NCBI GenBank assembly: GCA_902385655.1
Contig: CABMGO010000005.1
Coordinates: forward strand, 99,584-163,583
Length of the DNA: 64,000 nucleotides
Source: an uncultured archaeon
GTDB lineage: Archaea > Nanobdellota > Nanobdellia > Pacearchaeales > GW2011-AR1
Direction: 5' to 3'
Made by a program: the position numbers and the translations under genes. Within the stretch, counting starts at the first letter, position 1. Each line of letters starts with the position of its first letter. Shown here one piece after another: positions 1 through 64,000 of the stretch. The notes beneath the pieces are model-generated. The model was not told where the DNA came from. It made no database searches and saw only the letters and a program-made list of their open reading frames with translations.

Positions 1-618
1 GCAATGAGAGAAGGAAAAATACCGCAAGTTCCAGTGTATATTGATGGTATGATTTGGGATATCAATGCAGTTCACACAGCATATCCAGACTTTTTATCAA
101 GAAATGTTCGTTCACAAGTTTTCCAAGACAAGAACCCATTCACATCTGAAATTTTCAAACAAGTTGGTTCAGCTCAAGAAAGAAAAGCCGTAATCGAAGG
201 AGGCCCATGTATAATTTTAGCAACATCAGGTATGCTTGTTGGAGGAGCATCTTTAGAGTATTTCAGAAATTTTGTAGACAACCCTAAAGATGGAATGTGC
301 TTATCTTGTTACCAGCCGCCAGGAGGATTAGGTAGACAATTGCAAGAAGGAACACTAAAAGAAGTTACTTTCCAAAATGAAGGGAAAGAAGAAACTTCGC
401 CGATTAAAATGCAGATCATAAGCATCGAAGGATTTTCAGGACACTCATCAAGAAGCGAACTTATTGCATTCGTAAACAATTTAAGCCCATCACCAAAAAG
501 AATTATTGTAAATCATGGAGAAGTTTCTCGTTCTTTAGATCTCGCATCTTCAATTTACAAAATGCACAAGGTTGAAACAGTTGTCCCAAGAAATCTTGAA
601 GCAATAAGGTTAAGATAA
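1..618 (+). CDS. beta-CASP/metallo-beta-lactamase ribonuclease, C-terminal part (aCPSF1/FttA-like); 5' end lies outside the window
   Basis: Motifs GFSGHSSRSEL and IIVNHGE are typical of CPSF73/beta-CASP motif C; the frame runs in from the window edge. Confidence 0.55.
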   Translation, partial: AMREGKIPQVPVYIDGMIWDINAVHTAYPDFLSRNVRSQVFQDKNPFTSEIFKQVGSAQERKAVIEGGPCIILATSGMLVGGASLEYFRNFVDNPKDGMCLSCYQPPGGLGRQLQEGTLKEVTFQNEGKEETSPIKMQIISIEGFSGHSSRSELIAFVNNLSPSPKRIIVNHGEVSRSLDLASSIYKMHKVETVVPRNLEAIRLR

Positions 619-626
619 CTTCCTGC

Positions 627-722
627 AAGGATGATCCCGAATTTTGGTTTTTCCATGCAGGCGAGGGGCGTTCTGCAAGAATGTCACCGAGGATTATCTT
701 GGTTACATGCAGGCGAGGGAAC
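627..722. repeat. Two tandem ~48-bp units of repeat family A (CTGCAAGA-TCAYCCGARAATT...ATGCAGGCGAGGG), also present at 15081-15181, 22430-22480 and 21265-21310
   Basis: Direct sequence comparison of the four loci; units begin CTGCA and end TGCAG (short inverted termini). Confidence 0.6.
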
Positions 723-819
723 TTTTTTTCTAGAAAAATAAAAAGGATAATTTCAAAAGATAACAATAATCATAAAGAAAAATTTGAAAATTAAAAAGTC
801 TAAAAAAACTAATAACCGC

Positions 820-890
820 GTGCTTTGCACGCAAGTTCAGAAACAAATTTTTTCTTCGAAAAAATTTGACAATTTCCCTTAAAATCCATT
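820..890. repeat. Repeat family E: GCGTGC-TTT-GCACGC hairpin plus a perfect A/T palindrome AAATTTTTTCTTCGAAAAAATTT; second copy at 57340-57410. Putative bidirectional terminator
   Basis: Near-identical ~70-bp segment at both loci; oligo-T on both strands; both downstream of converging or 3' gene ends. Confidence 0.45.
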
Positions 891-1103
891 TTATCCTTAA
901 AGCCAAAACCTAACCGCTCGCGTAAAAAATTTCGCTTTGAATGAACTAAAGTTTATTCGAAAATATTATGGCCTTCATGAAATGCAAAATTTTTTGGAAA
1001 ATTCTTTATTCATAACCCTTAAAAACACCATTTCACATTTAATGATATAAAAGGTGACGAAACTATCAAGCACAAACCATTAATAACAATAATAATTCTG
1101 ACA

Positions 1104-1976
1104 ATGTTCTTATTAACTCAGTTCATTGGGTTATTTGTAATTTCGTCTCACGTTGTTCCAAACTATCTTGACGCACAGGTTTCAGATCAGGAACAATTAA
1201 GTTATGGATATTATTTTTTTAATATTATAGTTTCTTTAGCGATGGCAGTTCTTATTTTTGTTTTGATAACAAAATACAAACTTGTTGCCTTCATGAGAAT
1301 CTGGTTTTTAGTCGTCTTAACAATTGCACTTTCCATTTCACTTTCAGCGATAATAAAGTTATTTGGATTAAATTCGTACTGGATAGCTTTGATAATCGCA
1401 ATTCCACTAGGAATACTTAAACTTGTCCGACCCTCGATAATAATTCACAACGGAACAGAACTTTTAATTTATCCCGGCCTAGCAGCGGTTTTCGCCCAAA
1501 TACTTTCTCCACTATATGCGATTTTATTTTTATTATTAATTTCGATTTATGACTTCTGGGCAGTTTGGCATTCAGGACTAATGCAAAGAATGGCAAAATT
1601 CCAAATGAATGAAATGAAAGTGTTTGGAGGATTTTATATTCCATATTTAACAAAAGAACTACGAGAAAAAATACAAAAAATGAAAATAAAATTCAGAGGT
1701 AAAAAGATAAACAAGAAAATAGGAATAAAAGTTCCAATCGCAATTTTAGGTGGAGGAGACATTGTTTTCCCGATAATAACTGCGGGCGTATTCATGAATG
1801 CATTCAACAGCATCGCACCAGCAATAGCAATAATTCTCGGAGCTTTCGCAGGATTAACTTATTTGCTTATGGTTTCACATAAAAAGAAATTCTATCCAGC
1901 AATGGTTTATATAACTCCTGGAATATTAATAGGATTAGCAATTTGGTTTTTATTAAGATACTTTAGTCTTGCTTAA
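1104..1976 (+). CDS. Presenilin/signal-peptide-peptidase-like GxGD intramembrane aspartyl protease (A22 family, PSH-like)
   Basis: ~9 predicted TM segments; YD motif (SIYDFW) in TM6, a lysine-rich loop, GxGD (LGGGDIVFP) in TM7 and a PAL-like YPAM motif in the last TM; size ~290 aa, like archaeal PSH. Confidence 0.5.
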   Translation: MFLLTQFIGLFVISSHVVPNYLDAQVSDQEQLSYGYYFFNIIVSLAMAVLIFVLITKYKLVAFMRIWFLVVLTIALSISLSAIIKLFGLNSYWIALIIAIPLGILKLVRPSIIIHNGTELLIYPGLAAVFAQILSPLYAILFLLLISIYDFWAVWHSGLMQRMAKFQMNEMKVFGGFYIPYLTKELREKIQKMKIKFRGKKINKKIGIKVPIAILGGGDIVFPIITAGVFMNAFNSIAPAIAIILGAFAGLTYLLMVSHKKKFYPAMVYITPGILIGLAIWFLLRYFSLA

Positions 1977-2286
1977 AACCCATGTGAGCCCCAGCTCTTT
2001 TATGTCTACTGTTGATATGCTCCACTTTCTTTTCTAGAAATCCATCTTTCTGAGGAGTAATTGAATAACGAACACCCAGAGTAAAAAGTGCCAAAGAAAG
2101 CCGAGTAGGAGATTCAGTTTCAAGCATAGCTAATTTACCTTCAGGACAAAAAACTATTGAAGGCAACAGATCGACATAACCTAAGTCATAATTTGGCTTA
2201 GCAACTCGGCCCATGTAATCTCCATTCTCAAATGTAATAAATACTTCTCGTCCAATAAACTCATCAATAGGAGATCTTTCTGCCAT
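1963..2286 (-). CDS. Hypothetical protein (possible Sm-like fold)
   Basis: ORF only; weak resemblance. Confidence 0.3.
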   Translation of the reverse strand: MAERSPIDEFIGREVFITFENGDYMGRVAKPNYDLGYVDLLPSIVFCPEGKLAMLETESPTRLSLALFTLGVRYSITPQKDGFLEKKVEHINSRHKRAGAHMGFKQD

Positions 2287-2448
2287 AACTAGTTCGAGCC
2301 TAAAGCCTATTTAAATATTATTATAGTGTCACTAAGCAATTACAACAAAATGGAAACATTTATAAAGGAGTTTTTTATTGAGTCTGAGTAGTAAAAATGG
2401 CAATAGAATCAAGTTTAACAAATAAATTGAAGAAAGGAAAGAAATAAA

Positions 2449-2679
2449 ATGAGTTTCGCACAAGATTATCCAGTACTTACAGGTCTTTTGGTTGCAGGAG
2501 CTATAGGACTCTCTATTCTTTCAAACAGAGTAAGCGATTTAGAACAAAAACTAACTCCTCAAACAGAAGTTGTTTCAGGAAGAACAAATACTTATTTTAA
2601 TATCTCCGGGCAAAAGGTTTATAATTTAGTTGATGGAAAACCAGCAACTAACTATTTTCCAAGAGGAGAAAAACAATGA
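2449..2679 (+). CDS. Small membrane protein; stop overlaps the TrmB start (ATGA)
   Basis: SD-like AGGAAAG upstream; one TM helix; translational coupling. Confidence 0.4.
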   Translation: MSFAQDYPVLTGLLVAGAIGLSILSNRVSDLEQKLTPQTEVVSGRTNTYFNISGQKVYNLVDGKPATNYFPRGEKQ

Positions 2680-3461
2680 TAGCAAAACCAGAACTAATAA
2701 AGAAAGTAAAAGACTATTTTGATTTAAATATTTACGAAACCAAAGTTTGGCTTGCTCTTTTAACAAGAGGAATCTCATCTGCAGGTGAAATCGCAGAAGT
2801 TTCCGGAGTTCCAAGATCAAGAACATATGATGTTTTAGAATCTCTTGAAAAAAGAGGATTCGCAATTGAAAAATTGGGAAAACCTGTAAAATATCTTGCA
2901 GTAAAACCTTCAGTAGTTATTGAAAAATTGAAAAATAACACAATGAAGTATGCTGAAGAAAAAGTAGAAGTCCTTTCAAAATTAAAAGATACCAAAGAAT
3001 ACGAGGAATTACAAACACTTCATACAACAGGTATCGAACCTATGAAAAACCATGAATTATCAAGTTCTATCAAAGGAAGATCAAACTTATATTCTCAATT
3101 AAGAGACACTATGGAATCAGCAGACACTTCTGTTTACCTTGCAACATCTGCATATGAATTAATGTCAAAACAAAAAATGTTTTCTGAAGTTTTCGCTAAA
3201 CTAAAGAAAAGAAATGTAGACATAAAAATTATAGTCTCTGATGATGAATCTGAAGTAAAAAAACTTGTAAAAAAATTCAATGTTCCAATCAAGTCTAAAC
3301 ATATCAATTCTAGATTCTTGATGGCAGACAGAAAAGAATTAATCTTTACATTAAAACCAACAAACGTTCATGAAGATTATGATTATGCCTTCTGGATAAA
3401 TTCTGAATATTTTACAAATTCCTTAGCTTATATGTTTGAATTAGCTTGGAATTCTAATTAA
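2676..3461 (+). CDS. TrmB-family transcriptional regulator
   Basis: N-terminal wHTH YETKVWLALL...GVPRSRTYDVLESLEKRGF is typical of TrmB; paralog at 56216-57019. Confidence 0.75.
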   Translation: MIAKPELIKKVKDYFDLNIYETKVWLALLTRGISSAGEIAEVSGVPRSRTYDVLESLEKRGFAIEKLGKPVKYLAVKPSVVIEKLKNNTMKYAEEKVEVLSKLKDTKEYEELQTLHTTGIEPMKNHELSSSIKGRSNLYSQLRDTMESADTSVYLATSAYELMSKQKMFSEVFAKLKKRNVDIKIIVSDDESEVKKLVKKFNVPIKSKHINSRFLMADRKELIFTLKPTNVHEDYDYAFWINSEYFTNSLAYMFELAWNSN

Positions 3462-3474
3462 TTTAGGAGAAAAA

Positions 3475-3678
3475 ATGAGAGAATATTATAATAATAGATA
3501 TGGAAATTATGATTCTTTAATGGGATATGTAGTTCTTATGGGATTGGTTATTTGTATGGGTGGAATTGGAAAATATTTCTCAAAAGAAAACCCAAGAAAA
3601 GATATGAAAGTTGCTCAAGTTCAGCAACATGCCGCAGAATCTAATCTAGTTCAAAAAGTAAGTGGAGGAAAACAGTAA
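3475..3678 (+). CDS. Small TM protein, first gene of a coupled six-gene unknown operon
   Basis: TAATG overlap with the next gene; hydrophobic core. Confidence 0.4.
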   Translation: MREYYNNRYGNYDSLMGYVVLMGLVICMGGIGKYFSKENPRKDMKVAQVQQHAAESNLVQKVSGGKQ

Positions 3679-3887
3679 TGGATAAAGATATGATTACATT
3701 TTTCGAAGTAAGAAATCCAACTGGAAAACCTGTAAAGAATTTAACGCTAGGACTAGAATCTGCAGCAAGTATAACTATCAATACATTTTATGAAAATCCT
3801 GCAAACAAATATAGAAAAGTTGAAGTTATGATAATGCCAGAAGACGTTGCAAACGAGGTTAGAAAATACTTGGAGGGAAAACAATAA
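3678..3887 (+). CDS. Hypothetical small protein
   Basis: TAATG start/stop overlaps on both sides. Confidence 0.4.
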   Translation: MDKDMITFFEVRNPTGKPVKNLTLGLESAASITINTFYENPANKYRKVEVMIMPEDVANEVRKYLEGKQ

Positions 3888-4378
3888 TGGTAGACGATTA
3901 TTCCTATGATTTGAAAGCTATGAAAGAAGACCAAGAAACATTAAGATTATCTCGGAAAAAAGATCCACTCGTAATCGCAGATGGAGTAGAAGAAAATGGC
4001 GATGCAGAAGGATACACGCCAGTACCTTATGATGAAGAAAGAGATGGACCAAGATGTTTACATAGCCTAAGTCCCGAAGAAGAAAAAGAATTAAAAAAAC
4101 GTTTAATTAGACAAGACATCTTAACCGAGAAAAAAAGATATGAAGAGCTGAACTTCATTGGAGGATTAACTGCCTCAGCAGGAGCATTTCTAGGAAGTAT
4201 AATAGACTACGAACTAAGAAAACATGGGGCATATGTTCCAGGTTGCGAAAATCTCGGGACAATTATCTGGACATTAGGAATGGCTTGTCCAGGAACAGGA
4301 TTGGTGATTGGGAATTATGTGCATTCAAGAAGAAACATAAGCGATCTTAGAAATAAATTATCCGAACTTGAAAAATAA
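3887..4378 (+). CDS. Hypothetical protein with acidic N-terminus and C-terminal glycine-zipper TM segments
   Basis: ORF; GxxxG-rich hydrophobic stretches. Confidence 0.45.
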   Translation: MVDDYSYDLKAMKEDQETLRLSRKKDPLVIADGVEENGDAEGYTPVPYDEERDGPRCLHSLSPEEEKELKKRLIRQDILTEKKRYEELNFIGGLTASAGAFLGSIIDYELRKHGAYVPGCENLGTIIWTLGMACPGTGLVIGNYVHSRRNISDLRNKLSELEK

Positions 4379-4379
4379 A

Positions 4380-4925
4380 ATGGCAAAAATAACAATAAAG
4401 AGAAGAGAACTAGACAATCCGCAAGATTCTTTAGATGCACTAGAAGCAGAACCAATAAGTTCAGAAAAATTTGCAAGATTATTTAGATTTGCCTTAGAAT
4501 ACGAAGTCACAAATGACACATTTCCAAAATCAGTAGTATACTCAATAACAAGAGAGATGACAGATGGAATGGGAGACCCTGCTATATATTTAGTAATGAA
4601 ACAAACTTGCTTCTTTGACAGAGACAAGGAAGGAACAATTGTCCCTACTTCTAGAAGATATATTGGAGGAAAAGGAGCAACATACGGATTAACATTTGAA
4701 AATGCAGAAGCAAAAGCATACAAACTTGCAAAAAATACTGCAGAATATTATGCAAAACAAAATAATTCGGGAGCACGTTTAGAAATTGAAGATTTAACTG
4801 GTAAGAAAGGGTCTAGACTAGAACTTCTTGCAGATAGTCTTAGACTAAACTCTGGAGAAACTCCAACAACTGAAGAAGACCGAGAACATCCTTCTGCAAT
4901 GTGGGAAATACAGCCAGGGGCTTAA
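4380..4925 (+). CDS. Hypothetical soluble protein (start reassigned to the ATG 2 nt after the upstream stop; the ORF-track start is TTG)
   Basis: ORF; coupling taaaATGg. Confidence 0.45.
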   Translation: MAKITIKRRELDNPQDSLDALEAEPISSEKFARLFRFALEYEVTNDTFPKSVVYSITREMTDGMGDPAIYLVMKQTCFFDRDKEGTIVPTSRRYIGGKGATYGLTFENAEAKAYKLAKNTAEYYAKQNNSGARLEIEDLTGKKGSRLELLADSLRLNSGETPTTEEDREHPSAMWEIQPGA

Positions 4926-5228
4926 ATGGTAAACGAAAAATACTTTTTATCAAAACTCTTTAAAATAAGAAGATCGGAAACAGCAATAAGACAAGAGTTC
5001 GATTGTGCGTTGGTTATGCTTGTACAAAATCATGCTCGAGGAAGACCTGTTTCAGAAATAGCAAATGAATTGAATGAACAAAGGAAGCTTAGAGTAGAAA
5101 TGTTAAAACACCCTTATAGGTTATATTTAGAACTAAAAGAAGAAGCAGAAACAGCTGCACCACAACTTGTAGATTCAATAACAGCACTAGCAGACCAAGT
5201 TGGAGATGAAATAGCAAGATACGCATAA
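4926..5228 (+). CDS. Hypothetical protein
   Basis: ATG immediately after the upstream TAA. Confidence 0.45.
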   Translation: MVNEKYFLSKLFKIRRSETAIRQEFDCALVMLVQNHARGRPVSEIANELNEQRKLRVEMLKHPYRLYLELKEEAETAAPQLVDSITALADQVGDEIARYA

Positions 5229-5665
5229 TGAAAAAGAAATCTCTTGTTTCTAAACTTACACAAGAAGCAGCAGACAGTCTTCTTTATGTAGCAGAAAAAT
5301 CTTGGAGAATTAGTCCAGATGAATTAAATCCTAATCAACAAAACTATTCTGATGGAGATTACAACAGACAAAAGAAGCTCAGAGGAGCATATGCTTTAAT
5401 GGGGCTTGGAATGGGTGGATTTGCAGTATGTTCTGGCATTGCAGGAGCAGCTAATATGATCTCAAGTGTAATTGACGGAGTAAAATATTTTTCAGAACCT
5501 TCTAATCAGTATCTAGCAGGCCAAACCTACCATTTCATTCAAAGTAATTGTTTTCTATTCTTAGCCTTAGCAGGAGTAAAAACTGTCTCTCCGATTGCAA
5601 ATAGGATCGAACTCTTAACAAAAAAAATAGAAAAATATAAATCTCAACACCCAACAATAGACTAA
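5228..5665 (+). CDS. Hypothetical membrane protein (glycine-zipper TM)
   Basis: TAATG overlap; GLGMGGFAVCSGIAGAA segment. Confidence 0.45.
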   Translation: MKKKSLVSKLTQEAADSLLYVAEKSWRISPDELNPNQQNYSDGDYNRQKKLRGAYALMGLGMGGFAVCSGIAGAANMISSVIDGVKYFSEPSNQYLAGQTYHFIQSNCFLFLALAGVKTVSPIANRIELLTKKIEKYKSQHPTID

Positions 5666-6504
5666 TCAATTTTTATTTTAACATTCCACCTAAACTTCTT
5701 TACACCAATATCACCTGCCTTTCTAAATTCAGTAATTTTATATTTCTTACCAAATTTTTTCAAATCTCTTTCAATCTCATTTCTTACCTTCTCTTCTTCA
5801 CCAAATCCATGATAATAAATCAGAGTTCCTTTCTTAGCAACTTTCAAAGCAGCATCTAAAAATGTATCTTCTAAATTTGGCCTTAACATTAAAATAAAAT
5901 CAAATTTATCTTTTTTTCTGCTCGCAGAATTAACACAAAACTTCCTAGAATCTCCACAAACTACTTGCACATAATCCTGGACTTTATTCATCTCAACATT
6001 TTTTTCAGCAAATTCACATGCTTTTTTATTTAACTCAGAAGAGATAATTTCAATAGACAGTTTATTTTTCTTAAACAGCTTAGCCAGTACAATGGCCTGA
6101 GGTGCAACTCCTCCAAACATAACAAGTACGCTAGGAGACCTTAACTTACTAGCAAAAATCTCCTCAGCAACAACCTTTCTTTCCTGACTCAAACGAGGAG
6201 AAAAGTAAGTCTCATCAACATTCAAATAAAAAGAACAATCATTTTCTTTGTGAATAGTATCTTTTCTTTTTTCTCCCGCAACCCATTTAGTCTCTTGAAC
6301 TCTTAGTTCTCCAGAAAAACCTGAAGTTTTTTCCAGAATAACTTTTATGTGCCGATTATTCTTCAGAAACCTCCGAGCATAGAATTTTTTAAGAATCCAA
6401 GGATGCCATCTAGCAAACTTCAGAATAGCAATATCTCCGACAACATCTAAAGGTATTCTCATAGAGTTATAACTAGAAGAAACCTTAAAAACCTTCTTAA
6501 GCAT
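5662..6504 (-). CDS. Class I SAM methyltransferase of the Met-10+/Trm5/Taw2 family (tRNA m1G37 methyltransferase-like)
   Basis: DVVGDIAIL motif and Rossmann segment, typical of archaeal Trm5/Taw2. Confidence 0.55.
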   Translation of the reverse strand: MLKKVFKVSSSYNSMRIPLDVVGDIAILKFARWHPWILKKFYARRFLKNNRHIKVILEKTSGFSGELRVQETKWVAGEKRKDTIHKENDCSFYLNVDETYFSPRLSQERKVVAEEIFASKLRSPSVLVMFGGVAPQAIVLAKLFKKNKLSIEIISSELNKKACEFAEKNVEMNKVQDYVQVVCGDSRKFCVNSASRKKDKFDFILMLRPNLEDTFLDAALKVAKKGTLIYYHGFGEEEKVRNEIERDLKKFGKKYKITEFRKAGDIGVKKFRWNVKIKID

Positions 6505-6512
6505 TTATAACT

Positions 6513-7241
6513 ATGAATACCTTAATCGAAATTTTAGTCAGCACAATCTTGGTAAGTCTAATTTCATTAATAGGGATAGCCACTTTCCTACTCAAAGAGA
6601 AAAACTTGAAAAAAATAATCGAATATCTTGTAGCATTTTCCATCGGAGGACTAATTGGCGGAGCATTCTTTGATTTAATACCTGAGTCACTAAACGAATT
6701 AAAGTCAGAAACTGTTTTTATTTACTTAATTATAGGAATTTTCATATTTTTTGCAATAGAGAAATACTTCCACTGGAGACATTGCCATGAACAACACTGC
6801 GAAGAACACTCATTTGCTTATTCCAATTTAGTCGGAGGTGCAGTACACAATTTCTTTGATGGTATTTCAATAGCTGCAGCATTCTTAATCAACTTCAACG
6901 TAGGTATCGCAACAACATTTGCAATAGTTTTACATGAAATCCCACACGAGCTTGGAGATTTCGGAGTCTTAATGTATGCAGGCTTCAAAAAAGAAAAAGC
7001 AATTTTCTTCAACTTATTAACAGCATTCTTTAGCATAATTGGAGGAATCATAGGATTCGTTCTTCTTAGTCAAATAAGCGCAATAATTCCATTCGTTATA
7101 GCCCTAACAGCGGGAGGATTTATTTACATATCAGTATCTGATTTGATCCCCGAAATAAGAAAAGAAGTAAGCATGAAAAAGTCACTAATACATATTGTTA
7201 TGATCTTCCTAGGAATATTACTTCTCTATCTTTTTAGATAA
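6513..7241 (+). CDS. zupT: ZIP-family metal transporter (ZupT-like)
   Basis: HEIPHELGDFGVL and HNFFDG motifs; multi-TM. Confidence 0.65.
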   Translation: MNTLIEILVSTILVSLISLIGIATFLLKEKNLKKIIEYLVAFSIGGLIGGAFFDLIPESLNELKSETVFIYLIIGIFIFFAIEKYFHWRHCHEQHCEEHSFAYSNLVGGAVHNFFDGISIAAAFLINFNVGIATTFAIVLHEIPHELGDFGVLMYAGFKKEKAIFFNLLTAFFSIIGGIIGFVLLSQISAIIPFVIALTAGGFIYISVSDLIPEIRKEVSMKKSLIHIVMIFLGILLLYLFR

Positions 7242-7278
7242 ACTGAAAGCTTATAAACAAGTTAGTCTTAAAATAAAA

Positions 7279-7701
7279 ATGGCAAAAGAGGAAGAAAAAA
7301 TTTCAGTTTTCATGTTAAAAGAACACGGACAAATTCTAGCACTTTTAAACAAATTTGATAAATCGAAAAACGCAGAAGACTTCAAAGCGCTAAGAAAGAA
7401 GCAAGAAGATCACATGTTTGCTGAAGAAAAAGCAATTTTTACATTCTACAAAGAAAAAAAGAAATTCCCAGTTTTAGTAACAATAATGGAACAACATGAA
7501 GAATTAGAAGATCAAATGAATATTATAGAGAAAAACCTAAAACAAAATGTTGAAGAATATAAAAAATTAATGAAGGAACATATTATGCTTGAAGATAAAG
7601 AATTCTATCCGAAATTGGACAAAGACTTGAACCCTGCAGAACAAAAAAATATGCTAGCAAAGACAAAAGACTATATTCTGGGCAACATCGGTTTTGCATA
7701 A
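7279..7701 (+). CDS. Hemerythrin HHE cation-binding domain protein
   Basis: Repeated H..xE spacing: EHGQI, HMFAEEKAIF, EQHEELEDQ, EHIMLEDKEFYP. Confidence 0.5.
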   Translation: MAKEEEKISVFMLKEHGQILALLNKFDKSKNAEDFKALRKKQEDHMFAEEKAIFTFYKEKKKFPVLVTIMEQHEELEDQMNIIEKNLKQNVEEYKKLMKEHIMLEDKEFYPKLDKDLNPAEQKNMLAKTKDYILGNIGFA

Positions 7702-7738
7702 TAATTAGCTTAATAAACAACTTCTAAGAAAGAATAAT

Positions 7739-8365
7739 ATGAAACTAGTCAATAAGATTGAAAATTTAAAGAAAGAACCTATCGAAAAAACTATTCGAAA
7801 TAGGGTTAAAGAATTCGAACAAATTTTAAAAGAAAAAGACAAAGAAAAAATTTTTTCAGAGCTATGTTTTTGTCTAATGACTGCAAATTGGCAAGCACAA
7901 AAAGCAATCGAACTTCAAAAAGAACTTGCACAAGACTTCATCAAAGCAAATAAAGAAACTTTAGCAAAAAAACTTAAAGAAAAAGGACACCGATTCTGGC
8001 CACAAAGAGCTGAAGCAATAATCAAAGCAAGAGAACACAAGAATACAATTCATGAACTTGTATTAAAAGAAAAAGATGAAAAGAAAATCAGAGAATGGAT
8101 CGCTGAAAATATCCGTGGACTTGGAATGAAAGAATCTTCTCACTTCCTAAGAAATATCGGTTACAAAAATCTTGCAATTATCGACTTTCACATAGTAGAT
8201 TTGTTAGTAGCTGAAAACATTATTGAACAACCAAAAACAATCACGAAAAAGAAATATCTAGAAATAGAAAATAAACTTGAAGAAATAAGTAAAAAAACAA
8301 AAATCCCACAAGGCGAACTAGACCTTTACTTATGGTACCTCGAAACCGGAAAAGTACTAAAATAA
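7739..8365 (+). CDS. HhH-GPD DNA glycosylase, archaeal Ogg2-like (8-oxoguanine glycosylase/lyase)
   Basis: GLGMKESSHFLRNIGY...AIIDFHI helix-hairpin-helix with catalytic K/D; ~208 aa. Confidence 0.55.
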   Translation: MKLVNKIENLKKEPIEKTIRNRVKEFEQILKEKDKEKIFSELCFCLMTANWQAQKAIELQKELAQDFIKANKETLAKKLKEKGHRFWPQRAEAIIKAREHKNTIHELVLKEKDEKKIREWIAENIRGLGMKESSHFLRNIGYKNLAIIDFHIVDLLVAENIIEQPKTITKKKYLEIENKLEEISKKTKIPQGELDLYLWYLETGKVLK

Positions 8366-8396
8366 CCCTTAAATACTTCAAAAAACAATAAATTAC

Positions 8397-8807
8397 ATGT
8401 ATAAATTCTTAGAACACACCGCAGATGTTAAATTTATAGCCGAAGGCAACTCTCTTGAAGAAGCATTCCTCGAAGCATCAAAAGCACTAAAAGAAGCAAT
8501 CTGCGGAGACATTAAAGTCTTAGAGCAACAAACAAAAGAAATAGAAATCGAAGGAGACAATCTTGAAAGCCTTTTGTATAACTTCCTCGAAGAGTTTATT
8601 GTCCTATTAGAGTCAGAAGATTTTCTAATTTCAAAAATAACAGAAATAAAAATTGATCAAAAAAATTTCATATTAAAAGCAAAAGTTTCGGGAGACAAGA
8701 TAGATAATTACAAATTTACAAATGATGTCAAAGCCGTTACATACAACGAAATGTTCGTAAAAAACGAAAAAGGAAAGTGGAGACTCCAAGTCGTTTTAGA
8801 TGTATAA
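8397..8807 (+). CDS. Archease (RtcB activator)
   Basis: N-terminal FLEHTADVKF signature; ~136 aa. Confidence 0.8.
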   Translation: MYKFLEHTADVKFIAEGNSLEEAFLEASKALKEAICGDIKVLEQQTKEIEIEGDNLESLLYNFLEEFIVLLESEDFLISKITEIKIDQKNFILKAKVSGDKIDNYKFTNDVKAVTYNEMFVKNEKGKWRLQVVLDV

Positions 8808-8808
8808 A

Positions 8809-10527
8809 ATGAAAAGAAATAAAAGAGGACAAGCATTAACGATCACACTAATAATCCTAATAATTGTTTTAATCAGTGGAGTTGTTTTACTATATATTAA
8901 TCCCAATAAACAAACAACAGAAAAATGTAATGTAGGTGGAAAAATAGATCCAAAAACGGGAAAATGTGCTTATCTAACTACAAAAGAAGACATAACACTT
9001 CCTCCAAAAACACCAATAAAGGAAAATAATACAAAAATTAATCCTAGAGTAAATATCACAAACCAAACAGCAATAAATTATACTAATTTTAATATTTCAG
9101 AATATGAAGACAATCCTTTTGGTTGGCATCCGGCTTATCCATATGCTAGCGCCTTTGATCTAGGCATTAGATGGCATAGAGATAATCTTATTTGGTCTTT
9201 AGTCCAGCCAGATATCAATAAGGAAGAGTATCAGTTTAAATTTGTGGACGGAGGTAAAAAGGGTAATTTTAACTATGATCAGAACTTTGGCGTTGAAACT
9301 GGAAATTTAAAAAAGATAATAACTATTTTCATTGAGAAAAATTCTCGGACCCCTACAAATTCTTGGGTACCAACTAACATAACAGCCTACCAAAAATATC
9401 TCCAAGTTTTAGTTGAAAGATATGACGGAGACGATAATTTAGGTTGCAAGATCGCTGCTCCAGATTGCTATTCGACTGGAGACAATATGTATCCAAGCCA
9501 AGAAGTTATTGATGGTCTGAAGAAAAACCCAATTAAATATTGGCAGGTAGAAAATGAACCAATTTCACTCAATAAAAAACTTGAAGGTTCAGACCCATCA
9601 AGTGATTTAACTTTTGCTCAGCTACAACGTTTGTCTTATGAAGCAATAAAAACTGCTGATCCTGCAGCTAAAGTCTTACTTGGTAGTACTTCAGGTGGAC
9701 CGGACGGATACATTTCTCAAACCTTAGACCCATGGCAACCAATATTGCAAACATTAGATGGAAAATACGCCGACATTTTTGATCTGCACTGGTATGGTTG
9801 TGCTAAAGGAGATTATCAAATATTAGATACAAGCAATGGACAAGATGTTTTGTCCTACCTAAGAGCAGAGCTTACCGAAACAGGTTTTCCTAATTTACCC
9901 ATTTGGATGACAGAAATGGGAACCAACTCCGGCCTAGCAACTGATGCTAATTGTGGATTACAAACAGAAGAACAACAAGCAAGTGATTATGTAAAGAGAT
10001 ACATTTATGGTTTATCTCACGGAATAAAAAAAATGTTTGGAATCTTAAGTCTTACAGAAGGAACATGGGACAACCCAGAAGATTACTTTAGCAAGACAGA
10101 ACTGATTTATGACGGAGAGGGTTCAAATGACCTCGGTGAAGGTGTTAAAAAACTATCTTATTATTCATACAAGTTAATGACTAATAAACTAGAAGGTTCT
10201 GATTGGAAAAATGTTTTAGAAATTTATAACTCGAGTAATGTTTACGCCTACAAATTCACAAATAAACAAACAGGAAACTTAACTTACATTGTTTGGTGGG
10301 ATTATTGGAATGAGCCAGAGTTAACAACTAAACAAGTAACTATCCCAATTTCTTTAAATGGCAACGTAAAAATAACTCAGGCTGTTCCCCATTTTGAAAA
10401 TGGGTTAATTCTTCAACAAAGCGGAGAAGACTATCCAAATTTTTTTGATACTGAGACTAAACAAGCGAGTAATGGGCAATTAAGTTTGAGTTTACTCAAA
10501 AATCCAGTTTATATAGAACAAGATTAA
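8809..10527 (+). CDS. Clan GH-A (TIM-barrel) glycoside hydrolase with a pilin-like class III N-terminal signal or anchor
   Basis: N-terminus MKRNKRGQ|ALTITLIILI; WQVENEP (acid/base NEP) and IWMTEMG (nucleophile E) motifs; an ORF-track start 9 nt upstream is also possible. Confidence 0.5.
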   Translation: MKRNKRGQALTITLIILIIVLISGVVLLYINPNKQTTEKCNVGGKIDPKTGKCAYLTTKEDITLPPKTPIKENNTKINPRVNITNQTAINYTNFNISEYEDNPFGWHPAYPYASAFDLGIRWHRDNLIWSLVQPDINKEEYQFKFVDGGKKGNFNYDQNFGVETGNLKKIITIFIEKNSRTPTNSWVPTNITAYQKYLQVLVERYDGDDNLGCKIAAPDCYSTGDNMYPSQEVIDGLKKNPIKYWQVENEPISLNKKLEGSDPSSDLTFAQLQRLSYEAIKTADPAAKVLLGSTSGGPDGYISQTLDPWQPILQTLDGKYADIFDLHWYGCAKGDYQILDTSNGQDVLSYLRAELTETGFPNLPIWMTEMGTNSGLATDANCGLQTEEQQASDYVKRYIYGLSHGIKKMFGILSLTEGTWDNPEDYFSKTELIYDGEGSNDLGEGVKKLSYYSYKLMTNKLEGSDWKNVLEIYNSSNVYAYKFTNKQTGNLTYIVWWDYWNEPELTTKQVTIPISLNGNVKITQAVPHFENGLILQQSGEDYPNFFDTETKQASNGQLSLSLLKNPVYIEQD

Positions 10528-10583
10528 AAAAGGCAAAGCAATCCTCTCGTTAAGTCTATAAACTATTTTTGAGTAAATTAATT

Positions 10584-11999
10584 ATGGCAGAAATAAAAAA
10601 AATATCAGAAGTTGAATGGGAGATCCCTAAAGAAAATGAAATGCTAGTACCTGGAAAAGTATTTGCATCAGAAAAACTATTTAAAAAAATAAAAGAAGAT
10701 AAAACTTTACAACAAGTAAAAAATGTAGCTATGCTTCCAGGAATCATCAAAGCAAGCTTTGCAATGCCAGATGCACACCAAGGTTATGGATTTCCAATAG
10801 GAGGGGTTGCAGCATTTGACATTGAAAAAGGAGTAATCTCGCCAGGAGGAGTAGGATATGACATAAACTGTTCAGTAAGATTATTAAGAACAAATCTAAC
10901 AAAAGACCAGATAAAAGGAAAAGAAAAAATTCTAACAAAAGCATTATTCAAAGCAGTTCCAGTCGGAGTTGGTGGAAAAGGAAAATTAAAAATAACTCCC
11001 AAAGAATTAAACGAAATTTTAGAAAAAGGAGCAGAATGGTGCAAAGAAAAAGGTTACGCAACAAAAGAAGACATTGAATTCATCGAAGAAAAGGGATGCA
11101 TAAAAGGAGCAAACTCGAGAAATGTTTCTGACAAGGCAAGAGGAAGAGGAATAAATCAGCTAGGAACTTTGGGAGCAGGAAATCATTTTGTTGAAATGCA
11201 AGTTGTAAATGAAATATTTGATAAGAAAACTGCAGAGATATTTGGATTAAAAAAAGATCAAATAACAATTATGGTTCACTGTGGTTCGAGAGGTTTGGGG
11301 CATCAAGTCGCATCAGATTATATTAAACTAATGGAAAAAGAATATGGCTTTCCAAAACAAGATAGAGAATTGGTTAACGCTCCAATCAAATCAGATCTAG
11401 GAAAAAAATATCTTTCAGCAATGGCAGCTGCAGCTAATTTTGCATTTGCAAATAAACAAATCTTAACACATCAAATCAGAGAAGAATTTAAAAAAATATT
11501 TCCAAAATTTGAAGCAGAACTAGTTTATGATATTTGTCACAACATTGCAAAATTCGAGAAACATGAAATCGATGGTAAAGAGAAAGAAGTTTTGATTATG
11601 AGAAAAGGAGCAACAAGATCATTTGGTCCTGGAAGAAAAGAGCTTCCAAAAGATTATCAGAAAACAGGTCAGCCAATAATTCTGCCAGGATCAATGGGAA
11701 CTTCAAGCTATGTTTTAGTTGGAACAGAACAAGCAGAAAAAGTTTCATTTGCTTCCACAGCACATGGAGCAGGCAGAGTCTCAAGCAGAAGTTTTGCAAC
11801 AAAGAATATAGACTCGAATCAAGTCTTAGAAAAATTAAAAGAAAGAGGAATAGAAGTAGAAGTAGGAAGTCAAAAAGGACTAGTTGAAGAAGCTCCAGAA
11901 GTTTACAAAGACATTGACGAAGTTGCAGAAGTTTCTCAAAAAGCAGGAATCGGAAATTTGGTTGTAAAACTAAGACCTATTGGAGTAGTGAAGGGATAA
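10584..11999 (+). CDS. rtcB: RNA-splicing ligase RtcB
   Basis: Conserved RtcB motifs (GYDINCSVR, GAGNHF, HCGSRG, STAHGAGR); start moved to the first ATG (ORF-track start is TTG). Confidence 0.9.
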   Translation: MAEIKKISEVEWEIPKENEMLVPGKVFASEKLFKKIKEDKTLQQVKNVAMLPGIIKASFAMPDAHQGYGFPIGGVAAFDIEKGVISPGGVGYDINCSVRLLRTNLTKDQIKGKEKILTKALFKAVPVGVGGKGKLKITPKELNEILEKGAEWCKEKGYATKEDIEFIEEKGCIKGANSRNVSDKARGRGINQLGTLGAGNHFVEMQVVNEIFDKKTAEIFGLKKDQITIMVHCGSRGLGHQVASDYIKLMEKEYGFPKQDRELVNAPIKSDLGKKYLSAMAAAANFAFANKQILTHQIREEFKKIFPKFEAELVYDICHNIAKFEKHEIDGKEKEVLIMRKGATRSFGPGRKELPKDYQKTGQPIILPGSMGTSSYVLVGTEQAEKVSFASTAHGAGRVSSRSFATKNIDSNQVLEKLKERGIEVEVGSQKGLVEEAPEVYKDIDEVAEVSQKAGIGNLVVKLRPIGVVKG

Positions 12000-12010
12000 T
12001 TTAAATAAAA

Positions 12011-12427
12011 TTAAGGATCATCTCTCAAAAGAGGATTACAATAAGCATACTGTTTAATAGATCCAGAATAATTATGTTCTCTGCAGGATTCCTCAAGAAT
12101 GTCAACCAATTGTCTAATTCTACTAGCACTTCCTTTATGAATAGTCCTAGATGCTGAAGGTGATTGATGTCCACGGTAAGAAGTAATACAAATCACCGTT
12201 CGAGTAGGATATTTTTCGACTAAATATTCTATAACTCTTTCTCCGCTCATGTCTGGCAAACCAACATCGACAACGGCAAGATCAAAGCAAGAAGATTCAC
12301 CGATACTAGAAATTGCATCTCGCCCATGAGTATAACGAACTGTCTGATGTCCTTTTTCTTTTTTGAGCATCTCTTCTAACAAAGGTCCAACTTTCGAATC
12401 ATCAACTATTACTATTTTTTTTGTCAT
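12011..12427 (-). CDS. CheY-like receiver domain protein with C-terminal extension
   Basis: IVIVDDS ... FDLAVVDVGLPDMSG ... ITSY. Confidence 0.6.
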   Translation of the reverse strand: MTKKIVIVDDSKVGPLLEEMLKKEKGHQTVRYTHGRDAISSIGESSCFDLAVVDVGLPDMSGERVIEYLVEKYPTRTVICITSYRGHQSPSASRTIHKGSASRIRQLVDILEESCREHNYSGSIKQYAYCNPLLRDDP

Positions 12428-12720
12428 TTTTCAAGTTCTCCCAAAATTTGTTCTATCAACGTTTTCTTGACACGAATATTTTCAATTGCTTCGGAAACAT
12501 TTTCCTCTGAAATTTTTATTCCTGAGTCAAGAAATAATCTCCGCAACCTAACTTGTTTAGCCAAATGTTCAGCATCTGAATGATAACTTATTTTAGGAAC
12601 ACCATCTAAAGAAACTTCTCCCAAAACCATTTTTCCACTATCCAAAATATGTCTACTCGAGCTAACCTCGTAATCATTTTTTTCCAGTAATTTTGTTAAT
12701 TTTTGATATTTTGCATCCAT
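12424..12720 (-). CDS. Hypothetical protein, ATGA-coupled to the downstream receiver
   Basis: ORF; 4-nt overlap. Confidence 0.35.
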   Translation of the reverse strand: MDAKYQKLTKLLEKNDYEVSSSRHILDSGKMVLGEVSLDGVPKISYHSDAEHLAKQVRLRRLFLDSGIKISEENVSEAIENIRVKKTLIEQILGELEK

Positions 12721-13033
12721 TTTGTGTTGATATCATTCTAGAACAGAAACCGAATTGTATAGTAAAGTTAATACAGATCCGGTTTTGTAGTCCGAATCTT
12801 ATTAGTTTGAATAAGAATAGAATGAGTTACCACTAAAATTATTCCATTCGGAAACAACCTTAGTGTTTATCATAATTATTTTAAGATTAAGCAGTTTATA
12901 AATTTTCCTTCCGCATGCAGAGAGGATGTCCGAACCAGGACAATAAAATAACCTCGATAAATTTAAAAAGTAGAAATTAATAACTAAATAGAGGTGTTGG
13001 TAACAGAATCGCCTAAGAATTCTATAGAATAAA

Positions 13034-13294
13034 ATGGAACAAAAAACGATAAGTCAAGAGTATGCGCAGAGTATAAGAAGATGGGTAAAAGGTTCAAGTG
13101 CAGTTTCATTAGGGACCTATACTTTAGAATTTATGGGGTTAATGTTAGCAATTGATGCCTACACCACTAGATCTGGAAAAGAGTTTCTTGTAGCATTTGG
13201 AACATATGCTCTAGGAAGAGCACTTTCAACTAAGATAAATAATATTCGACAAGAAAAAACAAGTGAGTTAGAGAATTCCGTAATCAAACCTTAA
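13034..13294 (+). CDS. Hypothetical protein
   Basis: ORF only. Confidence 0.3.
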   Translation: MEQKTISQEYAQSIRRWVKGSSAVSLGTYTLEFMGLMLAIDAYTTRSGKEFLVAFGTYALGRALSTKINNIRQEKTSELENSVIKP

Positions 13295-13295
13295 A

Positions 13296-13658
13296 ATGGA
13301 AAAAATAAAAAGATACTTAACAAAAACAGCTCCCCTAGTATTAGCAATTACATCTTTGACAATCGGATGCGGAGAGAATACTCAAGATAAAGTATTAACT
13401 CCAAAAGGATGGGTTCCATATTCTCCAACAAGTTATTCTTCTCCAATAAATCCCACATTTAGTAAACTTGAAAAGAGAGCAGAAGAAAGACCATTAATTA
13501 GGCAGATTACTCCTGGTCCGATCTATCTAAATACTGGTTTACATGGAAGAATAAAAATATCTGATGGACCCACAACAAATGAATATTATGGTCTGACTCC
13601 AAAAGAACAAGAAGAATTAGCTATACTGTCGTTAATTTTCAGCTCACCGACCTATTAA
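13296..13658 (+). CDS. Putative lipoprotein or secreted protein
   Basis: Signal peptide with LTIGC lipobox-like motif. Confidence 0.35.
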   Translation: MEKIKRYLTKTAPLVLAITSLTIGCGENTQDKVLTPKGWVPYSPTSYSSPINPTFSKLEKRAEERPLIRQITPGPIYLNTGLHGRIKISDGPTTNEYYGLTPKEQEELAILSLIFSSPTY

Positions 13659-13665
13659 AACAAGC

Positions 13666-14973
13666 TCACTCTTCTTTCCTTTCCACTTTAACCGCGGTCG
13701 GGGCCTCTCCACCATGCCAGGTAAATCTCGGACGAACCCTTATCGGATAAATTCTTTCAGAATTATCATCAAGCAAAATTGCAGAACCTTTTAACCTCGG
13801 AAGCTCATTCATCTTTTGTTTGATACCTTCGTAAACATAACTCTGCATAATTTCATTCAAAGCGCCAACATCTTGTTCAGCAGTAACTCTATGAGACAAA
13901 ACAATATCTGACTGAGTCATCGCATCAGTATGAATTTTTCCTGGCTGCTGAGTTGCAAGAACTAAAGAAATTCCGGGCTGTCTTCCTTCTCTTAAAAGTT
14001 GAATCAACGCATCTGTTGCAGGAGTCTTTCCTTCTTTTGGTAAAAACTCATGAGCCTCGTCGATAAAAATCCAAGTCAAAGGCATACTTCTTTTCATTTG
14101 AAATGCCAAATAATTATACCCATGCTGAACAGATTGAATTTCCTCCTCCCTTCTTGCAGACATTCTCTCGTTGAACAATCTTTTAGAAACTAAACCAATA
14201 ATCAAGCCCCTAACATTAAAACTTCCAGTAGAAGCATACATTGACAAATCGATCACAGTAGTTTTTCCAGGCTCAACCAAATCTCTTATCGGAGTTCCGC
14301 TAACTTCATCAAAAACTTTCCAAGTCTCCGCAGCATCAAAAAGTGCCGAAGTAGCATTCTTAACATCTTGAGAAATATTTTCAGCAGTCTTAATCATCTC
14401 CCGAATATCTTCAAAACTAAAAGAGCCTTTTTGTTTTAATGCTGAGACAACGCTTTCAATCAAAACAGCCTCCGGCTGTGTAAACTTAAGTTCAAAAAGA
14501 GAAACCCAATCATCTGCCTCCAAATCCGAAATCTTTATTGCAAACTCCAAGTCAACAGGAATACCCTTATCATGATACTCATCAAAATAACCAAATGGAA
14601 CAAAAACTTTTACATCAACATTTTTCGGTTCCAAACCCCAATCAGAAAGTAAATCTCGATCCTTATGATTCTTAAATTTCATCGTCCAGAAAATTCCCAT
14701 CGTGTCAAAAATCAAAGAAGAAATATTTTGTGCCTCCTCATAATTTAAAGTAGACAAAGCTTCAGCCATTCCCCCGATAGTATAAGACTTACCGCTTCCT
14801 CTTTTTCCAGCAACAAGAACAACATGACTTCGTGCAACATCCATATAAATCGGATTTGAAAGAGAAGTATATTCTCCCATCTTAACAAAACTCTTACCTA
14901 AAAAAATCAAACCTTTATTCCCGAATAACTTTTTATCACTCTCATTCCTCCCAATAATCACATCAAATGGCAT
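13666..14973 (-). CDS. HerA/FtsK-superfamily P-loop ATPase (DUF87-like)
   Basis: Walker A GKRGSGKSYT; IFIDEAHEF; LVLATQQPGKI, which is HerA-type; promoter module shared with pilin genes. Confidence 0.6.
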   Translation of the reverse strand: MPFDVIIGRNESDKKLFGNKGLIFLGKSFVKMGEYTSLSNPIYMDVARSHVVLVAGKRGSGKSYTIGGMAEALSTLNYEEAQNISSLIFDTMGIFWTMKFKNHKDRDLLSDWGLEPKNVDVKVFVPFGYFDEYHDKGIPVDLEFAIKISDLEADDWVSLFELKFTQPEAVLIESVVSALKQKGSFSFEDIREMIKTAENISQDVKNATSALFDAAETWKVFDEVSGTPIRDLVEPGKTTVIDLSMYASTGSFNVRGLIIGLVSKRLFNERMSARREEEIQSVQHGYNYLAFQMKRSMPLTWIFIDEAHEFLPKEGKTPATDALIQLLREGRQPGISLVLATQQPGKIHTDAMTQSDIVLSHRVTAEQDVGALNEIMQSYVYEGIKQKMNELPRLKGSAILLDDNSERIYPIRVRPRFTWHGGEAPTAVKVERKEE

Positions 14974-14984
14974 AAACTAACATA

Positions 14985-15185
14985 GAAACAAGATATTATA
15001 AACATTTTGAGGATTCTGTCAGCGTAGTTGACATAAACTGTATAATTTATAAAAATCAAACTCTGTTTGATTTAGTTAAGGCTCTGCAAGAGTCATCCCG
15101 AAGATAGGTTTATTTTCATGCAAATTAGGGGCGTTCTACAAGAATGTCATCGAGAATTGACTTGTTTAATGCTGACGAGGGATAA
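14985..15185 (-). promoter_or_regulatory. Conserved pilus-regulon upstream module, copy B: TATA/BRE-like GAAATGTTTATAA ~25 nt before the ATG, a second TTTATAAATTATAC, then two family-A units
   Basis: ~85% identical over ~130 bp to 22330-22480, upstream of a different gene. Confidence 0.55.
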
Positions 15186-15202
15186 ATATTGCGAGGACAA
15201 AA

Positions 15203-15667
15203 CTAAGAGGTCCAGAGATATAACCTAAGAATTTTCGGATTATAATTCTGCAGAGTACTACTAATAATTCTCTCTTCAACAAAAACACTGCTTGTAGTTG
15301 TTATTGAAGATTCGCTAAATGGAGCTGTCGGAGGGCATACAGAAACCTGAACATCGCAAATACCTAAACTATAATTAAATGAGTAACCTTTATTGAAGTC
15401 TGGATCCACTAAATTCGAAGAAACAAATTCTTCAAGAGCAGTATAATTTTCATTCAAGGTTGCATTTCTTAAAGAAGAACTTGAAGCAATGCTTTCAAGA
15501 ATAGTATTTTCTAAATCTGAAACCGTTTTCGCTAATTCCTCACTTTGAACATTGACTTGATTTTTAACAGTTACATAAATCAAAACACCAGACAAAAGAA
15601 GAATAGCAATAACTGCTTCCAAAATTCTTATCCAACCTCTTTTTGTACCAATAGTTAAACTTACCAT
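15203..15667 (-). CDS. Pilin-like protein with class III signal peptide
   Basis: TKRG|WIRILEAVIAILLLSGV N-terminus. Confidence 0.5.
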   Translation of the reverse strand: MVSLTIGTKRGWIRILEAVIAILLLSGVLIYVTVKNQVNVQSEELAKTVSDLENTILESIASSSSLRNATLNENYTALEEFVSSNLVDPDFNKGYSFNYSLGICDVQVSVCPPTAPFSESSITTTSSVFVEERIISSTLQNYNPKILRLYLWTS

Positions 15668-16329
15668 ACTCTAATTATAAAATCTTCATTTATTAATGTT
15701 CCATTCCCATACAAAACAAGTCTCCTATAAACTCCTGCAATTACACTAACCTGCTCGGGAGGTTCCTTTTCCATAGAATATCTACTAGATCTTATAGAAA
15801 AATCAGTATTCGGCAACAAACCTAGTTCTTCCTTGAGCAAAGAATAATTATTAGTATATTTATCGGTAAAATTCTGAAGCTCATAATCAGACAAGACAAC
15901 CAAGTTATTTATGTTTCCTAAAGGATAATCCCTATTCTTGTTACAAGCGGAAAGATTTTGTAATAAAATGTCAGGGGAGTCAGAATAATACAAGTAAGAG
16001 AATTCTGGCCGGGTAGTAGAAATATTTATTACGCCCATATTTTCTGTACCTGGAACTAAAGTTGAATTAAGTCTGCAGGGCTTATTCTTAGGAGCACCGT
16101 CACTAAAATTAACTAAAACACTTGTCAGATTAACCGAAACCGAATTAAAAACACTGTCTTTTAAAGAAATTAAGACGCTATCCTGTAAAGTTTGAGTTCT
16201 AAATGGCTGAATAAAATAAAGCAAGAAAAAAACAAAACCTACAAAGAGAATAAATGAAAAAATTATTTCAATATGAGAGGCAGCTTTTTTTTTACCAAAG
16301 TAGGTTAAATTATTTTTTAAAGAGCTCAA
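15661..16329 (-). CDS. Pilin-like or pilus-associated membrane-anchored protein (TTG start, TTGA-coupled to the upstream gene)
   Basis: N-terminal TM after a basic stretch; many N-x-S/T sequons. Confidence 0.4.
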   Translation of the reverse strand: MSSLKNNLTYFGKKKAASHIEIIFSFILFVGFVFFLLYFIQPFRTQTLQDSVLISLKDSVFNSVSVNLTSVLVNFSDGAPKNKPCRLNSTLVPGTENMGVINISTTRPEFSYLYYSDSPDILLQNLSACNKNRDYPLGNINNLVVLSDYELQNFTDKYTNNYSLLKEELGLLPNTDFSIRSSRYSMEKEPPEQVSVIAGVYRRLVLYGNGTLINEDFIIRVW

Positions 16330-17171
16330 GCACTAACACCTCCGAATATTAATGCAGCCAATGAAGAAATAACTAGCGTTAACCCAATAAGAATGAATGA
16401 ATGTTTTATACCATCTTTCAAGCTGCCTTCAGAAATCTTTCCGATAACCAAGCCAGCAAAAAAAGATTGAACAATCAAAAGCGAAAGTAAAGGAACTTCA
16501 AAATTAACATTGGCTCCAACTTTAATATTCGAGTTCAGATCTTTAAATCCTGCTCCACCAATATCTTTTGTCAAAGGTAAAATTAAGTATTGTAAAACTA
16601 GAACAATCAAAATAAAAATAACAAAAATAATATATCCTTGAACAACCAAATTAAAAACTGCAGATCTCTGTTCCTTTTTCAATTTTTCAGTCTGATCAAC
16701 AGAACCCGAAACCGAACTTAGTATAGAATCAATCTGTCCTCCAGATCTTTCAGCCTCGGAAATCAAACCAACAGCTCTTTTTATCACAGGACTTTTCGAA
16801 TCGCTGGCAAAATTAACCAATGCAGTAGTAAGGGGAATCCCCAAAGCAATTTGGTTACCTAACTTTCTTACATGAATCGTAAGTGCACCATAATCTCTTG
16901 ATTGAACATTCAAGATTGCTTTTGCAATTGGAGTACCAGATTTTACATTTTCGACCAAGTCCCTAACAAATTCCAGAAATTTAGAATCTTTTTCTTTCTG
17001 TTTTTTTGAAACTAACACATTTTCAGAAACAAATGGCAATAACATTAATACAAAAATAACTGAAACTAAGAAATATTTGAACCTAGCAAGAGAAGGAGTA
17101 TTAAAAAATATAAAAATAAAAACTATCAAAACAGTCCCGATTCCCGCATAGATAAAATTTCGAGTTTTCAT
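16326..17171 (-). CDS. Type II secretion system F-domain membrane protein (TadB/TadC / half-FlaJ-like)
   Basis: T2SSF-like segment GIPLTTALVNFASD...ISEAERSGG with flanking TM helices. Confidence 0.6.
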   Translation of the reverse strand: MKTRNFIYAGIGTVLIVFIFIFFNTPSLARFKYFLVSVIFVLMLLPFVSENVLVSKKQKEKDSKFLEFVRDLVENVKSGTPIAKAILNVQSRDYGALTIHVRKLGNQIALGIPLTTALVNFASDSKSPVIKRAVGLISEAERSGGQIDSILSSVSGSVDQTEKLKKEQRSAVFNLVVQGYIIFVIFILIVLVLQYLILPLTKDIGGAGFKDLNSNIKVGANVNFEVPLLSLLIVQSFFAGLVIGKISEGSLKDGIKHSFILIGLTLVISSLAALIFGGVSA

Positions 17172-17267
17172 TTTGCGAATCAGTTCATCTTCGCAAGGTA
17201 ACGAGCTAGTCGAGTTACCGCTAACTTCCTTGCGAACTTCAAGTTTATTTGATTAAATGTGAGCATG

Positions 17268-18509
17268 TTATTTAGGCTGTTTGATTTGTAAAAAAATCAA
17301 GAAAAATATATTTAATAATGCCACAACCACTATAGATGAAGTTAATAAAAAGTTTGGTGTAAGTCCAACATCGAATCCAGTAGCAGTCATGATTACAATA
17401 AGCATAACTAAAATTAGAGGAGCAGTAATAAGGACGCTGATATAGATATCCATGAAAGTCGCAGCGAGACTGTTATATTTCTCTCGTTCCAATTTAAAGT
17501 CAGTTAACAAATTCTCAGATTTTTTCTCAAGATAATTTTTAAGAGAACCACCGGAAACAATATTTGTCGCCATTCCCCCAAGAAGTTCAGAAAGTTTTTC
17601 GCTAGGAGTGGTCTTCGCAATATTCCTTAATGCAGTGACTAAGTCATAACCATAAACTTCGACCTGATTTACAACTTTTCTCATTTCTACTGCAACATTC
17701 TTATATTCTGGATTGTTAGAAATTATCTTAAAAATACTTGTCGGTTCTATATTAGATCCTGCGATTGCAGACATGTATATCGTCGCAAACGGAAGTTCGT
17801 TTCTAATTTTCTGATCTATCGATCCCTTTTCCAAAGAAGGATAAAAATAGTAAAAAGTGAAAGATAAAAAAGTAAGTAAAAAAGGAACCCATAAGTATAC
17901 GAAAGCAGAAGGAACAGCCAAGCCTAATAAAATAAAAAAGATCATACTCCCAAAGAAAACACTTAAGGAAACAAAGATAGCAATAGCAAGATAAGTGGAC
18001 AACATAAAACGAGAATTAGAATCCTTCAGATCTTTTTTTAATTCAGAAAAATTTTGAATCGCGAGCCTCTCAGTAAAACTCCCAAAGATAGAATTAGAAT
18101 ACTTGGCAAGTAAACTCGGTTTTTCTGAACCAGCAATTTCCCTCTTAGGAGAAATCTTCTTCATACTTTCTTCGCCCAAATTCAAATCCTTAAGAAATTT
18201 TTCTCTGTCTTCTTTATTCAAGGTGACCAAATTAGATTTCCCGTCTTGAGTATAACGATAACTTTCTGTCTTTATATTTTTAGTAGATCCAGTTTCTGGA
18301 TCTAATTTTTTAACAGCAGAAATCTCTCCAAGTATTGAAGGGATTGCCTTGCTTACTAACAAAAGTCTGGAAAAAAGAGAGTCAGCTGAAGAAAGATAAA
18401 CTTTCCTTTGTTTCGGATCAGAGTACTTCAAAGCCTGGTCTGCTTTTCTTAAGTCAGAAATAATTTTCCGCATCTCAAGAACATTATTTCTCAATTTCTC
18501 AACACTCAT
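17268..18509 (-). CDS. Type II secretion system F-domain membrane protein (TadC/FlaJ-like)
   Basis: ELPFATIYMSAIAGSNIEPTSIFKII T2SSF motif; multiple TM. Confidence 0.65.
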   Translation of the reverse strand: MSVEKLRNNVLEMRKIISDLRKADQALKYSDPKQRKVYLSSADSLFSRLLLVSKAIPSILGEISAVKKLDPETGSTKNIKTESYRYTQDGKSNLVTLNKEDREKFLKDLNLGEESMKKISPKREIAGSEKPSLLAKYSNSIFGSFTERLAIQNFSELKKDLKDSNSRFMLSTYLAIAIFVSLSVFFGSMIFFILLGLAVPSAFVYLWVPFLLTFLSFTFYYFYPSLEKGSIDQKIRNELPFATIYMSAIAGSNIEPTSIFKIISNNPEYKNVAVEMRKVVNQVEVYGYDLVTALRNIAKTTPSEKLSELLGGMATNIVSGGSLKNYLEKKSENLLTDFKLEREKYNSLAATFMDIYISVLITAPLILVMLIVIMTATGFDVGLTPNFLLTSSIVVVALLNIFFLIFLQIKQPK

Positions 18510-18667
18510 GCTGACTCCTCAATTATTTTTTTATTTATTTCAAAAATTGTCGCCTTAATTGAGTTTGCCTCATCGATTTTATTTTCATTTACGCTCTTCT
18601 CAAGCTTCCTAATTAATTCATCTAAAGAGCCAACTAAATGCGACAACACCTCAATATCCCTACTCAT
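18506..18667 (-). CDS. Small (~53 aa) coiled-coil ORF, ATGA-coupled to the platform gene; below the ORF-track cutoff
   Basis: Read manually on the minus strand; conserved pilus-type promoter CGAAACATTAATAAATG upstream. Confidence 0.3.
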   Translation of the reverse strand: MSRDIEVLSHLVGSLDELIRKLEKSVNENKIDEANSIKATIFEINKKIIEESA

Positions 18668-18817
18668 ACTCCACAGAACCAAAATTCATTTATTAATGTT
18701 TCGTCGAAGAATGAGACGAATGAACTGTTTCATGCAGTGCTTTCGTCGAGAGACAAGAAAATAACTAATCAACTCGAAACGAATGAAGTGAGGAACCACT
18801 ACTTTTGTCGAATATAA

Positions 18818-20341
18818 CTAAGCTATTCCGAACCTGCTCAAAACCTCTTTAGGATCTCTGTAATAGTCATTAATTAACCTCTGAAGAGAATCAAAATCGA
18901 CCTCTTTTCCACGCTTATATATTTCATAGATTAATTTAACCCTTAAGTCAAAATCCTCTTGTAATTTCTGAACAGCTATTCCGTTTTTCTGTTCAATTTT
19001 CTTAAAAACATGATTTTCTCTTTTATAAAAGAACTTATCTCTTGCAGGATCCCAAATAAAGGGAGTATTTGTCTGAAATGTTCCATCAGGATTTACATTG
19101 ATTACCTCGACAATTTCTCTCAACTTTCTTGTCTCCTTCCCATTTACAACAGCATGAGCCATAATTGCTACCGCGTCTAGCTCATTTACAAGTGTTGGTG
19201 ACAATTCAATAGGGGGAGTTTCAAGTCTTCGAATAACTGTCTCAACAGAATCTGCGTGTATAGTGCTAATAGAAGCGTGACCTGAAGCCATACCCTGAAA
19301 CAAAACGCTAGCTTCCTGACCTCTAACTTCCCCGACAATTACATAATCCGGCAACTGTCTGAAAGAAGCCCGAAGTAAACTGAACATATCAACCTCGCCA
19401 ACACCTCCAGCAGTAATTCCAGTTCTAACTACAGAAGGCAACCAATTTTCCCGAGATAAATTCAATTCACGAGTATCTTCAATCGAAACAACTCTTGCTT
19501 CTGGAGGAATAAAAAATGCAATCGCATTTAACAAAGTAGTTTTACCCGAACCAGTTCCACCTGCAATTAAAACATTTAATTTGTATTGCATCATCATCCA
19601 AAGATAAGCTAACATCTCTGGAGAAAGAGTTCCAAAACCAACAAGTTGAATCGGAGTCCAAGGTGTCTTAGTAAATTTTCTAATTGTAAAAGTAGGTCCT
19701 CTAGAGGTAATGTCTTTTGAATAAGTTGCATTTACTCTTGAACCATCAGGTAAAGTACCATCTAAAACTGGAGAAGCATAAGAAATATATCTTCCACATT
19801 TTTGAGCCAATTTCTCAACAAAACTCGCAAGTTTTTCCATATCATTAAACTGCAATTTTGTTTTAATATTCCTAAAAATTCTATGAACAATAAAGACTGG
19901 TTGACCAATTCCATTACATTGAATATCTTCTATAAAATAATCATGCATCAATCCTTCAATCTCATTCAAACCAAAAAAGTTACGATAAAGAAAATAAAAT
20001 ATTTTATCATAAGACTCTTCTGAAACTTCTAATGCAGACTCCGAAATAACTAATCTAAGTAGCTTGTCTAAATAAGTTTCAGAATCTTGGCCGTCCTGAC
20101 TCATTACGGTGCTTACATTAATCATTTCTCGAAGAGAAGATTCGAGTTTGTCTAACAGCTCTAGTTCAGATTGATCCAATATTGGCTCCTCTAAATCATA
20201 AACAACTTCTCCCTGTTTTTGATCCCAATAAATATGAGCATTTGCATAAGGAGCAATTAAAGGATAACGAATATCAATCAAAGTTCTATCAGGACTAAAT
20301 TGAATCGTAGGAACTCGCACATTATAGTTTAATCTAGACAT
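18818..20341 (-). CDS. Archaeal type IV pilus/archaellum-type assembly ATPase (FlaI/TadA/CpaF family)
   Basis: Walker A AGGTGSGKTT, VSIEDTRELNL, conserved His-box region. Confidence 0.85.
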   Translation of the reverse strand: MSRLNYNVRVPTIQFSPDRTLIDIRYPLIAPYANAHIYWDQKQGEVVYDLEEPILDQSELELLDKLESSLREMINVSTVMSQDGQDSETYLDKLLRLVISESALEVSEESYDKIFYFLYRNFFGLNEIEGLMHDYFIEDIQCNGIGQPVFIVHRIFRNIKTKLQFNDMEKLASFVEKLAQKCGRYISYASPVLDGTLPDGSRVNATYSKDITSRGPTFTIRKFTKTPWTPIQLVGFGTLSPEMLAYLWMMMQYKLNVLIAGGTGSGKTTLLNAIAFFIPPEARVVSIEDTRELNLSRENWLPSVVRTGITAGGVGEVDMFSLLRASFRQLPDYVIVGEVRGQEASVLFQGMASGHASISTIHADSVETVIRRLETPPIELSPTLVNELDAVAIMAHAVVNGKETRKLREIVEVINVNPDGTFQTNTPFIWDPARDKFFYKRENHVFKKIEQKNGIAVQKLQEDFDLRVKLIYEIYKRGKEVDFDSLQRLINDYYRDPKEVLSRFGIA

Positions 20342-20424
20342 CTTTTTTCACCTAATTACGAGAAAGAAAACTAGTTTAAATATTTAATCAAAGCGACTCG
20401 ACAGCAAAACTTTCTCATCTAAAA

Positions 20425-20590
20425 ATAGATAACTTTAGAAGATAAAAATAGTTAAAGAAAACTTTGCGATTCCAAAAAGATGGCTAACACAAAATAATTC
20501 ACGGGTGGGTCTTGCCGAAGGCAAATGAGTGGGAAATTTAGAATCGCAAAGTTTTCGACCAAAACCAGACCACTCGCATTCACTCAAAAA
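20425..20590. repeat. Conserved structured element family S, copy 1 (candidate ncRNA or cis-regulatory RNA)
   Basis: Shares GATAACTTTAGAA...GGGYGGG-[hairpin]-AGTGGGARATTAGA-[stem]-AGTTTTCGACCAAAAC with 36085-36258 and 49938-50025; hairpins covary. Confidence 0.5.
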
Positions 20591-20591
20591 A

Positions 20592-21131
20592 TTACTTAAA
20601 ACTCAGATCAACATTGAGTAAACCGCCAACATTCTTGCTAGTAACTGTTACTGTATAGGGAGTAGGAGCAGATTCAAAGGCGTAGTTACTTTTAGCACCA
20701 TCCAAAGTCAGATTAAATCCATAATTTGAAGAAACAGACACATTATAAGGCCCATTTCCTCTCGTCAAAATGTAAATACTCCCAAGTTTTACAGGACGGT
20801 CAATCTCGCTATATTTGTACACAGAATTAAGAGCCCACGATATAGAATTATTAGTACTATCCACATTTATCTCCCCTTGATTAATTTTAACAGAAAGTAC
20901 TCTTCTATTCCCCGGAGCTAACTGAACCTCAGCTATTTGGTCATTTATCTTGTTCATAGAATCAATGGTTTGTTCAATCAACATTCTATCTCGAACACTA
21001 TCTATTTTAGGCTTTGCAAAAGCAAGAACTAAACCAATTAGAGCAAGAGCAATCAAAGTGTAAATTACAGTTTCAATCCAAATTTGCGCCCTTCGTGAAT
21101 TTCCTAAACTAACTCTCTTTTTCTCGAACAT
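20592..21131 (-). CDS. Pilin-like protein (N-terminal TM, RRAQIWIETVIYTLIAL)
   Basis: Type IV pilin-like N-terminus with Glu at +5-like position. Confidence 0.5.
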   Translation of the reverse strand: MFEKKRVSLGNSRRAQIWIETVIYTLIALALIGLVLAFAKPKIDSVRDRMLIEQTIDSMNKINDQIAEVQLAPGNRRVLSVKINQGEINVDSTNNSISWALNSVYKYSEIDRPVKLGSIYILTRGNGPYNVSVSSNYGFNLTLDGAKSNYAFESAPTPYTVTVTSKNVGGLLNVDLSFK

Positions 21132-21264
21132 AGAATCAAATATATTCCAATCTTTTAAAACCTATCTAAAGGAGAGGCCGTGTAGAGGAAAATTTTTCAC
21201 TCTTCTTTGAAAAGTAAATGGTTCCTATTTATGACTAAAATAGACTCGAAGAATAAAAAATTTT

Positions 21265-21310
21265 AAATCCCGAATTTTAGAAGTCTTTACGCAGTTGAGG
21301 GAAAGACCAC
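21265..21310. repeat. Family A repeat unit, copy D, ~135-180 bp upstream of pilin gene 20592-21131
   Basis: CCCGAATTTTAGAAGTCTTTACGCAGTTGAGGGAAAGAC matches copy C. Confidence 0.5.
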
Positions 21311-21368
21311 CCATTTCAAAGTGTCCTTCCATGCGGAAGGAAAATAAAAAAATAAAATTAAATTATAT

Positions 21369-21848
21369 TTAGCACTTTACTAGTGCAACCTTTGGCCCAA
21401 CTGTACAAGTTGTATTTGTCTTTCCAGTTGTTACTATAGAAGCTACAGCAACACTTACTGCTTTAGTATCTGCATATTTTAGATCATTAAGTAATGTTGT
21501 TTGCTCAGTATTAGCAGCCATATTTCTAACATCTAAAATAGTCGAAGCAGACCCTCCATCAGAAGTATAAACAATAACTTGAGCGTAACTTACATTTGCC
21601 TCAGAAGAAGCCTTAGCTACCTTAACAGAAACGCTACCAGTAGCATTTTGATAAGAACAAGTGTATTGATCATCAACAACAGATAAAGCACTACTTGCTT
21701 TGAAACAAACCGCCCCAGAAGTAGTATTGTCCCTTATCATTGGAATAACTACAGTCCAAAGTACAGCAATAGCCGCAACAGTTATCATAATAATTAAAAC
21801 AACTGAAACAACTTCACTGACTCCTTTCTTTTTTTGCATTATTTTCAT
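21369..21848 (-). CDS. Class III signal-peptide pilin
   Basis: MKIMQKKKG|VSEVVSVVLIIMITVAAIAV; strong SD AGGAGG 7 nt upstream of this ATG (ORF-track start is an upstream TTG). Confidence 0.6.
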   Translation of the reverse strand: MKIMQKKKGVSEVVSVVLIIMITVAAIAVLWTVVIPMIRDNTTSGAVCFKASSALSVVDDQYTCSYQNATGSVSVKVAKASSEANVSYAQVIVYTSDGGSASTILDVRNMAANTEQTTLLNDLKYADTKAVSVAVASIVTTGKTNTTCTVGPKVALVKC

Positions 21849-21872
21849 TTCATAACCTCCTTTCAAACTTAG

Positions 21873-22319
21873 TTAAAGATTTACTACCCTGCCATTTTCA
21901 AGACAAGTATAAGCTTTATTATTTCCTGAAACCGTTCCTAAAATAATCGGATAGATTACCAAAGTTTTAGTTCCAGATTGAATAGGTATATCTTGAGTAG
22001 CTGAACTGCCAACATCTACAGGAATGTTAAAAGCATTTTGAGTTGAACTAGCTCCACTTGAAGATTTAATTTCAAAACCATAAATAGGAATACTTCCTCG
22101 GTTAACAACTTGCAAATTAAGAACTCCAGACGGTGAAGGGCTTGCGGAGATATCTAAACTTACCGATTTACAAACATTATTTGCAGATACGCCATTTTTT
22201 TGAACAGATTCAGAAATAAAAGCTCGAGACCACATAAAGATTATAATCGCAAGAACAATAACAAGTCCAATTAAAAGAACTGTTGCAATAATCGGTGAAA
22301 CCCCTTTGTTATTAGTCAT
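21873..22319 (-). CDS. Class III signal-peptide pilin
   Basis: MTNNKG|VSPIIATVLLIGLVIVLAIIIF. Confidence 0.65.
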   Translation of the reverse strand: MTNNKGVSPIIATVLLIGLVIVLAIIIFMWSRAFISESVQKNGVSANNVCKSVSLDISASPSPSGVLNLQVVNRGSIPIYGFEIKSSSGASSTQNAFNIPVDVGSSATQDIPIQSGTKTLVIYPIILGTVSGNNKAYTCLENGRVVNL

Positions 22320-22329
22320 AAAAATCCTA

Positions 22330-22480
22330 AATGAAACATGTTTATAAACATTTCGCGAAACTATCGACGTAGTTGATATAATTGTATAATTTATAAAAAT
22401 TAAACGGAGTTTGATTTAGTTATGGCTCTGCAAGAGTCATCCCGAATTTTGGTTTGTCTTTATGCAGTTGAGGGGTAAAG
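22330..22480 (-). promoter_or_regulatory. Conserved pilus-regulon upstream module, copy C (TATA/BRE-like element ~25 nt from the ATG plus a family-A unit)
   Basis: Alignment with 14985-15185. Confidence 0.55.
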
Positions 22481-22488
22481 ATTGTCTT

Positions 22489-22983
22489 CTAGCAAGATAA
22501 AGACTGTTTAGAAATGTAATTACTACAATATACATTTTTTCCATTTTTTTTCAAAAATGGTTGAACATCAACAAAAGTTAGATAACCAGAAATATTTTTG
22601 TGAGGAATTTCATCTGTCTGATTAACTAAAGAATAATAATCTGAATAAACTTCACCAGCAGCCAAAGGTTTTCCAGTCCTATTTAAGGTATAAAGCCCGA
22701 GCTTTGCCAAAGTCAAGTTGTTTACACGAATTATGTATCCATCAACATCAAAAAGCCCTTTATTCTCAATAGTCAAATTGAGAGATTTTGTAGCACAAGA
22801 ATAATTATAGTCCCTAATAACTAATCCCACATTTTCTTCACACTCAGCAAGACCATTTTCAGAAGGAACGTAATCCTTCAACCAAACATAAACCATACCT
22901 GCCAAAGAAAGCGAAATAGAAATAAGCAAAACATAGGCAACAATTTCGCTAACTGCTCGTTTACCGGCGACTTGAACTACCAT
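22489..22983 (-). CDS. Class III signal-peptide pilin
   Basis: MVVQVAGKRA|VSEIVAYVLLISISL; TGATG overlap with the upstream gene. Confidence 0.6.
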   Translation of the reverse strand: MVVQVAGKRAVSEIVAYVLLISISLSLAGMVYVWLKDYVPSENGLAECEENVGLVIRDYNYSCATKSLNLTIENKGLFDVDGYIIRVNNLTLAKLGLYTLNRTGKPLAAGEVYSDYYSLVNQTDEIPHKNISGYLTFVDVQPFLKKNGKNVYCSNYISKQSLSC

Positions 22984-23624
22984 CAACCACCTTCCTGAGC
23001 AGACAACAAATTTCCTGCAGTAGTATTAGCTCTAAAAACAAAGTAATACTGATTGCTGGATGCCTGTGCTTTAGTCAAATCAATACTGTAATTTATTCCT
23101 CCAGACTCAACAGTTAAATTCTGATATGAGTTGATGTTTACCTTACTACTTTTTGGAGAATGATGAACACTACTCGTAGATGCGCCACCACTAATTCCAG
23201 TTTCAACAGTCGTTGTTCCTGGCCCGATGCTAACTGGCAACTGAGAAGGCAAATAAAGAATAATATCATAATTACCATAATTGTCACAAGTTAATTCATT
23301 CGAAGAAGTAGTATAACACGTAAAAATATCCAATTCTGGATAAGAATTCAAAACCGCAGCAACACTATCATTTACAAAATTAGCTACTTGAGAATTTCCG
23401 CTATAAAGACTGTAGTCTACCACTGCACCAGTCTCCTGATTTAATTGAGAACTATAGCTATAAAATTTTTTAGAAGATTCAGGAACATTAACAACATTGT
23501 AAACAACGCCCAAACCGATAATAATCACAGCAAGAATAACTGCCGCCAAAATAAAAAACTGACCTTTCCTATTTAGAATTTGAAATTTGAAATGATCCCT
23601 CTGGGAACCCCTTTTACTTTTCAT
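22983..23624 (-). CDS. Pilin-like protein (start reassigned to the first ATG)
   Basis: NRKGQ|FFILAAVILAVIIIG; conserved promoter CGAAACATTAATAAATG ~25 nt upstream. Confidence 0.5.
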   Translation of the reverse strand: MKSKRGSQRDHFKFQILNRKGQFFILAAVILAVIIIGLGVVYNVVNVPESSKKFYSYSSQLNQETGAVVDYSLYSGNSQVANFVNDSVAAVLNSYPELDIFTCYTTSSNELTCDNYGNYDIILYLPSQLPVSIGPGTTTVETGISGGASTSSVHHSPKSSKVNINSYQNLTVESGGINYSIDLTKAQASSNQYYFVFRANTTAGNLLSAQEGG

Positions 23625-23643
23625 AGATAACAAACATAATAAG

Positions 23644-23664
23644 CATTTATTAATGTTTCGCGAG
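23644..23664 (-). promoter_or_regulatory. Pilus-type promoter motif CTCGCGAAACATTAATAAATG (BRE/TATA) ~25 nt upstream of the pilin ATG; near-identical motifs at 18684-18704 and 15676-15700
   Basis: Three-way conservation at equivalent distance from start codons. Confidence 0.5.
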
Positions 23665-23756
23665 GGATAATAGAATAGTATTTATATTTCCGAAACGAAT
23701 GAATCAACTTGCCCGATACTTTTGAAAAATAAAAAACCTTCTCAGAAAAAAATAAG

Positions 23757-24014
23757 TGCAAACCCCGGGGTTCGCGCAACATCACAAAAAAGAGGTCACA
23801 AATCGTCCTCAGTCTTGCTACCCTTTAAGCATCTAAACTATAACTTAGGGTTGCTCCGATCAAGGCCTCACCCGATTCACCATAGAGAGATCGAAAAGGA
23901 CAAAACCTCAACGTCAGATAAATGACATTTTGTGGTCAGTCTTACTCTCCCCATCGGCCCGCCATGAAGTCCGTTTGCGGAATGCACGGGACTAGCGTGC
24001 TGCCAGGTTTGCAA
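23757..24014. ncRNA. GC-rich (~50% vs ~30% background) candidate structured RNA of ~260 nt closed by a terminal helix TGCAAACC/GGTTTGCA; identity undetermined (SRP RNA or RNase P RNA are candidates)
   Basis: Compositional island in an intergenic gap; internal hairpins (ACCCUUUAAG...CUUAGGGU; GUCC...GGAC); TATA-like and T-rich flanks on either strand. Confidence 0.4.
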
Positions 24015-24087
24015 ATATAAGAGTTTTCGAAGAGTTTTAAGTGTTTCGGTTAGGTAAATATTTAAACAAACTTCCCTAACAAAACCC

Positions 24088-25023
24088 ATGAATAAAATAA
24101 TAAATTTTATACTCACAATAATCTTACTAGGTGCACTCGCTTACGTCGGATATACAATATATCAGTATCTTCCAGCAGAAAAACAAATTCTTAACATTCA
24201 AACAGAAGCTAAACTTCCAGAAGTAAATGCGTCTTCAACAGTTACTCAATTTGTTCCAAACATGAGATTTGCAAAAAGCGACTTGAGTTATTTTTTCTAT
24301 CCTGGCTGCAGTCAAGACAAAGAAACAAGAATGAAGGAAGCATTTAGCACTATTTCATCACAGACAGGAATAATAACTTTCACAGAAAAAACAACTTTAC
24401 AAGAAGCAGACATAAAAATATTCTGCTCAGAAGTTCAAAAGGAAGTAAAACCAAATCAGTTCATTGCAGGAGAGGGCGGGCCAGATGAATTCCTTAACCT
24501 AAGTTTATATCCATTAATAGTTTCTGGAGAAATTTATCTTTACGATACTCTCTACAGGGACAAGTGCGACTATCCCCTCGTAGAATTACATGAACTCTTA
24601 CATGTATTTGGATTTGACCACGTAAATAAAAAAAGTTCAGTTCTTTATCCTTACTATTCATGTGGACAACAACTAGATTCTTCAATTGTAAACGAGTTAA
24701 TAAGAATTTATTCAATAACGCCAAAAGCAGAATTACATTTTGTAAACGCTAGCGCATCCAAACATGGCATTTATCTAGATTTCAAAACGCCAGTAGAAAA
24801 TCGAGGTTTAATAGAAGCAGAAAATGTAACAATTGTTTTATACTCGCAAGGAAAAGAAATAGCTAATTTTGACATGGGAAATATCTCTCCGGGAACGACA
24901 AAGAGCATAACTATTCAAAACCAAATTCTTCCTTCAAGATCAACTTCCGAGATAGAGTTCAGTACAATTTCAAATACTCAAGAATATTTTTCAGAAGACA
25001 ACCAAATTAGCGCAAAATTGTAA
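24088..25023 (+). CDS. Membrane-anchored metzincin-type zinc metallopeptidase
   Basis: HELLHVFGFDH (HExxHxxGxxH) motif; N-terminal TM anchor. Confidence 0.55.
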   Translation: MNKIINFILTIILLGALAYVGYTIYQYLPAEKQILNIQTEAKLPEVNASSTVTQFVPNMRFAKSDLSYFFYPGCSQDKETRMKEAFSTISSQTGIITFTEKTTLQEADIKIFCSEVQKEVKPNQFIAGEGGPDEFLNLSLYPLIVSGEIYLYDTLYRDKCDYPLVELHELLHVFGFDHVNKKSSVLYPYYSCGQQLDSSIVNELIRIYSITPKAELHFVNASASKHGIYLDFKTPVENRGLIEAENVTIVLYSQGKEIANFDMGNISPGTTKSITIQNQILPSRSTSEIEFSTISNTQEYFSEDNQISAKL

Positions 25024-25066
25024 AATAACAATCTTTTTAATACATCAAATCAACCTAATTTCATAA

Positions 25067-25149
25067 GCCGACATCGCATAGTGGTATTGCATCAGGTTGC
25101 TAACCTGAGCCCTTTACTGGGCCCCAGGGTTCGATTCCCTGTGTCGGCG
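25067..25149 (+). tRNA. tRNA-Ser (anticodon GCU), long variable arm, no encoded CCA
   Basis: Manual fold: acceptor GCCGACA/TGTCGGC, anticodon stem TCAGG/CCTGA with loop TTGCTAA, variable hairpin GCCC..GGGC, T-arm CAGGG-TTCGATT-CCCTG. Confidence 0.85.
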
Positions 25150-25560
25150 TTGAATAGATTGAGCAAAGTGAAATCTATTGAAATCTGATTCTGGAATCGA
25201 ACCTAGGTTCGTATTCCCTGAAAAAATTTCGCTCTTGAGAAATATTTGCGTTAGCAACTAAAGTTGAGAAAAGTACAAGAGCAAAATTTTTTGTGTCGGC
25301 GTTTATGCTATCGAAGAATGAGATAGCAATTATTCTACATGGAATTGAACCCTGGGTTCGACGAATAAAACGCTCCGAGAAAATATTTCTGTCAACTAAA
25401 TTTATTTTCGAGGTACATTTTGTGAGCCTCCCTGTGTCGGCGTTTTTTCTGGCTTCACAAACGTTTCTAAAAATGAAGAGCAGAAAAAACGAAGTCGAGA
25501 TGTGTTTTTTGAAAAAGGTTGCTAACCTGAGCCCTTTACTGGGAATGAAGCGCCTTGATT
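25150..25560 (+). repeat. Tandem degenerate ~145-155-bp repeats; two units end in a 12-15-nt copy of the tRNA-Ser 3' end, and one carries a 28-nt exact copy of the anticodon-stem/variable-arm segment
   Basis: CCCTGTGTCGGCGTT at 25137 and 25434; TGTGTCGGCGTT at 25294; AGGTTGCTAACCTGAGCCCTTTACTGGG at 25095 and 25517; unit-internal hairpin GGAATYGAACC..GGTTCG. Confidence 0.6.
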
Positions 25561-25616
25561 TCGATTACAAAAAACTTTCTGAAAAAGCTTATAAATAACA
25601 AAAACAAATAGTTACT

Positions 25617-26171
25617 ATGGAAGAAAAAGAGGATCTAAAAGAAGAGGATATTGAAAAATTAAAGCAAGCAAATATTAGTCTAATAATTGATACTTACGAT
25701 GATATTTTCTCAGACTTCGATCCAAGAGACTTTAACCAGCGAGCTCTTTCCGACGACTTTTTGATAGAATGTAAAAAAGCAGCAAGAGATAAACTAAGCG
25801 GAATAGAGTTAAGAATAATGGTTCCAAAATCAATAAGAAATTTTAAAGATGAGTCCAAAATAAAAAAAAGACTTTTAGATCATTTCAAACATCATTATTC
25901 TTTGGAAGAAAAACAAATAAGAAAAATAGTTTGGGAAGGAATTTCTTGGTTCGGACTTGGAACAATATTTATTTTAAGTGACTCATGGCTAAAAACATTA
26001 AGCATTAACAATTTTGGTTTAACAATTTTGTCAACAATATTAGAACCAGCAGGATGGTTTTCATTCTGGGAAGGATTAGGAAAAGTTTTCATAACAGCAA
26101 AGGAAAAATCAGAAAATTATGAATTCTACAAAAAGATGTCTGATGTAGAAATAAACTTTTTAGAATATTAA
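25617..26171 (+). CDS. Hypothetical protein with C-terminal TM segments
   Basis: ORF; hydrophobic segments. Confidence 0.4.
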   Translation: MEEKEDLKEEDIEKLKQANISLIIDTYDDIFSDFDPRDFNQRALSDDFLIECKKAARDKLSGIELRIMVPKSIRNFKDESKIKKRLLDHFKHHYSLEEKQIRKIVWEGISWFGLGTIFILSDSWLKTLSINNFGLTILSTILEPAGWFSFWEGLGKVFITAKEKSENYEFYKKMSDVEINFLEY

Positions 26172-27040
26172 ACTTTTGAAAGTTTCTTTAGTCTATTTTC
26201 TAAAACAGGCAAACTAGAATTAATTTTTTGAAGCCTCTCATGATACGAACTTGTTCTAACGTTATAAGTTAAAGCAGATATCTTATTCTCTTTAAATCGA
26301 TCAGTTTGTGCCTTTTTAATAAGTTCAGAAAGTGTGCTTTTCTCAGAATGTAATTTTCTAACTGTCATCCTCAAAAATCTAATTCTTAATTTAACATAAA
26401 CAAAATAAGTAAAGAAAATTAATATAACAATAAAAATAGTTATCTGTATCCAGTATCGATAAAAAAAGTTTCTCGCCTGTAATGCCAAACTTTTGAAAAT
26501 AGAATTATTTCCATATTCAGAATCATAAGAAGTTCTAAAACTCTCTAAATAGGTTTGAGACTCATTTAGCCTACCATTATAAAAAGAATCTCGCGCCAAT
26601 AAAAAGTAGTTAGAAGTTTCATTAGAAATAGGATCAGATAATTTTTTTTGCTCAAGATTTAACAGATCATACAAATCCAAAGTTTGCGAGCGAATATCTG
26701 AAACTCGGTTTGTCAAAGCAACGACATCTGAATACTGCAAATTCTTCCAATTTATAAACTGAAGTGCACTTCTTGCATCAATTCTTTCTTGCAAACTAGA
26801 ATTAACTTCTCCACGCAAAATTTGAGCATAAAGAACTTGTATGTAAACATTCTTCGCCTCGACAATTGTATCATTGATATCTGAGTAAGGCAAACTAAGA
26901 TTGATAAACTCATTCAAAATTTTTTCACTATTATTTATTGCGATCAATGCATCTTGAGCAGAATATGTCTGATTTGCTTCCGCCGCTAAAACAAAACTTC
27001 CAAAAAATAAAAATAGCGATAATAAAATTAACTTTTTCAC
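26168..27040 (-). CDS. Secreted or anchored coiled-coil protein (signal peptide, C-terminal TM anchor preceded by FFYRYW, short cytoplasmic tail); GTG start, GTGA-coupled to the giant gene
   Basis: N-terminal signal MKKLILLSLFLFFGSFVLAAEA; C-terminal TM; overlap aaGTGAaa. Confidence 0.5.
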   Translation of the reverse strand: MKKLILLSLFLFFGSFVLAAEANQTYSAQDALIAINNSEKILNEFINLSLPYSDINDTIVEAKNVYIQVLYAQILRGEVNSSLQERIDARSALQFINWKNLQYSDVVALTNRVSDIRSQTLDLYDLLNLEQKKLSDPISNETSNYFLLARDSFYNGRLNESQTYLESFRTSYDSEYGNNSIFKSLALQARNFFYRYWIQITIFIVILIFFTYFVYVKLRIRFLRMTVRKLHSEKSTLSELIKKAQTDRFKENKISALTYNVRTSSYHERLQKINSSLPVLENRLKKLSKV

Positions 27041-30000
27041 TTTGTAGCCACCTGCAAATATTTGCCTTCATATTTATCTTGGTTATTAACCAAATGCAAG
27101 GTGGTTTTCTCATTTTCTATTTCAGCGAGTCTCTCAGTGTACATCTCAAACTCAATGTCATACTCTGCCTTAGAAATTAATTTCTTTTTGAAATAATTTT
27201 CCTGCAATCTCACTATTTCAGATTCAACTTGCTTCGCTTCCAATTCTAAGTCCTTAGAAACTTGTTGAGCACTTAAAAGTTTTATCCGATTATTCCTTAA
27301 ATTAACTCTAGACTTCTTAATATTTGCAATTCTCTTCTGATATCTGTTCATCTCATCATGATAATCATGTGCAGACTTTCTTCCAGAAAGATACAATTTC
27401 TGAGAATGCTTTCTCAATTCTCCAATAGTCTTCTCTTCCTTATTTAGATCCTCTATTTTTTGAGAAATAGAATTTTTCTTATAAGCTCTAAAGCCTACAA
27501 TAGACACAAAACTCAACAAAATCAAAGCAACTAAAACGTATTGCCAGTACAGATAAAAGAACAACCCAACATTACCCTTTCTCTCTAAGACAAGAAGTAC
27601 TTGCGCCTGTCTCGCTCTCTCGAGTGCAAGTTCATAGTCTCCCCTCTCAAATGCTGCAGAAGCCAGATCAATAATCTCTTGAACATCTTGACTTGCAAAA
27701 ACTGCCTTACCTGTCACGTAATCAAAACTAGAAACACTTTGATTGTTGATATTAACTTCCCGAGCAACATTTCCGACAATTAAATTTGTCTTTGCAGGAT
27801 CATTCAAAGCAGTGACCAACCTGGCTATTAAATCATTCACAGTAAACGCCATCTTGCTAATGTCTATGACTTGTGAAGATAAATCGAAAGACTCCTTATT
27901 TCTTCTTATATCCAATTTAGATTTTGCTTGGTCAAACAAACTCTGAACATTAACCACATTAAATAAGTGCTCAGTCATATTCTTAAGTGCCTTCTCAGCA
28001 TCAAATAACTTATTACTAGCAACCTCATAACTTACTTCTTGAATGATTAATTTAATATATTGTGTTTCAGTATAATCACCGACAGTTTGATTATAAACAA
28101 TCTGTCCTCTAATATGTGCAGTAACATTATATTCTTCGTAAGCTTCCTTGTATGAAGGAACCTTCAAGGTAACAGTAAAAGATCCATTGGAGTTTGGACC
28201 AAGATATTTAATAATTGAAGGATAAAAGTCCATGTATTGAGACAAATATCCTGTTAAGTTAAGAGACAGATTTTGAAGGCTTGCCCCAGAACGATTATTT
28301 TGAACAACAAGATCGAGCTTGCCCCCCTCACCTCGAACAACATCAATTATTTTCGAATAAACTATTTCAGCTCCCCCGCCACCGCCGGCCTGGCTACTAA
28401 TTGTTCCGCCACCGCCGGCCTGAACAACAGTTTGAGTAATAGTTAGTGGATTTGTAATTCTTATATTCCTTAAATCAGAGGCGCTATCAGCATTAGATGA
28501 ATTAGCAAGAGCAGAAACATTAACAATTGAACCCGATATTGAAGAAGAAACATTTATCTTAATTGAATTTGTTCCAGAAACACCTACCGGAACAGTACCT
28601 AGATATCTAGACAGTATTCCAGAAGTTAAATCAAAACCTGAAGGCAAACTCCAGCTAAGATAAACGTCGTGAGCGTCAGCAGTTCCAAGATTAGTAACTG
28701 AAACAACAAAGTCTAGATCTCCTTGCCCTCGAGTAACTGAAGATGAGTATGTGTCAATAGAAACCGATAAATAAGGACCAGAAGCAGTTTGAACATTTAA
28801 GTTTCTTTCAATCACAACAGTTCCAGCTTCAGATCTAACAGTTATGTTATAAGGATAAAGAGCAGAAGTTAAACCAGTTAAGTTAACATACAGGGGAAGA
28901 TACAAAACATCTCCAGAAGATGCAGAATAATTTTCAGTTTGATTTAAAGTGTTATTCAAATTAAATCTGCCAACAATATCAGCACTCGCACTAATTGAAA
29001 CATTATAATTCAAAGAAGTATCCGAAGTTGTATTTAAAATAATGTAACCTAACTCATTGGAAGAACTTCTTTCGGTATAAGTAAAAGATTTCACAACAGT
29101 TATATTTGTACTGATAGCCTGAGAAACATCAGGATAGACACCAAGAGTATAGTTCGAAGAAATATTAGTATTGCCTTGCGCATCACTAGCATTAACATAA
29201 AATGTCCAGTTACCTTCGGCAAAAACAATGGAAGTATTATAATTCGTTAAGCTATTATTTGTCATCAGAGAAGTTGACCAAGAAGAATCTGAAATATTTT
29301 TATAATAAACTATTGCGCTACCCATCAAGTAATTATCACTAACTGTTGCATTTATTGTAACATCTACCCCCGGATCAAGTTCGTCACTAGTATTTGGAGA
29401 ATAAATTATTTCGCTAACTGATGGAGCCCGGTCATCCAAAACTGTCACAGTTCGACTTACACTATCATTAACTCTTCCAGCCAAATCAAACAAATAAACT
29501 TGAATAGAATAGACTCCAGGAGTATAATTTCCTTGAGTAAACAAGTAATTAATTGAATCAGCTGTTCCGCTCAAATCAATCTGAGAACCATTTACAAAAC
29601 TTCCGGAGAAATTATTACTTAATATTGCATAATCTAATCCAACAGCATCGGAAAAAGAGGCATTACATGTCAAATTTTTAGAATCATTAACTGTATTGTC
29701 ACAATTAAAAGAGTTTACAGAAGGGTTATTCAAATCCACACTCACAACCACAGTTCTATTTCCTTGATTTTTATTTGAAGAAGTATCATTCGCATAAAAA
29801 ATAATATTGTGTACTCCTTCAGCTAAACTAATAGTTGCATTCCAATTTCTCAAACTAGTATTACCCAAGTTAAATATACCAGAACCATTATTATATCCAG
29901 CCCAAGAAAGATCTTCGTTAGTACTTATATTCAATAATACGGAACCATCTAAGTCATATGAATTATTTAATGGAGATAAAACAGTAATAACTGGTGCAAC

Positions 30001-33000
30001 CAAATCGTTTACAGTCGTATCTACAACAATACTAACATTTGCAATTCCTAAATTGCCAGAACTATCAATTGCATAAAATATAACAGTATAACTTCCATCA
30101 GCAAGAGTCGAAGTTTTACTCCAGCTTACACCACTTCCAGTTAAAGAAACATTTGTTGTGCCTCCATCTAAACTATAATTTACTGAAACTACTTCCTCGT
30201 TTGTCGTTAGACTAAATAAGATAGAACTAGTCGAATAATTCTGAGCAATGGGAGAATTAATTGTTAAGACTGGAGCAGTCACATCATTTACATCGAAGGT
30301 AGTCGAAGTTGAATCCGTATTTCCTGCAGCATCAGTTGCATAAAATCTACAAGTGTAATCACTTCCTTTTTGAACATTTATAATAGTATAATTAGCATAA
30401 CCTGTAGAACTTAAATCGATTGTATGATTCATAAAAACCATCGGAGTAGTAGCGTCTTCACTAATTTTAACACTTGATAATGCGAAACTATCATTAATAT
30501 AGGCTGTACAATTCGCATTCTGAGTTTCATTTACAGATGTAGCCGAAACAGAACTGAATCTTGGAGCAAGAGTGTCCGCATAAAAAATAATTGAAGAACT
30601 ACCAATATTCCCAGAACTATCATTAGCATAAACCACTAAACTATTTGTAGATTCTTGAGCCAAGTCCGGAAGAGTTGCATTCCAGTTCAAAAGAGTAGTA
30701 TTGGTCAAAGAAATATTTGCACTTCCATTAAGAGAATATTTAACCCAGCTAACATTTTCATTAACACTTACATTTAATGCAACCCCGCTCAAAGATTTAT
30801 AAGAAGCATTTGCAATAGAATTTATCGTAACAACAGGAGAAATAAGATCTCCAGCACCAGTATTTATACTGAATACTACCGCACTAGAAACTCCTAAATT
30901 TCCAGAAGAATCATTTCCATAAAAGACAATAGAATATGCTTGGCCACTTACACCAGTAAAAGTTGCATTCCAATTCGTAGGTGAAGTATTTCCCATAGAA
31001 TAATTGAATCCAGTAGAATTGAGATGATACCAACCAGCAGACAAATTCTCATTTGAAATAAAACTGAATAATATATCTACCTGATTATAAACTCCACCAT
31101 TAGTTGGACTTGTTACAGTAATAGAAGGAGCAGTCACATCACTTACACTAAATGATGCAGAAGTAAAATTAGTATTCCCAGCTACATCAGCTGCGTAAAA
31201 TCTACAGACATAATTTCCAGCGTTAGCCAATTTACTTCCAACAATTACATAACTAGCTAATCCAGAATTTCCAGAAAATGAAATTGTGTGATTTTCAAAA
31301 CTACCTAAAGAATTTTCAGAAATAATTACTGAATTTATATTATAAGTGTCATTCCAGTAAATAGAACAATTTACAGGCAAAGACTGATTTGTCGAAGGTG
31401 CAGAAACAGAAGAATACCTTGGAGCCAAAGAATCAGCATAAAAAACAATTGTCCTGTTACCTTGATTTGCAGAACTGTCATTGCCGTACACAGTAATAGT
31501 ATAATTTGTTTCTTGACTCAGAGAAGTTAAATTAACATACCAAACTCTTGCAGTAGCACTCGTCAAATTCAATAAACTTCCACCGTTCAATCTATATCCT
31601 GCCCAAACCAAATCTTCGTCAGAACTAACATTAACATATGTTCCAGAAGGATTAGTATAGCTAGCATTAGATGGAGAAACAAAAGTCAAAGAAGGAGCAG
31701 TGATGTCTACTGGAGTTTGAATAGTAAAATATCTCAAAACACTAGATCCAAAGTTTCCAAAACTATCATTCGCATAAAAAGTTATGTTATGCAAACCATA
31801 AGCTAAGTTATTCAGACTTGCAATAAAAGAAGTTGATGAAAGATTAGTCATCGAAACATTTGCCGTGCCGTCTAAAGAATATCTTGCTGAAGCAGAAGCC
31901 TCTGAAGTTGCAATTTCAGCACTAATATTTACAGAAGAAAAACTAGTATTAGTCGGAGAAATAATTGTTATAGTTGGACCTGTTGAATCAGTTGTATAAC
32001 TTCCAGTCAAAGGATTTGCAGTAGCAGATTCATTCAAAGCATCTAAAATGTATGCATACCAATTATGTGTTGCAGAATCACTTTCAGAAGCAAACCCACA
32101 ACTAAGATTCGCAATAGCAGTTGCAAAGCAGTAAGTTCCATAGGTACATCCCGAGTTCGATATTCCAGATTGATTACAAACATACAACTTAATCGTCTGC
32201 CCAGAATCTGAATCAGAAGAAACTGTTGAAATGCTAACTGTCGTCCCGCCCAAAATTGTAGCAGCATTATCCGTTGCAGAACTAAAAACCGGAAGTTGAT
32301 TTATTTTTATTGTTTTACTAACTAGTGTTTGATTGTTACCTGAATAATCCGAAGAAAAATATCTCAAGTAATTTGTGCCTCTAACTAAAAAATTTATCTG
32401 ACCAAGATTATCTATCGCACCAGAAGGAGTACAAGTATTTGTTGAATCAGTACAATAATATGTTTTAGGATCAGAGTCAACATTATCTGCCTCGCTAATA
32501 GTTACTGCATACCCAGGTAATTGAACACTAGAAACCGAATTATCCGAAGTTGTTGGCGCAGTATAATCTAAAGTAAAATCTACATTCAAATTATCAGAAG
32601 CAGTCTGCTCATTTCCGTAAGAATCTTTACAAGAAACGTATCTCGTTGTTGCACCCTGAGAAACCACATCACTAACATTACAAGCAGCATATATTCCAGA
32701 AATGCTGCATTGATGACCTGAAGACATAGAAGAATAAGAACTATCTGAACTACTCCATCTGCAACTCATTCCAGATTGACCTGAGATATTTATCAGAGTA
32801 AATAAATCATTAACATTATCATAGTAGGGCGCAATAGTTCTCCCAGCAACACTTACAACAGAAGTAGACATTGAACTTCCGAGAACTGTGTAAGTATAAT
32901 TTACTTTATTAGAGTAAGAAACTCCATCGTACATCCTACAATAAATAGTATAATTTCCTGCGACTTTATTAGGAGTATAAGTACAATAAGGAGAGTAAGG

Positions 33001-34083
33001 ACTTAATAAATTAGAAACATTTCCTGAAGAACACATAGAGTTGTCTACTGGAAAAAGTGGAAAACTATCTGAACAATAAAATTGAAGAGTATCAAGATTA
33101 CTATCATTAACACTGTTGGCAGTAATATTCAAACTAGTAGAAATTCCGGAAGGATTTGGAGAAACAGTAATATTAGAAATAGTTGGAGGTAGATTAACAA
33201 AAAAAGTTAACGAGCTAGATGCATTATTTCCATAACTATCGTTTGCATAAACATACCATGTGTGGCTTCCAACAGAATCTGTCAAACCCGAAGTGATGTT
33301 TACCTGAACTCCAGAAGTGCAACTAAAACTTATATTTGTCCCATTACCATTATACCAACAAGACGCCAAATTATTATCACTAACAGTTACATTAAGACTT
33401 GTAACATTCGAAGTATAAGTAGTGTTCAGGGGATAAACAACATTTATTGAGGGAGGAATAGCATCAGGAGTATAAGTAACATTAAAATAAAGATCATCTA
33501 CGCTAAGTGTCTTCGCACCACCGGTTGTTGAAGCAACCTGTAAATATGCAATCGCTCTTGATCCCGAAGCCGTAAAAAAACTATCACAAGACCAATTTTC
33601 AATAGAAGTTACATCAGTACAAATTTCTCCAGGATTTGCAGTTGTTCCCGGACAAACACTAGAAGCAGTTTGATAAGAACCACCGGCATGTGCATCAACA
33701 CTGACACTACAAGTACCAATAGAAGAAGAGCTAGACCACCATTCATAACAAACTTTTACATTAGTAATCCCTCCGCAATTAGAAACACTAGAGTTATAAT
33801 TAGAAGTTCGAATACCCATAAACTGATTATTCCCATTGACAGAAGCACTCTGAATAACTGCATTATTAGTATCAATACTTGTTGTAGAACTACAAACTCC
33901 ACCGAACCCTTCACTAATCCCACTATTATTTTCTACAGCACAAGCCTGCGAAACCAAAACACTATTGGGAGAAGTTGCTCCAGGAAAAGCAAAAGCAGCT
34001 AATACACCAGCCAAACTCAAGAGAACAATAAATAAGAAAAAAACAGAAGAAATTCTTAAATTAGCTAATTTTCCAATAATCAT
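27037..34083 (-). CDS. Giant (2348 aa) cell-surface protein: N-terminal signal/TM, >20 Ig-like ~90-aa repeats extremely rich in N-x-S/T sequons, Gly runs, C-terminal TM anchor (FFYLYW...) and ~220-aa cytoplasmic coiled-coil tail
   Basis: SD GGGAGGAG 9 nt upstream; repeated motif AP..T..SP.N.SY...NE...Y.L.G...N.T...W...FYANDSSGN; hydrophobic helix near aa 2095-2120. Confidence 0.85.
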   Translation of the reverse strand: MIIGKLANLRISSVFFLFIVLLSLAGVLAAFAFPGATSPNSVLVSQACAVENNSGISEGFGGVCSSTTSIDTNNAVIQSASVNGNNQFMGIRTSNYNSSVSNCGGITNVKVCYEWWSSSSSIGTCSVSVDAHAGGSYQTASSVCPGTTANPGEICTDVTSIENWSCDSFFTASGSRAIAYLQVASTTGGAKTLSVDDLYFNVTYTPDAIPPSINVVYPLNTTYTSNVTSLNVTVSDNNLASCWYNGNGTNISFSCTSGVQVNITSGLTDSVGSHTWYVYANDSYGNNASSSLTFFVNLPPTISNITVSPNPSGISTSLNITANSVNDSNLDTLQFYCSDSFPLFPVDNSMCSSGNVSNLLSPYSPYCTYTPNKVAGNYTIYCRMYDGVSYSNKVNYTYTVLGSSMSTSVVSVAGRTIAPYYDNVNDLFTLINISGQSGMSCRWSSSDSSYSSMSSGHQCSISGIYAACNVSDVVSQGATTRYVSCKDSYGNEQTASDNLNVDFTLDYTAPTTSDNSVSSVQLPGYAVTISEADNVDSDPKTYYCTDSTNTCTPSGAIDNLGQINFLVRGTNYLRYFSSDYSGNNQTLVSKTIKINQLPVFSSATDNAATILGGTTVSISTVSSDSDSGQTIKLYVCNQSGISNSGCTYGTYCFATAIANLSCGFASESDSATHNWYAYILDALNESATANPLTGSYTTDSTGPTITIISPTNTSFSSVNISAEIATSEASASARYSLDGTANVSMTNLSSTSFIASLNNLAYGLHNITFYANDSFGNFGSSVLRYFTIQTPVDITAPSLTFVSPSNASYTNPSGTYVNVSSDEDLVWAGYRLNGGSLLNLTSATARVWYVNLTSLSQETNYTITVYGNDSSANQGNRTIVFYADSLAPRYSSVSAPSTNQSLPVNCSIYWNDTYNINSVIISENSLGSFENHTISFSGNSGLASYVIVGSKLANAGNYVCRFYAADVAGNTNFTSASFSVSDVTAPSITVTSPTNGGVYNQVDILFSFISNENLSAGWYHLNSTGFNYSMGNTSPTNWNATFTGVSGQAYSIVFYGNDSSGNLGVSSAVVFSINTGAGDLISPVVTINSIANASYKSLSGVALNVSVNENVSWVKYSLNGSANISLTNTTLLNWNATLPDLAQESTNSLVVYANDSSGNIGSSSIIFYADTLAPRFSSVSATSVNETQNANCTAYINDSFALSSVKISEDATTPMVFMNHTIDLSSTGYANYTIINVQKGSDYTCRFYATDAAGNTDSTSTTFDVNDVTAPVLTINSPIAQNYSTSSILFSLTTNEEVVSVNYSLDGGTTNVSLTGSGVSWSKTSTLADGSYTVIFYAIDSSGNLGIANVSIVVDTTVNDLVAPVITVLSPLNNSYDLDGSVLLNISTNEDLSWAGYNNGSGIFNLGNTSLRNWNATISLAEGVHNIIFYANDTSSNKNQGNRTVVVSVDLNNPSVNSFNCDNTVNDSKNLTCNASFSDAVGLDYAILSNNFSGSFVNGSQIDLSGTADSINYLFTQGNYTPGVYSIQVYLFDLAGRVNDSVSRTVTVLDDRAPSVSEIIYSPNTSDELDPGVDVTINATVSDNYLMGSAIVYYKNISDSSWSTSLMTNNSLTNYNTSIVFAEGNWTFYVNASDAQGNTNISSNYTLGVYPDVSQAISTNITVVKSFTYTERSSSNELGYIILNTTSDTSLNYNVSISASADIVGRFNLNNTLNQTENYSASSGDVLYLPLYVNLTGLTSALYPYNITVRSEAGTVVIERNLNVQTASGPYLSVSIDTYSSSVTRGQGDLDFVVSVTNLGTADAHDVYLSWSLPSGFDLTSGILSRYLGTVPVGVSGTNSIKINVSSSISGSIVNVSALANSSNADSASDLRNIRITNPLTITQTVVQAGGGGTISSQAGGGGGAEIVYSKIIDVVRGEGGKLDLVVQNNRSGASLQNLSLNLTGYLSQYMDFYPSIIKYLGPNSNGSFTVTLKVPSYKEAYEEYNVTAHIRGQIVYNQTVGDYTETQYIKLIIQEVSYEVASNKLFDAEKALKNMTEHLFNVVNVQSLFDQAKSKLDIRRNKESFDLSSQVIDISKMAFTVNDLIARLVTALNDPAKTNLIVGNVAREVNINNQSVSSFDYVTGKAVFASQDVQEIIDLASAAFERGDYELALERARQAQVLLVLERKGNVGLFFYLYWQYVLVALILLSFVSIVGFRAYKKNSISQKIEDLNKEEKTIGELRKHSQKLYLSGRKSAHDYHDEMNRYQKRIANIKKSRVNLRNNRIKLLSAQQVSKDLELEAKQVESEIVRLQENYFKKKLISKAEYDIEFEMYTERLAEIENEKTTLHLVNNQDKYEGKYLQVATK

Positions 34084-34254
34084 TTTCTTAACTCCTCCCT
34101 CAAAGTCTTTTCAACAAAATCAGAAATCTCAAAACCTTCGTTGATACAATGGATTTTTACTTTTTTCCACAAGTCTTCATCAATCTTTAAACTAGTAGTC
34201 TTTCTCACCATTTTACCAAACTCTCCGAGTATTAAAATTTAGTTTGAGAGTTGG

Positions 34255-34450
34255 TAAGGCTGAACAAAAACGCTTCGAACAAAATTGACTCTGTTCATTA
34301 TATTTTTTGTGAAATGCATTTTTGTGAATTAAAAATGCGGAGCATTGACTGCCGCTAACGGTGAACAAAACGCTTTGAGTAAAACAAATTTCTTTTTCAT
34401 TGGTACGAAATGCATTTTGTGAGTTCTTTTTCGATCGAGCCAACAGCTCG
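34255..34450. repeat. Imperfect ~65-bp direct repeat (GAACAAAA(A)CGCTTYGA...TGTGAAATGCATTTT...) in the upstream region of the giant gene
   Basis: Two copies aligned by eye. Confidence 0.45.
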
Positions 34451-34596
34451 AAATCATTCGAAAAACGCCCTAGACAATTTTCAGTAGTTTTCATCATCCT
34501 CTTTTTATAATTATATACTGTAAAACAACTATTTAAAGCTTTCTTTACAGTATTATAGTATTATGAAATATTTTAATACCATAAATCTAAGAATAA

Positions 34597-35805
34597 TTAA
34601 CCCGTATCGCTAAACACTTCCTGTTCAGGATAAACAACAATTCCTTCAGCAGTTATTTGGGCGGCAACTATTTTCTTTTGATGAGAAACCCCTCGAAGTT
34701 TTAATAACTCGATGGCATTTTCTCTAACATTTCCGTGCTTCAATGCATACAAAACAATTACCCCATCAGCCAAGAACTCCTCTACACCTGTTTGTGAAAA
34801 TATTTTAGGAACTTGTTCTGTTTCAGTAACTAAAAATGAAGTAGCACCAGTTTTTTCCAAGAATCTAAATAATTGTTCAATATAAATACGATAACTATCT
34901 TCTTTCCCAGTAAATGCAGAAGCTATCGCAGTCAAAGAATCAATGACTACAAAATCAGGATGCGCAAAATCCTCAGGCATAATTACTGGATCAACATCAA
35001 TCAATAACTCTCCTTTCTGTTGTGCAAGTAACGCATCAACATTTCTCGTAATATCGAATGGATTCATTCTCTGCAATCTTAATTTTCCTTTTTTAATTAA
35101 TTCCCTAGGATTCCAACCAAAACCTTCCATATGCTCAATCAACCTTTCCTCATTCTCTTCAAAGCTCATATAGAAACATTTTTTTCCTTCTCTTGCCTTG
35201 TTAATTAAAGTCTGTAAACAAAAAATAGTTTTACCACTTCCAGCACCACCAGCAACTAGTACAGAAGAACCAGAGGGAATTCCTTGTTCAAGTAAATCAT
35301 CAAAACCTTTAATTCCAGTTTTCACATAATCTTTCCCTAGCTTTCCAGTTTTTTCCTTAGAACCCTCAAGAACATGAACTAACGGTGCTCTTTTTTCAAA
35401 AATTTCAGCCTCAGATTTTTTTATTTTTCCGCCGCGTAATTTTTCTTCAACTTCTTGTTTAACTTTAGTAGCATCAAATTCTTTTTGTTTAGAAACTTCA
35501 ACTTTCTTATCAGATTTTTTCTTAATATGCTTTTCCTCTAACGAAACTATCTTTGCTTTATCCCCTTGCTCGACAACTTCCTCTTCACCCGCTTTCCAAC
35601 TGTGAAGTTTGGCCATATTAACTTTTCTAACACCAACATGATTTGCTCCAATTAGTCCGTGAAGTCTAGCAAGAACAGTATGTCTCGCTAAACCAGTCAT
35701 TTTCATAATATCGACGATAGAAAGTCCTTCAGGATGACTTTTAAGTAAATCAGAAATCGTAGTCTTCACCTTATCTTTTTCAACTATTACCATAACCTCT
35801 CCCAT
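34597..35805 (-). CDS. Winged-HTH + KaiC/RecA-superfamily ATPase
   Basis: Walker A GGAGSGKT, Walker B FVVIDS, KaiC-like core; N-terminal HTH; start set at MGEV with TATA TTTATAAATAAA 16-27 nt upstream (leaderless). Confidence 0.7.
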   Translation of the reverse strand: MGEVMVIVEKDKVKTTISDLLKSHPEGLSIVDIMKMTGLARHTVLARLHGLIGANHVGVRKVNMAKLHSWKAGEEEVVEQGDKAKIVSLEEKHIKKKSDKKVEVSKQKEFDATKVKQEVEEKLRGGKIKKSEAEIFEKRAPLVHVLEGSKEKTGKLGKDYVKTGIKGFDDLLEQGIPSGSSVLVAGGAGSGKTIFCLQTLINKAREGKKCFYMSFEENEERLIEHMEGFGWNPRELIKKGKLRLQRMNPFDITRNVDALLAQQKGELLIDVDPVIMPEDFAHPDFVVIDSLTAIASAFTGKEDSYRIYIEQLFRFLEKTGATSFLVTETEQVPKIFSQTGVEEFLADGVIVLYALKHGNVRENAIELLKLRGVSHQKKIVAAQITAEGIVVYPEQEVFSDTG

Positions 35806-35820
35806 CAATTTTAAAACACA

Positions 35821-35832
35821 TTTATTTATAAA
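35821..35832 (-). promoter_or_regulatory. TATA box of the leaderless wHTH-KaiC-like gene
   Basis: TTTATAAATAAA ~20 nt upstream of the ATG. Confidence 0.45.
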
Positions 35833-35894
35833 TGTTGCGATATATGACAGTTGTATATGCCTAATAAATAAAACATATGAATTTGACAAGTATA

Positions 35895-36065
35895 TATAAT
35901 AGATATATGTGACATATTAAAAAGATACAAATTTCATTATTTTTACGTGTAAAAAGATATGTGTGACAGATATATATGATATACATATATAATAGATTAA
36001 AAGAACTAGAAGAGGCATATCATATACGAATATGATAGATATATATGATAGATTAAAAGAATGAA
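35895..36065. repeat. AT-rich low-complexity direct repeats (GATATATGTGACA x2; ATAGATTAAAAGAA x2)
   Basis: Visible direct repeats. Confidence 0.45.
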
Positions 36066-36084
36066 AAGTTCATTGATAAATTAA

Positions 36085-36258
36085 AAGGATAATTTTAAAA
36101 GATGATGATGCTGAAGAAATTTTTCAGCTTTCCAAAAGAGTTGGGAAACATAAAACAATTCGAGGGCGGGTTTCGAAGCGTAGCTTCGATAAAGTGGGAG
36201 ATTAGAGAGCTGAAAAGTTTCGACCAAAACAGAGCCATACATGCTCGCGTAAAAAAAT
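36085..36258. repeat. Structured element family S, copy 2
   Basis: Same conserved flanks as copy 1, with different but self-complementary stems (TTTCAGCT/AGCTGAAA; TTCGAAGC-GTA-GCTTCGA). Confidence 0.5.
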
Positions 36259-36273
36259 AAACTCACCTAAGAA

Positions 36274-38613
36274 TCACTCTAGCAACTTCTTCAACTTTTT
36301 CTGCTCTTCAAGAATATTCTTTTCTACAGAATTGACCTTCTTCTTCAAATCTTTTTTAGCTTCTAAAAGCATTTTCTTTCTAACCTCATCATTTTCAGAT
36401 TCCAATCTGTGTTTCTCATGCATCTCAAAAGCACGTTCTTGTTTTTCAGTCTGACTTTGCAATTCCTTTTGTTTTCTAGCTAATTCATCATCAAATTTTT
36501 TCTCCATTACAAGTTTTTCATTTTTTATTTGTTTCTCAAAATCACTCTTCTGAGATTCCATCGTAGCAACAAACATATTTTTTTGTTTTTCAAGCTCAGC
36601 AGATTCCTCTTTCTTAAGATCTTCAACCTGTCGATTAAATTCTACTTTCTCTTCTATAAACTCTTTACCCAATTTGCTCTTTTCAACTTCCAAATTTTTC
36701 TTCTCAATAATTTTATCATGTAAACTCTCTTTAAGCTCCTTCAGTTGAGCCATTTGAGCAGCACTAATTTCCTTATTATTCTTAAGTTCAGAAATTTTTT
36801 TCTTTAGCTCTTCATTCAGTTTATTCAAAGACTCAGCCTGAGTAAGTACCTCTTTTCTAAACTGTTCTTCTTCTCTCGAAAGTTGCTTTTTTTCATCAGC
36901 TACCTGCAAATTCAAATTTTTTATCTGAGAATTATATTTATTTTGTAAATTAATCTCAAAAGATTTCTCGTGTTCTTCAAATTTCTGCTTAAACTTGTTC
37001 TCTAATTCAACTCGTCTAGATTTGTATCTTTCAGCCAATTCGACACGTTCTTTTTTCAAAGACTGCAAAAGATCTTGATTAACTTTCTTCTGACTTTGTT
37101 CAGCCGAGAATAATTTATTATATTTTTCTTCCAAATTGCGTTCTTCTTTTCTATTTTTTTCCACAAGCTCTTTTTCTTCTCTGCCAAACTGTTCTTCTAG
37201 CTTAAGCTCTTCAGATTCCAATGTTTTTCTAGATTCCTCCCTAAGAGAATTAAGAAGATTTTTTCTTACAGATTCATTTTCAAATTCCAACTTTTTTCTT
37301 TCTTGAGCTTCAAACTTTCTCTCTTCCTGTTTTTCTTGTCTCACTAATTCTTCCTCTCTTCTTTTAAAACGATTTTGCAAAGCAAGTTCTTCAGATTTTA
37401 ATTTCTGATTTAATTTTAATTCAATCTCTCGTCTTATTTTATTTTTTAATGCCTCGCTAATTTGTTCACGCTTTTTCCTTTCCTGCTCCTTTTCTTCTTT
37501 CTTAATTAAATTTTCTAATTTCTTATCTAAATCAGATTCTCTTTTCTGTAAAGAATTGCTATATGCTTCTCTTTCTAATCTGAGCTGATTTTCCTTAATT
37601 TTCAAATCCCCAATTCTTGATTTAAGATTTTTTAGAAGAGAAACTTGAGTTCCACTAACTCCTTTCGCACTAAGTTCTGCAGCCTGACCATTCAAGCCGT
37701 TCTTCAATTTTCTTAAAGATTCAGATTTGTTCGCAAGATCATTTTTCAACTTTTGCTCTTGAGATTTCAGTTTTTGTTTTTCCTTATCAACACTTTCTTT
37801 AATACGTTTGACTCTCAAATCGCTTTTTTTCTGAAATTCTAATTCTAAACTCTTTTTCTGATTATCCAAAGCTTTTTTCAACTGTTCCTTGAGTTCTGCA
37901 GAATATTTTTTCTGAAGTTTAGACTTCTCCCTTTTCAGATTTTTCTCCTCTTCCTTACTCAACTCTTCTTCAATTTCCTTTTCAGCCTCTGACTCATCTA
38001 CTTCTTCCTCTTTCTTCCCTTTCTTCTTGCCTCCCTTAAAGAAAAACAACTCTTCGGACTTGGAAGGAATTTCTTTAGAAACGCCTAATGCAACCTTGCC
38101 GGATTTCCCAATCAAAAGATGTTGTCGAGCATATGCATGATAGTCCTGATCATCACCAAGAATATGGTTTCTCAGCCAATTAGCCATAAAAGTCCTCGCT
38201 TCAGCGATTAAATTCAAAAGACTAAAAGAAGTAATAGTGCTCTTATCCGAACGATATAACTGAGTATATAGTTTATCTTTAAAATTTAAAAAATACTCCA
38301 CAAAAGCCAAATGAATTTTTCGGTGCATCTCCAATTTAGGGTACTCAATTCTTTTCATATAACCTTCTTCATAAGAAAAATGTTCTCGAGCATATTTATC
38401 AGTCAAATCAATAATCTCTCGGATCCTTGCAACTTCTTCCCCCTCCTTAGTTTCAACAAGCAATCGATTGAGTATTCCAAGTAATCCTTGATGTTGATGA
38501 TCGATGTTAGCCTCTTCTACGCTCATCTTGGGAATCCAAACGACTGGCTTGCCTTTAGCAATAACTAACCTCCCCTGCTTAATTTTGCCTATAACCTCTT
38601 TTTTATTTTTCAT
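36274..38613 (-). CDS. Hemerythrin-domain protein with ~600-aa K/E-rich coiled-coil extension
   Basis: N-terminus IDHQHQGLL...HFSYEEGYM...HRKIHLAF...WLRNHILGDD (bacteriohemerythrin pattern); the rest is heptad-like KE repeats. Confidence 0.55.
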   Translation of the reverse strand: MKNKKEVIGKIKQGRLVIAKGKPVVWIPKMSVEEANIDHQHQGLLGILNRLLVETKEGEEVARIREIIDLTDKYAREHFSYEEGYMKRIEYPKLEMHRKIHLAFVEYFLNFKDKLYTQLYRSDKSTITSFSLLNLIAEARTFMANWLRNHILGDDQDYHAYARQHLLIGKSGKVALGVSKEIPSKSEELFFFKGGKKKGKKEEEVDESEAEKEIEEELSKEEEKNLKREKSKLQKKYSAELKEQLKKALDNQKKSLELEFQKKSDLRVKRIKESVDKEKQKLKSQEQKLKNDLANKSESLRKLKNGLNGQAAELSAKGVSGTQVSLLKNLKSRIGDLKIKENQLRLEREAYSNSLQKRESDLDKKLENLIKKEEKEQERKKREQISEALKNKIRREIELKLNQKLKSEELALQNRFKRREEELVRQEKQEERKFEAQERKKLEFENESVRKNLLNSLREESRKTLESEELKLEEQFGREEKELVEKNRKEERNLEEKYNKLFSAEQSQKKVNQDLLQSLKKERVELAERYKSRRVELENKFKQKFEEHEKSFEINLQNKYNSQIKNLNLQVADEKKQLSREEEQFRKEVLTQAESLNKLNEELKKKISELKNNKEISAAQMAQLKELKESLHDKIIEKKNLEVEKSKLGKEFIEEKVEFNRQVEDLKKEESAELEKQKNMFVATMESQKSDFEKQIKNEKLVMEKKFDDELARKQKELQSQTEKQERAFEMHEKHRLESENDEVRKKMLLEAKKDLKKKVNSVEKNILEEQKKLKKLLE

Positions 38614-39083
38614 CTAACTTCAATTTTATCTGCAGATTGTTTAATTAGAGCCACCAACTTCTCGTCAGTACTTCCTTTCGGAAGAACAAAAACTAAGTCT
38701 ACATCCCATTCATGAGATCTATACAGAATAAATGAAAAGAACTTTACCAAGACATCCAAATTATTTCTTATAGCAAGATTAGTTATAGAATCAAATAAAA
38801 TAGTTACTTTTCCAGTAAAAGACTGTTGCGATTGATTTATAGCAATACTGAGAGAAGTTAGATTTTCACCAGACAAATAAATAACACCATTTTCAGAAGG
38901 CTTGTCAATTGTATCAATAAATAGAAAATGTCTGCCCTTAGAAACTTTCACTAGATCATCCTTAAGTAAATCATATGGTTTTGAAGATAAGACTAAAACA
39001 GTATTGTCCGCAGACTTTTTTAGAGATTCAATAAAGTTTTTTTCTAATTTTTCCGGCCTACTCAAAACGAGTTTAATCATCAT
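38610..39083 (-). CDS. Degenerate KaiC/RecA-like (DUF835-like) protein, paralog of 40381-40911 and 41286-41819
   Basis: Shared FID(T/C)..., (I/V)(L/I)FD(S/N), ADK(I/V)EV pattern; no Walker A. Confidence 0.45.
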   Translation of the reverse strand: MMIKLVLSRPEKLEKNFIESLKKSADNTVLVLSSKPYDLLKDDLVKVSKGRHFLFIDTIDKPSENGVIYLSGENLTSLSIAINQSQQSFTGKVTILFDSITNLAIRNNLDVLVKFFSFILYRSHEWDVDLVFVLPKGSTDEKLVALIKQSADKIEVR

Positions 39084-39888
39084 CGCCCCTCACGAAATCT
39101 TTAGACTTTATATAAAAAGCAAGTGCAACAGACACATAAAAAAAAGTATATAGTAAGTCGATAGGATGCCCAGCATAATAAGTGTTATTCTGGCTCATAT
39201 TAGCGAATATCTGGTCATAAACCAGTCGAGTTAACATTCCTCCGCCGAGAATAACCCAATGCCAACCATATTGACTACCTTCGAATAAAATTGGCCAAAC
39301 AAGATAAATAATTAGTAGCAAAACAATAACATCATACAGAATATATGAATCTTGTATAAAATGACTAAAACCAACATTTCCTTCTCGGATATCCTCAGAA
39401 ACATCATTAAAAAGTATAACTCCTCCAATAACAAGGCCAGTAACAACAAGAAGATAAATTAATCTACTGGATGGTCTAAACCCTACTGAAATAAAATAGA
39501 CTAAAGAAATAATCAAAGCGACATACGCCAAACTCCAAGCCAGATCCGGATAGCTCCCCAAAGGAGTAACTTTGTCAAACACGGCCTCAGCAATTAACCA
39601 AAGAAGATCGCCTAAAAAGAATAAAAAAATAGAAATTATTAGAAAAAGCTTACCTTCTTTTTCTCTAGGAAAATTTTGAGAAATTTTTCGATAAATAAAA
39701 ATTGTAGAAAACAACGCTAAAAGAGCAAGAATAACGATAAAGATATTTGCAATAGCATGACGATAATATTGAAAACTAGTCCCAAAAATAAAAATTGCTT
39801 GGAAGACATAAACAACAACTGCAGCAATCAAAATCCAAAAAAATAATCTGCTACTATAAGAACTACTGACTTTGACACCTTTTTTCAT
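39073..39888 (-). CDS. Polytopic membrane protein (7-8 TM), function unknown
   Basis: Hydrophobicity pattern; overlaps neighbours within the operon. Confidence 0.5.
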   Translation of the reverse strand: MKKGVKVSSSYSSRLFFWILIAAVVVYVFQAIFIFGTSFQYYRHAIANIFIVILALLALFSTIFIYRKISQNFPREKEGKLFLIISIFLFFLGDLLWLIAEAVFDKVTPLGSYPDLAWSLAYVALIISLVYFISVGFRPSSRLIYLLVVTGLVIGGVILFNDVSEDIREGNVGFSHFIQDSYILYDVIVLLLIIYLVWPILFEGSQYGWHWVILGGGMLTRLVYDQIFANMSQNNTYYAGHPIDLLYTFFYVSVALAFYIKSKDFVRGDDD

Positions 39889-39952
39889 GATAATCTCAAA
39901 GAAAATATATATTTAAATGTTACATTCTCGGCAAAAATAGATTCAGCAACCC

Positions 39953-40330
39953 CTAACCCTTTATCTCGAATTCTTTCCGAACCAACTCCAAAATCTCGTC
40001 ATTCGAAATTGGTTTTTTCACAATACCAACTAATTTTCTTACTCCCTTCAAATCAGACTCAGTCAATTCAGAACCAGTCAAAAAGATTACTTTTAATTTC
40101 GGAAATTTCTTAGCAAGATCAACTCCGCTCTCACCATCTAACATAAATTCTATAATTGCCAAATCAGGATTTTCTGACTTAATTTTCTGGATAGCCTCTT
40201 CGATATTATATGCTTGAAAAGTTCTGAACCCATTAAATTCTAAAATCTGAGAAATGGCAACAGCAGTCTGTACGTGATCATCTACGATAGCAACAAGCAC
40301 CTTTTTAGAACCAACACTGCTCTCTTTCAT
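39953..40330 (-). CDS. CheY-like receiver protein (REC3)
   Basis: VLVAIVDDH ... IIEFMLDGESG ... FLTGSE. Confidence 0.7.
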   Translation of the reverse strand: MKESSVGSKKVLVAIVDDHVQTAVAISQILEFNGFRTFQAYNIEEAIQKIKSENPDLAIIEFMLDGESGVDLAKKFPKLKVIFLTGSELTESDLKGVRKLVGIVKKPISNDEILELVRKEFEIKG

Positions 40331-40380
40331 AAAATAAGTATACAAAAGAGATTTTTAAATTTTATGAAAATTAAAATAAA

Positions 40381-40911
40381 TCATTTAACTAACACGGTGC
40401 TGTCAACAAAGAGAGAAATATCGGAAACAATCTTCTTTTTACCTTCGAGCATGATCCAATAGAGTGCTTTTATTTTTTTCTGCTGAACTCTGGACATAAT
40501 ACTATTCAAAAATCTTAACACAAATACCTCTGAATTGTATAGAAGCAAACTATCCAAATTATCAAATATCACCAGATCATACTTGCCAATAATAGAAGAA
40601 AATTTCAAAGAAAGTTCAGTTAAAGCGTGCGGAGATGGAAGATAGTACACTTTGTCATTTGAAACAGCTTTCATCAGTTTAGAAGAGACACAGTCAATAA
40701 AAAAACAGTTAGAATAGTCTATTCTATTATCGTCAAAAGTAGTCATCAAAGTTGAAGATAAACGATTTGTAGTTATTACACAAACTTTCTTATATTTTTT
40801 TAAAAGCAATTTGTAAGTCTCAAGAATATTTTTCTCAGGATTGAGATTATCACAAATAGCTAAAACATTGTAGTTCTTATTCAAGTTTGAAACTATTTCT
40901 TTACTCGCCAT
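40381..40911 (-). CDS. Degenerate KaiC/RecA-like (DUF835-like) protein X2
   Basis: Paralog of 41286-41819; KaiC-like Walker B region (VIFDNLDSLLLYN) but the P-loop is replaced. Confidence 0.5.
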   Translation of the reverse strand: MASKEIVSNLNKNYNVLAICDNLNPEKNILETYKLLLKKYKKVCVITTNRLSSTLMTTFDDNRIDYSNCFFIDCVSSKLMKAVSNDKVYYLPSPHALTELSLKFSSIIGKYDLVIFDNLDSLLLYNSEVFVLRFLNSIMSRVQQKKIKALYWIMLEGKKKIVSDISLFVDSTVLVK

Positions 40912-41285
40912 TATTCTTTTAATATTTCTCCTATTCTTTTTTTAAATGCATCCAAATCCAATAAAGGTTTATGAAAATATTCTATAGGTTTCAAAGTTTT
41001 AACCAGATCTCTACCTGCCTGACCCAATTCAACAACAGTAAGAAAAGCTACTTTTTGATTTTTTAATTTAGGATCCTTTCTAATAATCTGAAGAACTTCT
41101 CGGCCAGACATTTCAGGCATCAAAATATCTAGAAGAACCAAGTCAAATTTTTGTTTTTTCAAAATATTTAGAGCATCTTTTCCAGTGTTAACTGCCTTAA
41201 CAACATAACCCATCTTAGTTAAAAGAAGTTTAACAGAATCAGCAATATCTGGCTCGTCATCAACAACTAAAATTTGTTCCTCCAT
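40911..41285 (-). CDS. CheY-like receiver protein (REC2)
   Basis: ILVVDDEPDIAD...FDLVLLDILMPEMSG...FLTVV...K. Confidence 0.8.
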   Translation of the reverse strand: MEEQILVVDDEPDIADSVKLLLTKMGYVVKAVNTGKDALNILKKQKFDLVLLDILMPEMSGREVLQIIRKDPKLKNQKVAFLTVVELGQAGRDLVKTLKPIEYFHKPLLDLDAFKKRIGEILKE

Positions 41286-41819
41286 TTAAATAACCTCCAC
41301 CTTATCTGCAAACAAAGACAGATCTTCCATTACTTCTTTACCAGTATCATGAGAAAGTAAAAAAACTCCTCGAAGCTTAGAGAAATTTATTTGGTGCATT
41401 AAATTATTTAAAAACTGTAAAACTGGAACAGTATCATTATACAAAAGTAAAGAGGAAACGTTATCAAAAATTATACAATCTGATTTATGAATTTCCTCGC
41501 CTAACAAAAGAGCCAAATTTTGCAAAGCACGAGGAGAGTCTAAATATTTACACTGTTTGGACACAACTTGTTGCAAGGTAAGAGAAGAGATACAATCAAT
41601 AAAACTGAACTTAGAGTAATCAATTTCCTCTTTTCTAAATCTTTCGGTTAGAACAGTAAATGGTTTATCAACACTTACAAAACAAATCCGCCTATATCTC
41701 GGAGAAACAAGTTTAACAATTTCTAGCATAGACTCAACGGGATCTGAATTTCGAGAAATAACGACCAAATTTTTTATTTTGGGCAATTCACCAACGATAT
41801 TAGCAATCTTTAGACTCAT
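41286..41819 (-). CDS. Degenerate KaiC/RecA-like (DUF835-like) protein X1
   Basis: Paralog alignment with X2. Confidence 0.5.
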   Translation of the reverse strand: MSLKIANIVGELPKIKNLVVISRNSDPVESMLEIVKLVSPRYRRICFVSVDKPFTVLTERFRKEEIDYSKFSFIDCISSLTLQQVVSKQCKYLDSPRALQNLALLLGEEIHKSDCIIFDNVSSLLLYNDTVPVLQFLNNLMHQINFSKLRGVFLLSHDTGKEVMEDLSLFADKVEVI

Positions 41820-42193
41820 TAGTCCTCCAAAACCTTCTTCAATCGCTTTCTAAAATCAGCAATATCTAAAATAGGTTTTTGAAAGTACTCTACAGGTTTC
41901 AAGGCCTTAATAATTTCTTTTCCAGCTTGACCAAGTTGAACAACAGTGAGGAAAGCTACTTTTTGATTTTTTAATTTAGGATCCTTTCTAATAATCTGAA
42001 GAACTTCTCGGCCAGACATTCCAGGCATCATAATATCGAGGAGAACTAAATCAAATTTTTGTTTTTTCAACAAATTTAAAGCAGACTTACCATCGACAGC
42101 AACAACAGATTCGAGTCCTTCGCCGTCGCAAAGCATTTTAATAGAAGTAGCTATATCAGACTCATCATCAACTATCAACACCCTTTTAGCCAT
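41819..42193 (-). CDS. CheY-like receiver protein (REC1); start moved to ATG (ORF-track start is TTG)
   Basis: VLIVDDESDIATS...FDLVLLDIMMPGMSG; C-terminal half encoded by DNA nearly identical to REC2. Confidence 0.8.
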   Translation of the reverse strand: MAKRVLIVDDESDIATSIKMLCDGEGLESVVAVDGKSALNLLKKQKFDLVLLDIMMPGMSGREVLQIIRKDPKLKNQKVAFLTVVQLGQAGKEIIKALKPVEYFQKPILDIADFRKRLKKVLED

Positions 42194-42209
42194 ATCACGA
42201 TAAAACAAT

Positions 42210-45200
42210 TTAAGTATTTAAACTCTCCGAATTTTTCGTCAGAGGAGATTTAAATGGCAACGTAAAAATAAACTTACTTCCTTTTCCTTTTTCACTTTCA
42301 ACCCAAATTTTTCCACCATGAGTCTCGACAATTCCCTTACAGATAGTAAGCCCTAATCCGACACCCTTATGTTTAAGTTTGTAAGAGGGACTAATTTGAG
42401 AAAATGGCTTAAATATTTCCGATTGCTTTTCTTTTGATATACCGATACCCTCATCTTTTACACTTACAACAACCTGATTATCTCTTTTCGAAATTTCTAC
42501 ATGAATATGGCTATTTTCAGGACTAAATTTTATAGCATTACTTAACAAATTAGTAAAAACCTGTTTTATTCTAAATGGATCCACAAATAATATTGGCGTC
42601 TTTACACTATTAAAGCTAATTTTTATGTGACTTTGTTCAGCAAGTGCAGAAACAGTAGAAATTGCATCTTTTGCAATAATATCCATTTCTGAATCTTCCG
42701 GAATAACTTTCAAACTTTTATTTTGTATTGTCGCAACATCCAAAACATCTCCAATCAATTGATTTAAGGTTTTCATGTTTCTAGTAATAAGGTCTACACT
42801 GTTTTTTTGTTGTTCTGATAAATTACCCATATATCCCTCTTGTAACATTTGTGCCTGAATTAAAATTGGAGTCAGTGGTGTTTTCAATTCATGCGAGGTA
42901 AATGCTAAGAACTGATTTTTCATTTGATCAAGTTCTTTTAACTTTTCATACGCATCCTCCAATTTCCTTTTAGCCTCTACATCAGAACTAATGTCTCTTA
43001 CAGTTGCCTGCAGAAATTTTTTCCCATCCTTCTCGACTAAACTTAATAGGACTGTTGCAGGAAAATCTCCATCCCCTATTCGTTTATGAGTCCACTCAAA
43101 ATAATTCGACCCATTTTTAACAGCCAAATTAATCATTTTCTTAGCTTTAACAGAAGACAATTCCCCGTCAGACTGATATTTAGGAGAAACATCTATTGGG
43201 CCAAGAGAAATAAATTCTTTTTCATCCTTACAATTAAACATTTTCAGAGTCATGGGATTTCCAGAAGTAAACTTAAAAGAAACAGTATCTAAAGTCATGA
43301 TAGCATCAGCCGAACCTTCATACAAAATCCGATATTTTTTTTCGCTTTCAAGAATTTTTCTTTCCGATGCCTTCAAGTCAGTAATATCTTCAGAAATACC
43401 TAAAAGATATTTAGGACTCTTCTTTTCATCGAGAATGGGAATTTTCTTAGTATGTAAAAGTCTTTCTCCCCTCGGAGTCTTAATTGGTTCTTCAGGAATA
43501 TCTAAAAGTTTTTTCTTATCTAGCACATCTCTATCTTTTTTAGTAAAAAAATTTGCCTGTTTTTTAGGAAAAAAGTCATAATCATTCTTGCCGTAAAAGT
43601 TCTCTCTTTTTTGACCGAGTAATTCTTCTCCAGCTTTATTGAACAGTTCAAATCTCAAATCTTTAGCATCTTTTACAAAGATCATGTCTGGAACATTCTC
43701 AACAACCGAATTCAAGAAAGCAGTCTGCTTTTGAAGTTCAGAAGTTCTGTCTATAACAATTTTGTCCACATTCTCTTTCTCTCGTATAAGTTCATCTTCT
43801 GCTTTTTTTATTTCATCGATATTAATAATTACACTAACAATTTCCTTTAATTTACCTCTTTCATATATGGGGTTCCAAGAGTGAGAAACCCAATAGACTC
43901 TTTTGTTTTTCCCAATAATTCTATATCTTAAATTCTTTCCAGGCATTCCCTTAACAGCCTCAGAAAGAAATTTTTTAACAAGCGGTATGTCCTCTGGATA
44001 AAAAATATCCGGAACAGTGCCTACAAGATCTTTAGCCGGCCAGCCAAAAACTTCCAAAGAGGTCGGACTTAAATAAGAAACAACTTTATTTGACAAAGTA
44101 AGCATCATTACAGCATTTGAACTTTCAGAAATAAGCTTGTACTTTTCCTCACTTTCTTGTAGCTTTTCCTCTGTTTTTTTTCTTTCAGTAATGTCTTGAG
44201 CCGTTCCGTAAAGGCAAACAATTTTTCCATGCACATCACGTTTTACAGCACCTCTAGCGAGAATCCACTTTCCATAAATATCTGGCTTTCGATACATTAG
44301 TTCAAGCTCGTATGGCTTTCCAGTTTCCATAGCCGTTTTCACAGCCGCATCCAGCAACTTCGCATACTTTGGTGCATAAGCTTTTAGATGATTAACATAA
44401 TTAGGAGTGGGATCATTTAGTCCGATATTATAAATTCTACGATATTCTGCAGACCAGACAATACTATCTGTAGGAATATCCCAATTCCAGCTCCCGATAT
44501 GGGCAATCTGTTGTGCTTCTTCAAGATCTTTCTCAGTCTTTCTCCACTGAGTTACATCTCTGAAGATACCTATCTGAAAAATTTCATCACCCAATTTTAA
44601 AGAAGTAGCAGAAATATCTGCATAAAAAATAGATCCATCTTTTCTGACCACAGGCAAATTTGAAACTATTTTAATTTTTCCTTCAGCTTGTAATTTAAAT
44701 TGTTTAAGAGCATATGAAAGATCTTTTTTTGGATGAATATCATTTACACCAAGTCTAAGAACTTCCTCGCGAGTATACCCTAAAAGATTACAGAAGGCAT
44801 CATTAGCCATAATGAATTTCTTAGAGTTTAAGGTAGCCAAAACAACTCCATCAACAGCGTTATTAAAAATAGCTTTAAACTTCTCCTCGCTCTCCTGTAG
44901 TTTTTCTAAAAAAATTTCTTTTTCAGTAATATCTCGATTAGTTCCTCGGTAACCTCTAAAATTTCCAAAGTCATCAATAATTGGATTGCCACTTGCTTCC
45001 AAGAGAACCAAAGATCCATTTTTATGCAAAGTCCAATTACCCAAATCTTTCATTGGAGCTCTTTTCTTAACAAGAGAATCATAGATAGCTTTGACCCTCT
45101 TAGCTTCGCCAGGAGGCATAAAATCAAAATGAGTCTTTCCTATCATTTCTTCAGGACGATAACCCAAAATATCCTTAACAGAAGAACTCAAATAAGTATA

Positions 45201-45662
45201 CTTTGCATCCTTATCAACTTCCCAAATAATATCGCTAGTTGACTCAACAATATCCCTAAACCTTTTTTCACTCCGTTTTAACAAATCTTCAGACATCTTA
45301 GTTTTAGTTATATCTTGAGAAAAAATTAAAACACCTTCAGAAACAGGATTTATCGAAAGAAGAAATGTCCCCTTAGAACCATCGGGATAGACAAAAACAT
45401 TTTCCATACTCACAGATTTTCTAGTCTTCAAAACCTGTTTAATTTTAGAAAAAAGTTCGGTCTTTTCTATTCCAGGATAACACTCCGCCATAGTATTCCC
45501 TATTAATTCACTACGCTTTTTTCTTGCATGCTTTTCTAAAGAATTATTTGCATAAATATACCTGTATTCGCCATCAATAATCTGCGCACCCTCGATAACA
45601 TTATCCAGGGGTGCATACTTTTCAGCAACAAGATGCAAAAAAGCCTCAAAATCCTCTTCCAT
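42210..45662 (-). CDS. Multi-PAS sensor histidine kinase (1150 aa; >=6 PAS/PAC, HisKA, HATPase_c)
   Basis: H-box FLAFTSHELKTPL; N/G boxes NLLSNAIKFS...VKDEGIGIS...GVGLGLTICK; repeated PAS cores. Confidence 0.9.
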   Translation of the reverse strand: MEEDFEAFLHLVAEKYAPLDNVIEGAQIIDGEYRYIYANNSLEKHARKKRSELIGNTMAECYPGIEKTELFSKIKQVLKTRKSVSMENVFVYPDGSKGTFLLSINPVSEGVLIFSQDITKTKMSEDLLKRSEKRFRDIVESTSDIIWEVDKDAKYTYLSSSVKDILGYRPEEMIGKTHFDFMPPGEAKRVKAIYDSLVKKRAPMKDLGNWTLHKNGSLVLLEASGNPIIDDFGNFRGYRGTNRDITEKEIFLEKLQESEEKFKAIFNNAVDGVVLATLNSKKFIMANDAFCNLLGYTREEVLRLGVNDIHPKKDLSYALKQFKLQAEGKIKIVSNLPVVRKDGSIFYADISATSLKLGDEIFQIGIFRDVTQWRKTEKDLEEAQQIAHIGSWNWDIPTDSIVWSAEYRRIYNIGLNDPTPNYVNHLKAYAPKYAKLLDAAVKTAMETGKPYELELMYRKPDIYGKWILARGAVKRDVHGKIVCLYGTAQDITERKKTEEKLQESEEKYKLISESSNAVMMLTLSNKVVSYLSPTSLEVFGWPAKDLVGTVPDIFYPEDIPLVKKFLSEAVKGMPGKNLRYRIIGKNKRVYWVSHSWNPIYERGKLKEIVSVIINIDEIKKAEDELIREKENVDKIVIDRTSELQKQTAFLNSVVENVPDMIFVKDAKDLRFELFNKAGEELLGQKRENFYGKNDYDFFPKKQANFFTKKDRDVLDKKKLLDIPEEPIKTPRGERLLHTKKIPILDEKKSPKYLLGISEDITDLKASERKILESEKKYRILYEGSADAIMTLDTVSFKFTSGNPMTLKMFNCKDEKEFISLGPIDVSPKYQSDGELSSVKAKKMINLAVKNGSNYFEWTHKRIGDGDFPATVLLSLVEKDGKKFLQATVRDISSDVEAKRKLEDAYEKLKELDQMKNQFLAFTSHELKTPLTPILIQAQMLQEGYMGNLSEQQKNSVDLITRNMKTLNQLIGDVLDVATIQNKSLKVIPEDSEMDIIAKDAISTVSALAEQSHIKISFNSVKTPILFVDPFRIKQVFTNLLSNAIKFSPENSHIHVEISKRDNQVVVSVKDEGIGISKEKQSEIFKPFSQISPSYKLKHKGVGLGLTICKGIVETHGGKIWVESEKGKGSKFIFTLPFKSPLTKNSESLNT

Positions 45663-45715
45663 TTATCACCCTTTTGATATATGAAAGCCGGCTCATATAT
45701 AAATCTATTTGAAAA

Positions 45716-46132
45716 TCACTTAATATAATGATGCTCTAAAAAATAAAGATAATAATTATGGTCCCAAACTTTAAGATGAACTTCCCACCATCCTTTAAGA
45801 AAAGTAAGTAACCCGTCAAGAACATCTTCTCCATCAGTCATCCTATCTTTAAATTTTAGAACTTCGATCAACAAGCCCGCATGCTGAAGTATATGCTCTC
45901 TTGCACCCTGATAATTCCACTTCTTAAAATAACCCTCCTCAGTATCAAAGTGTGCCTTAGATAAGTCAACAAGCTCATTAATAATCCTCAATACATCTAA
46001 ACTGTCTCTCCCCCTAGAATTTGCAACCTTGTAAGTCTCGTTAATAAGTTGAAAAAGATGCTTATGCTGTTCATCAATCAAATCGATGTGAACACTTACT
46101 TTCTTAGTCCATTTAATAAGTTTCTTTTCCAT
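45716..46132 (-). CDS. Hemerythrin (bacteriohemerythrin-like)
   Basis: IDEQHKHLF, HFDTEEGYF, HILQHAGL, WWEVHLKVWDH; start set at MEKK with a GAGGTG SD. Confidence 0.7.
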   Translation of the reverse strand: MEKKLIKWTKKVSVHIDLIDEQHKHLFQLINETYKVANSRGRDSLDVLRIINELVDLSKAHFDTEEGYFKKWNYQGAREHILQHAGLLIEVLKFKDRMTDGEDVLDGLLTFLKGWWEVHLKVWDHNYYLYFLEHHYIK

Positions 46133-46218
46133 AAACACCTCTAAAATCAAAATATAATAAATATATAAATTATTCTGCCACAACAATATTTATAAACAAA
46201 CCAAATTAAAAACAAAAT

Positions 46219-46569
46219 ATGGAAAAAGATGTTGGAAAAATAAAAAAGAATGATAACACAGACATAATTATTAGAGTGGATGATTTTGGTGGAAAAATTG
46301 GAGTTACAATAAGAGAATTCACAAATGACCAAAGAACAGGATACAAAGGTTTCACAAAAGCTGGAACAAGAATTACTGCAGACCAATTTCAAGAATTCAA
46401 AAATATGATTAATTCAATTTCTTTAGAAGGATTGCAACCAAGTCCAGAAGCAATCGCAAAAGCACAAGCATTCAAAGACAGCAAAAGAACACAATCAACA
46501 CTCGGTGGACAAAAATCTTTCCAGAAAAAACCATCTTTCTCTGATATTTCTGAAGAAGATTTGATGTAA
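46219..46569 (+). CDS. PC4/YdbC-like ssDNA-binding protein (tentative)
   Basis: IIRVDDFGGKIGVTIREF...GYKGFTKAGTRI resembles the PC4 fold. Confidence 0.35.
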   Translation: MEKDVGKIKKNDNTDIIIRVDDFGGKIGVTIREFTNDQRTGYKGFTKAGTRITADQFQEFKNMINSISLEGLQPSPEAIAKAQAFKDSKRTQSTLGGQKSFQKKPSFSDISEEDLM

Positions 46570-46573
46570 TCAA

Positions 46574-47005
46574 ATGAAACTCTTCGTAAAAAAACTTCAC
46601 CCAAACGCAATTCTACCAAGTTATGCTCATGCAGGTGATGCAGGTTTAGATATTTATTCTGTAGAAGATAAAATCATTCAGCCAGGAGAAAGAGCACTAA
46701 TTTCAACAGGACTTTCCATGGAATTTCCAGCAGGCTACGTTTGTTTAATTTGGGATAAATCAGGTATCGCTGCAAAAAATGGAATAAAAACGATGGGAGG
46801 AGTTATAGAACATACCTATCGTGGAGAATATAAAATAGTCATGTTAAACACTTCAAAAGAAGATTTCAAAATATCCAAGGGTCAAAAAATAGCTCAAGCA
46901 TTAATTCAACCAATAGTAACTGCAGAAGTGGAAGAAGTACAAGAACTTACAGAAACAAAACGAGGAGAGGGTGGTTTTGGATCAACAGGATTATCTAAAA
47001 GGTAA
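46574..47005 (+). CDS. dut: dUTP diphosphatase
   Basis: AGDAGLDIYS and GxxxR/G-rich C-terminal motifs of trimeric dUTPase. Confidence 0.85.
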   Translation: MKLFVKKLHPNAILPSYAHAGDAGLDIYSVEDKIIQPGERALISTGLSMEFPAGYVCLIWDKSGIAAKNGIKTMGGVIEHTYRGEYKIVMLNTSKEDFKISKGQKIAQALIQPIVTAEVEEVQELTETKRGEGGFGSTGLSKR

Positions 47006-47073
47006 TATTACAATTTTCCACATAAAAGTTTTTAAATAACAACTTCCAGAAAAGAGCAAGGAGGAAATTAAAA

Positions 47074-47196
47074 TGGGGATGCCTGAATTTAAAGATGCAG
47101 ATTATGATAGAAAACTTGAGGAATATAAAAAACTCAAATTAAAAATATTACAAGAAAGAGCTGCACAAGGAAATAATTCTAACAGAATTAACTAAC
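47074..47196 (+). CDS. Small 40-aa ORF with strong SD (AGGAGG 7 nt upstream)
   Basis: Manual read: MGMPEFKDADYDRKLEEYKKLKLKILQERAAQGNNSNRIN. Confidence 0.3.
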
Positions 47197-47242
47197 TCTA
47201 AAGTATACAAGAAATTATAAAGTTAAAATAGCTGCAAAACAA

Positions 47243-47821
47243 ATGAAGAGTTTAACAAAAGTATCTTTAGCAAAACTAGTGAAAGAAACACAAAAACAAG
47301 TTCTAAATGGAAAACCATATTGCTTATTTGGAGTAACAAGAGGAATAGTTCTCCCTAGACAAAAAGAATTTGGGCATTACTCCTATTCAAGAAGTCCAGA
47401 ATTAGAAGAAAGATTTGACTTACTTTTAACAGACAACCAATTTGTAGAAACAAGATATACAGACTATATTGGTGGCCCAGTTAAACCAGTTAACTCTTGT
47501 GGATTTTCTTCATGGGAAGCAGAAATAACTCATGCACTAAGAACGAAAGAACCTCAGAATTTAGTTTATTATGTAAGACAGGACGAAGGCGTCACAGCAT
47601 CAAGAATATTAATCCCAATCTCAGATTTTTACGGAGGTCTTACTGATGAAGAAGCAATCACAAAATACGGAAAAAAACTTTTTAAGGAAATGTGCAAAGA
47701 ATTGGGGCCCACAACTATTTCCATAGATGCTGACGGAAAAGTTAGAACTCCCTTCGGAGATTTAGACTATGCTTATAAAAAAGTCATAGGAATAAGAACT
47801 CATCCAGAAGAATGGGATTAA
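47243..47821 (+). CDS. Hypothetical protein
   Basis: ORF. Confidence 0.4.
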   Translation: MKSLTKVSLAKLVKETQKQVLNGKPYCLFGVTRGIVLPRQKEFGHYSYSRSPELEERFDLLLTDNQFVETRYTDYIGGPVKPVNSCGFSSWEAEITHALRTKEPQNLVYYVRQDEGVTASRILIPISDFYGGLTDEEAITKYGKKLFKEMCKELGPTTISIDADGKVRTPFGDLDYAYKKVIGIRTHPEEWD

Positions 47822-48696
47822 TCACTTAAAATTTTTCGCTGAAGTATACTGGACAAATAAGTTACAAAAATAGAGACTCCTACAAATATTAGAATTGAAT
47901 AAACCTTTGAAAAATAAAAAATCTGCCATTTGTCAAAAATTAAATTCATCAAAGCCTCATGAAAAAGAAAGATAGCTACAGAATATTTTGAGATAATTCT
48001 AAGTAAGTTGAAATCTGAAACATGATCTGTAAAAGATAAGATATAGAATAAAACAAACGGAAGAACCATGACTGGCCTAATAAAAATAATCAACAGCGAA
48101 ACTAATACAAGTAAAAGACTTCTTCTATATGCAAAAGCAATTCCAAAACAAAACTCTGCTAAGAAAAATAAAAAGTTGGTTGAAGTAAAAAAAGGATTAT
48201 AAAACCTAAACAAAAAAGTTATCACAAAAGCAGGCAAAATAAAAAACCAATTCTTTTTTATTATCTTGTTTATATAAGGAAAAAACAAATAAAGAACAAC
48301 AAGCGGAGCAAAAAACCAAGCAGGGCTAATCAAACCATAAGAATACTCTGGAAAAAAAGAATCAGTGAAGCTAAAATGTGCAAGTAAATTAAAAAATAAA
48401 TTTCCCGAATATGCTTGTCTTCCAAATAACAACGCAACTAAAACTAAAGCAAGATAATAAATCAAAGCTATCTTCAAAATTCTCCTAAAAAACCATTTAA
48501 AAGAAAAAGAAACATGATTAGAATAATGCTTAGTTAGAGTATAACCGCTAGCAATAAAAAAAAGAGAAACACCAACAAAACCAATTGTCCTTAAAGATTC
48601 ATCAAAAGTTATCTGATACCAAAAATGAAATAAAACAATAAGAAAAATCGCAATGACTCGAACAAGATCGACAAAGGCAAATCTTTCTTTTGCCAT
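47818..48696 (-). CDS. Acyltransferase-3 family membrane protein
   Basis: N-terminal FVDLVRVIAIFLIVLFH motif; ~9 TM. Confidence 0.5.
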   Translation of the reverse strand: MAKERFAFVDLVRVIAIFLIVLFHFWYQITFDESLRTIGFVGVSLFFIASGYTLTKHYSNHVSFSFKWFFRRILKIALIYYLALVLVALLFGRQAYSGNLFFNLLAHFSFTDSFFPEYSYGLISPAWFFAPLVVLYLFFPYINKIIKKNWFFILPAFVITFLFRFYNPFFTSTNFLFFLAEFCFGIAFAYRRSLLLVLVSLLIIFIRPVMVLPFVLFYILSFTDHVSDFNLLRIISKYSVAIFLFHEALMNLIFDKWQIFYFSKVYSILIFVGVSIFVTYLSSILQRKILSD

Positions 48697-48698
48697 AA

Positions 48699-49826
48699 TT
48701 ACTTAATTAAAAACTTATCAACAATCTTTTTAGCTTCTTCTCGTTTTTTCTGATGTTCTTTCAAGAAAGCATTAATCTTTTCAATTAAAATTGCCTTCAA
48801 TTCTCCAGATAATAATTTTCCAGAACGATAATCTTTCTCGATTTGTGCAAGTTTCTTATCATCTTCCTCGAACATAAATTTCAAAAATTGAAAAGAAACA
48901 TCAACATCTGGATTCCCACCTAACTTTCTATGCTCTTCAACAGTATCTCTTCCGCCAGAAAAAGCATACTTATTTATCTTTTTCTTAACTTGTTCAGGAG
49001 TATCTGTTAAAAAAATAGAAGCCTCAGCTGAAGAAGACATTTTTCCGCCAACACCTGTCAAAGGAGGCATAAAAACACACTGAATAGACGCAGGTTTATC
49101 AAAACCTAGTTTCGGAATTACATCTCGAGAAATCCTAAAATGCGGATCCTGATCAACAGCATGAGGAATTAAACAAGGAATCTTTTTTCCCTTGATAATG
49201 CTCGGCAAAAATGCGGGAACTGCTTGCATGCTAGTATAAAAAATAGAACCAATATTTGCGCTATCGTCCAAACCAAAACCTGCCTTAACTGTGTTAAATG
49301 TTATTCTCTTTGCAATCTCACAGGCAGGACGATACATCAAATCGGCATTTTTTGAGTCGACTAAAAACTTAGTTTTCTTAGGATCAAAGCCAAGAGCAAT
49401 TATATCTAACATGTTTTCATACATATAACCGTCTATTTGCTTGAAGTCCAAATCCTTCTTAAATAAAAATTTCTCTTCATCTGGGAACTGGAACCATAAT
49501 TCAACACCAAATTTATCTTGCAACCATTTTGTAAATTGCCAAACCATAATGTGACCAATATGGATAGGCCCTGAGGGAGCTCTACCTGTATATAAAAAGA
49601 ATTTGTTTCCTTTTTCATATTCATCTAAAACCCAATTTAAATCCCTGTGCGCAAAAAATATTCTCCTTCTTAAAAGAAAATGCAAATCTCCTGTATGTTT
49701 CTTTATTCTTTCCAAAATCTTGTCATCTAGTTTAGAAACACCAAACTCCTTCAGAAGCTTATCATAATCGATGTCCCCTTTAACTTCCCAAGGATTTACT
49801 GTAAATTCACTTTTCTTTTCTACCAT
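48699..49826 (-). CDS. trpS: Tryptophanyl-tRNA synthetase (archaeal/eukaryal type; TyrRS not excluded)
   Basis: HIGH (PSGPIHIGH) and KMSSS motifs; class I c-subclass architecture. Confidence 0.65.
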   Translation of the reverse strand: MVEKKSEFTVNPWEVKGDIDYDKLLKEFGVSKLDDKILERIKKHTGDLHFLLRRRIFFAHRDLNWVLDEYEKGNKFFLYTGRAPSGPIHIGHIMVWQFTKWLQDKFGVELWFQFPDEEKFLFKKDLDFKQIDGYMYENMLDIIALGFDPKKTKFLVDSKNADLMYRPACEIAKRITFNTVKAGFGLDDSANIGSIFYTSMQAVPAFLPSIIKGKKIPCLIPHAVDQDPHFRISRDVIPKLGFDKPASIQCVFMPPLTGVGGKMSSSAEASIFLTDTPEQVKKKINKYAFSGGRDTVEEHRKLGGNPDVDVSFQFLKFMFEEDDKKLAQIEKDYRSGKLLSGELKAILIEKINAFLKEHQKKREEAKKIVDKFLIK

Positions 49827-49937
49827 TAACCATTAAACAAAATAACAAATATAAACCTTTCTCCCAAAAATTAAAGATAAAAATATAAAGTAAAATTCCT
49901 AAATTGTGTCAAGAAGAAAAAGTTTATTGACAAACTA

Positions 49938-50025
49938 AACGGATAACTTTAGAAAATAGGGGCGGGCTTTTCTGCGTAGCAGAAAAATTGGGGAGATACT
50001 CAATAAACTTTTTCGACCAAATAAG
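49938..50025. repeat. Structured element family S, copy 3 (compact)
   Basis: GGATAACTTTAGAAAATAGGGGCGGGC-[TTTTCTGC-GTA-GCAGAAAA]-ATTGGGGAGATA...TTTTTCGACCAAA. Confidence 0.5.
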
Positions 50026-50088
50026 ATAATTTGAATAGGTTACTCAAACCTTCATAAATTTTATAAACTAACTACTCCAAAATATATT

Positions 50089-50673
50089 ATGAAACAGAAT
50101 GATCAAGCAAAGGAACTTGAAGAATGTTTAATCAAAATAGGATTGAAAATAGCTAAACGAAATGAGGGTGCCTTGTTCGTAGTTGGGAAAACAAAATATT
50201 CTCCACTTGTCGAGCAAGCTGTTCCCAAGTTTAAAGCTCAAAAAAATCCAAAATTGTTAGAATCTCTTGCACTTATGGATGGTGCAGTGATTTTAGATAA
50301 AGATGGGACTGTAAAAGCTTATGGAGCAAGAATTAAGTCGAGTACAACTTTCAAGAACCACGGAACAAGACATGCCGCAGCACTTGGAGCCTCAAAAGAA
50401 AAAGGAAACATTTGTATTTTAGTTTCGGAAGAAGACAAAAAAATAAGAATTTTCAAAAATGGAAAAATGATAATGCAAATTGATCCAAAAGAAAAAAATG
50501 TTGAAAGTTCAATTTCTCCCGCAGCAGATATTTTAGAAACAATTGGTGCCGGAACACTGGGAACCATAGGAGCAAGTATCCTTGCGCCAGGTCTGGGAAT
50601 TACACTTCTACCTGGAGTTGTTGTTTTTGGAGCAGTACACTATTTCGGCAAGAAATTATTGAGTAAAAACTAA
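50089..50673 (+). CDS. Diadenylate cyclase (DAC domain, DacZ-like) with C-terminal TM
   Basis: GALFVV, DGAVIL, GTRHAAAL, VSEE motifs of the DisA_N/DAC domain. Confidence 0.65.
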   Translation: MKQNDQAKELEECLIKIGLKIAKRNEGALFVVGKTKYSPLVEQAVPKFKAQKNPKLLESLALMDGAVILDKDGTVKAYGARIKSSTTFKNHGTRHAAALGASKEKGNICILVSEEDKKIRIFKNGKMIMQIDPKEKNVESSISPAADILETIGAGTLGTIGASILAPGLGITLLPGVVVFGAVHYFGKKLLSKN

Positions 50674-51485
50674 ATCTTTCCAAATAAACCTTCGGCATTT
50701 TTCCAAATTTGATCAGCAACTTCTTCAACTTCCATATTTTTAATTTTTGCAATTTCTTTAACAGTAACAGCAACATCCTTGGGTTCTGACCTCTCACCAG
50801 CAACAGGTGCAAGATATGGCGCGTCTGTTTCCGTCAATAATTGTTCAATCGGAACAATGTCAACAAGAGTTTGAAAATGTTGAAGTCGAGTAATAACTGC
50901 AGGAACAGAAAAAAACCAACCATTATCTGCAGCTCTTTTTATTAAGCTTTTTTTACCCCCGAAACAGTGGAGAACAACTTTACTCATTTTATGTTTCTCT
51001 AAAATTTCAATGCACTCTAATTCTGCTCCTCTTGTATGGACAATAACTGGCTTATCCAATTTTTTTGCCAAGACCAAAACCTCCTCGAAAACTTTTTTCT
51101 GCTCCTCCTTAACTTCTTCAAAATTTTTCAAATCCTTAATCATCTTAAAATCCAGACCAACTTCTCCAATCGCAACACACAAATGAAAGTTTTTGTCAAT
51201 CCAGTTTAATTCTTCTTTGTAGTCAAAAGATTCAATTTTTCTAAAGTCATCATCTTGAATCTCAGGAAATTTAGAAACAATAGCATCAAGCGGGTACAAA
51301 CCAAAACAAGCTTTTATCAAAGAATGCTCTTTTGCCAAATTCATAACCTTACGATTGGTCTCGGGATTAACACCAGAACAAAAAGCAGCCTTTACACCAA
51401 CCTTGTGTGCATTTTGTAGAACTTCGTCTAGATCCTTAGCAAATCTTTCACCTTCCAAATGACAATGAACATCGATTAAACGCAT
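50670..51485 (-). CDS. TatD-family metal-dependent hydrolase
   Basis: IDVHCHL start; conserved TIM-barrel histidines and acidic residues. Confidence 0.8.
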   Translation of the reverse strand: MRLIDVHCHLEGERFAKDLDEVLQNAHKVGVKAAFCSGVNPETNRKVMNLAKEHSLIKACFGLYPLDAIVSKFPEIQDDDFRKIESFDYKEELNWIDKNFHLCVAIGEVGLDFKMIKDLKNFEEVKEEQKKVFEEVLVLAKKLDKPVIVHTRGAELECIEILEKHKMSKVVLHCFGGKKSLIKRAADNGWFFSVPAVITRLQHFQTLVDIVPIEQLLTETDAPYLAPVAGERSEPKDVAVTVKEIAKIKNMEVEEVADQIWKNAEGLFGKI

Positions 51486-51518
51486 AACCCTTAAATACCA
51501 TACTTACTTATAAAGATA

Positions 51519-51758
51519 ATGATAACCGAAATCCTACTTTTACTTCTTGCAATTCCCTGTGGACTTTTAGGTGCATACTTAACAAACTACGAGAGAAAAA
51601 TATACAATTTATACTTCCAACCACTCATCTGGACTCTTGCAGTTATCTCTGCAGTATACTATTCATTAAACATAAAAATTGCACTAACCACAACATTTAT
51701 GATAATCATGCTACTAACATGGAAGTATTCAACTAAATTTTTCAAAGAAGAAAAATGA
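51519..51758 (+). CDS. Small membrane protein
   Basis: Two TM helices. Confidence 0.35.
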   Translation: MITEILLLLLAIPCGLLGAYLTNYERKIYNLYFQPLIWTLAVISAVYYSLNIKIALTTTFMIIMLLTWKYSTKFFKEEK

Positions 51759-52543
51759 CTCTCAACTTAATCGGCACAGGACTTAATGAAAAATCGATTA
51801 CCTTAGAAGCTCTTGAAGCAATAAAGAAATCCAAAAAAGTTTATCTTGAAAATTATACCGTTGATTTTCCTTATCCGAAGACAAAACTTGAAAAAGTTAT
51901 CAAGAGAAAAATAACAGAATTAACTCGAGAACAAGTAGAGTCATTAGAATTTTTAAAGGAAGCTACGAGCGTTTCGCTTTTGAAAAATAAACGTGCAAAC
52001 GACAAAAATAAAAAAAGTACAAATGCAAAACGCGAGCCAAAACAAGACATTTCACTTTTAGTCTATGGTGATTCGCTTTCTGCAACAACTCACTCAGAAA
52101 TAATTTTGACTTGTAAAAATAATGAGATCCCATTTAAAATTTTTCATAATGCTTCAGTTATGACTGCAATTGCAGAAACAGGTTTGCAACTTTACAAATT
52201 CGGAAAAACAGCGTCAATGCCAACCTGGAAAAATAATTGGAAGCCAGACTCATTCATGGAAATTGTTAAACAAAACCAATCAATCCAAGCCCACACACTT
52301 CTTTTAGTAGACATCGCGCTTGATTTAGAAAAAGCAAAACAACAACTAAAAGAAGCGATGAAAAATCATAATTTAGAAATAGAACAAATAGTTTTATGTT
52401 CAAATCTCGGAAATGAAGCAACAATAATTTATGATAAAATAGAAAATCTACCAAAAGAAATAACAAAACCTTACTGTTTCATAATTCCTAGCAGACTACA
52501 CTTCCACGAGCAAGAATTTTTAGATAAATGTCACCCTCAATGA
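51755..52543 (+). CDS. Diphthine synthase (Dph5)
   Basis: Tetrapyrrole-methylase fold with N-terminal LIGTGL; archaea/eukaryote-specific. Confidence 0.7.
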   Translation: MTLNLIGTGLNEKSITLEALEAIKKSKKVYLENYTVDFPYPKTKLEKVIKRKITELTREQVESLEFLKEATSVSLLKNKRANDKNKKSTNAKREPKQDISLLVYGDSLSATTHSEIILTCKNNEIPFKIFHNASVMTAIAETGLQLYKFGKTASMPTWKNNWKPDSFMEIVKQNQSIQAHTLLLVDIALDLEKAKQQLKEAMKNHNLEIEQIVLCSNLGNEATIIYDKIENLPKEITKPYCFIIPSRLHFHEQEFLDKCHPQ

Positions 52544-53175
52544 TAAACCCTATAACAAATATCCGAACCTCTAACTGCTAAATTCTCCAAACATCTTCCA
52601 ATCCGTCCACTTCGACCAACATAATCGAGAACGTTTAAAGAAGCAGGATCAATAAATTTTTCACTAAAACTTCCTCCGAGAGAATTAGCGGTTTTTCTTG
52701 GTCCTTCAGTCATCCGATTAAATAACATTACTTTATAAGTCGGTGCCACAATCTGCGCATCAGCAAAACCTCCGGCCAATTTTTTAACTGTCTTTCTAGG
52801 ACTTTCTAAAAAAGAATCTTTAAGATCTCGCAACTCATTTGTCCGAGAATAAAAAACAGAAGATAAAAATCCTCCGAGGAACATAAAACTCAAACCGGCA
52901 ATCTGTAATCCAGATTCAAGCTCATCACATCCTGGCCTTCCTAAAATTTTTGGCAAAAAAGAACTTCCAATAAGCGAAGCACCAGTATACCAAGAAGCAT
53001 GCCCCAATAAGAAATACTTATGATTTTTCCAAATCTCCCTAGAGTCTAAATGCTGCCCTGTAACCGAGTCTCGATTATAATGATCATACAATCTTTTCGA
53101 CCTATCAACATAAGCGCTTCCAACTTTACCAGCACCTTTCGCAACGCCCTTCGCTACATTTTTCACGTTTTCCAT
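52537..53175 (-). CDS. Hypothetical protein (locally elevated GC)
   Basis: ORF. Confidence 0.35.
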   Translation of the reverse strand: MENVKNVAKGVAKGAGKVGSAYVDRSKRLYDHYNRDSVTGQHLDSREIWKNHKYFLLGHASWYTGASLIGSSFLPKILGRPGCDELESGLQIAGLSFMFLGGFLSSVFYSRTNELRDLKDSFLESPRKTVKKLAGGFADAQIVAPTYKVMLFNRMTEGPRKTANSLGGSFSEKFIDPASLNVLDYVGRSGRIGRCLENLAVRGSDICYRVYH

Positions 53176-53225
53176 TAGAATAATAGAATGTAATTCTTTA
53201 AAAACCTACCAACTATAATAGAAAC

Positions 53226-56147
53226 ATGGGATACGAACAATTCGCTTTGAAGAACAAAACAAAAAAAACAGAGAAATCTGAAATGCAAATTGCGAGCCAA
53301 AAACCGAAAACAATAACTGAATTAGAAGAAGAAATAGTTGAATTCTGGGAAAAAGACAAAACCTTTGAGAAATCTCTAAAGCAAAATGAGAAATCCGAAC
53401 CGTTTGTATTCTATGATGGACCTCCATTTGCAACAGGCTTACCTCATTATGGTCATTTACTAGCATCAATCGAGAAAGACGTAATTCCAAGGTTCTGGAC
53501 AATGCGAGGAAAATATATTAGACGAGTTTGGGGCTGGGATTGCCACGGACTCCCTATAGAAAATATCGCAGAAAGAGAACTTGGAATAAACTCAAAAGAC
53601 GAAATAGAAAAAATGGGCGTTGAAAAATTCAACAAATTCTGCAGAAGCAAAGTTATGTCCTATGCATCAGACTGGGAAAAAGTAATCAAAAGAATAGGCA
53701 GATGGGTCGACATGAAAAATGCGTATAAAACAATGGACAATGAATATATCGAAACAGTCTGGTGGATCTTTAAACAAATGTGGGAAAAAGGTTTAATCTA
53801 TGAGGGAGAAAAAATCTTAATGTATTGTCCAAGATGCTCCACTCCATTAGCGAAATCTGAAATTGCAATGGAAGACTCGTATAAAAAAGTAAAAGATGAA
53901 ACTCTAACAATAAAATTCAAATTAAAAAATGAAAATGCATATGCTCTTGCATGGACAACAACTCCCTGGACATTGCCTGCAAATTTAGCGCTAACAGTAA
54001 ACCCCAACCTAGATTACTCCTACTTAAAAGACAAATCCGACGGAACAGTTTATATCTTAGCAACAGCACTTATCGGAAAATTTTTCAAATCTGAAGACCA
54101 ATATGAATTAATAAAAACAATAAAGGGAGAAGAACTCGAAGGCAAAAAATACGAACCGCTCTTCCCTTATTTCTCAAATTTCTCAAATTCATTCAGAATA
54201 GTATTAGGAGATTTTGTAACAGCAGAAGATGGAACAGGAATTGTTCATACTGCTCCGGCATTTGGTGAAGACGACTATTATGTATGCAAAGCAAATGGAA
54301 TCGATTTTGTTAGCCCAGTAAACGAAATAGGAAGATTTGACAAAACAGTAACAGATTTTGCAGGCCAATATATCTTCGATGCAAATAAAGAAATAATAAT
54401 TTTCCTAAAGAAACAAGGAAAAGTTGTAAAAATAGAAAAGAAAGAACATGACTACCCATTCTGCCACAGATGCGATACCCCTCTATTCTACAAATCTCTT
54501 CCAGCAGTATTCGTTAACATACAAAAGATAAAACAAAATCTTCTGGCATCAAATAAAACAGTTAACTGGAATCCAGAGTTCTTAAAAGAAGGCAGAGTTA
54601 AGTACACATTTGAAACAGCACCAGACTGGAATCTTTCACGAAATAGATACTGGGCAGCATCAATACCAATTTGGAAATCAAAAAGTGGAAAAACAAAAGT
54701 TATTGGAAGCATAGAAGAATTGAAAAAGTATGCAACCAAGTTACCTAAAGAAAAAATTGATCTCCACAAAGATTTCGTCGACAAAATAAAATTAAAAGAT
54801 GAATCTGGAGAAGAGATGACAAGAATACCGGACGTATTTGACTGCTGGTTCGAATCTGGAAGCATGCCATACGCACAATTCCATTATCCATTTGAAAATA
54901 AAGAATTATTTGAAAAAAATTATCCAGCAGATTTTATTGCAGAAGGATTAGACCAAACTCGAGGATGGTTCTATACTCTCCAAGTTATCGGCACAGCGTT
55001 ATTCAATAAATCTCCTTTCAAAAATGTATTAGTTAATGGATTAATTTTAGCAGAAGACGGAAAAAAGATGTCAAAAAAACTAAAGAATTATCCAGACCCA
55101 AGTTATTTAATTGATAAATATGGAGTTGATGCACTGAGATGCTACTTGTTAGGATCAAGTGTAATGAACGCAGACAACTTCAACTTTTCAGAAAAAGGAG
55201 TAGAGGAAGTCTACAAGAAAGTTCTAATGCTTCTTTATAACGTAAATAATTTTTACAAACTTTATGCTGGAAAAGAAAAAAGTAATCCAAATTCAAAAAA
55301 TGTCATCGACAAATGGATAATTTCAAGAGTGCACAGTTTGATACATATAGTTCAAGATTCATTAGAAAAATATGACACAATAACTACTGCAAATGAAATC
55401 AAGATATTTGTAGAAGATCTTTCTACATGGTACGTCAGAAGATGTAGAGAAAGATTTAATGAAAATGATCTACAAGCAAAAGAAACATTAAAGTATATTT
55501 TAGAAAATTTTGTCAAAGTCTCCGCACCATTAATGCCTTTTTCTTCTGAAATAATTTGGAAAGAATTAGGAAATAAAAAATCAGTACATCTAGAGAGTTG
55601 GCCAAAATACGAATATAAATTATTCAATAAAGAATTAGAAGAGGATATGAAAAAAGTAAGAGAAATTGTTTCCATTGCATTAAGAGAAAGAGACATCCAA
55701 AAAATGCCATTGAAACAGCCATTATTGAAATTAACTATTTCGGGTTATGAAATCCCTACAGAATATCACATGATAATCGAAGAAGAACTCAACGTAAAAG
55801 AGTTAGAATTCAAAAAATCTGAAGAAAAGAAACTAGAATTGGACTTAACCATCACTCCAGAACTTGAAGCAGAGGGATTCGCAAGAGAATTAACAAGACT
55901 AGTACAAGCTGCAAGAAAAAAAGCAGGCCTGGTAAAAGAAGATTTGATTGAGTTAGTTCTAGAATTTGAACATAAAAATAAGAAATTAGTAGAAAAATAT
56001 GTTACTGAAGAGCAAAAAAGAATTGGTGCAAAAAATATACAATTTGAACATAAAAATAAGTCTCAAAAATTTGACTACTCCGAGGAGGCTAAAATAAAAG
56101 AGATTTCCTACAAGCTCCTTTTTAGCAAAACCTCGTCGAGAAAATAA
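53226..56147 (+). CDS. ileS: Isoleucyl-tRNA synthetase
   Basis: PPFATGLPHYGHLL (HIGH), WDCHGLPIE, KMSKKLKN (KMSKS), editing and anticodon-binding regions. Confidence 0.95.
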   Translation: MGYEQFALKNKTKKTEKSEMQIASQKPKTITELEEEIVEFWEKDKTFEKSLKQNEKSEPFVFYDGPPFATGLPHYGHLLASIEKDVIPRFWTMRGKYIRRVWGWDCHGLPIENIAERELGINSKDEIEKMGVEKFNKFCRSKVMSYASDWEKVIKRIGRWVDMKNAYKTMDNEYIETVWWIFKQMWEKGLIYEGEKILMYCPRCSTPLAKSEIAMEDSYKKVKDETLTIKFKLKNENAYALAWTTTPWTLPANLALTVNPNLDYSYLKDKSDGTVYILATALIGKFFKSEDQYELIKTIKGEELEGKKYEPLFPYFSNFSNSFRIVLGDFVTAEDGTGIVHTAPAFGEDDYYVCKANGIDFVSPVNEIGRFDKTVTDFAGQYIFDANKEIIIFLKKQGKVVKIEKKEHDYPFCHRCDTPLFYKSLPAVFVNIQKIKQNLLASNKTVNWNPEFLKEGRVKYTFETAPDWNLSRNRYWAASIPIWKSKSGKTKVIGSIEELKKYATKLPKEKIDLHKDFVDKIKLKDESGEEMTRIPDVFDCWFESGSMPYAQFHYPFENKELFEKNYPADFIAEGLDQTRGWFYTLQVIGTALFNKSPFKNVLVNGLILAEDGKKMSKKLKNYPDPSYLIDKYGVDALRCYLLGSSVMNADNFNFSEKGVEEVYKKVLMLLYNVNNFYKLYAGKEKSNPNSKNVIDKWIISRVHSLIHIVQDSLEKYDTITTANEIKIFVEDLSTWYVRRCRERFNENDLQAKETLKYILENFVKVSAPLMPFSSEIIWKELGNKKSVHLESWPKYEYKLFNKELEEDMKKVREIVSIALRERDIQKMPLKQPLLKLTISGYEIPTEYHMIIEEELNVKELEFKKSEEKKLELDLTITPELEAEGFARELTRLVQAARKKAGLVKEDLIELVLEFEHKNKKLVEKYVTEEQKRIGAKNIQFEHKNKSQKFDYSEEAKIKEISYKLLFSKTSSRK

Positions 56148-56215
56148 TTTTTTCACCCCTAAACCTGAGTAAATTTCTGAGAAAGATTTAAATACTCCTC
56201 CACCTTGAATAGTTC

Positions 56216-57019
56216 ATGATTGTCAAAGAAGAGTTCCTAAGTAGATTAAGAAAGATATTCGATCTTAACTTATATGAGGTAAAAGTTTGGACAGCCTTAC
56301 TTTCTAGAAGACAATCAACAGCTGGAGAATTATCTTCCATTAGTGATGTACCTCGCTCTAGAACATATGATATCTTAGAATCTTTAGAAAAGAAAGGTTT
56401 CATCGTAATGAAACTTGGAAAACCAATCAAATTCGTTGCATTAAAACCTGAAGAAGTAGTTGAGAGAGTAAAAAAGAACTTAGTAGTTGAAGCAAAAGAA
56501 AAATCTAAGAGATTAGAGACTTTGAAAGGTGATGAAGTTTTAGATGAACTTAATTCTTTATTCAGTGATGGTGTAAAATTCGTTGAACCAACCGATTTAT
56601 CAGGAGCATTAAGAGGAAGACAAAATCTTTACAACCATTTAGACATGTTAGTAAGAGAAGCAGAAGAAACAATCACAATCGTAACAAGCGCAGATGGATT
56701 AAGCAGAAAAATGGAAGTCTTAATGCCTAGCTTGGACAAAGCAAAGAAAAGGGGAGTAAAAATTAGAATTGTTGCACCGATAACTCAAGCAAATATAAAA
56801 GTAGCTAAAGAACTTTCAAAGGTTGCAGAAGTTAGAGACTGCCAAAACTTAAAAGGAAGATTCTGTATAATTGACTCCGAACAAATATTATTCATGCTTC
56901 TTAATGATGAAACAGTACATCCAAATTATGATTTAGGTGTCTGGATTAATACTGAATTTTTTGCTCAAGCATTAGAACAATTGTTCGAAATCGCTTGGAA
57001 TCAATTCAAAAAAGTTTAA
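56216..57019 (+). CDS. TrmB-family transcriptional regulator (paralog of 2676-3461)
   Basis: LYEVKVWTALL...DVPRSRTYDILESLEKKGF; conserved C-terminal ...FE(L/I)AWN. Confidence 0.75.
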   Translation: MIVKEEFLSRLRKIFDLNLYEVKVWTALLSRRQSTAGELSSISDVPRSRTYDILESLEKKGFIVMKLGKPIKFVALKPEEVVERVKKNLVVEAKEKSKRLETLKGDEVLDELNSLFSDGVKFVEPTDLSGALRGRQNLYNHLDMLVREAEETITIVTSADGLSRKMEVLMPSLDKAKKRGVKIRIVAPITQANIKVAKELSKVAEVRDCQNLKGRFCIIDSEQILFMLLNDETVHPNYDLGVWINTEFFAQALEQLFEIAWNQFKKV

Positions 57020-57053
57020 GGAGATAAATATGGCAGAAGAAGAAGGATAAAAA

Positions 57054-57254
57054 ATGATAACAAGTTTGGATATAAGTTGGAAATTAGTAAGTATAATAGT
57101 TTGGGAATTAGTCTGGAAAGGCCTAGCACTTTATAGAGCTGGAAAGAAACAACAACCTTGGTGGTTCTTCTTTTTATTAATAATTAATAGCATAGGAATT
57201 TTACCAATTATTTATTTGATAATTTCTAGAGACAAAAAGAAAAAGAGAAAATAA
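57054..57254 (+). CDS. Small membrane protein with lysine-rich tail
   Basis: Two TM helices. Confidence 0.35.
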   Translation: MITSLDISWKLVSIIVWELVWKGLALYRAGKKQQPWWFFFLLIINSIGILPIIYLIISRDKKKKRK

Positions 57255-57339
57255 TTTATTAAGATTTAAAATAAGTTTTGATTAACAAAAATTCTAAAAA
57301 AAGATAAAATTATTACAAGATCTTCCGCAACTACCAACC

Positions 57340-57410
57340 ACGTGCAAAGCACGCAAAATAAGAAACAAATTTTTTCGAAGAAAAAATTTGACAATTTCCT
57401 TAAAAATTTT
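57340..57410. repeat. Repeat family E, copy 2 (the hairpin is the reverse complement of copy 1's; A/T palindrome centre inverted)
   Basis: CGTGCAAAGCACG...GAAACAAATTTTTTCGAAGAAAAAATTTGACAATTTCC. Confidence 0.45.
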
Positions 57411-57464
57411 GGTTGCCTAAATAATCAATCACTTCTTTTCCAACCACTTTTCTTTAACTGCAAG

Positions 57465-58682
57465 TTAATGAAGCATCCTATCAAGGTATGCTGCTTTCTT
57501 ACTCTTTCTAATTCTTCTTGGCTTATCAACTCTCACAGTAGCATCAGCTTTATCATAAATTTTTTTCAATTTTTTCTTGAAATCCAAGAAAGTTCCTTTC
57601 TTAATTTCCTTTCTTGCTTGTTCCATTAACTTTGTTAAATAATACAAATTATGAAATGTCGCCAAACGATATCCTACTGCTTCTTCCTGATTCAGATGGT
57701 ATCGAATATAAGATCTAGTATAATTCTTACAAACAAAACAGTCACAATTTTCGTCCAAAGGCTTATCATCAAACTCATGTTCCCTTCGAGTAATTCTTAA
57801 TTTTCCATTGCTAGTAAAAATAGTTCCTCTTCTTGCATTTTGCGTCGGAAAACGAGAATCAAACATATCAACACCATGAGAAATCGCTTCAAGAATTTCC
57901 ATAGGATTTCCAGCACCCATTAAATAACAAGGTTTATTTTCCGGAATAATTGATTTATGAATCTTAATCATTTTCATTTCCTCTTCAATTGTTTCTCCCA
58001 AAGCCAAACCCCCAACAGAGTATCCATCAAAATCAATTTCCCTTAATTCCTTGCAAGATTTTTTTCTCAAATCAGGATGAATTCCTCCCTGTGTAATTCC
58101 CCATAATAATTGTTTTTTATTTTTAGGAAGTTTTTCCTGAAGATGATCGTGCTCGATTTTACATCTCTTTGCCCACATCGTCGTTCTCTCAACAGCAAGT
58201 TCGATTTCTTTTTTAGAGTGTTCAATCAAAGGCATTGTATCTAAACACATTGCAATATCGCTTCCCAAATCAAGTTGGATTTGCATATCTTTTTCAGGAG
58301 TGATAAATACTTTCCTGTTATCAAATGGATTTCTAAACCAAACTCCTTCGTCGTTACTTCCCAAATAAAGTGCCCTAGAATACATCTGAAATCCACCAGA
58401 ATCAGTAACATTAATTCCCTTAAAATTCATAAACTTCCCAATTCCGCCCATTTTTTTTATTAAATGTTCTCCCGGTCTCAAATGTAAGATTAAAGTATTC
58501 GAAATAACTGCCGGACACTTCATTTCATGCAAATCCAAAGAGCTAATATGCTTCACAGAAGTTTTCGTAGCTACTGGCATAAAAAAAGGAGTCTCAATCT
58601 TTCCTTTCTTAGTTGAAATTACACCAACACGTGCATCAGTTTTCTTATCCTTGTATTTTATTTTAAAAATTTGGCCAGCCAT
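57465..58682 (-). CDS. tRNA-guanine transglycosylase (TGT family; probably archaeosine-type, lacking a PUA extension)
   Basis: TIM-barrel TGT motifs; Zn site CDCFVC...H. Confidence 0.75.
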   Translation of the reverse strand: MAGQIFKIKYKDKKTDARVGVISTKKGKIETPFFMPVATKTSVKHISSLDLHEMKCPAVISNTLILHLRPGEHLIKKMGGIGKFMNFKGINVTDSGGFQMYSRALYLGSNDEGVWFRNPFDNRKVFITPEKDMQIQLDLGSDIAMCLDTMPLIEHSKKEIELAVERTTMWAKRCKIEHDHLQEKLPKNKKQLLWGITQGGIHPDLRKKSCKELREIDFDGYSVGGLALGETIEEEMKMIKIHKSIIPENKPCYLMGAGNPMEILEAISHGVDMFDSRFPTQNARRGTIFTSNGKLRITRREHEFDDKPLDENCDCFVCKNYTRSYIRYHLNQEEAVGYRLATFHNLYYLTKLMEQARKEIKKGTFLDFKKKLKKIYDKADATVRVDKPRRIRKSKKAAYLDRMLH

Positions 58683-58720
58683 AAAATATCAATTGAAAAG
58701 AGATTTAAAAATTAATCGAA

Positions 58721-60505
58721 TTATCTTGCTAACTCAGGACTAACAAGAGACTTAAGTAATCTTTCTTTATTCTTAAACTCAGGCTTACCAACAACTCTTA
58801 CAACCTCGTCTATAGAAATTTGTCCTCGAAGAAGCTTGTCCAAAGCAGCCATCGCCAATGGACGCATTCCTTCCGACATTGCTTGTTCAAGATATTTAGT
58901 CCCAGACCTTACTCCTTGTCCAATCATATCTTTAGTAGTATCAGAAATTTGCCATACCTCAGTTATAGCCGATCTACCAGCAATCCCCGAATGATTACAC
59001 TGATCACACCCTTCTCGAGAAGGCCTGTAAAGAACAATATCTTCCCTAAATAAAGGTTGTTTAAATAAGGAGTTAACATTGGCATTAGAATCGATTACCT
59101 TGCAGTGAGGACAAGAATCTCTTACAAGTCTTTGAGCAAATACTGCCTTAAGAGTATCTTGTAGTTCATAATCTTCAACCCCCATTTTTTGTAAACGTAA
59201 AAGAGCACCATTAGCATCATTTGTGTGAAGAGTCGCATAAGCTAAATGTCCTGTCAACGCTAAATTAATAGCAACATTAGCAGTTGTTTTGTCTCGAATT
59301 TCTCCAAGCATAGTTGTGTCAGGATCATGACGTAAAATCTCCCTAAGAATCTCTTCAAATGAGTTTACTCTGCTAACCTGACATTGATGCACACCATGTA
59401 TTGTGTACTCAACCGGATTTTCAATTGTAATTATTTTCTGATCCGGAGTATTGCTATGAGAAATAAGTGCATTCAGGGTTGTCGTTTTTCCAGAACCTGT
59501 TGGGCCTGTGGCAATAACAATCCCATGTGGTTCAGTAGAAATGTCCTCAAACTGCCTAACAACTTCAGGAGAATAACCTAACTGCCCAAGAGTCAAAAGT
59601 TTTCCTTTCTTAAGTAATCTAATATTAACATTCTCGCCATAAATACTTGGGAGAACAGAAACTCTCGCAGTGTAACCTTTTGGCAAATCTTCTCTTTCAG
59701 AAATGCCTATCCAACTTATCTTATCAAAATCAAAAGCACCACTCTGAGTTTTTCTATGTTCATGAACGATAATTCCATTGTCAGCAGAATCAACTTTAAT
59801 CGCACCAATCACTCGAGTGAACAAATCATTTCCAACCGGCCGTTCCTTTCTTTCTGAAAATGGACTTACAACCGGATCATCTTGTAGGAGGTCATTAACT
59901 CTATATCTTACTCTAGGACCTCTCTCAGTCCATTCAAAATGAATATCGCTTGCAGAAAGAGAAAAAGCCCTTCTATAAACCTGACGAAGAACATTTCTCG
60001 CTGCCAGATCAGTACCTATTTCAAAGCGAGATTCATCTTCAACATGTGCTTTATCTTTTAGAAATTTTTCTCTAGCCTCGGGAGAACCAACCATCTTAAA
60101 TAAAAATTTATAGTCACTATCATCAAACTGAATTGGAACTACACTATGTGAACCAATTTTTTTTGCAGCATAACTCGCTGGAAGAAGCTGTTCAAATGGC
60201 CAATCAAAATCTACAAGTCTGATTGAATCTCCAGCCTCACTAATTTGGCTACTATTAACATGAACCCCAACTATTAATTCCTTATGAGTATAAGAAACAA
60301 TCATGGGAAGTATTCCTCGTTTGACAGCAAGCTCAGTATACGCATTATGAGAAAAATAATCTGGCCTTGTCGGAGGAAAACCCTTAGCGTCAATAGGTCT
60401 TTGAGATTCAACAAGAACTGGAGATTCTTCTATTGCATCGACAATTGAATCTAAACTGTCAAAACCTCGCGATTCACGACTTACAAACTGTCTCTCAAGA
60501 GTCAT
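58721..60505 (-). CDS. Bacterial-type GspE/PilB secretion/pilus ATPase
   Basis: Walker A GPTGSGKTTT, Asp/His boxes, tetracysteine motif CPHC...CDQC; GC visibly higher than surroundings. Confidence 0.8.
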   Translation of the reverse strand: MTLERQFVSRESRGFDSLDSIVDAIEESPVLVESQRPIDAKGFPPTRPDYFSHNAYTELAVKRGILPMIVSYTHKELIVGVHVNSSQISEAGDSIRLVDFDWPFEQLLPASYAAKKIGSHSVVPIQFDDSDYKFLFKMVGSPEAREKFLKDKAHVEDESRFEIGTDLAARNVLRQVYRRAFSLSASDIHFEWTERGPRVRYRVNDLLQDDPVVSPFSERKERPVGNDLFTRVIGAIKVDSADNGIIVHEHRKTQSGAFDFDKISWIGISEREDLPKGYTARVSVLPSIYGENVNIRLLKKGKLLTLGQLGYSPEVVRQFEDISTEPHGIVIATGPTGSGKTTTLNALISHSNTPDQKIITIENPVEYTIHGVHQCQVSRVNSFEEILREILRHDPDTTMLGEIRDKTTANVAINLALTGHLAYATLHTNDANGALLRLQKMGVEDYELQDTLKAVFAQRLVRDSCPHCKVIDSNANVNSLFKQPLFREDIVLYRPSREGCDQCNHSGIAGRSAITEVWQISDTTKDMIGQGVRSGTKYLEQAMSEGMRPLAMAALDKLLRGQISIDEVVRVVGKPEFKNKERLLKSLVSPELAR

Positions 60506-60558
60506 TTAAAGTCTGATAAAAAGAACTATTTAAGCATTATCAAAAAACAAAATATATA

Positions 60559-61293
60559 TCAAAATCTCCTACTCTGCAAAGAAAGATAGATCTTCCTTTC
60601 CTTCTGATCACCGTCTGCACCAGTTTCATACTTATATCCGCCACGCAAACTAACTACGCCAATTTTTTTTTCTACATAAGTTTCAAATTCATTCTGACAA
60701 ACAGTAAAGACAGTATTGAAATAATGATTCTTTATTTTTAAAAAAACACCAACAGCACCAAGGTCTGACTCGCCAATAAACAAACCCGCACGATATTTAA
60801 CTCCCGCACTTGACTCTGCACTAATCGTAGTTGCATCCCTTAATTTCCGTATACCCCGATCAATGTCTCTTGCGAATTTATACTTCTCAATTAAGGTTTT
60901 ACCAAAAGCAGAGTAAGCCTCTCTTTCAAAAGGAAACGACCGTAAATCATCTGGATTGTCATAATCATTATTATTTACAAATCTGAATGAATTCACATCT
61001 TGTAGTTCGTCCTCGAGATTGTGAGCATACCTCTCTAAAAAACTCTGGGTTCTAGCCTGGGAAACAGAAGCATCCGAGTAGCCCTCGTATAAGAAAATAC
61101 TATTAGCTATCCTTGCACGTCTCTCAGTTTTATCCATCTCCGTTAAAGAAACACCTTGCCCGCCATGATCGTTGACCAAAGTTTCCATAGTAGAGGGTAT
61201 ATAGTTGATAGATTCATCTTCCTGAGAGAATGCAGCAAACGGAGCTAAAACTAGTCCTGCTGCAAGAACCAATTTTTTTATGATCTTTTTCAT
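60559..61293 (-). CDS. Secreted protein with bacterial-type signal peptide (AFS|QE), C-terminal Phe; unknown function
   Basis: Signal peptide; elevated GC; adjacent to the GspE-like gene. Confidence 0.4.
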   Translation of the reverse strand: MKKIIKKLVLAAGLVLAPFAAFSQEDESINYIPSTMETLVNDHGGQGVSLTEMDKTERRARIANSIFLYEGYSDASVSQARTQSFLERYAHNLEDELQDVNSFRFVNNNDYDNPDDLRSFPFEREAYSAFGKTLIEKYKFARDIDRGIRKLRDATTISAESSAGVKYRAGLFIGESDLGAVGVFLKIKNHYFNTVFTVCQNEFETYVEKKIGVVSLRGGYKYETGADGDQKERKIYLSLQSRRF

Positions 61294-61305
61294 GTTTATC
61301 TGAAA

Positions 61306-62982
61306 TCACATCTCTTCAAGAACATCGATACCAAGTAAACCTAAGCCTGTCTTCAAAACATTTCTGAAAGCATCAATTAACTTTAACCTAAAAGCTTCTT
61401 CTTTACTTCCAATCACAGGATGAGCATGATAGAATTCGTTAAAAATTTGTGCAAGCTCATAAGAATAATTTGCAATTAAATTTGGAGCTAATTGGTCATA
61501 AGCACTTTTCACAACATTTGGAAAATTCTGCAACTTAGTCAATAGAGCAGTTTCTTGAGGAGACAAGTCAAAAATCTCTACTTTTTGCTTCTTACTTTTT
61601 ACTTTTCTCAAAATAGAAGATGCACGAGCATAAGCATAAAGCAAGTATGGTCCCGTATTTCCTTCGAATTCTAAAAATTTATCAATATCAAAAACAACAT
61701 CGTTCTCTCGATAATTCTTCAAGTCACCATAAATAATTGCGGAAAGAGCAATCGAATGTGCTCGATGATCCAAATCCAAGTCAGATAACTTCGCTTCTCT
61801 CGAAAGTAAATTCTTCTTAGCAATTTCATAGGTCTCTTTAATTACTTCTTTCATCATAACAGTCTTCCCTTTTCTTGTCGCAAATTTTTTTCCATCTTCA
61901 CCAAGATACAAACCGTGAGCGACGTGCACACAATCGTCTGAAAAATCATAGCCCAATAATTTCAAAACTCTAAAAACTTGTTTGAAATGAAGTTTCTGTT
62001 CTTGTCCAACTTCATAAATCATCCTATTGAATTTGTATTTTTCAAAACGATCAATAGCAGCAGTCAAATCTCTAGTTGCATATAAACTAGTTCCGTCATT
62101 TTTCTTTATCAAAACAACCCCCAAACCTTCCTTGTCCAAATCAACAACCATTGCACCCTCGCTCTCTTTCAACAAACCCTTCTTTTCCAATTTATTAACA
62201 ACGGGCCCCATCTTATCATTATATAAACTTTCTCCAGAAATTACATCAAACTTCACACCCAAAAATTCATAAATTTCATTAAAGTCTTTCAAACTTAAAT
62301 CTCTAAATTTTTTCCACAAAGCGAGATTCTTTTTATCCCCTTCTTCCAACTTTCGAAACTCATCTCTAGCTGCTTGTTCATACTGCTCATCATTTGCCCG
62401 AACATATAATTCTAACAAATGCGCAATAGGGTTATCTTTCAGTTTTTTTTCATCTCCCCAATTATTATACCCAACAATTAACTTACCAAACTGAGTTCCC
62501 CAGTCACCTAAATAATTTATCTTTACCGTTTTATATCCTAAATAACTAGCAATATTTGAAATCGAACCACCAATAATTGTAGAACGCAAATGACCAATAC
62601 CGAATGGTTTCGCAATATTCGGAGAAGATAAATCAATAACAATCTTCTTTCCATTACCTTCCTTACTTGAACCATATCCTTTTTTTGTCGCTTCCTTCAA
62701 AACCTTCTCAGCCAAAAATTTCTTGTCAATGAAGAAATTAACATAAGCAGATTTTACTTCAACACCTGAAATTTCCTTAGGTAAATTTTTTCTAATTTTT
62801 TCAGACAAATCTGTCGCAATGGCCAAAGGATTCTTTTTCTCAATTTTAGCCAAAGCAAAACAAGGAAAAGCAAAGTCTCCCATTTCTTGTTGGGGAGGAA
62901 CCTCTAAAAACTTCTCAATTTCTCCCTTTTTCAACTTTCCAGACAGAACTTTCTCAAGCACATTGACAACTATATCTTTCAT
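61306..62982 (-). CDS. argS: Arginyl-tRNA synthetase (start moved to ATG MKDIV; ORF-track start is TTG)
   Basis: SPNIAKPFGIGHLRS (HIGH-like), DALR anticodon-binding region. Confidence 0.9.
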   Translation of the reverse strand: MKDIVVNVLEKVLSGKLKKGEIEKFLEVPPQQEMGDFAFPCFALAKIEKKNPLAIATDLSEKIRKNLPKEISGVEVKSAYVNFFIDKKFLAEKVLKEATKKGYGSSKEGNGKKIVIDLSSPNIAKPFGIGHLRSTIIGGSISNIASYLGYKTVKINYLGDWGTQFGKLIVGYNNWGDEKKLKDNPIAHLLELYVRANDEQYEQAARDEFRKLEEGDKKNLALWKKFRDLSLKDFNEIYEFLGVKFDVISGESLYNDKMGPVVNKLEKKGLLKESEGAMVVDLDKEGLGVVLIKKNDGTSLYATRDLTAAIDRFEKYKFNRMIYEVGQEQKLHFKQVFRVLKLLGYDFSDDCVHVAHGLYLGEDGKKFATRKGKTVMMKEVIKETYEIAKKNLLSREAKLSDLDLDHRAHSIALSAIIYGDLKNYRENDVVFDIDKFLEFEGNTGPYLLYAYARASSILRKVKSKKQKVEIFDLSPQETALLTKLQNFPNVVKSAYDQLAPNLIANYSYELAQIFNEFYHAHPVIGSKEEAFRLKLIDAFRNVLKTGLGLLGIDVLEEM

Positions 62983-63032
62983 AAAAAGTACATACAAATA
63001 ATGTTTAAAAACTCACCCATACAGGGAGTTTT

Positions 63033-63755
63033 ATGAAAATAGGTGTAAAGACATATTGTGATAAGGAGTATATAGAACATTTTACAAACAAAACAGATTT
63101 TATAGAAGTAATAGGAATATCAAAAGAAGACTTTCTTAAAAATAAAAAGATAATTGTGCACTGTAAACATGAAAGATTCAAGATAAATTTAGCAAATAAA
63201 TTAAAGGAAAAAGAGAATATTGAAGCAATTCAAACTGCAATAGAAATAGCCGACTTCTGCAATTCGGATAGAATAATAGTTCACCCAGGATTCATAGAAA
63301 ACGAGAGTTGTTCTCTAAAAAATTCAATAAATCTTATGAAAAAATTCAAAGACAAAAGAATAATTACGGAAACAATGCCGGGAAATTATAAAAACAAAAA
63401 TTTCTTATGTTCAACACCAGAAGAACTAAAAGAATACATTCAAAAAACAAATATCTCAGGATTTTGTTTGGATATAAATCACACAATTTCGTCAGCAACA
63501 TCACAAAATAAAAACCCATATGAATATCTCAAAGAGTTCATAAAATTAAACCCAAAACAAATTCATCTCGGCGGACAAAAGCTTCCAGAAGATATAACAC
63601 ATATACCATTCTCAAGATCTAATATCGATTTAAAAAAAGCATTAGAATTTCTCCATGAAGATTCAGAGATAATATTGGAAGTTACTCAAGATATAACTGA
63701 AACAGAAAAAGATTTAGAGATAGTTAGAAAAACTTGGGCAAATAGGATCAATTAA
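63033..63755 (+). CDS. Xylose-isomerase-like TIM-barrel protein (AP endonuclease family 2 / Nfo-like)
   Basis: IIVHPGF, ETMPG, GFCLDINH resemble endonuclease IV metal-site motifs. Confidence 0.4.
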   Translation: MKIGVKTYCDKEYIEHFTNKTDFIEVIGISKEDFLKNKKIIVHCKHERFKINLANKLKEKENIEAIQTAIEIADFCNSDRIIVHPGFIENESCSLKNSINLMKKFKDKRIITETMPGNYKNKNFLCSTPEELKEYIQKTNISGFCLDINHTISSATSQNKNPYEYLKEFIKLNPKQIHLGGQKLPEDITHIPFSRSNIDLKKALEFLHEDSEIILEVTQDITETEKDLEIVRKTWANRIN

Positions 63756-63795
63756 GCACAACAATATTTATAATCTAGATATATTTAACATTAGA

Positions 63796-64000
63796 ATGCC
63801 ATATATAAAAAAAGAAGATAGAAAAAAGTGGGAAAAAATAATAGCAGAAGTTACCGAGATTTTGAAAAATGTCCCAAAGGAAAGTGTAGACGGAGATTTG
63901 AACTATTTTTTTACATCAATAATATTAAACAACTATGAAAAAAAGTATTTTAATTATAACCGAGCAATAGGCATGCTAGAATGTTGCAAACAAGAGTTAT
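63796..64000 (+). CDS. 5' part of a hypothetical ORF running off the window
   Basis: ATG at 63796, open to the window end. Confidence 0.25.
   Translation, partial: MPYIKKEDRKKWEKIIAEVTEILKNVPKESVDGDLNYFFTSIILNNYEKKYFNYNRAIGMLECCKQEL

Follow-up and report, generated by a model that had tools for sequence, protein, structure and literature searches.

The closest described systems are elements integrated in tRNA genes. In the Islander procedure such an island is recognized from an intact tRNA gene (tDNA) and a cognate fragment in the same orientation, a 3′ fragment lying downstream, with an integrase gene between the two and an interval of 2–200 kb (PMC4383910); tandem arrays of such islands and proviruses are also described (PMC4383910, PMC9897764). 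The displaced fragments are end fragments, and the junction of the T stem and the acceptor stem is a recognized crossover subsite in tRNA genes (PMC4383910). Partial tRNA genes arising from element integration are common in archaea (PMC9897764). For the archaeal integrase of the pleolipovirus SNJ2 the core measures 14 bp and lies at the tRNA-Met 3′ end (PMC5861418). Casposons are also found at tRNA 3′ ends, where they form tandem copies with a shared target-site duplication between them, or leave solo-TIR remnants (PMC4779613).

The locus described here lies in a 64,000-nucleotide stretch of DNA from a DPANN archaeon (the window), in which about 470 bp of non-coding DNA separates tRNA-Ser(GCU) from a conserved 184-aa gene (25617–26171; 762 homologues). 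The tRNA gene had been read as intact, and ARAGORN and Rfam agreed, with one call each at 25067–25149 on the + strand (Rfam tRNA model matched over its full length, 58.1 bits). Orthologues occupy the same locus in the related genomes L003, L005 and L194. A TATA-like box (TTTTTAATA, 25034–25042, +), read from the sequence and kept in L003, L005, L188, L189 and L191, is probably the promoter of the tRNA gene; because it lies about 26 nt 5′ of base 1 of the mature tRNA, the transcript would be nearly leaderless. The right-hand limit of the variable stretch is the TATA box of the 184-aa gene (TTATAAAT, 25589–25596, +), the motif of which (..GAAAAAGCTTATAAAT..) is kept in L001, L003, L005 and L195.

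Downstream of the gene the tRNA 3′ end recurs, as the original prediction had claimed, and the matches are exact. The 12-nt sequence TGTGTCGGCGTT has exactly three exact matches in 64 kb (25140, 25292 and 25433, all on the + strand), with no match of any kind in 100 of 100 shuffles, and the 16-nt sequence TCCCTGTGTCGGCGTT is exact at 25136 and 25429. The reference copy (O1, 25136–25151, +) consists of the end of the T stem, the 3′ acceptor strand, the discriminator and TT. It is followed by a 12-nt copy (O2, 25292–25303, +) and a 16-nt copy (O3, 25429–25444, +), with start-to-start spacings of 152 and 141 nt. Runs of six T residues (T6) are present at 25287–25292 and 25443–25448; O3 leads into such a run, which is comparable to the native T5 trailer of L194, a relative that has no units.

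Same-strand 3′ end copies stacked downstream of one tDNA are what tDNA islands and proviruses leave (PMC4383910, PMC9897764), and further likenesses are a left edge at the T-stem/acceptor subsite, copies identical to the resident gene and a hypervariable locus. Both O2 and O3 reach the discriminator and TT, as end fragments do. The locus nevertheless does not qualify formally as a tDNA-integrated island: the intervals are non-coding and hold neither integrase nor cargo, at 141–152 bp they compare with at least 2 kb for islands, and one of the fragments here is internal. Each interval also contains an inverted T-arm. The repeated core of 12–16 nt and its 3′-distal position in the tRNA resemble those used by SNJ2-type integrases (PMC5861418), but the SNJ2-type elements are viruses of many kilobases with int and accessory genes beside attP, none of which was detected here.

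The DNA between the 3′ end copies is made up of two units. Unit A (152 nt, 25152–25303, +) comprises a hairpin (H1), a palindrome of inverted and direct T-arm copies, a fold-back repeat (X) and O2. Its H1 is an inverted repeat with the arms TTGAATAGATT and AATCTATTGAA (25150–25182, +). In the T-arm palindrome (25193–25220, +), delimited by inverted and direct repeat matches, an inverted T-loop copy (GGAATCGAACC, 25193–25203; 11/11 complementary to 25128–25138) abuts a degenerate direct T-arm copy (CCTAGGTTCGTATTCCCTG, 25202–25220). Unit B (141 nt, 25304–25444, +) has the same architecture in a more decayed form. H1 (TGCTATC … GATAGCA) is at 25306–25328 (+), and the T-arm copies are at 25337–25361 (+), where an inverted copy (ACATGGAATTGAACCCTGGG, 25337–25356) that matches the reverse complement of 25123–25142 at 18 of 20 positions overlaps a direct copy (CCCTGGGTTCGA, 25350–25361). 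Both palindromes are centred on CCCWGGG. The motif GGAATYGAACC at 25193 and 25341 (+) is the reverse complement of the T loop of the tRNA itself; the hairpin previously noted as common to the units is in fact an inverted T-arm copy lying against a direct one. The H1 stems covary across unit A, unit B and the unit of L003, with both sides changed in five of seven pairs. K-turn, C/D-box and H/ACA motifs were considered for H1 and X and rejected by eye, the boxes being incomplete.

Units A and B share 59% identity, with a local alignment z score of 6.7 that was reached by none of 300 shuffles; judged by this alignment they are homologous, though old. The predicted degenerate tandem array of ∼150-bp repeats is not seen by TRF, which reports no array in 24000–27000, and on both counts (59% identity and no TRF array) a tRNA-derived satellite is a weak candidate. 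Decayed tandem copies of the full-length tRNA were rejected, as there is no similarity to the 5′ acceptor strand or the D arm and the inverted T-loop copy is exact over 11 nt. Beyond unit B, spacer C (25445–25515, +) consists of a hairpin followed by AT-rich sequence; the hairpin is a perfect one of 11 bp (25441–25451 paired with 25481–25491). Spacer C could represent a third unit, or an X copy, in an advanced state of decay, although the similarity is not significant: it is weakly like the L003 unit (z = 3.5) and has no similarity to L001:132–292 (z = 1.6).

The casposons (PMC4779613) share with this locus a 3′-distal tRNA target, reuse of the site that gives arrays split only by the repeated target, and gene-less remnants that outnumber full elements. 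In contrast to casposons, the units lack terminal inverted repeats at their ends, of the casposon or the MITE kind (aligning a unit to its own reverse complement returned the central T-arm palindrome only), the repeats have two lengths, 12 and 16 nt, in place of a fixed one, and the window encodes neither Cas1 nor PolB. A casposon remnant of the form TSD–TIR–TSD was rejected, as neither terminal repeats nor a target duplication of a fixed 14–15 bp was found.

The block GCTCYKGAGAAAATATTT…AACTAAA (GCTCYKGAG…AACTAAA), previously described as shared by the units, is present in both. It belongs to a larger set, however: it is part of X, an independent dispersed fold-back repeat of about 70 nt, of which six copies were found in the window, four of them outside the two units, and three in relatives (nhmmer E values of 1e-7 to 1e-14). 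In unit A, X is 72 nt long (25221–25292, +; AAAAAATTTCGC…AACTAAAGTT…GCAAAATTTTTT; nhmmer and fold), with 17-nt arms that are 94% complementary. It splits a tRNA-derived piece between CCCTG and TGTCGGCG, and deleting it together with one copy of a duplicated TG restores ..CCCTGTGTCGGCGTT. In unit B (25362–25428, +; nhmmer 25360–25430, E = 5.9e-14 and 6.6e-10) the split is between TTCGA and TCCCTG. With X taken out, the tRNA-derived pieces of the two units read CCTAGGTTCGTATTCCCTG+TGTCGGCGTT and CCCTGGGTTCGA+TCCCTGTGTCGGCGTT, each 28–29 nt, and in unit A the left edge of identity is at the T-stem/acceptor junction. The insertion point of X within these pieces differs among unit A, unit B and L003.

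Away from the locus, a copy at about 921–995 (+, E = 1e-11) has the termini and the 72-nt length of the copy in unit A. Two copies in tandem (34259–34330 and 34359–34425, +; E = 5e-14 and 2.5e-14) are separated by a GC-richer hairpin spacer, and another (53233–53298, +, E = 1.8e-7) overlaps the start annotated for an ORF whose Pfam domains are those of a class-I tRNA synthetase. Every copy folds back, all are in one orientation, and a mismatch conserved in every copy gives a G·T/G·U wobble on one strand. Small dispersed palindromic repeats include REP/BIME sequences, IS200/IS605-derived PATEs, MITEs and the Rickettsia palindromic elements. Like these, X is multi-copy, dispersed, short and self-complementary, and is found in spacers and at one gene start. 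It differs in that no transposase (Y1 HUH or other) was seen in the 64 kb, no conserved flanking motif or target-site duplication was found, and only six copies are present in 64 kb. X, although it makes up much of each unit, covers it in part only and does not account for the tRNA-derived repeats.

A further tRNA-derived patch lies beyond spacer C, where the 28-nt sequence AGGTTGCTAACCTGAGCCCTTTACTGGG, covering the anticodon stem-loop and the variable arm, is copied exactly at 25516–25543 (+; the original starts at 25094). A repeat of this length is not expected by chance, and it stretches to 35 nt at 91% identity from 25509. The copy itself is as originally predicted; its interpretation as a displaced att fragment is not supported, as it is an internal piece of the tRNA with sharp edges and with flanks that have no similarity to the remainder of the tRNA. 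An analogous 13-nt anticodon-arm copy is found at 218–230 of L001, immediately 3′ of an X repeat. Since an X-type arm adjoins the 3′ end copy in L003 and the anticodon-arm copy in L001, the specificity of a single integrase is not an explanation.

Split, tri-split and permuted tRNA genes are known in the archaea Nanoarchaeum, Caldivirga and Thermofilum, and the pieces seen here (T arm plus acceptor strand; anticodon arm plus variable arm) recall them in being separate DNA pieces of a tRNA in a DPANN archaeon whose window encodes the RtcB ligase and archease. The downstream pieces could be alternative 3′ halves or middle pieces that archaeal splicing joins to a 5′ piece, in a tRNA that is split, permuted or interrupted by several introns. 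We regard this as very improbable. The gene upstream already makes up a complete tRNA with a normal score, each piece would repeat sequence that this gene encodes, and no additional 5′ piece exists in the 64 kb. Searches with ARAGORN (options -i and -i0,400) that allowed introns of up to 400 nt returned the intact gene only at default stringency, and spurious calls only at 70% stringency; Rfam likewise found one tRNA. The inserts pair perfectly to their very ends, and neither a bulge-helix-bulge at the junctions nor complementary leader sequences were found.

The same locus was compared in related genomes, as the original prediction had suggested, and the number of units is zero, one or at least two. 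The window has two. With relatives ordered by the identity of the neighbouring protein, L001 (86%) has at least one unit, of the A type, L003 (76%) has one, and none is present in L005 (69%) or L194 (67%), the two unit-less relatives in which the tRNA is visible. The units are thus known from three independent genomes only, and the L001 contig does not include its own tRNA; contigs of close relatives that are anchored upstream end just 5′ of the tRNA, and neither they nor L195 supplied a new unit. An insertion in L191 sits 5′ of the tRNA promoter. It was rejected as kin of the units, the common part being a 12-nt terminal motif only. The stretch from the tRNA to the 184-aa gene differs in every relative examined, between flanking promoters that are conserved. 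The gap is occupied by small genes that vary from genome to genome; as these have no Pfam match and a single weak PHROG match of unknown function (a 60-aa protein of L194), they do not identify a mobile element.

The 3′ end copies carry the variant of the resident gene: in the window the junction reads ..CCCTG|TGTCGGCGTT, and in L003 ..CCG|TGTCGGCGT. The L003 unit has CCGTGTCGGCGT, as does its own tRNA, where the T stem carries C in place of T. At an overall identity of only 59%, units A and B have O copies that are exact at 12 of 12 and 16 of 16 positions, and the L003 copy equals its own tRNA; the repeat is therefore reset against the resident gene and the rest drifts. Such tracking predicts that the tRNA-Ser of L001 has the anticodon arm GGATTGCTAATCC and discriminator A. 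With L001:11–131, unit A shares 88% identity, compared with 67% at the third codon positions of the adjacent gene, and the differences are concentrated in the loops (nine in 43 columns) rather than the stems (one in 57). Stems that are nearly unchanged beside loops that differ suggest hairpins that were retained or have recently spread, as expected for the ends of an element.

A purely local origin, with no mobile element, would account for part of this. Replication errors at the T-arm palindrome (fold-back or template-switch duplication, slippage and unequal crossing-over) would copy the 3′ part of the tRNA both directly and inverted; these duplicates would decay, and short-patch gene conversion from the live tRNA would hold small cores while the edges erode. 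Palindromes of inverted and direct T-arm copies centred on CCCWGGG would follow, as would sharp identical cores within diverged flanks, including the internal 28-nt block. An integrase and cargo would not be required, and none was seen, nor was a homologous unit found elsewhere in the collections scanned. The scheme nevertheless needs efficient conversion of tracts of 12–28 nt. It leaves unexplained both the close match of unit A to L001, with its stems spared, between genomes with neutral sites at ∼67%, and the clean differences in unit content and number beside conserved flanking promoters. We consider it somewhat unlikely.

Alternatively, the units could be functional RNAs co-transcribed with the tRNA, in which three hairpins end in a mimic of the acceptor strand that is cut by tRNA 3′ processing (RNase Z), with the anticodon/variable-arm copy serving as a protein-binding mimic. 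The three-hairpin architecture is seen in unit A, in L003 and weakly in unit B, and the folds of unit A (z = −3.9 on the + strand and −4.3 on the − strand) and L003 beat shuffles with z scores of about −3 to −4. The covariation of H1 and the conserved stems and variable loops between the window and L001 also fit this proposal. In addition, pairing is possible in unit A and L003 between CUGAU, 5′ of the palindrome, and GUCGG in the 3′ end copy, and archaeal transcription would terminate at the T6 run in which the X repeat of unit A ends. Unit B, however, folds no better than shuffles (z = −0.7 on the + strand and −1.1 on the − strand), its closing stem, weak elsewhere, is missing, and a long stem takes up the T-loop sequence, so that no T arm is formed. 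Rfam gave no match for the units or X even at permissive E values. The largest hairpin is a dispersed repeat that also occurs in unrelated spacers, and the conserved mismatch of X pairs on the opposite strand only. Finally, relatives at 67–69% protein identity do without the units, which argues against a conserved cellular role. Functional RNAs of this kind are, in our estimation, quite improbable.

The stretch has no coding potential. A 101-aa ORF (25293–25598) might be taken for a real small protein, as it is an open frame with a GTG start, and such a gene would have contradicted the original prediction. It is almost certainly not one: it has no homologue in 1.84 billion representative proteins and no Pfam or PHROG match, the DNA of L001 and L003 differs here and does not preserve its frame, and it crosses the tRNA-derived repeats and an X repeat. 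The prediction that integrase and cargo are lacking was upheld: the window has 53 ORFs of 130 aa or more, and in the 51 covered no recombinase domain and no integrase, transposase or cargo gene was found. A scan of a genome collection for GGAATYGAACC-N(70–95)-GTGTCGGC was swamped by chance hits in GC-rich bacteria and was uninformative, with no DPANN locus among the at least 120 matches listed. All 60 matches of a metagenome scan for GTGTCGGCG-N(30–55)-TGGAATYGAACC were due to chance, four viral pattern scans gave nothing apart from one chance match inside a coding sequence, and BLAST against phages and plasmids gave no match. A full-length element, a further unit or a P-O-P′ (attP) junction on a free or integrated element was likewise not found in the viral, phage, plasmid and metagenome collections scanned, where absence is not proof. 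A scan for σ70 promoters and terminators was uninformative, the host being an archaeon.

Our tentative preference is to read the ∼470 bp as non-coding debris at a recombination hot spot, in which att-type displaced tRNA fragments, left by the serial site-specific insertion of gene-less mini-units, were subsequently invaded by X. A recombinase with its gene elsewhere, either of the tyrosine-integrase type or a transposase that duplicates its target, would repeatedly insert small DNA at the T-stem/acceptor-stem junction, acting in trans as a site-specific enzyme. Each insertion would rebuild the tRNA 3′ end and push the former 3′ end downstream, giving the direct repeats O1, O2 and O3, identical to the resident tRNA. 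The remnants between the repeats would be gene-less units of ∼140–150 bp, with H1 and an inverted T-arm beside the displaced direct T-arm, and the dead tRNA pieces would then have been invaded at differing positions by the ∼70-nt X copies, the order of these events being the one we infer. The 28-nt anticodon/variable-arm copy would be kept identical by the same recombination or by short-patch gene conversion. The array probably has no cellular function, except perhaps in terminating the tRNA transcript at the T6 runs. The original prediction of scars of repeated integration and excision is borne out in the direct downstream 3′ end copies, their match to the resident variant and the variable locus; it is weakened by the absence of integrase and cargo, the internal 28-nt copy and the inverted T-arms. 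An inverted T-arm in every unit is no product of ordinary att recombination and counts against the reading we prefer, and units of 141–152 bp are far smaller than any known integrative element.

It is conceivable, although we think it rather unlikely, that the units are instead living mini integrative elements. They would be gene-less, consist essentially of an attachment region and three hairpins, and depend for their mobility on a recombinase acting in trans at the tRNA-Ser T-stem/acceptor junction. X would be a set of single-strand-hairpin (REP/PATE-like) elements of this DPANN lineage that favour tRNA-like hairpins, and units and X would jointly form a new class of non-autonomous elements directed at tRNA genes in ultra-small archaea.

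If the preferred reading of recombination debris is true, the locus represents the ordinary phenomenon of a tRNA landing pad in an unusual, stripped-down DPANN form, with att debris and hairpins in place of an element, and the finding by itself opens no long-standing question. It would serve as a warning to annotators that the ORF and the tRNA-like pieces at this locus are not genes, and it would explain why short-read assemblies of relatives break at tRNA-Ser. The X family, with its strict strand bias and conserved wobble, is a potential marker of single-strand transposition in these genomes.

The window has a G+C content of about 33% and is AT-rich with archaeal gene content, encoding archaeal type IV pilus or archaellum-type ATPases, pilin-like proteins, several aminoacyl-tRNA synthetases, a TGT enzyme and RtcB with archease. 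The archease gene adjoins that of the RtcB tRNA-splicing ligase at 8397–11999; tRNA splicing and ligation machinery therefore exists in the source genome. The sole tRNA gene of the 64 kb is an intact tRNA-Ser(GCU) at 25067–25149 on the forward strand (ARAGORN; Rfam 58.1 bits, full length). A TATA-like box about 26 nt upstream of base 1 of the mature tRNA (25034–25067) is kept in every relative whose sequence extends that far, and the distance implies a transcript with nearly no 5′ leader. A shortened archaeal SRP (7S) RNA gene at 23757–24013 (reverse strand) spans the whole Rfam model (64.9 bits, E = 3.6e-14) and was missed by the default Rfam scan because it scores under the gathering score of 96.5; it is syntenic in the related loci L005 (1611–1870, reverse strand) and L194 (2236–2490, reverse strand).

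All sequence claims of the original prediction were borne out, among them a repeated tRNA 3′ end and a 28-nt copy. Three exact occurrences of the 12-mer TGTGTCGGCGTT lie at 25140, 25292 and 25433 (none in 100 shuffles), and two of the 16-mer TCCCTGTGTCGGCGTT at 25136 and 25429; the repeat spacings are 152 and 141 nt. The 28-mer AGGTTGCTAACCTGAGCCCTTTACTGGG of 25094 has an exact second copy at 25516, with 35 nt matching at 91%; it is an internal tRNA piece and the flanks of the copy lack tRNA similarity. The two units that follow the gene, A (25152–25303) and B (25304–25444), are 59% identical and significantly related, and Tandem Repeats Finder did not report the tandem array that had been proposed. 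Each unit opens with a short hairpin (H1) immediately 3′ of the preceding 3′ end copy. Next come CTGATTCT (conserved among unit A and the related loci L001 and L003), a copy of the tRNA T loop or T arm in inverted orientation and a mildly damaged T-arm copy in direct orientation, the two copies together making a palindrome. A long AT-rich fold-back (X) follows, and the unit closes with a copy of the acceptor 3′ strand with the discriminator and TT. The inverted T-loop copy of unit A is the exact 11-mer GGAATCGAACC, and that of the T arm in unit B matches the reverse complement of 25123–25142 at 18 of 20 positions. Pairing in H1 is kept despite differing sequence in A, B and L003, with five of seven pairs changed on both sides. 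Single-strand folding gave z of about −3 to −4 against shuffles, on both strands, for unit A and the L003 unit; unit B folded no better than shuffles.

X is a dispersed repeat. A 72-nt copy at 924–995 has the termini AAAAAATTTCGC...GCAAAATTTTTT, both as in the 72-nt hairpin of unit A (25221–25292). A search with a profile of the unit arms picked up copies at 34259–34330, 34359–34425 and 53233–53298; it also recovered the arms of units A and B themselves and, in relatives, two X copies in L001 and a single one in L003, at E-values between 1e-7 and 1e-14. All copies in the window lie on the forward strand, and every copy carries on that strand a C·A mismatch at the identical stem position, which on the reverse strand becomes a U·G (T·G) wobble in an uninterrupted helix. 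The block GCTCYKGAG...AACTAAA, described in the original prediction as shared by the units, is indeed present, but it is part of X and hence, given the dispersal of X, not specific to tRNA-Ser. With X removed, the tRNA-derived pieces are 28–29 nt long: in unit A CCTAGGTTCGTATTCCCTG then runs into TGTCGGCGTT, in unit B CCCTGGGTTCGA into TCCCTGTGTCGGCGTT and in L003 TTCGATTC into CCGTGTCGGCGTT. X thus interrupts one and the same tRNA-derived segment at a different position in each of the three. X resembles REP, PATE or MITE-type fold-back repeats in being dispersed and strand-biased with a conserved G·T-type mismatch; no cognate transposase, target motif or target duplication could be shown for it. 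At 34259–34470, a tandem pair of X with GC-richer hairpins between and after the copies (GCGGAGCATTGACTGCCGC; TCGAGCCAACAGCTCGA) has a layout similar to the tRNA-Ser array, without tRNA pieces. At 53226–53300, X overlaps the annotated start of a 973-residue class-I tRNA synthetase ORF with a Pfam domain from residue 37; the real start may be the ATG within the conserved GAAATGCA motif of X.

Other repeats were seen in passing. A different fold-back insertion of about 95–175 nt, with terminal inverted repeats GAAAAAATTTTGCAT... and ...ATGCAAAATTTTTT around a GC-rich hairpin, is present in the related locus L191 (996–1169) and in the window (49919–50011; nhmmer E = 5.8e-9); in L191 it lies between a peptidase stop codon and the tRNA promoter, where the window has no insertion. 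The GC-rich direct repeat CATGCAGGCGAGGG occurs twice, about 50 nt apart, at 640–720, a region with no match in Rfam; the spacer around it (620–1100) is otherwise AT-rich with many palindromes.

The next gene downstream of the array (25617–26171) encodes a 184-residue protein identical to VVB80267.1 (`uncultured archaeon'). It has 762 homologues, those named being Pacearchaeota, Woesearchaeota or Nanoarchaeota, which places the source organism among the DPANN archaea. The homologues were used to retrieve the loci of relatives. In L001 (86% identity in this protein) the contig starts within an orthologue of unit A (88% identity), followed by GTGTCGGCAT, a further X copy, a 13-nt anticodon-arm copy GGATTGCTAATCC and a 62-residue gene. 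L003, L002 and L004 (76%) have tRNA-Ser, exactly one unit ending CCGTGTCGGCGT(T) and then a 120-residue gene. L005 (69%) and L194 (67%) have tRNA-Ser and no units, the gap holding two other genes and one other gene, respectively. The promoters of the tRNA and 184-residue protein genes are conserved across relatives, and the intervening stretch is hypervariable. Two observations bear on the mechanism. First, the 3′ end copy follows the resident tRNA variant: the gene reads ..CCCTG|TGTCGGCGTT in the window, as do its copies, and ..CCCCG|TGTCGGCGTC in L003, where the unit ends ..CCG|TGTCGGCGT. The tRNA of L001 is off the contig, and its two tRNA-derived pieces match the L194-type variant (discriminator A; anticodon arm GGATTGCTAATCC). 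Second, unit A is, in a comparison of the window with L001, more conserved than neutral sites: its identity is 88%, third codon positions in the neighbouring gene reach 67%, and the differences avoid the stems, affecting one of 57 stem columns and nine of 43 loop columns. That RNAs of the units are freed from the tRNA trailer by 3′ processing is quite unlikely, since there are relatives without any unit, unit B folds no better than shuffles, and the largest hairpin belongs to a dispersed repeat whose conserved wobble forms its pair on the opposite strand.

Short-read contigs of close relatives stop just before tRNA-Ser or within the first unit (L188–L191 at 3′ ends, L001 and L002 at 5′ ends), which suggests a repeated or heterogeneous locus in those populations. 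In L002, L192 and L193 the 184-residue gene is followed at a distance of 1–5 kb by TyrRS/TrpRS-like, TatD and methylase genes; in the window (26168–48700) and L001 about 21 kb instead separates them, including a 2348-residue surface protein, a KaiC-like ATPase and a PAS histidine kinase.

A 101-residue ORF (25293–25598), had it been real and conserved in relatives, would have refuted the original prediction. A search of 1.84 billion representative proteins gave no homologue of it, it matches neither a Pfam nor a PHROG family, and its frame is absent in L001 and L003; a coding gene is effectively excluded, with next to no probability. Split or permuted tRNA-like genes, also proposed, are very improbable and effectively excluded: ARAGORN (introns up to 400 nt, normal stringency) and Rfam found the intact gene alone, and there is no bulge–helix–bulge because the inserts pair right to their ends. 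Among 51 of the window's 53 ORFs that are 130 residues or longer, no integrase, transposase, Cas1 or other mobile-element domain was found. Scans of viral, phage, plasmid and metagenome collections gave no further unit and no element with these junctions; chance matches among the matches listed made the genome-collection scan uninformative on further units.

We tentatively read the array as the residue of site-specific insertion into a tRNA gene, a reading that is plausible but a little short of probable; the original prediction is partly supported, its hot-spot scars being retained and its split tRNA not. An insertion of this kind restores the tRNA gene and pushes its former end away (PMC4383910), with archaeal examples (PMC9897764), and casposons at tRNA 3′ ends can reuse one site, giving arrays split only by the repeated target and gene-less remnants (PMC4779613). 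Because the downstream copies at 25292–25303 and 25429–25444 are direct and matched to the resident gene, and given these precedents, they and the gene's own 3′ end (25136–25151) may be stacked attachment or target repeats. Each insertion would have rebuilt the tRNA gene and displaced the old 3′ end, the units would be the remainder, or entire extent, of small non-autonomous insertions, and X copies would be later invaders of dead tRNA pieces; the enzyme, event order and trans-mobilization we infer. The core of 12–16 nt, 3′-distal in the tRNA gene, is within range of the 14 bp documented for an archaeal integrase, that of SNJ2 (PMC5861418), and the left edge of identity in unit A is the T-stem/acceptor junction subsite (PMC4383910). 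The locus is like a tRNA integration site in its stacked displaced fragments, and differs from the formal island class in having no integrase, intervals about tenfold too short and one internal fragment, a kind rejected by the formal criteria (PMC4383910).

Insertion does not explain the inverted T-arm of every unit or the 28-nt internal copy with non-tRNA flanks, both of which are well accounted for by local duplication, in which errors by fold-back or template switching at the palindrome of the T arm were followed by short-patch gene conversion; we consider this somewhat unlikely overall. Also unexplained by insertion are the total absence of a full-length element and the neighbour of one X-type arm, which adjoins a 3′ end copy in L003 and an anticodon-arm copy in L001. 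Under the insertion reading, the sparing of hairpin stems between genomes fits sequences needed in mobilization, and a role of the T6 runs in ending the tRNA transcript is possible. A conceivable, though unlikely, reading has the units as active miniature integrative elements and X as a single-strand-hairpin element preferring tRNA-like hairpins in DPANN archaea.

What the first reader, a model, noticed from the sequence alone, without database searches (positions are those of the whole stretch)
26168..27040. Adhesin-partner gene translationally coupled by a GTGA overlap and sharing the same C-terminal anchor module (FFY-x-YW + TM + basic coiled-coil tail)
The 290-aa signal-peptide protein downstream of the giant gene starts at a GTG overlapping the giant gene's TGA stop (aaGTGAaa). 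Its C-terminal anchor (FFYRYWIQITIFIV...KLRIRFL + coiled coil) parallels the giant protein's (FFYLYWQYVLVALIL...RAYKK + coiled coil). The shared anchor module and coupling suggest a two-component surface complex whose cytoplasmic tails could be contacted by the neighbouring KaiC-like ATPase.
Basis: seen in the sequence. Interest (0 to 1): 0.55.

Follow-up and report, generated by a model that had tools for sequence, protein, structure and literature searches.

The report
Paired archaeal surface-anchor proteins, KaiC-linked
A small membrane protein encoded right after a giant surface protein in an uncultured DPANN archaeon is an ancient copy of the giant's stalk, membrane anchor and cytoplasmic tail, and this uncharacterised gene pair recurs across DPANN archaea, usually next to KaiC-like signalling ATPases.

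Summary
ORF B (26168..27040, minus strand, 290 aa) starts at a GTG that overlaps the TGA of the 2348-aa ORF A (27037..34083) as GTGA. This GTG is the only start that keeps the signal peptide.

The shared C-terminal module is real homology. BLASTP gives E 5e-7, the shuffle z-score is 8.3, and profile-profile comparison gives 99.4% probability, E 6e-22. The homology covers the whole of B: helical ectodomain, FFxxYW motif, TM helix and first cytoplasmic repeat.

The pair is conserved. A lies directly upstream of B in 39 of 46 loci from Pacearchaeota, Woesearchaeota and Nanoarchaeia. The junction is ATGA or GTGA in 9 of 16 loci examined. The B profile hits 1781 50%-identity cluster representatives in metagenomes. 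Pfam, NCBIfam, PDB sequence search and Foldseek give no match, and I found no literature. B's most conserved region is its cytoplasmic tail.

An orthologous KaiC-like ATPase and/or a Walker-A-less DUF7504 relative lies within 5 kb in 21 of 33 loci with enough flank, and in 17 of 19 where both flanks are visible.

My best reading is a hetero-oligomeric glycosylated surface adhesin or receptor whose tails dock the KaiC module. The complex and the contact are inferred, not shown. It looks like a new variant of archaeal surface and KaiC-hub systems, of moderate interest.

The parts
27037..34083 (-). Gene A: 2348-aa giant type I surface protein, with N-terminal signal peptide, Ig-like/CARDB-like ectodomain and C-terminal stalk-TM-tail module
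   Evidence: ORF. Pfam Big_13 hit at 1.8e-13, plus sub-threshold DUF4625, Big_3_4 and NPCBM_assoc. 107 N-x-S/T sequons against 54 +/- 5.7 in shuffles, all upstream of the TM helix. NCBI VVB80271.1.
27040..28029 (-). Conserved C-terminal module of A (residues ~2019-2348): helical stalk, 'AFERGDY' helix, FFYLYW, TM helix and two cytoplasmic KIS..Y repeats
   Evidence: Homologs P0004-P0012 at 40-50% identity. Homologous to the whole of B by hhalign, 99.4%, E 6.4e-22. AF2 model pLDDT 76.5, with a long helix spanning module residues 224-284 followed by three tail helices.
27544..27561 (-). FFYLYW juxtamembrane motif of A (residues 2175-2180)
   Evidence: F227, Y229/Y231 and W232 of the module are invariant or nearly invariant in alignment A3.
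27481..27549 (-). TM helix of A (approximately residues 2179-2201)
   Evidence: Hydrophobic stretch YWQYVLVALILLSFVSIVGF followed by RAYKK, consistent with positive-inside topology. Helical in the model.
27040..27480 (-). Cytoplasmic tail of A, 147 aa, pI 9.4, with two repeats ('YLSGRKSAHDYH...' and 'KKLISKAEYDIEFEMYTERLAEIE')
   Evidence: B's tail aligns to both repeats.
27037..27040 (-). GTGA overlap: GTG start of B and TGA stop of A
   Evidence: ATGA occurs at the equivalent junction in L001, L004, L009, L014, L016, L017 and L023, among others.
27048..27053 (-). SD-like AGGTGG inside the end of A, 7 nt upstream of B's GTG
   Evidence: AAGGTGG is conserved in L001, and GGAGG-like purine motifs occur upstream of B in several other loci.
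26168..27040 (-). Gene B: 290-aa type I membrane protein, paralog of A's C-terminal module
   Evidence: AF2 model pLDDT 88.4, all-helical. NCBI VVB80269.1.
26981..27040 (-). Signal peptide of B (residues 1-~20, MKKLILLSLFLFFGSFVLAA|E)
   Evidence: Read from the sequence. The same N-terminal position is used by orthologs. pLDDT is low over residues 1-23. No dedicated signal-peptide predictor was available.
26468..26980 (-). Helical ectodomain of B (residues 21-191), with 8 N-x-S/T sequons
   Evidence: Helices 28-47, 53-76, 83-92, 103-135, 140-154 and 158-195. Sequon positions. Aligns to the A stalk.
26450..26467 (-). FFYRYW juxtamembrane motif of B (residues 192-197)
   Evidence: F192 at 0.86 and W197 at 0.86 frequency in 140 representatives.
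26390..26455 (-). TM helix of B (approximately residues 196-217)
26171..26389 (-). Cytoplasmic tail of B, 73 aa, pI 10.8, with one KIS..Y repeat. This is the most conserved part of the family.
   Evidence: Mean top-residue frequency 0.66 for residues 251-285 against 0.46 for the ectodomain. Q245, R248, Y259, Y266 and P278 are conserved at 0.95 or more.
34597..35889 (-). wHTH + KaiC-like ATPase with intact Walker A (GGAGSGKT), directly upstream of A
   Evidence: Pfam PF06745 at 6.7e-53; NCBIfam KaiC models; Walker A. Orthologs (phmmer 1e-115 to 1e-132) lie next to A/B in L013, L014, L018 and L023, and KaiC-like genes flank the pair in further loci.
38610..41819 (-). Alternating block of three DUF7504-like proteins lacking Walker A (38610-39083, 40381-40911, 41286-41819), two REC domains (39953-40345, 40911-41285) and a multi-TM protein (39073-39888); a third REC gene follows at 41819-42208
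   Evidence: Pfam results. Paralogy of the three DUF7504-like proteins. No Walker A. The DUF7504-like family is the most frequent neighbour of A/B.
41819..46186 (-). REC (41819-42208), PASx5-HisKA-HATPase histidine kinase (42210-45662) and hemerythrin (45716-46186)
   Evidence: The same components flank A/B in L015, L019, L023, L030, L042, L044 and L045.
36274..38613 (-). 779-aa protein with an N-terminal hemerythrin domain and ~600 aa of K/E-rich coiled coil
   Evidence: NCBIfam hemerythrin at 2.8e-23; sequence. A hemerythrin-KaiC fusion occurs in L014.

Best explanation
A and B are paralogous type I membrane proteins made from overlapping, probably translationally coupled genes. They form a conserved two-gene unit in DPANN archaea (Pacearchaeota, Woesearchaeota, Nanoarchaeia).

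A carries a long, variable, heavily N-glycosylated Ig-like ectodomain on a conserved helical stalk, FFxxYW motif, TM helix and basic tail. B consists of that stalk-TM-tail module alone.

Shown:
- the homology between B and A's C-terminal module;
- the conserved gene order and overlap;
- the out-to-in topology signals;
- the strong conservation of the cytoplasmic tails;
- the recurrent linkage to a KaiC-like ATPase and to DUF7504-like proteins that lack a Walker A motif.

Inferred:
- A and B assemble side by side through their paralogous stalks, TM helices and tails, in roughly fixed stoichiometry.
- The three KIS..Y tail repeats (two from A, one from B) form a cytoplasmic docking platform for the KaiC/DUF7504 module.
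- This couples what the giant ectodomain binds, probably a host-cell or other surface, to the KaiC/REC/histidine-kinase signalling genes encoded alongside. The coupling could equally run the other way.
For: Homology:
- BLASTP E 5e-7; shuffle z 8.3; hhalign 99.4%, E 6.4e-22 over 248 columns.
- Reciprocal HMM hits fall only on A and B among 964 and 2175 ORFs.

Gene pair:
- A lies directly upstream of B in 39 of 46 loci.
- The junction is ATGA or GTGA in 9 of 16 loci, and the rest have short overlaps or gaps of 28 nt or less.

Family size and range:
- 1781 cluster representatives at E <= 1e-3, and 502 at E <= 1e-30.
- All 12 hits among GTDB species representatives are DPANN.

Topology:
- Signal peptides are present on both proteins.
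- A has 107 sequons, all ectoplasmic, against 54 expected. Both tails are basic.
- Both models are helical through the membrane.

Tail conservation exceeds ectodomain conservation.

KaiC/DUF7504 linkage:
- 21 of 33 loci with >=3 kb flank, and 17 of 19 where both flanks are visible.
- ORF density 0.125 per kb within 5 kb of the pair against 0.040 per kb beyond.
- Orthologous KaiC at 1e-115 to 1e-132.
- DUF7504-like genes occur in 10 of the first 21 loci.

Other:
- A tandem B-B fusion protein, P0082, shows two such modules can sit in one polypeptide.
- Published context: KaiC-family ATPases are associated with archaeal T4P and surface loci (PMC4858521) and have been proposed as signalling hubs (Makarova et al. 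2017, cited in PMC5847659).
Against: - There is no direct evidence of an A-B complex or of tail-KaiC contact. The co-fold could not be run.
- No Rosetta-stone fusion of the tail to KaiC or DUF7504 was found.
- Some lineages keep an intact B next to a truncated A: 265 aa without a signal peptide in L010-12, an 89-aa remnant in L015, and 587 aa without a signal peptide in L007. B therefore may not need A's ectodomain.
- About a third of loci with adequate flank show no KaiC or DUF7504 within 5 kb, although most of these lack the side upstream of A.
- KaiC and A are separated by 250-2100 nt, so they are probably separate transcripts.
- Ligand and adhesin function are unsupported beyond domain types.
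Confidence: 0.5

Rival explanations
1. This is a structural envelope or S-layer-like system. A is the main glycosylated surface coat and B is a stalk or spacer that co-anchors it, as SlaB anchors SlaA. The conserved tails only fix the coat to the membrane or to a cytoskeletal element. KaiC and DUF7504 merely regulate expression or are linked for other reasons.
For: - A is a giant, sequon-rich, Ig-like repeat ectodomain with a C-terminal TM anchor.
- The small partner gene is operonic.
- S-layer-like proteins and adhesins are known extras in archaeal T4P loci (PMC4858521). A T4P cluster lies 5-10 kb away in the window and in L015.
Against: - A's length ranges from 265 to 2631 aa, and truncated forms exist.
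- The cytoplasmic tail is the most conserved region, which a passive anchor would not require.
- T2SSE/F genes lie within 5 kb in 0 of 33 loci, whereas KaiC or DUF7504 does in 21 of 33.
- No sequence or fold similarity to solved S-layer proteins.
Confidence: 0.25
2. B acts without forming a stable complex with A. It could be a homo-oligomeric sensor or scaffold in its own right, or an assembly or export helper or competitor that regulates how much A is displayed. The paralogy would then reflect origin by partial duplication, not partnership.
For: - Intact B persists beside degraded A in L015/L051, L010-12 and L007.
- Orphan or N-terminally truncated B copies exist in L002, L026 and L027.
- B's ectodomain has its own conserved residues (D57, A89, D125, F153, R157) distinct from A's.
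Against: - A is adjacent in 39 of 46 loci, with conserved start/stop overlap favouring fixed stoichiometry.
- Both proteins keep the same FFxxYW-TM-KIS..Y architecture over large divergence.
Confidence: 0.2
3. The resemblance is an artefact of composition (TM helix plus lysine-rich coiled coil), or B is a decaying duplicate with no function.
For: - Both regions are compositionally biased.
- Pfam reports only weak TM-driven hits.
Against: - Segment-preserving shuffles never reach the observed score.
- The profile-profile alignment spans 248 columns, including the non-TM ectodomain.
- B is conserved in more than 500 clusters at E <= 1e-30, with an intact signal peptide and tail.
- No other TM or coiled-coil ORF in 87 loci is hit.
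Confidence: 0.02

Closest known systems
SlaA/SlaB two-component S-layer of Sulfolobales (from my own knowledge of the family)
   Same: A large glycosylated outer surface protein and a small helical, membrane-anchored partner are encoded by adjacent co-oriented genes.
   Different: - SlaA has no TM anchor and is not paralogous to SlaB. Here both proteins carry the same stalk-TM-tail module, and the giant anchors itself.
- No sequence or fold match to solved S-layer proteins.
- The long, highly conserved cytoplasmic tails and the KaiC/DUF7504 linkage have no SlaAB counterpart.
KaiC-like ATPase signalling hubs and T4P-associated KaiC-family regulators in archaea (Makarova, Koonin & Albers 2016, PMC4858521; Makarova et al. 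2017, cited in PMC5847659; CirA in Haloferax, PMC10983859)
   Same: - A single-domain KaiC-like ATPase with intact Walker A sits with Walker-A-less KaiC-like relatives, REC domains, a histidine kinase and a surface-structure locus.
- The KaiC partner is otherwise unknown, as PMC4858521 notes for most archaeal cases.
   Different: - The conserved partner candidates here are a paralogous pair of single-pass surface proteins, with no Pfam or NCBIfam model and none found in the literature I could search.
- The system is restricted to DPANN lineages, which were barely represented in those censuses (PMC5847659 Table 1).
Transmembrane helical-bundle receptors with cytoplasmic coiled coils (MCP/Tar-Tsr type). 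This is an analogy only.
   Same: A periplasm-side helical bundle continues through a TM helix into a cytoplasmic helical hairpin that recruits a cytoplasmic signalling ATPase or kinase.
   Different: - No homology. The Tsr ligand-binding domain is only rank 49 in Foldseek, E 1.3.
- One TM helix per chain rather than two.
- The proposed dimer is a heteromer of paralogs, and no MCP signal domain is detected.
SHOCT short C-terminal domain (PF09851). This is a resemblance I recalled for the 'KIS..EY......L' repeat.
   Same: A short helical repeat with a conserved [ST]-x-x-E/x-Y/F pattern at the C-termini of membrane proteins.
   Different: SHOCT does not appear among the families listed when all 12 B members were scanned at E <= 10, or A at E <= 0.1. 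I do not file it as SHOCT.

Membership tests
SlaA/SlaB-type S-layer pair | The outer lattice protein lacks its own TM anchor and only the small partner is membrane-anchored | tested here: not met
   A has its own C-terminal TM helix and a 147-aa cytoplasmic tail.
SlaA/SlaB-type S-layer pair | Sequence or fold similarity to SlaA/SlaB or other solved S-layer proteins | tested here: not met
KaiC-centred archaeal signalling neighbourhood | A conserved gene neighbourhood with a KaiC-family ATPase across distant genomes | tested here: met
   KaiC and/or DUF7504-like within 5 kb in 21 of 33 loci, and in 17 of 19 with both flanks visible. Orthologous KaiC at E 1e-115 to 1e-132.
KaiC-centred archaeal signalling neighbourhood | Physical interaction of the partner with the KaiC-like ATPase | not testable with these tools
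No domain fusion was found.
Archaeal type IV pilus locus accessory adhesin or S-layer-like protein (PMC4858521) | Encoded within or beside a T2SSE/T2SSF (ArlI/TadC-like) pilus operon | tested here: not met
   The window has T2SSE and two T2SSF genes at 16326-20341, 6-10 kb from B, and L015 has them ~7 kb away. Across loci, T2SSE/F lies within 5 kb in 0 of 33.
SHOCT domain (PF09851) | A match to the Pfam model | tested here: not met
   SHOCT is not among the 25 most frequently matched families listed when the 12 B members were scanned at E <= 10, nor among A's hits at E <= 0.1.
Type IV pilin-like (class III signal peptide) proteins | A short basic leader, a G/A cleavage site and a hydrophobic N-terminal helix retained in the mature protein | tested here: not met
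   B has a Sec-type signal peptide (MKK + hydrophobic stretch + LAA|E) and a C-terminal anchor. Pilin-like ORFs are separate genes at 20592-23633.
PGF-CTERM/archaeosortase-anchored surface proteins | A C-terminal PGF motif, TM helix and short basic tail at the very end of the protein | tested here: not met
   There is no PGF motif, and the TM helices are followed by tails of 147 aa and 73 aa.
A/B family itself (unnamed; defined here) | Signal peptide, helical stalk, [F]FxxYW, one TM helix and KIS..Y tail repeat(s), with the A gene immediately upstream of the B gene | tested here: met

The most novel reading that the evidence does not exclude
The A/B pair is the membrane-spanning input, or output, of a DPANN-specific KaiC/DUF7504 signalling machine. 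In this reading a heteromeric single-pass receptor-adhesin uses three conserved cytoplasmic KIS..Y repeats to recruit a KaiC-like ATPase ring and its Walker-A-less paralogs. Contact with a host cell would then be converted into ATPase- or phosphorylation-dependent signalling to REC proteins and surface machinery. That would be a previously undescribed class of archaeal transmembrane receptor, and a long-missing partner for KaiC-like hubs.
Probability: 0.3. Interest if true: 0.8.

Novelty: new variant of a known kind. Interest (0 to 1): 0.55.

Why it matters
DPANN archaea such as Pacearchaeota and Woesearchaeota are thought to depend on other cells, yet how they attach to partners and sense them is almost unknown, and most have no cultured representative.

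This gene pair is widespread among them: the B profile alone hits 1781 50%-identity cluster representatives (E <= 1e-3), a total that also takes in A-type proteins. It has no domain model, no solved relative and no literature that I could find.

It places a giant variable surface protein in a fixed genetic relationship with a KaiC-like ATPase and DUF7504 proteins. Archaeal KaiC-like ATPases have been proposed as signalling hubs, but their membrane partners are mostly unidentified (PMC4858521). A conserved pair of tails next to KaiC gives a concrete interaction to test.

It also supplies a sequence marker, the FFxxYW-TM-KIS..Y module, for finding the surface-protein loci of these organisms in metagenomes.

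Tried and rejected
- Word-index homology search with B alone found only 3 close relatives, which understated the family. The profile and exhaustive searches corrected this.
- Pfam, NCBIfam, PDB sequence search and Foldseek-PDB gave nothing meaningful for B. The weak hits (EMC10, long axonemal helices) are TM- or helix-driven.
The second structure job went to the A module alone.
- I looked for Rosetta-stone fusions of the B tail to KaiC or DUF7504 in long homologs and found none. There were only K/R/E-rich extensions, a tandem B-B fusion, and a B-type module on a LamG/NPCBM protein.
- I rejected a SHOCT identity for the tail repeat.
- I rejected the idea that the pair is a T4P-locus accessory, because T2SSE/F is not near it in other loci.
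- The convergent 184-aa TM gene (25617-26171) is conserved only in the closest relatives (L001-L003), so I do not count it as part of the system.
- Literature searches for DUF7504 and for KaiC together with these DPANN taxa found nothing specific. The 2017 mBio KaiC paper is not held in the library.
Full report
**1. The observation**

On the minus strand, a 2348-aa ORF (A, 27037..34083) is followed by a 290-aa ORF (B, 26168..27040). The + strand reads tcac at 27037-27040, which is GTGA on the coding strand. B's GTG therefore overlaps A's TGA by four bases, in the context aaGTGAaa.

In B's frame a TGA lies ten codons upstream. The next possible starts are TTG at codon 32, beyond the signal peptide, and ATG at codon 225. 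GTG is thus the only start that preserves the N-terminal MKK + hydrophobic + LAA|E signal peptide. An AGGTGG lies 7 nt upstream of it.

The deposited NCBI proteins, VVB80269.1 (B) and VVB80271.1 (A), use the same boundaries. Both are named 'Uncharacterised protein [uncultured archaeon]' and come from a 317-kb contig.

These are FFYRYW plus TM helix plus basic tail in B (residues 192-290), and FFYLYW plus TM helix plus basic tail in A (residues 2175-2348). The tail pI values are 10.8 and 9.4.

**2. Is the similarity more than chance?**

Yes, on four counts.

- BLASTP aligns B 192-288 with the A anchor at E 5e-7. It gives a second HSP between B's tail and A's second tail repeat at E 0.008.
- The Smith-Waterman score for the anchor region is 102. 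Shuffles that keep motif, TM helix and tail composition separate give 39.9 +/- 7.5 (z 8.3, 0 of 2000 reach it). The tail alone gives z 5.2.
- I built family alignments for B (12 sequences, A2) and for the C-terminal module of A (10 sequences, A3). hhalign then gives 99.4% probability, E 6.4e-22, over 248 columns. This covers essentially all of mature B and A-module columns 121-403.
- HMMs of each family hit the other and nothing else among 964 and later 2175 ORFs from 87 loci.

So B is a paralog of the entire C-terminal ~330 aa of A. The shared parts are:

- the first helical element ('AEKAxxEMxxxxFN' in A, 'SExIIxEMxxxNFS' in B);
- the 'AFERGDY' / 'AFxxxRY' helix;
- the FFxxYW motif and TM helix;
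- the first cytoplasmic repeat.

A has a second copy of that repeat ('KKISxxEYxxxFxxxNERLAEIE'), whereas B has one ('NKISGLVYNIRxKKYxERLxEI').

**3. Structure and topology**

- The AF2 model of B has pLDDT 88.4 and is entirely helical. A bundle spans residues 28-195. One long helix, 197-250, crosses the membrane, and a final helix 256-289 folds back.
- The A module has pLDDT 76.5. It shows the end of a beta domain, a helical stalk, a disordered loop, the AFERGDY hairpin, a long helix spanning module residues 224-284, and three tail helices.
- A's ectodomain matches Big_13, and below threshold DUF4625, Big_3_4 and NPCBM_assoc.
- A carries 107 N-x-S/T sequons against 54 +/- 5.7 expected, all of them before the TM helix. 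B has eight sequons in its ectodomain.
- Together with the signal peptides and the basic residues after each TM helix, this indicates N-out/C-in type I topology for both proteins. This is inferred from sequence; no topology predictor was available.

**4. Related loci**

The word-index search with B alone found only two relatives at ~65% identity.

- In the nearest relative, L001, the junction is ATGA preceded by AAGGTGG.
- Searching with A's C-terminal module found P0004-P0012. In every locus that could be read, the gene was followed by a ~290-340-aa gene that proved to be a B homolog.
- A profile search, a scan of GTDB species representatives and a metagenome scan raised the total to 56 distinct loci with B of at least 180 aa.
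- All 12 GTDB hits are DPANN: Pacearchaeota, Woesearchaeota, Nanoarchaeia/Nanoarchaeota or 'uncultured archaeon'. One NCBI record is labelled Heimdallarchaeaceae, which I have not verified.
- The exhaustive HMMER search with the B profile found 1781 cluster representatives at E <= 1e-3, 1257 at E <= 1e-10 and 502 at E <= 1e-30. Most of the best 150 are 280-350 aa.
- A lies directly upstream of B in 39 of 46 loci that have upstream sequence.
- Of 16 junctions inspected, nine are ATGA or GTGA, three overlap by 11-14 nt, and four have gaps of 1-28 nt. GGAGG-like purine motifs often precede B's start.

A ranges from about 600 aa to 2631 aa where complete. It also occurs in truncated forms: 265 aa without a signal peptide in L010-12, 587 aa without one in L007, and an 89-aa TM + tail remnant in L015, each beside an intact B.

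In a 140-sequence alignment of B representatives, the most conserved stretch is the cytoplasmic tail, residues 251-285. Its mean top-residue frequency is 0.66 against 0.46 for the ectodomain. Q245, R248, Y259, Y266 and P278 are each conserved at 0.95 or more.

**5. Neighbourhood**

In the window the pair sits at the downstream end of a long minus-strand array. In order, the genes are:

- hemerythrin;
- a PASx5 histidine kinase;
- REC, DUF7504-like, REC, DUF7504-like, REC;
- a multi-TM protein;
- a third DUF7504-like protein;
- a hemerythrin + coiled-coil protein of 779 aa;
- a wHTH-KaiC-like ATPase;
- A, then B.

The KaiC-like protein has an intact Walker A. The three DUF7504-like proteins have none. 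A type IV pilus cluster (five pilin-like ORFs, T2SSE and two T2SSF genes) lies 2.5-10 kb beyond B.

The same components recur around A/B elsewhere.

- KaiC lies directly upstream of A in L030, L034, L042, L045, L055 and L060. In L023 and L049 a DUF7504-like gene sits between them.
- KaiC and/or DUF7504-like genes lie downstream of B in L013, L014, L018, L031, L033, L035, L036, L058, L061, L069 and L070.
- REC, histidine kinase and hemerythrin genes appear in several loci.
- Of 33 distinct loci with at least 3 kb of flank, 21 have KaiC or DUF7504-like within 5 kb. Of the 19 where sequence upstream of A's start is available, 17 do.
- The density of such ORFs is 0.125 per kb within 5 kb against 0.040 per kb further out.
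- Several of these KaiC proteins are clear orthologs of the window's, with phmmer E 1e-115 to 1e-132.
- T2SSE/F genes lie within 5 kb in none of the 33 loci.
- The convergent 184-aa TM gene that overlaps B's 3' end is conserved only in the closest relatives.

**6. Interpretation**

Established here:

- B and the A module are homologous.
- The A-then-B gene order, with start/stop overlap, is conserved.
- The topology signals point to type I membrane proteins.
- Purifying selection is concentrated on the cytoplasmic tails.
- The pair is non-randomly linked to a particular KaiC-like ATPase and to DUF7504 paralogs that lack Walker A.

Inferred:

- A and B assemble through their paralogous stalk, TM helix and tail modules. 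Coupling would favour fixed stoichiometry, and the tandem B-B fusion P0082 shows that two such modules can sit in one chain.
- The three KIS..Y repeats form a docking surface for the KaiC/DUF7504 proteins.
- The system links what the variable glycosylated ectodomain binds to the REC, histidine-kinase and hemerythrin signalling genes.

Published work already associates KaiC-family ATPases with archaeal surface-structure loci, and notes that their second component is usually unknown (PMC4858521). It proposes them as signalling hubs (Makarova et al. 2017, cited in PMC5847659). In Haloferax, the proposed regulator CirA is implicated in pilin-dependent motility control (PMC10983859).

The main rivals are:

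- a purely structural SlaA/SlaB-like envelope role;
- an A-independent role for B, which the truncated-A loci favour;
- a compositional artefact, which the data exclude.

**7. Comparison with known families**

Pfam, NCBIfam, the PDB sequence search and Foldseek-PDB give no significant match for B or for the A module.

- The system resembles SlaA/SlaB only in the 'large protein plus small anchored partner' layout. It fails that family's defining features, because A has its own anchor and there is no homology.
- It fits the 'KaiC neighbourhood' concept by synteny, but interaction is untested.
- It is not SHOCT, not a pilin, not PGF-CTERM-anchored, and not generally a T4P-locus accessory.

I found no paper describing this pair or DUF7504.

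**8. Verdict**

The partner-protein and KaiC-link ideas gain strong comparative support, but the physical complex and the contact remain untested.

I rate it a new variant of known kinds of system, namely archaeal anchored surface proteins and KaiC-centred neighbourhoods, with interest 0.55. The most novel reading not excluded is that the pair is a new class of archaeal transmembrane receptor feeding a KaiC hub. I give that a probability of about 0.3.

Noticed in passing
window 38610-46186 (-): A regular alternation of single-domain REC genes with ~175-aa DUF7504-like genes that lack Walker A (REC, D7504, REC, D7504, REC). It is headed by a PASx5 histidine kinase and a hemerythrin. The same REC/DUF7504 alternation appears in L019 and L015.
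   Followed up: partly
window 36274-38613 (-): A 779-aa protein with an N-terminal bacteriohemerythrin domain (2.8e-23) followed by ~600 aa of K/E-rich coiled coil. In L014, hemerythrin is instead fused directly to the KaiC-like ATPase, and small hemerythrin genes precede KaiC in L023, L030 and L042. This suggests an O2, iron or NO input to the KaiC module.
   Followed up: partly
window 15203-23633 (-): A type IV pilus-like cluster: five small pilin-like ORFs (weak DUF7289 hits), T2SSE, two T2SSF genes and two unknown ORFs. L015 carries the same T2SSE/T2SSF/T2SSF set next to KaiC, four REC genes, DUF7504, a histidine kinase and B.
   Followed up: partly
B homologs at ~residue 30 (e.g. L014:10001-10996, L019:9833-10843); A modules 30-110 aa before FxYxYW (window A: 'NLIVGNVA', 'YVTGKAVF'): A short motif, [LI]TG[FNLK][AV][VI], follows the N-terminal hydrophobic segment in 65 of 140 B representatives, against 5 of 140 elsewhere in B. 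It recurs in the low-confidence loop of the A stalk in 22 of 36 A proteins. The window's own B lacks it and has an ordinary Sec-type signal peptide. It may be a processing or recognition site; I have no explanation.
   Followed up: partly
window 25617-26171 (+): A convergent 184-aa gene overlaps B's stop by 4 nt. It has an acidic N-terminal half and two C-terminal TM helices, with no Pfam or NCBIfam match. It is conserved at the same position only in the closest relatives L001-L003.
   Followed up: partly
L002:1-1176 and L003: In two JGI contigs the B homolog lacks its signal peptide (TTG start, in-frame stop just upstream). It follows a REC-like gene fragment rather than A. This is either a rearranged or decaying copy, or an assembly issue.
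   Followed up: partly
L015:9336-9715 (also L051, L052); L010:5163-5960; L007:1812-3575: Truncated A genes sit beside intact B. One is an 89-aa ORF that starts exactly at the MYLYW motif and keeps the TM helix and first tail repeat. Another is 265 aa and a third is 587 aa, both without a signal peptide. Either the ectodomain of A is dispensable in some lineages or these copies are recent pseudogenes.
   Followed up: partly
P0082 (586 aa), P0130 (1500 aa), P0151/P0155 (490-529 aa): Architectural variants occur in the wider family:
- a tandem B-B fusion in one ORF;
- a B-type module at the end of a LamG/NPCBM_assoc/Big_7 protein;
- B proteins from less AT-rich organisms with ~200-aa K/R/E-rich C-terminal extensions.
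   Followed up: partly
window 24088-25023 (+) and 25067-25149 (+): A secreted or anchored matrixin-like metalloprotease with a CARDB domain, and a tRNA-Ser(GCT), lie between the A/B pair and the pilus cluster.
   Followed up: no
window 34084-34596: A 513-nt gap separates the KaiC-like gene from A and contains only a dubious 94-aa ORF (34213-34497). Comparable 250-2100-nt gaps separate KaiC from A in other loci. A/B probably has its own promoter or a long leader. I did not examine this region for conserved elements.
   Followed up: no
L015:11544-19430: Downstream of B and a convergent REC gene, L015 carries T4SS_pilin-, PrgI- and TraC/VirB4-like genes and a group II intron-type reverse transcriptase. 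This may be a conjugation-like or DNA-transfer apparatus in a DPANN contig.
   Followed up: no

What the first reader, a model, noticed from the sequence alone, without database searches (positions are those of the whole stretch)
27037..34083. Giant 2348-aa glycosylation-sequon-rich surface protein with >20 Ig-like repeats, bracketed by two membrane anchors and a cytoplasmic coiled-coil tail
This is the largest gene in the window. The architecture is signal/TM, ~2000 aa extracellular made largely of ~90-aa repeats (AP..T..SP.N.SY...NE..W..Y.L.G....N.T...W...FYANDSSGN), then a TM helix preceded by FFYLYW and a ~220-aa K/E/R-rich cytoplasmic tail. N-x-S/T sequons occur every few residues, indicating a heavily N-glycosylated archaeal surface protein. 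Giant surface proteins of this kind in small-genome archaea are thought to mediate cell–cell or host attachment. The cytoplasmic tail suggests signalling or anchoring to an intracellular partner.
Basis: partly seen in the sequence, partly recalled or inferred. Interest (0 to 1): 0.75.

Follow-up and report, generated by a model that had tools for sequence, protein, structure and literature searches.

The report
Giant glycosylated DPANN surface fibril protein
This is a real 2348-residue gene for a long, sugar-coated, Ig-domain surface fibre of a tiny symbiotic (DPANN) archaeon, of a kind already known, but it sits in a previously unannotated three-gene cassette with a conserved membrane anchor shared by over a thousand DPANN surface proteins.

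Summary
The ORF (27037..34083, minus strand, 2348 aa) is real and is the largest in the window. It has about 28 full-length homologues in Pacearchaeota-type DPANN MAGs.

- There are about 18 beta-sandwich domains plus an orphan Cys-rich head. Only 7 are clear copies of the quoted repeat.
- The N-terminal hydrophobic segment looks like a cleavable Sec signal peptide, not a second anchor.
- The cytoplasmic tail is 148 aa, not about 220. The 155 helical residues before the TM are extracellular.
- There are 107 sequons, about one per 19 aa. That is twice chance (z=8.8), with none in the tail and 60 conserved.

New findings:
- The C-terminal module (helical bundle, TM, duplicated 53-aa tail unit) matches 1595 cluster representatives, none annotated. 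Named members are Pace-, Woese- and Aenigmatarchaeota.
- The overlapping downstream 290-aa gene is a stand-alone paralogue of this module (hhalign 99.9%). It follows the giant gene in 10 confirmed further loci (an 11th by size and position only) and is fused to it in at least 14 representatives.
- A 43-aa ribbon-helix-helix gene overlaps the giant's start.
- A KaiC-like ATPase or related signalling genes lie nearby in 9 of 12 loci.

Best reading: a fibrillar adhesin-like type I surface glycoprotein with a swappable head, a variable-length stalk and a two-subunit anchor. The adhesion and signalling roles are inferred.

The parts
34080..34211 (-). 43-aa ribbon-helix-helix (RHH) DNA-binding protein; first gene of the cassette. 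Its stop overlaps the giant's ATG (ATGA).
   Evidence: ORF and junction. Homologous small ORFs overlap the giant's start in 7 of 7 family loci (alignment A7). The profile hits the RHH regulator SvtR (PDB 2kel) at E=1.6e-5. Pfam gives DUF6364, CopG_antitoxin, RHH_1 and Omega_Repress matches.
27037..34083 (-). Giant gene, 2348 aa plus stop.
33988..34083 (-). aa 1-32: Sec-type signal peptide. K/R n-region, ~20-aa h-region, A-F-A then F33. Probably cleaved.
   Evidence: Hydropathy. Homologue N-termini with AxA-type sites. AF2 models a low-confidence helix at aa 9-32. Cleavage is inferred; SignalP was not available.
33466..33987 (-). aa 33-206: distal head domain, beta-rich, with 8 Cys of which 6 are invariant. 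This is the lineage-variable tip.
   Evidence: AF2. Alignment A8. No Pfam or PDB sequence relative. Other family members carry at least 5 unrelated heads at this position.
33193..33465 (-). aa 207-297: first A-type Ig-like repeat.
31990..33192 (-). aa 298-698: four non-repeat beta-sandwich domains (D2-D5). D3-D5 are the most conserved part of the family (56-59% identity) and have paired Cys.
29428..31989 (-). aa 699-1552: three ~285-aa A-A-B super-repeats (9 Ig-like domains). This is the variable-length stalk.
   Evidence: Self-comparison and HMM. Pfam Big_13 at aa 1290-1356, E=1.8e-13. Orthologues have 1, 3 or 5 super-repeats.
28450..29427 (-). aa 1553-1878: three membrane-proximal beta-sandwich domains (D15-D17), DUF4625-like and NPCBM_assoc/CARDB-like.
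28366..28449 (-). aa 1879-1906: Gly-rich disordered hinge (QAGGGGTISSQAGGGGGAE).
   Evidence: AF2 pLDDT below 50 at model residues 613-640. A poly-G run is conserved in the family consensus.
28039..28365 (-). aa 1907-2015: last beta-sandwich domain (D18).
27565..28038 (-). aa 2016-2173: extracellular juxtamembrane helical domain. It has three helices (pLDDT above 90), a disordered loop, then a helical hairpin with the AAFERGDY..A.ERA motif. This is the first part of the conserved anchor module.
27484..27564 (-). aa 2174-2200: single TM helix (LFFYLYWQYVLVALILLSFVSIVGFRA).
27040..27483 (-). aa 2201-2348: cytoplasmic tail. Four helices, made of two tandem copies of a ~53-aa unit (E.E..I..L....Q..YF.GKIS..EY......RLA.I). 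37% charged residues, no sequons.
   Evidence: Internal duplication: hhalign 97.7%, E=2.3e-12.
26168..27040 (-). 290-aa partner: signal peptide, helical ectodomain, FFYRYW-type TM and one tail unit. It is a stand-alone paralogue of the giant's anchor module. Its GTG start overlaps the giant's stop (GTGA), with GGTGG upstream.
   Evidence: hhalign of the partner family against the giant's C-terminal module: 99.9%, E=7e-34. A partner homologue lies immediately downstream in 10 of 11 loci where DNA could be read. It is fused to the giant-type module in at least 14 representatives.
34212..34596 (.). Intergenic region upstream of the cassette. It holds a ~100-nt tandem duplication, each unit carrying the palindrome AAATGCATTT, and TTTTAATA ~22 nt before the RHH ATG. 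Candidate promoter and operator.
   Evidence: The palindrome is not found in other loci. Function is inferred.
34597..35889 (-). KaiC-like ATPase with an HTH-like N-terminal region; conserved neighbour of the cassette.
   Evidence: Pfam KaiC/ATPase, 6.7e-53. A KaiC-like gene lies within 8 kb in the window, L001/2, L003/4, L005, L006, L009, L011 and L012. The HTH was read by eye, supported only by a faint HTH_IclR hit in the L005 homologue.

Best explanation
The gene encodes a type I membrane-anchored, heavily N-glycosylated surface fibril of a Pacearchaeota-like DPANN archaeon.

Proposed mechanism, step by step:
- A Sec signal peptide exports about 2140 residues (inferred).
- AglB-type glycosylation decorates up to ~105 sequons (inferred).
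- The ectodomain is a rod of about 18 Ig/FN3/PKD/CARDB-like beta-sandwich domains, roughly 70 nm if extended. It carries an orphan Cys-rich head at the far end and a Gly-rich hinge one domain above the membrane.
- The head is exchangeable between orthologues, and the stalk length varies in ~285-aa three-domain steps. This is the design of a fibrillar adhesin, so the most likely job is to reach and bind a host cell or surface ligand (inferred).
- The protein is held in the membrane by a conserved module: an extracellular helical bundle, one TM helix, and a cytoplasmic four-helix tail built from a duplicated 53-aa unit.
- The co-translated 290-aa product of the next gene is a stand-alone copy of the same module. 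It probably pairs with the giant's module to form a hetero-oligomeric base (inferred from paralogy, strict gene adjacency across three phyla, and gene fusions).
- A 43-aa RHH protein encoded at the head of the cassette probably controls its transcription (inferred).
- A neighbouring KaiC-like ATPase and two-component cluster probably controls the cassette, or receives input through the tails. This is the weakest step.
For: Gene and family:
- The ORF is real. There are ~28 full-length homologues at 28-53% identity, all with an N-terminal hydrophobic segment, one C-terminal TM and a tail.

Fold:
- Pfam Big_13 passes its gathering score.
- AF2 pLDDT is 80.9 and 77.9; the model is all-beta up to aa 2015 and helical after that.
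- Foldseek hits Ig-domain arrays, including the GhpA grappling hook at 2.5e-25, contactin and alpha-2-macroglobulin.

Topology and glycosylation:
- 105 sequons lie in the beta ectodomain (z=8.7) and none in the tail. Cytoplasmic proteins in the window have 0-0.9 per 100 aa.
- 60 sequons are conserved in at least half of the homologues.
- All 30 Cys are extracellular and paired within domains. K/R residues are enriched after the TM.
- Fusion proteins have three TMs spaced so that both tails stay cytoplasmic.

Adhesin-like design:
- At least 5 unrelated head types sit on the same conserved body.
- Orthologues carry 1, 3 or 5 A-A-B super-repeats.
- D3-D5 and the anchor are the most conserved parts.

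Anchor module:
- 1595 representatives match at E<=1e-3 and 538 at E<=1e-30. The module is nearly always C-terminal, in sequon-rich proteins of 400-5086 aa.
- Named members are Pacearchaeota, Woesearchaeota and Aenigmatarchaeota.

Partner:
- hhalign gives 99.9%, E=7e-34 against the giant's module.
- A partner gene lies downstream in every locus examined except L007.
- At least 14 representatives are giant-partner fusions.
- The genes overlap by 4 nt, with a Shine-Dalgarno motif upstream.

Regulators:
- RHH.
- KaiC-like and signalling neighbours.
Against: - Nothing here shows binding, glycosylation, signal-peptide cleavage or a giant-partner complex. All are inferred from sequence, models and gene order.
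- The head has no recognisable lectin or adhesin fold by sequence. Its fold could not be searched on its own.
- Tandem Ig-like domains, sequons and a C-terminal TM also describe archaeal S-layer and S-layer-anchor proteins (Kato et al. 2023, bioRxiv 10.1101/2023.10.27.564410).
- KaiC-like or related signalling genes are absent within 6 kb in L010 and L008, and the whole cassette is absent in L007.
- The loci sampled are few (12) and partly related, so some of the synteny may be inherited gene order.
- Some 'fusions' could be frameshift or gene-calling artefacts at the 4-nt overlap.
Confidence: 0.62

Rival explanations
1. It is the S-layer, or a main cell-envelope structural glycoprotein, of this archaeon. 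The 290-aa partner would act as a SlaB-like membrane stalk or anchor subunit, not as part of an adhesin.
For: - It has a signal peptide, many conserved sequons, tandem Ig-like domains and a C-terminal TM. These are the features used to nominate DPANN S-layer and anchor proteins (Kato et al. 2023).
- A large-plus-small co-transcribed pair recalls slaA/slaB (own knowledge).
- The helical juxtamembrane domain recalls the SlaB and tetrabrachion stalks (own knowledge; not tested).
Against: - Orthologues differ in length by 570-1150 aa through gain or loss of whole super-repeats, and carry unrelated heads. That is hard to reconcile with a conserved 2D lattice.
- DPANN S-layer candidates reported so far are ~1000 aa with ~5 Ig folds.
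- There are no Pfam S-layer family hits.
- The same anchor sits on hundreds of very different ectodomains, up to 5086 aa. That suggests a general anchor rather than a lattice subunit.
Confidence: 0.2
2. It is primarily a contact or ligand sensor (a receptor). Binding at the ectodomain would be transmitted through the TM and tail, together with the partner, to the adjacent KaiC-like ATPase and two-component network. Adhesion would be secondary.
For: - The cytoplasmic tail is conserved (42% identity) and duplicated, and is also present in the partner.
- KaiC-like, iKaiC (DUF7504/DUF7090), response-regulator, hemerythrin and histidine-kinase genes lie next to the cassette in three phyla.
- The KaiC superfamily has been proposed as an archaeal signalling hub (Makarova et al. 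2017, as cited in PMC5847659).
Against: - No known signalling domain is present in the tail.
- The signalling genes are missing near L010, L008 and L007.
- Neighbourhood alone fits equally well with the cluster merely regulating transcription of the cassette.
Confidence: 0.12
3. The cytoplasmic tails are homologues of the ribosome-binding four-helix bundle of OST1/ribophorin I. The giant-partner base would then dock ribosomes or the Sec/AglB machinery at the membrane.
For: - PDB 8whn (cytoplasmic domain of Prometheoarchaeum OST1) is the top PDB sequence hit of three tail or anchor profiles. The alignment is in register over both tail units: E=0.09, E=0.07, and E=0.0024 with a local 171-sequence profile.
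- The context is the same: type I topology, directly after the TM helix.
- That domain binds ribosomes in pull-downs (PMC11417166).
Against: - The E-values are not significant in the official searches. The next hits, at E=0.09-1, are generic coiled coils.
- hhalign probability is only 12.5%.
- Eukaryotic ribophorin I chains were not hit.
- The tail is K/E-rich, which inflates such matches.
Confidence: 0.05

Closest known systems
DPANN N-glycosylated Ig-fold surface proteins with a C-terminal TM helix (e.g. Nanobdella aerobiophila MJ1_0299, MJ1_0707, MJ1_0076, MJ1_0691; Kato et al. 2023, bioRxiv 10.1101/2023.10.27.564410)
   Same: Both come from a DPANN archaeon. [quoted passage not shown] Some have lectin-like or beta-helix heads. 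Both are proposed to act in host contact.
   Different: Those proteins have 4-8 Ig folds and 13-52 sequons; this one has ~18 domains and 107 sequons. That paper describes no conserved helical-bundle/TM/duplicated-tail module, no paralogous partner gene and no RHH gene. Sequence homology to those proteins was not tested here.
Bacterial fibrillar adhesins (e.g. SiiE, RTX adhesins, GhpA grappling hook)
   Same: Both have a distal, exchangeable tip, a stalk of tandem Ig-like domains whose copy number varies between relatives, and a cell-anchoring module at the other end. Structural matches here are to GhpA (Foldseek 2.5e-25), and to SiiE BIg and CLIPPER domains.
   Different: This protein is archaeal and Sec-exported with the N-terminus distal. 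It is anchored by a TM helix with a cytoplasmic tail and a partner subunit, rather than by sortase/LPXTG, a T1SS retention module or a beta-barrel. It is N-glycosylated. No known adhesive domain is present.
Nanohaloarchaeal giant 'SPEARE' surface proteins (Hamm et al. 2019; re-analysed in PMC10266531)
   Same: Both are giant membrane-anchored DPANN surface proteins: Sec signal peptide, long run of Ig-like domains, TM, then a cytoplasmic C-terminal part. Both have a functionally linked gene immediately downstream.
   Different: SPEARE proteins are 3-4 times longer. Their cytoplasmic part is a VirB4/TraG-like ATPase, with a second ATPase gene downstream. Here the tail is a 148-aa helical domain with no ATPase or other enzyme domain, and the downstream gene is a paralogous anchor.
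SlaA/SlaB two-gene S-layer of Sulfolobales and tetrabrachion of Staphylothermus (own knowledge)
   Same: Both are a co-transcribed large glycoprotein plus a small membrane-anchored helical subunit, with a helical stalk next to a C-terminal TM.
   Different: Here the large protein carries its own TM anchor and tail. The small protein is a paralogue of that anchor. There is no sequence or Pfam similarity, and the variable heads and lengths argue against a lattice.
OST1/ribophorin I cytoplasmic four-helix bundle (PDB 8whn; PMC11417166)
   Different: The similarity is not statistically secure. There is no Ribophorin_I luminal domain. OST1 is reported only from eukaryotes, TACK and Asgard archaea.

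Membership tests
Pfam Big_13 (PF19077) bacterial Ig-like domain | Match to the family HMM at or above the gathering score (27 bits). | tested here: met
   51.2 bits, E=1.8e-13, best stretch at aa 1290-1356. Homologues also carry precomputed PF19077 hits.
Fibrillar adhesin (tip, repeated stalk, anchor) | A stalk of tandem, mutually similar domains whose copy number varies between relatives. | tested here: met
   7 A-type repeats here, and 2 to 11 in orthologues.
Fibrillar adhesin (tip, repeated stalk, anchor) | A recognised adhesive or ligand-binding domain at the tip. | tested here: not met
   The head (aa 36-206) has no Pfam or PDB sequence match. Some orthologues carry Laminin_G_3 at the tip. 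The head's fold could not be searched separately.
Fibrillar adhesin (tip, repeated stalk, anchor) | Demonstrated binding to a host or surface ligand. | not testable with these tools
   Needs experiment.
Archaeal S-layer glycoprotein | Signal peptide, N-glycosylation sequons and a C-terminal membrane anchor. | tested here: met
   The anchor is followed by an unusual 148-aa cytoplasmic tail.
Archaeal S-layer glycoprotein | Sequence membership of a known S-layer family. | tested here: not met
   No S-layer Pfam or NCBIfam hit. No PDB S-layer chain appears among the sequence hits.
Archaeal S-layer glycoprotein | Forms the 2D lattice and is among the most abundant proteins. | not testable with these tools
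   Needs proteomics or cryo-ET. The variable length and heads argue against it.
SPEARE-type nanohaloarchaeal giant proteins | A cytoplasmic VirB4/TraG-like ATPase (originally described as protease plus nuclease) domain in the giant protein. | tested here: not met
   No such Pfam or NCBIfam domain. The tail has only weak coiled-coil-type hits.
SHOCT domain (PF09851) for the tail unit | Match to the SHOCT HMM or to a SHOCT protein. | tested here: not met
   No Pfam hit at E<=10. hhalign against a SHOCT protein from L001 gives probability 1%.
OST1/ribophorin I cytoplasmic domain | Significant sequence or profile similarity to the OST1 C-terminal four-helix bundle. | tested here: inconclusive
Ribbon-helix-helix regulators (small upstream ORF) | Beta-strand, helix, helix pattern and a profile match to RHH proteins. 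| tested here: met
   The A7 profile hits SvtR (2kel) at E=1.6e-5. Pfam: DUF6364 in 5 of 7 members, plus CopG_antitoxin, RHH_1 and RHH_9. The window copy alone is below the Pfam cut-offs.
Anti-phage defence or toxin-antitoxin system | A match of any cassette protein to PADLOC models. | tested here: not met
   No hits except a sub-threshold KaiC match to mad8 (E=0.007).

The most novel reading that the evidence does not exclude
The giant protein is one instance of an undescribed surface apparatus found in at least three DPANN phyla. Its parts would be:
- a small DNA-binding protein (RHH, replaced by a winged-helix protein in other phyla);
- a variable giant ectodomain mounted on a conserved 'helical bundle, TM, duplicated tail unit' anchor;
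- an obligatory stand-alone paralogue of that anchor.

The cassette would be genomically, and perhaps physically, coupled to the KaiC-based signalling network. In this reading the two tails form a cytoplasmic platform that reports or controls host contact. A weaker option is that the tails are related to the ribosome-binding domain of OST1/ribophorin I.
Probability: 0.3. Interest if true: 0.75.

Novelty: new variant of a known kind. Interest (0 to 1): 0.5.

Why it matters
DPANN archaea depend on physical contact with host cells, yet the molecules that make that contact are almost unknown outside a few cultured species.

The giant protein is, by itself, an expected kind of DPANN surface glycoprotein. 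The work around it gives three handles that can be tested directly:
- A sequence-definable anchor module marks more than a thousand otherwise unannotated DPANN surface proteins. It could be turned into a family model for cataloguing DPANN 'surfaceomes'.
- An obligatory small partner subunit predicts a specific membrane complex.
- A recurrent link to KaiC-type signalling genes and tiny DNA-binding proteins suggests how contact proteins are regulated.

Head swapping and stalk-length variation between close relatives point to where host specificity may be encoded.

Tried and rejected
- DNA tandem repeats: none found by TRF. The repeats exist only at protein level.
- Whole-protein blastp against itself returned only the identity hit. 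This was solved by searching 100-aa fragments.
- SHOCT-like tail motif (recalled from memory): rejected.
- Defence or toxin-antitoxin reading of the RHH plus ATPase context: no PADLOC hits.
- SPEARE-like ATPase or protease domains: absent.
- Word-index searches with the partner and with the anchor alignment found almost nothing. The exhaustive representative search was needed.
- Pfam and PDB sequence searches found no family for the anchor module, the head or the whole-family profile. The only exception is a marginal SiiE hit.
- The palindrome AAATGCATTT upstream of the cassette is not present in the other loci, so it is not a conserved operator.
- The afdb50 fold library was unavailable.
- Whole-model fold searches are dominated by generic Ig arrays and could not isolate the head or the helical base.
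- The OST1/ribophorin lead was followed through four analyses and remains statistically unresolved.
- Makarova et al. 2017 could not be read.
- No AglB/STT3 gene lies in the 64-kb window, so the glycosylation machinery was not verified.

Full report
**1. Observation**

The ORF at 27037..34083 on the minus strand is uninterrupted. It starts with ATG and encodes 2348 aa. It is the largest ORF in the window; the next is a 1150-aa PAS histidine kinase. The identical protein exists in NCBI as 'Uncharacterised protein [uncultured archaeon]' on a 317-kb contig.

The window is ~33% G+C. It encodes archaeal-type housekeeping genes such as RtcB, TrmB regulators, TYW2, class I aminoacyl-tRNA synthetases and type IV pilus-like ATPases. 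The closest homologues are labelled Candidatus Pacearchaeota or Nanoarchaeia. The organism is therefore a DPANN archaeon.

**2. Anatomy**

*Hydrophobic segments.* Hydropathy finds exactly two, at aa ~13-35 and aa ~2174-2200.

*N-terminal segment.* It has a K/R n-region, a ~20-residue h-region and A-F-A before F33. Homologues have short classic signal peptides ending in AxA-like sites. I therefore read it as a cleavable Sec signal peptide, not a second anchor. This is inferred; no signal-peptide predictor was available.

There are also diverged 'B' domains. Together they are arranged as three ~285-aa A-A-B super-repeats over aa 699-1552, with one further A copy at aa 207-297. TRF finds no DNA repeat, so these are old duplications.

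*Structure models.* Two AlphaFold2 models built on family alignments cover aa 1-1173 (pLDDT 77.9) and aa 1267-2348 (pLDDT 80.9). In order, they show:
- a beta-rich head, aa ~36-206;
- about 18 beta-sandwich domains, up to aa 2015;
- a disordered Gly-rich hinge at aa 1879-1906;
- three very confident helices at aa 2019-2094;
- a disordered loop;
- a helical hairpin at aa 2132-2170;
- the TM helix;
- four cytoplasmic helices.

**3. Topology and glycosylation**

All 107 N-x-S/T sequons lie before the TM. The beta ectodomain holds 105, which is 5.3 per 100 aa, against 54 +/- 6 expected from shuffles (z=8.7). The tail has none. Cytoplasmic proteins in the window have 0-0.9 per 100 aa, and the 290-aa partner has 3.1.

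Of the 102 query sequons covered by the alignments, 60 are sequons at the same column in at least half of the homologues. Several are conserved in 28 of 28.

All 30 Cys are extracellular and occur in within-domain pairs. K/R residues are enriched just after the TM.

The bulk of the protein is therefore outside, and the 148-aa C-terminus is inside. The tail is 148 aa, not ~220.

**4. The family**

About 28 full-length homologues (28-53% identity) share the body and anchor. They differ in two ways.

*Stalk length.* The number of A-type repeats is 2-3, 6-7 or 10-11. That corresponds to 1, 3 or 5 super-repeats, and explains the length classes of ~1700-1850, ~2300-2430 and ~2860-2930 aa.

*Head type.* At least five unrelated sequence types occupy the first ~170-250 residues. 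One is Laminin_G_3.

The query's Cys-rich head has no Pfam or PDB sequence relative. The most conserved parts are D3-D5 (aa 404-698, 56-59% identity) and the juxtamembrane hairpin. An exchangeable tip on a length-variable stalk is the design of fibrillar adhesins.

**5. The anchor module and its partner**

*The module.* The last 333 residues comprise the helical ectodomain, the TM and the tail. They were aligned from six diverged loci (A6) and searched exhaustively. There are 1595 cluster representatives at E<=1e-3 and 538 at E<=1e-30. The module is almost always at the C-terminus, in sequon-rich proteins of 400-5086 aa, most with an N-terminal hydrophobic segment.

Named members come from Pacearchaeota, Woesearchaeota and Aenigmatarchaeota, and all are labelled 'hypothetical'. 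No Pfam family or PDB sequence matches the module.

The tail is an internal duplication of a ~53-aa unit (hhalign 97.7%, E=2.3e-12).

*The partner.* The next gene (26168..27040) overlaps the giant's stop by 4 nt (GTGA) and has GGTGG upstream. It encodes a signal peptide, a helical ectodomain, an FFYRYW-type TM and one tail unit. Profile-profile comparison shows that it is a paralogue of the giant's module: 99.9%, E=7e-34, over 245 columns.

A partner homologue lies immediately downstream of the giant gene in the following loci.

| Group | Loci |
|---|---|
| Family loci | L001/2, L003/4, L005, L006, L009, L010 |
| Woesearchaeota loci whose giants share only the anchor | L008, L012 |
| Aenigmatarchaeota locus | L011 |

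A 313-aa ORF sits in the same place in the P0145 locus, but no DNA was available to test it. Only L007, a distant beta-helix-headed relative, lacks a partner.

*Fusions.* At least 14 representatives fuse a giant-type module to a partner-type module in one ORF. They have three TMs, spaced so that both tails remain cytoplasmic and both helical domains remain extracellular. This is a Rosetta-stone argument for a physical complex, and it independently supports the topology. Some of these fusions could be frameshift artefacts.

**6. Regulators**

*Small DNA-binding gene.* A 43-aa ORF (34080..34211) overlaps the giant's ATG (ATGA, with GGAGG upstream). Equivalent ORFs exist in 7 of 7 family loci. 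Their profile hits the RHH regulator SvtR at E=1.6e-5 and RHH-type Pfam families. In L011 and L012 the same position holds a 66-aa protein that reads as a winged helix-turn-helix (fold judged by eye). This looks like non-homologous replacement of the small DNA-binding gene.

*Signalling neighbours.* A KaiC-like ATPase gene (34597..35889) or related genes lie within 6-8 kb in 9 of 12 loci. The related genes include iKaiC-type DUF7504/DUF7090 proteins, response regulators, hemerythrin and histidine kinases. The KaiC superfamily has been proposed as an archaeal signalling hub (cited in PMC5847659). The link to the cassette is by neighbourhood only.

**7. Mechanism proposed**

*Shown here:*
- The gene, the family and the domain folds at model level.
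- The outside/inside asymmetry of sequons and Cys.
- The anchor family, the partner paralogy, the adjacency and the fusions.

*Inferred:*
- Sec export and signal-peptide cleavage.
- AglB-dependent glycosylation.
- An extended rod of ~70 nm (18 domains at ~4 nm each; own estimate) with a hinge near the membrane.
- Ligand or host binding by the head.
- A hetero-oligomeric base formed with the partner.
- Transcriptional control by the RHH protein.
- Input from, or output to, the KaiC-type network.

**8. Rivals**

*S-layer or envelope protein (0.2).* The general features are the same as those of DPANN S-layer candidates. Variable length and heads, and the use of the same anchor on hundreds of different ectodomains, argue against a lattice subunit.

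*Sensor or receptor (0.12).* This is not exclusive of adhesion.

*Defence or toxin-antitoxin system.* Rejected.

**9. Comparison with what is known, and novelty**

Large N-glycosylated, Ig-fold, TM-anchored surface proteins with lectin or beta-helix heads are already described for cultured DPANN (Kato et al. 2023). Giant membrane-anchored Ig-repeat proteins are known in nanohaloarchaea (PMC10266531). Large extracellular proteins of Pace- and Woesearchaeota have also been noted (PMC8204110). As a giant surface protein, this is therefore a new member of a known kind.

I found no description of the anchor module, its obligatory paralogous partner, the small DNA-binding gene or the recurrent KaiC-type neighbourhood. 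The literature search was limited to open-access text. I therefore rate the whole as a new variant of a known kind, with moderate interest (0.5).

Noticed in passing
window 34244-34425: A ~100-nt tandem duplication (72-83% identity) lies in the intergenic region upstream of the cassette. Each unit carries the perfect palindrome AAATGCATTT. These are the only two copies in the 64-kb window (0.38 expected). The palindrome is not found in any of the loci fetched by then (L001-L010).
   Followed up: partly
window 38610-45662 (-): Signalling cluster. It holds a 1150-aa multi-PAS histidine kinase and three stand-alone response regulators. The regulators alternate with 157-177-aa DUF7504/DUF835/DUF7090-like (inactivated KaiC-like) proteins. 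A 271-aa multi-TM protein lies at 39073-39888. Similar clusters flank the giant gene in other DPANN loci.
   Followed up: partly
window 36274-38613 (-): A 779-aa protein whose N-terminus looks hemerythrin-like by eye (His-rich HHE-type pattern), followed by ~600 aa of extremely K/E-rich predicted coiled coil. It has no Pfam hit even at E<=10. Hemerythrin genes occupy the equivalent position in L001 and in the P0145 locus.
   Followed up: no
window 16326-23633 (-) and 58721-60505 (-): A type IV pilus-like (TFF) cluster: two T2SSF platform genes, a T2SSE ATPase, and five small ORFs upstream, two of which (21369-21866, 22489-22986) are sequon-enriched (possible pilins). A second T2SSE ATPase lies at 58721-60505.
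   Followed up: no
window 24088-25023 (+): A 311-aa protein with matrixin (Peptidase_M10) and CARDB domains, likely a secreted or surface metalloprotease. It lies two genes from the cassette, next to tRNA-Ser(GCU) at 25067-25149.
   Followed up: no
P0107, P0112, P0124, P0125, P0128, P0129, P0137, P0169, P0173, P0182 and others: Single ORFs that fuse a giant-type anchor module to a partner-type module, with three TM helices. P0184 has four module copies and six TMs. Whether these are true fusions or frameshift artefacts at the 4-nt gene overlap was not resolved.
   Followed up: partly
L011:5804-6004 and L012:5804-6004: In the Aenigmatarchaeota and Woesearchaeota cassettes the small ORF overlapping the giant's start is a 66-aa winged-helix-like protein, not an RHH. 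This appears to be non-homologous replacement of the small regulator.
   Followed up: partly
L005:16803-19382: A protein of more than 2240 aa with a lytic transglycosylase (SLT) domain lies a few genes from the cassette. This is the class of large Pace-/Woesearchaeota proteins proposed to attack bacterial cell walls (PMC8204110).
   Followed up: no
   Followed up: yes
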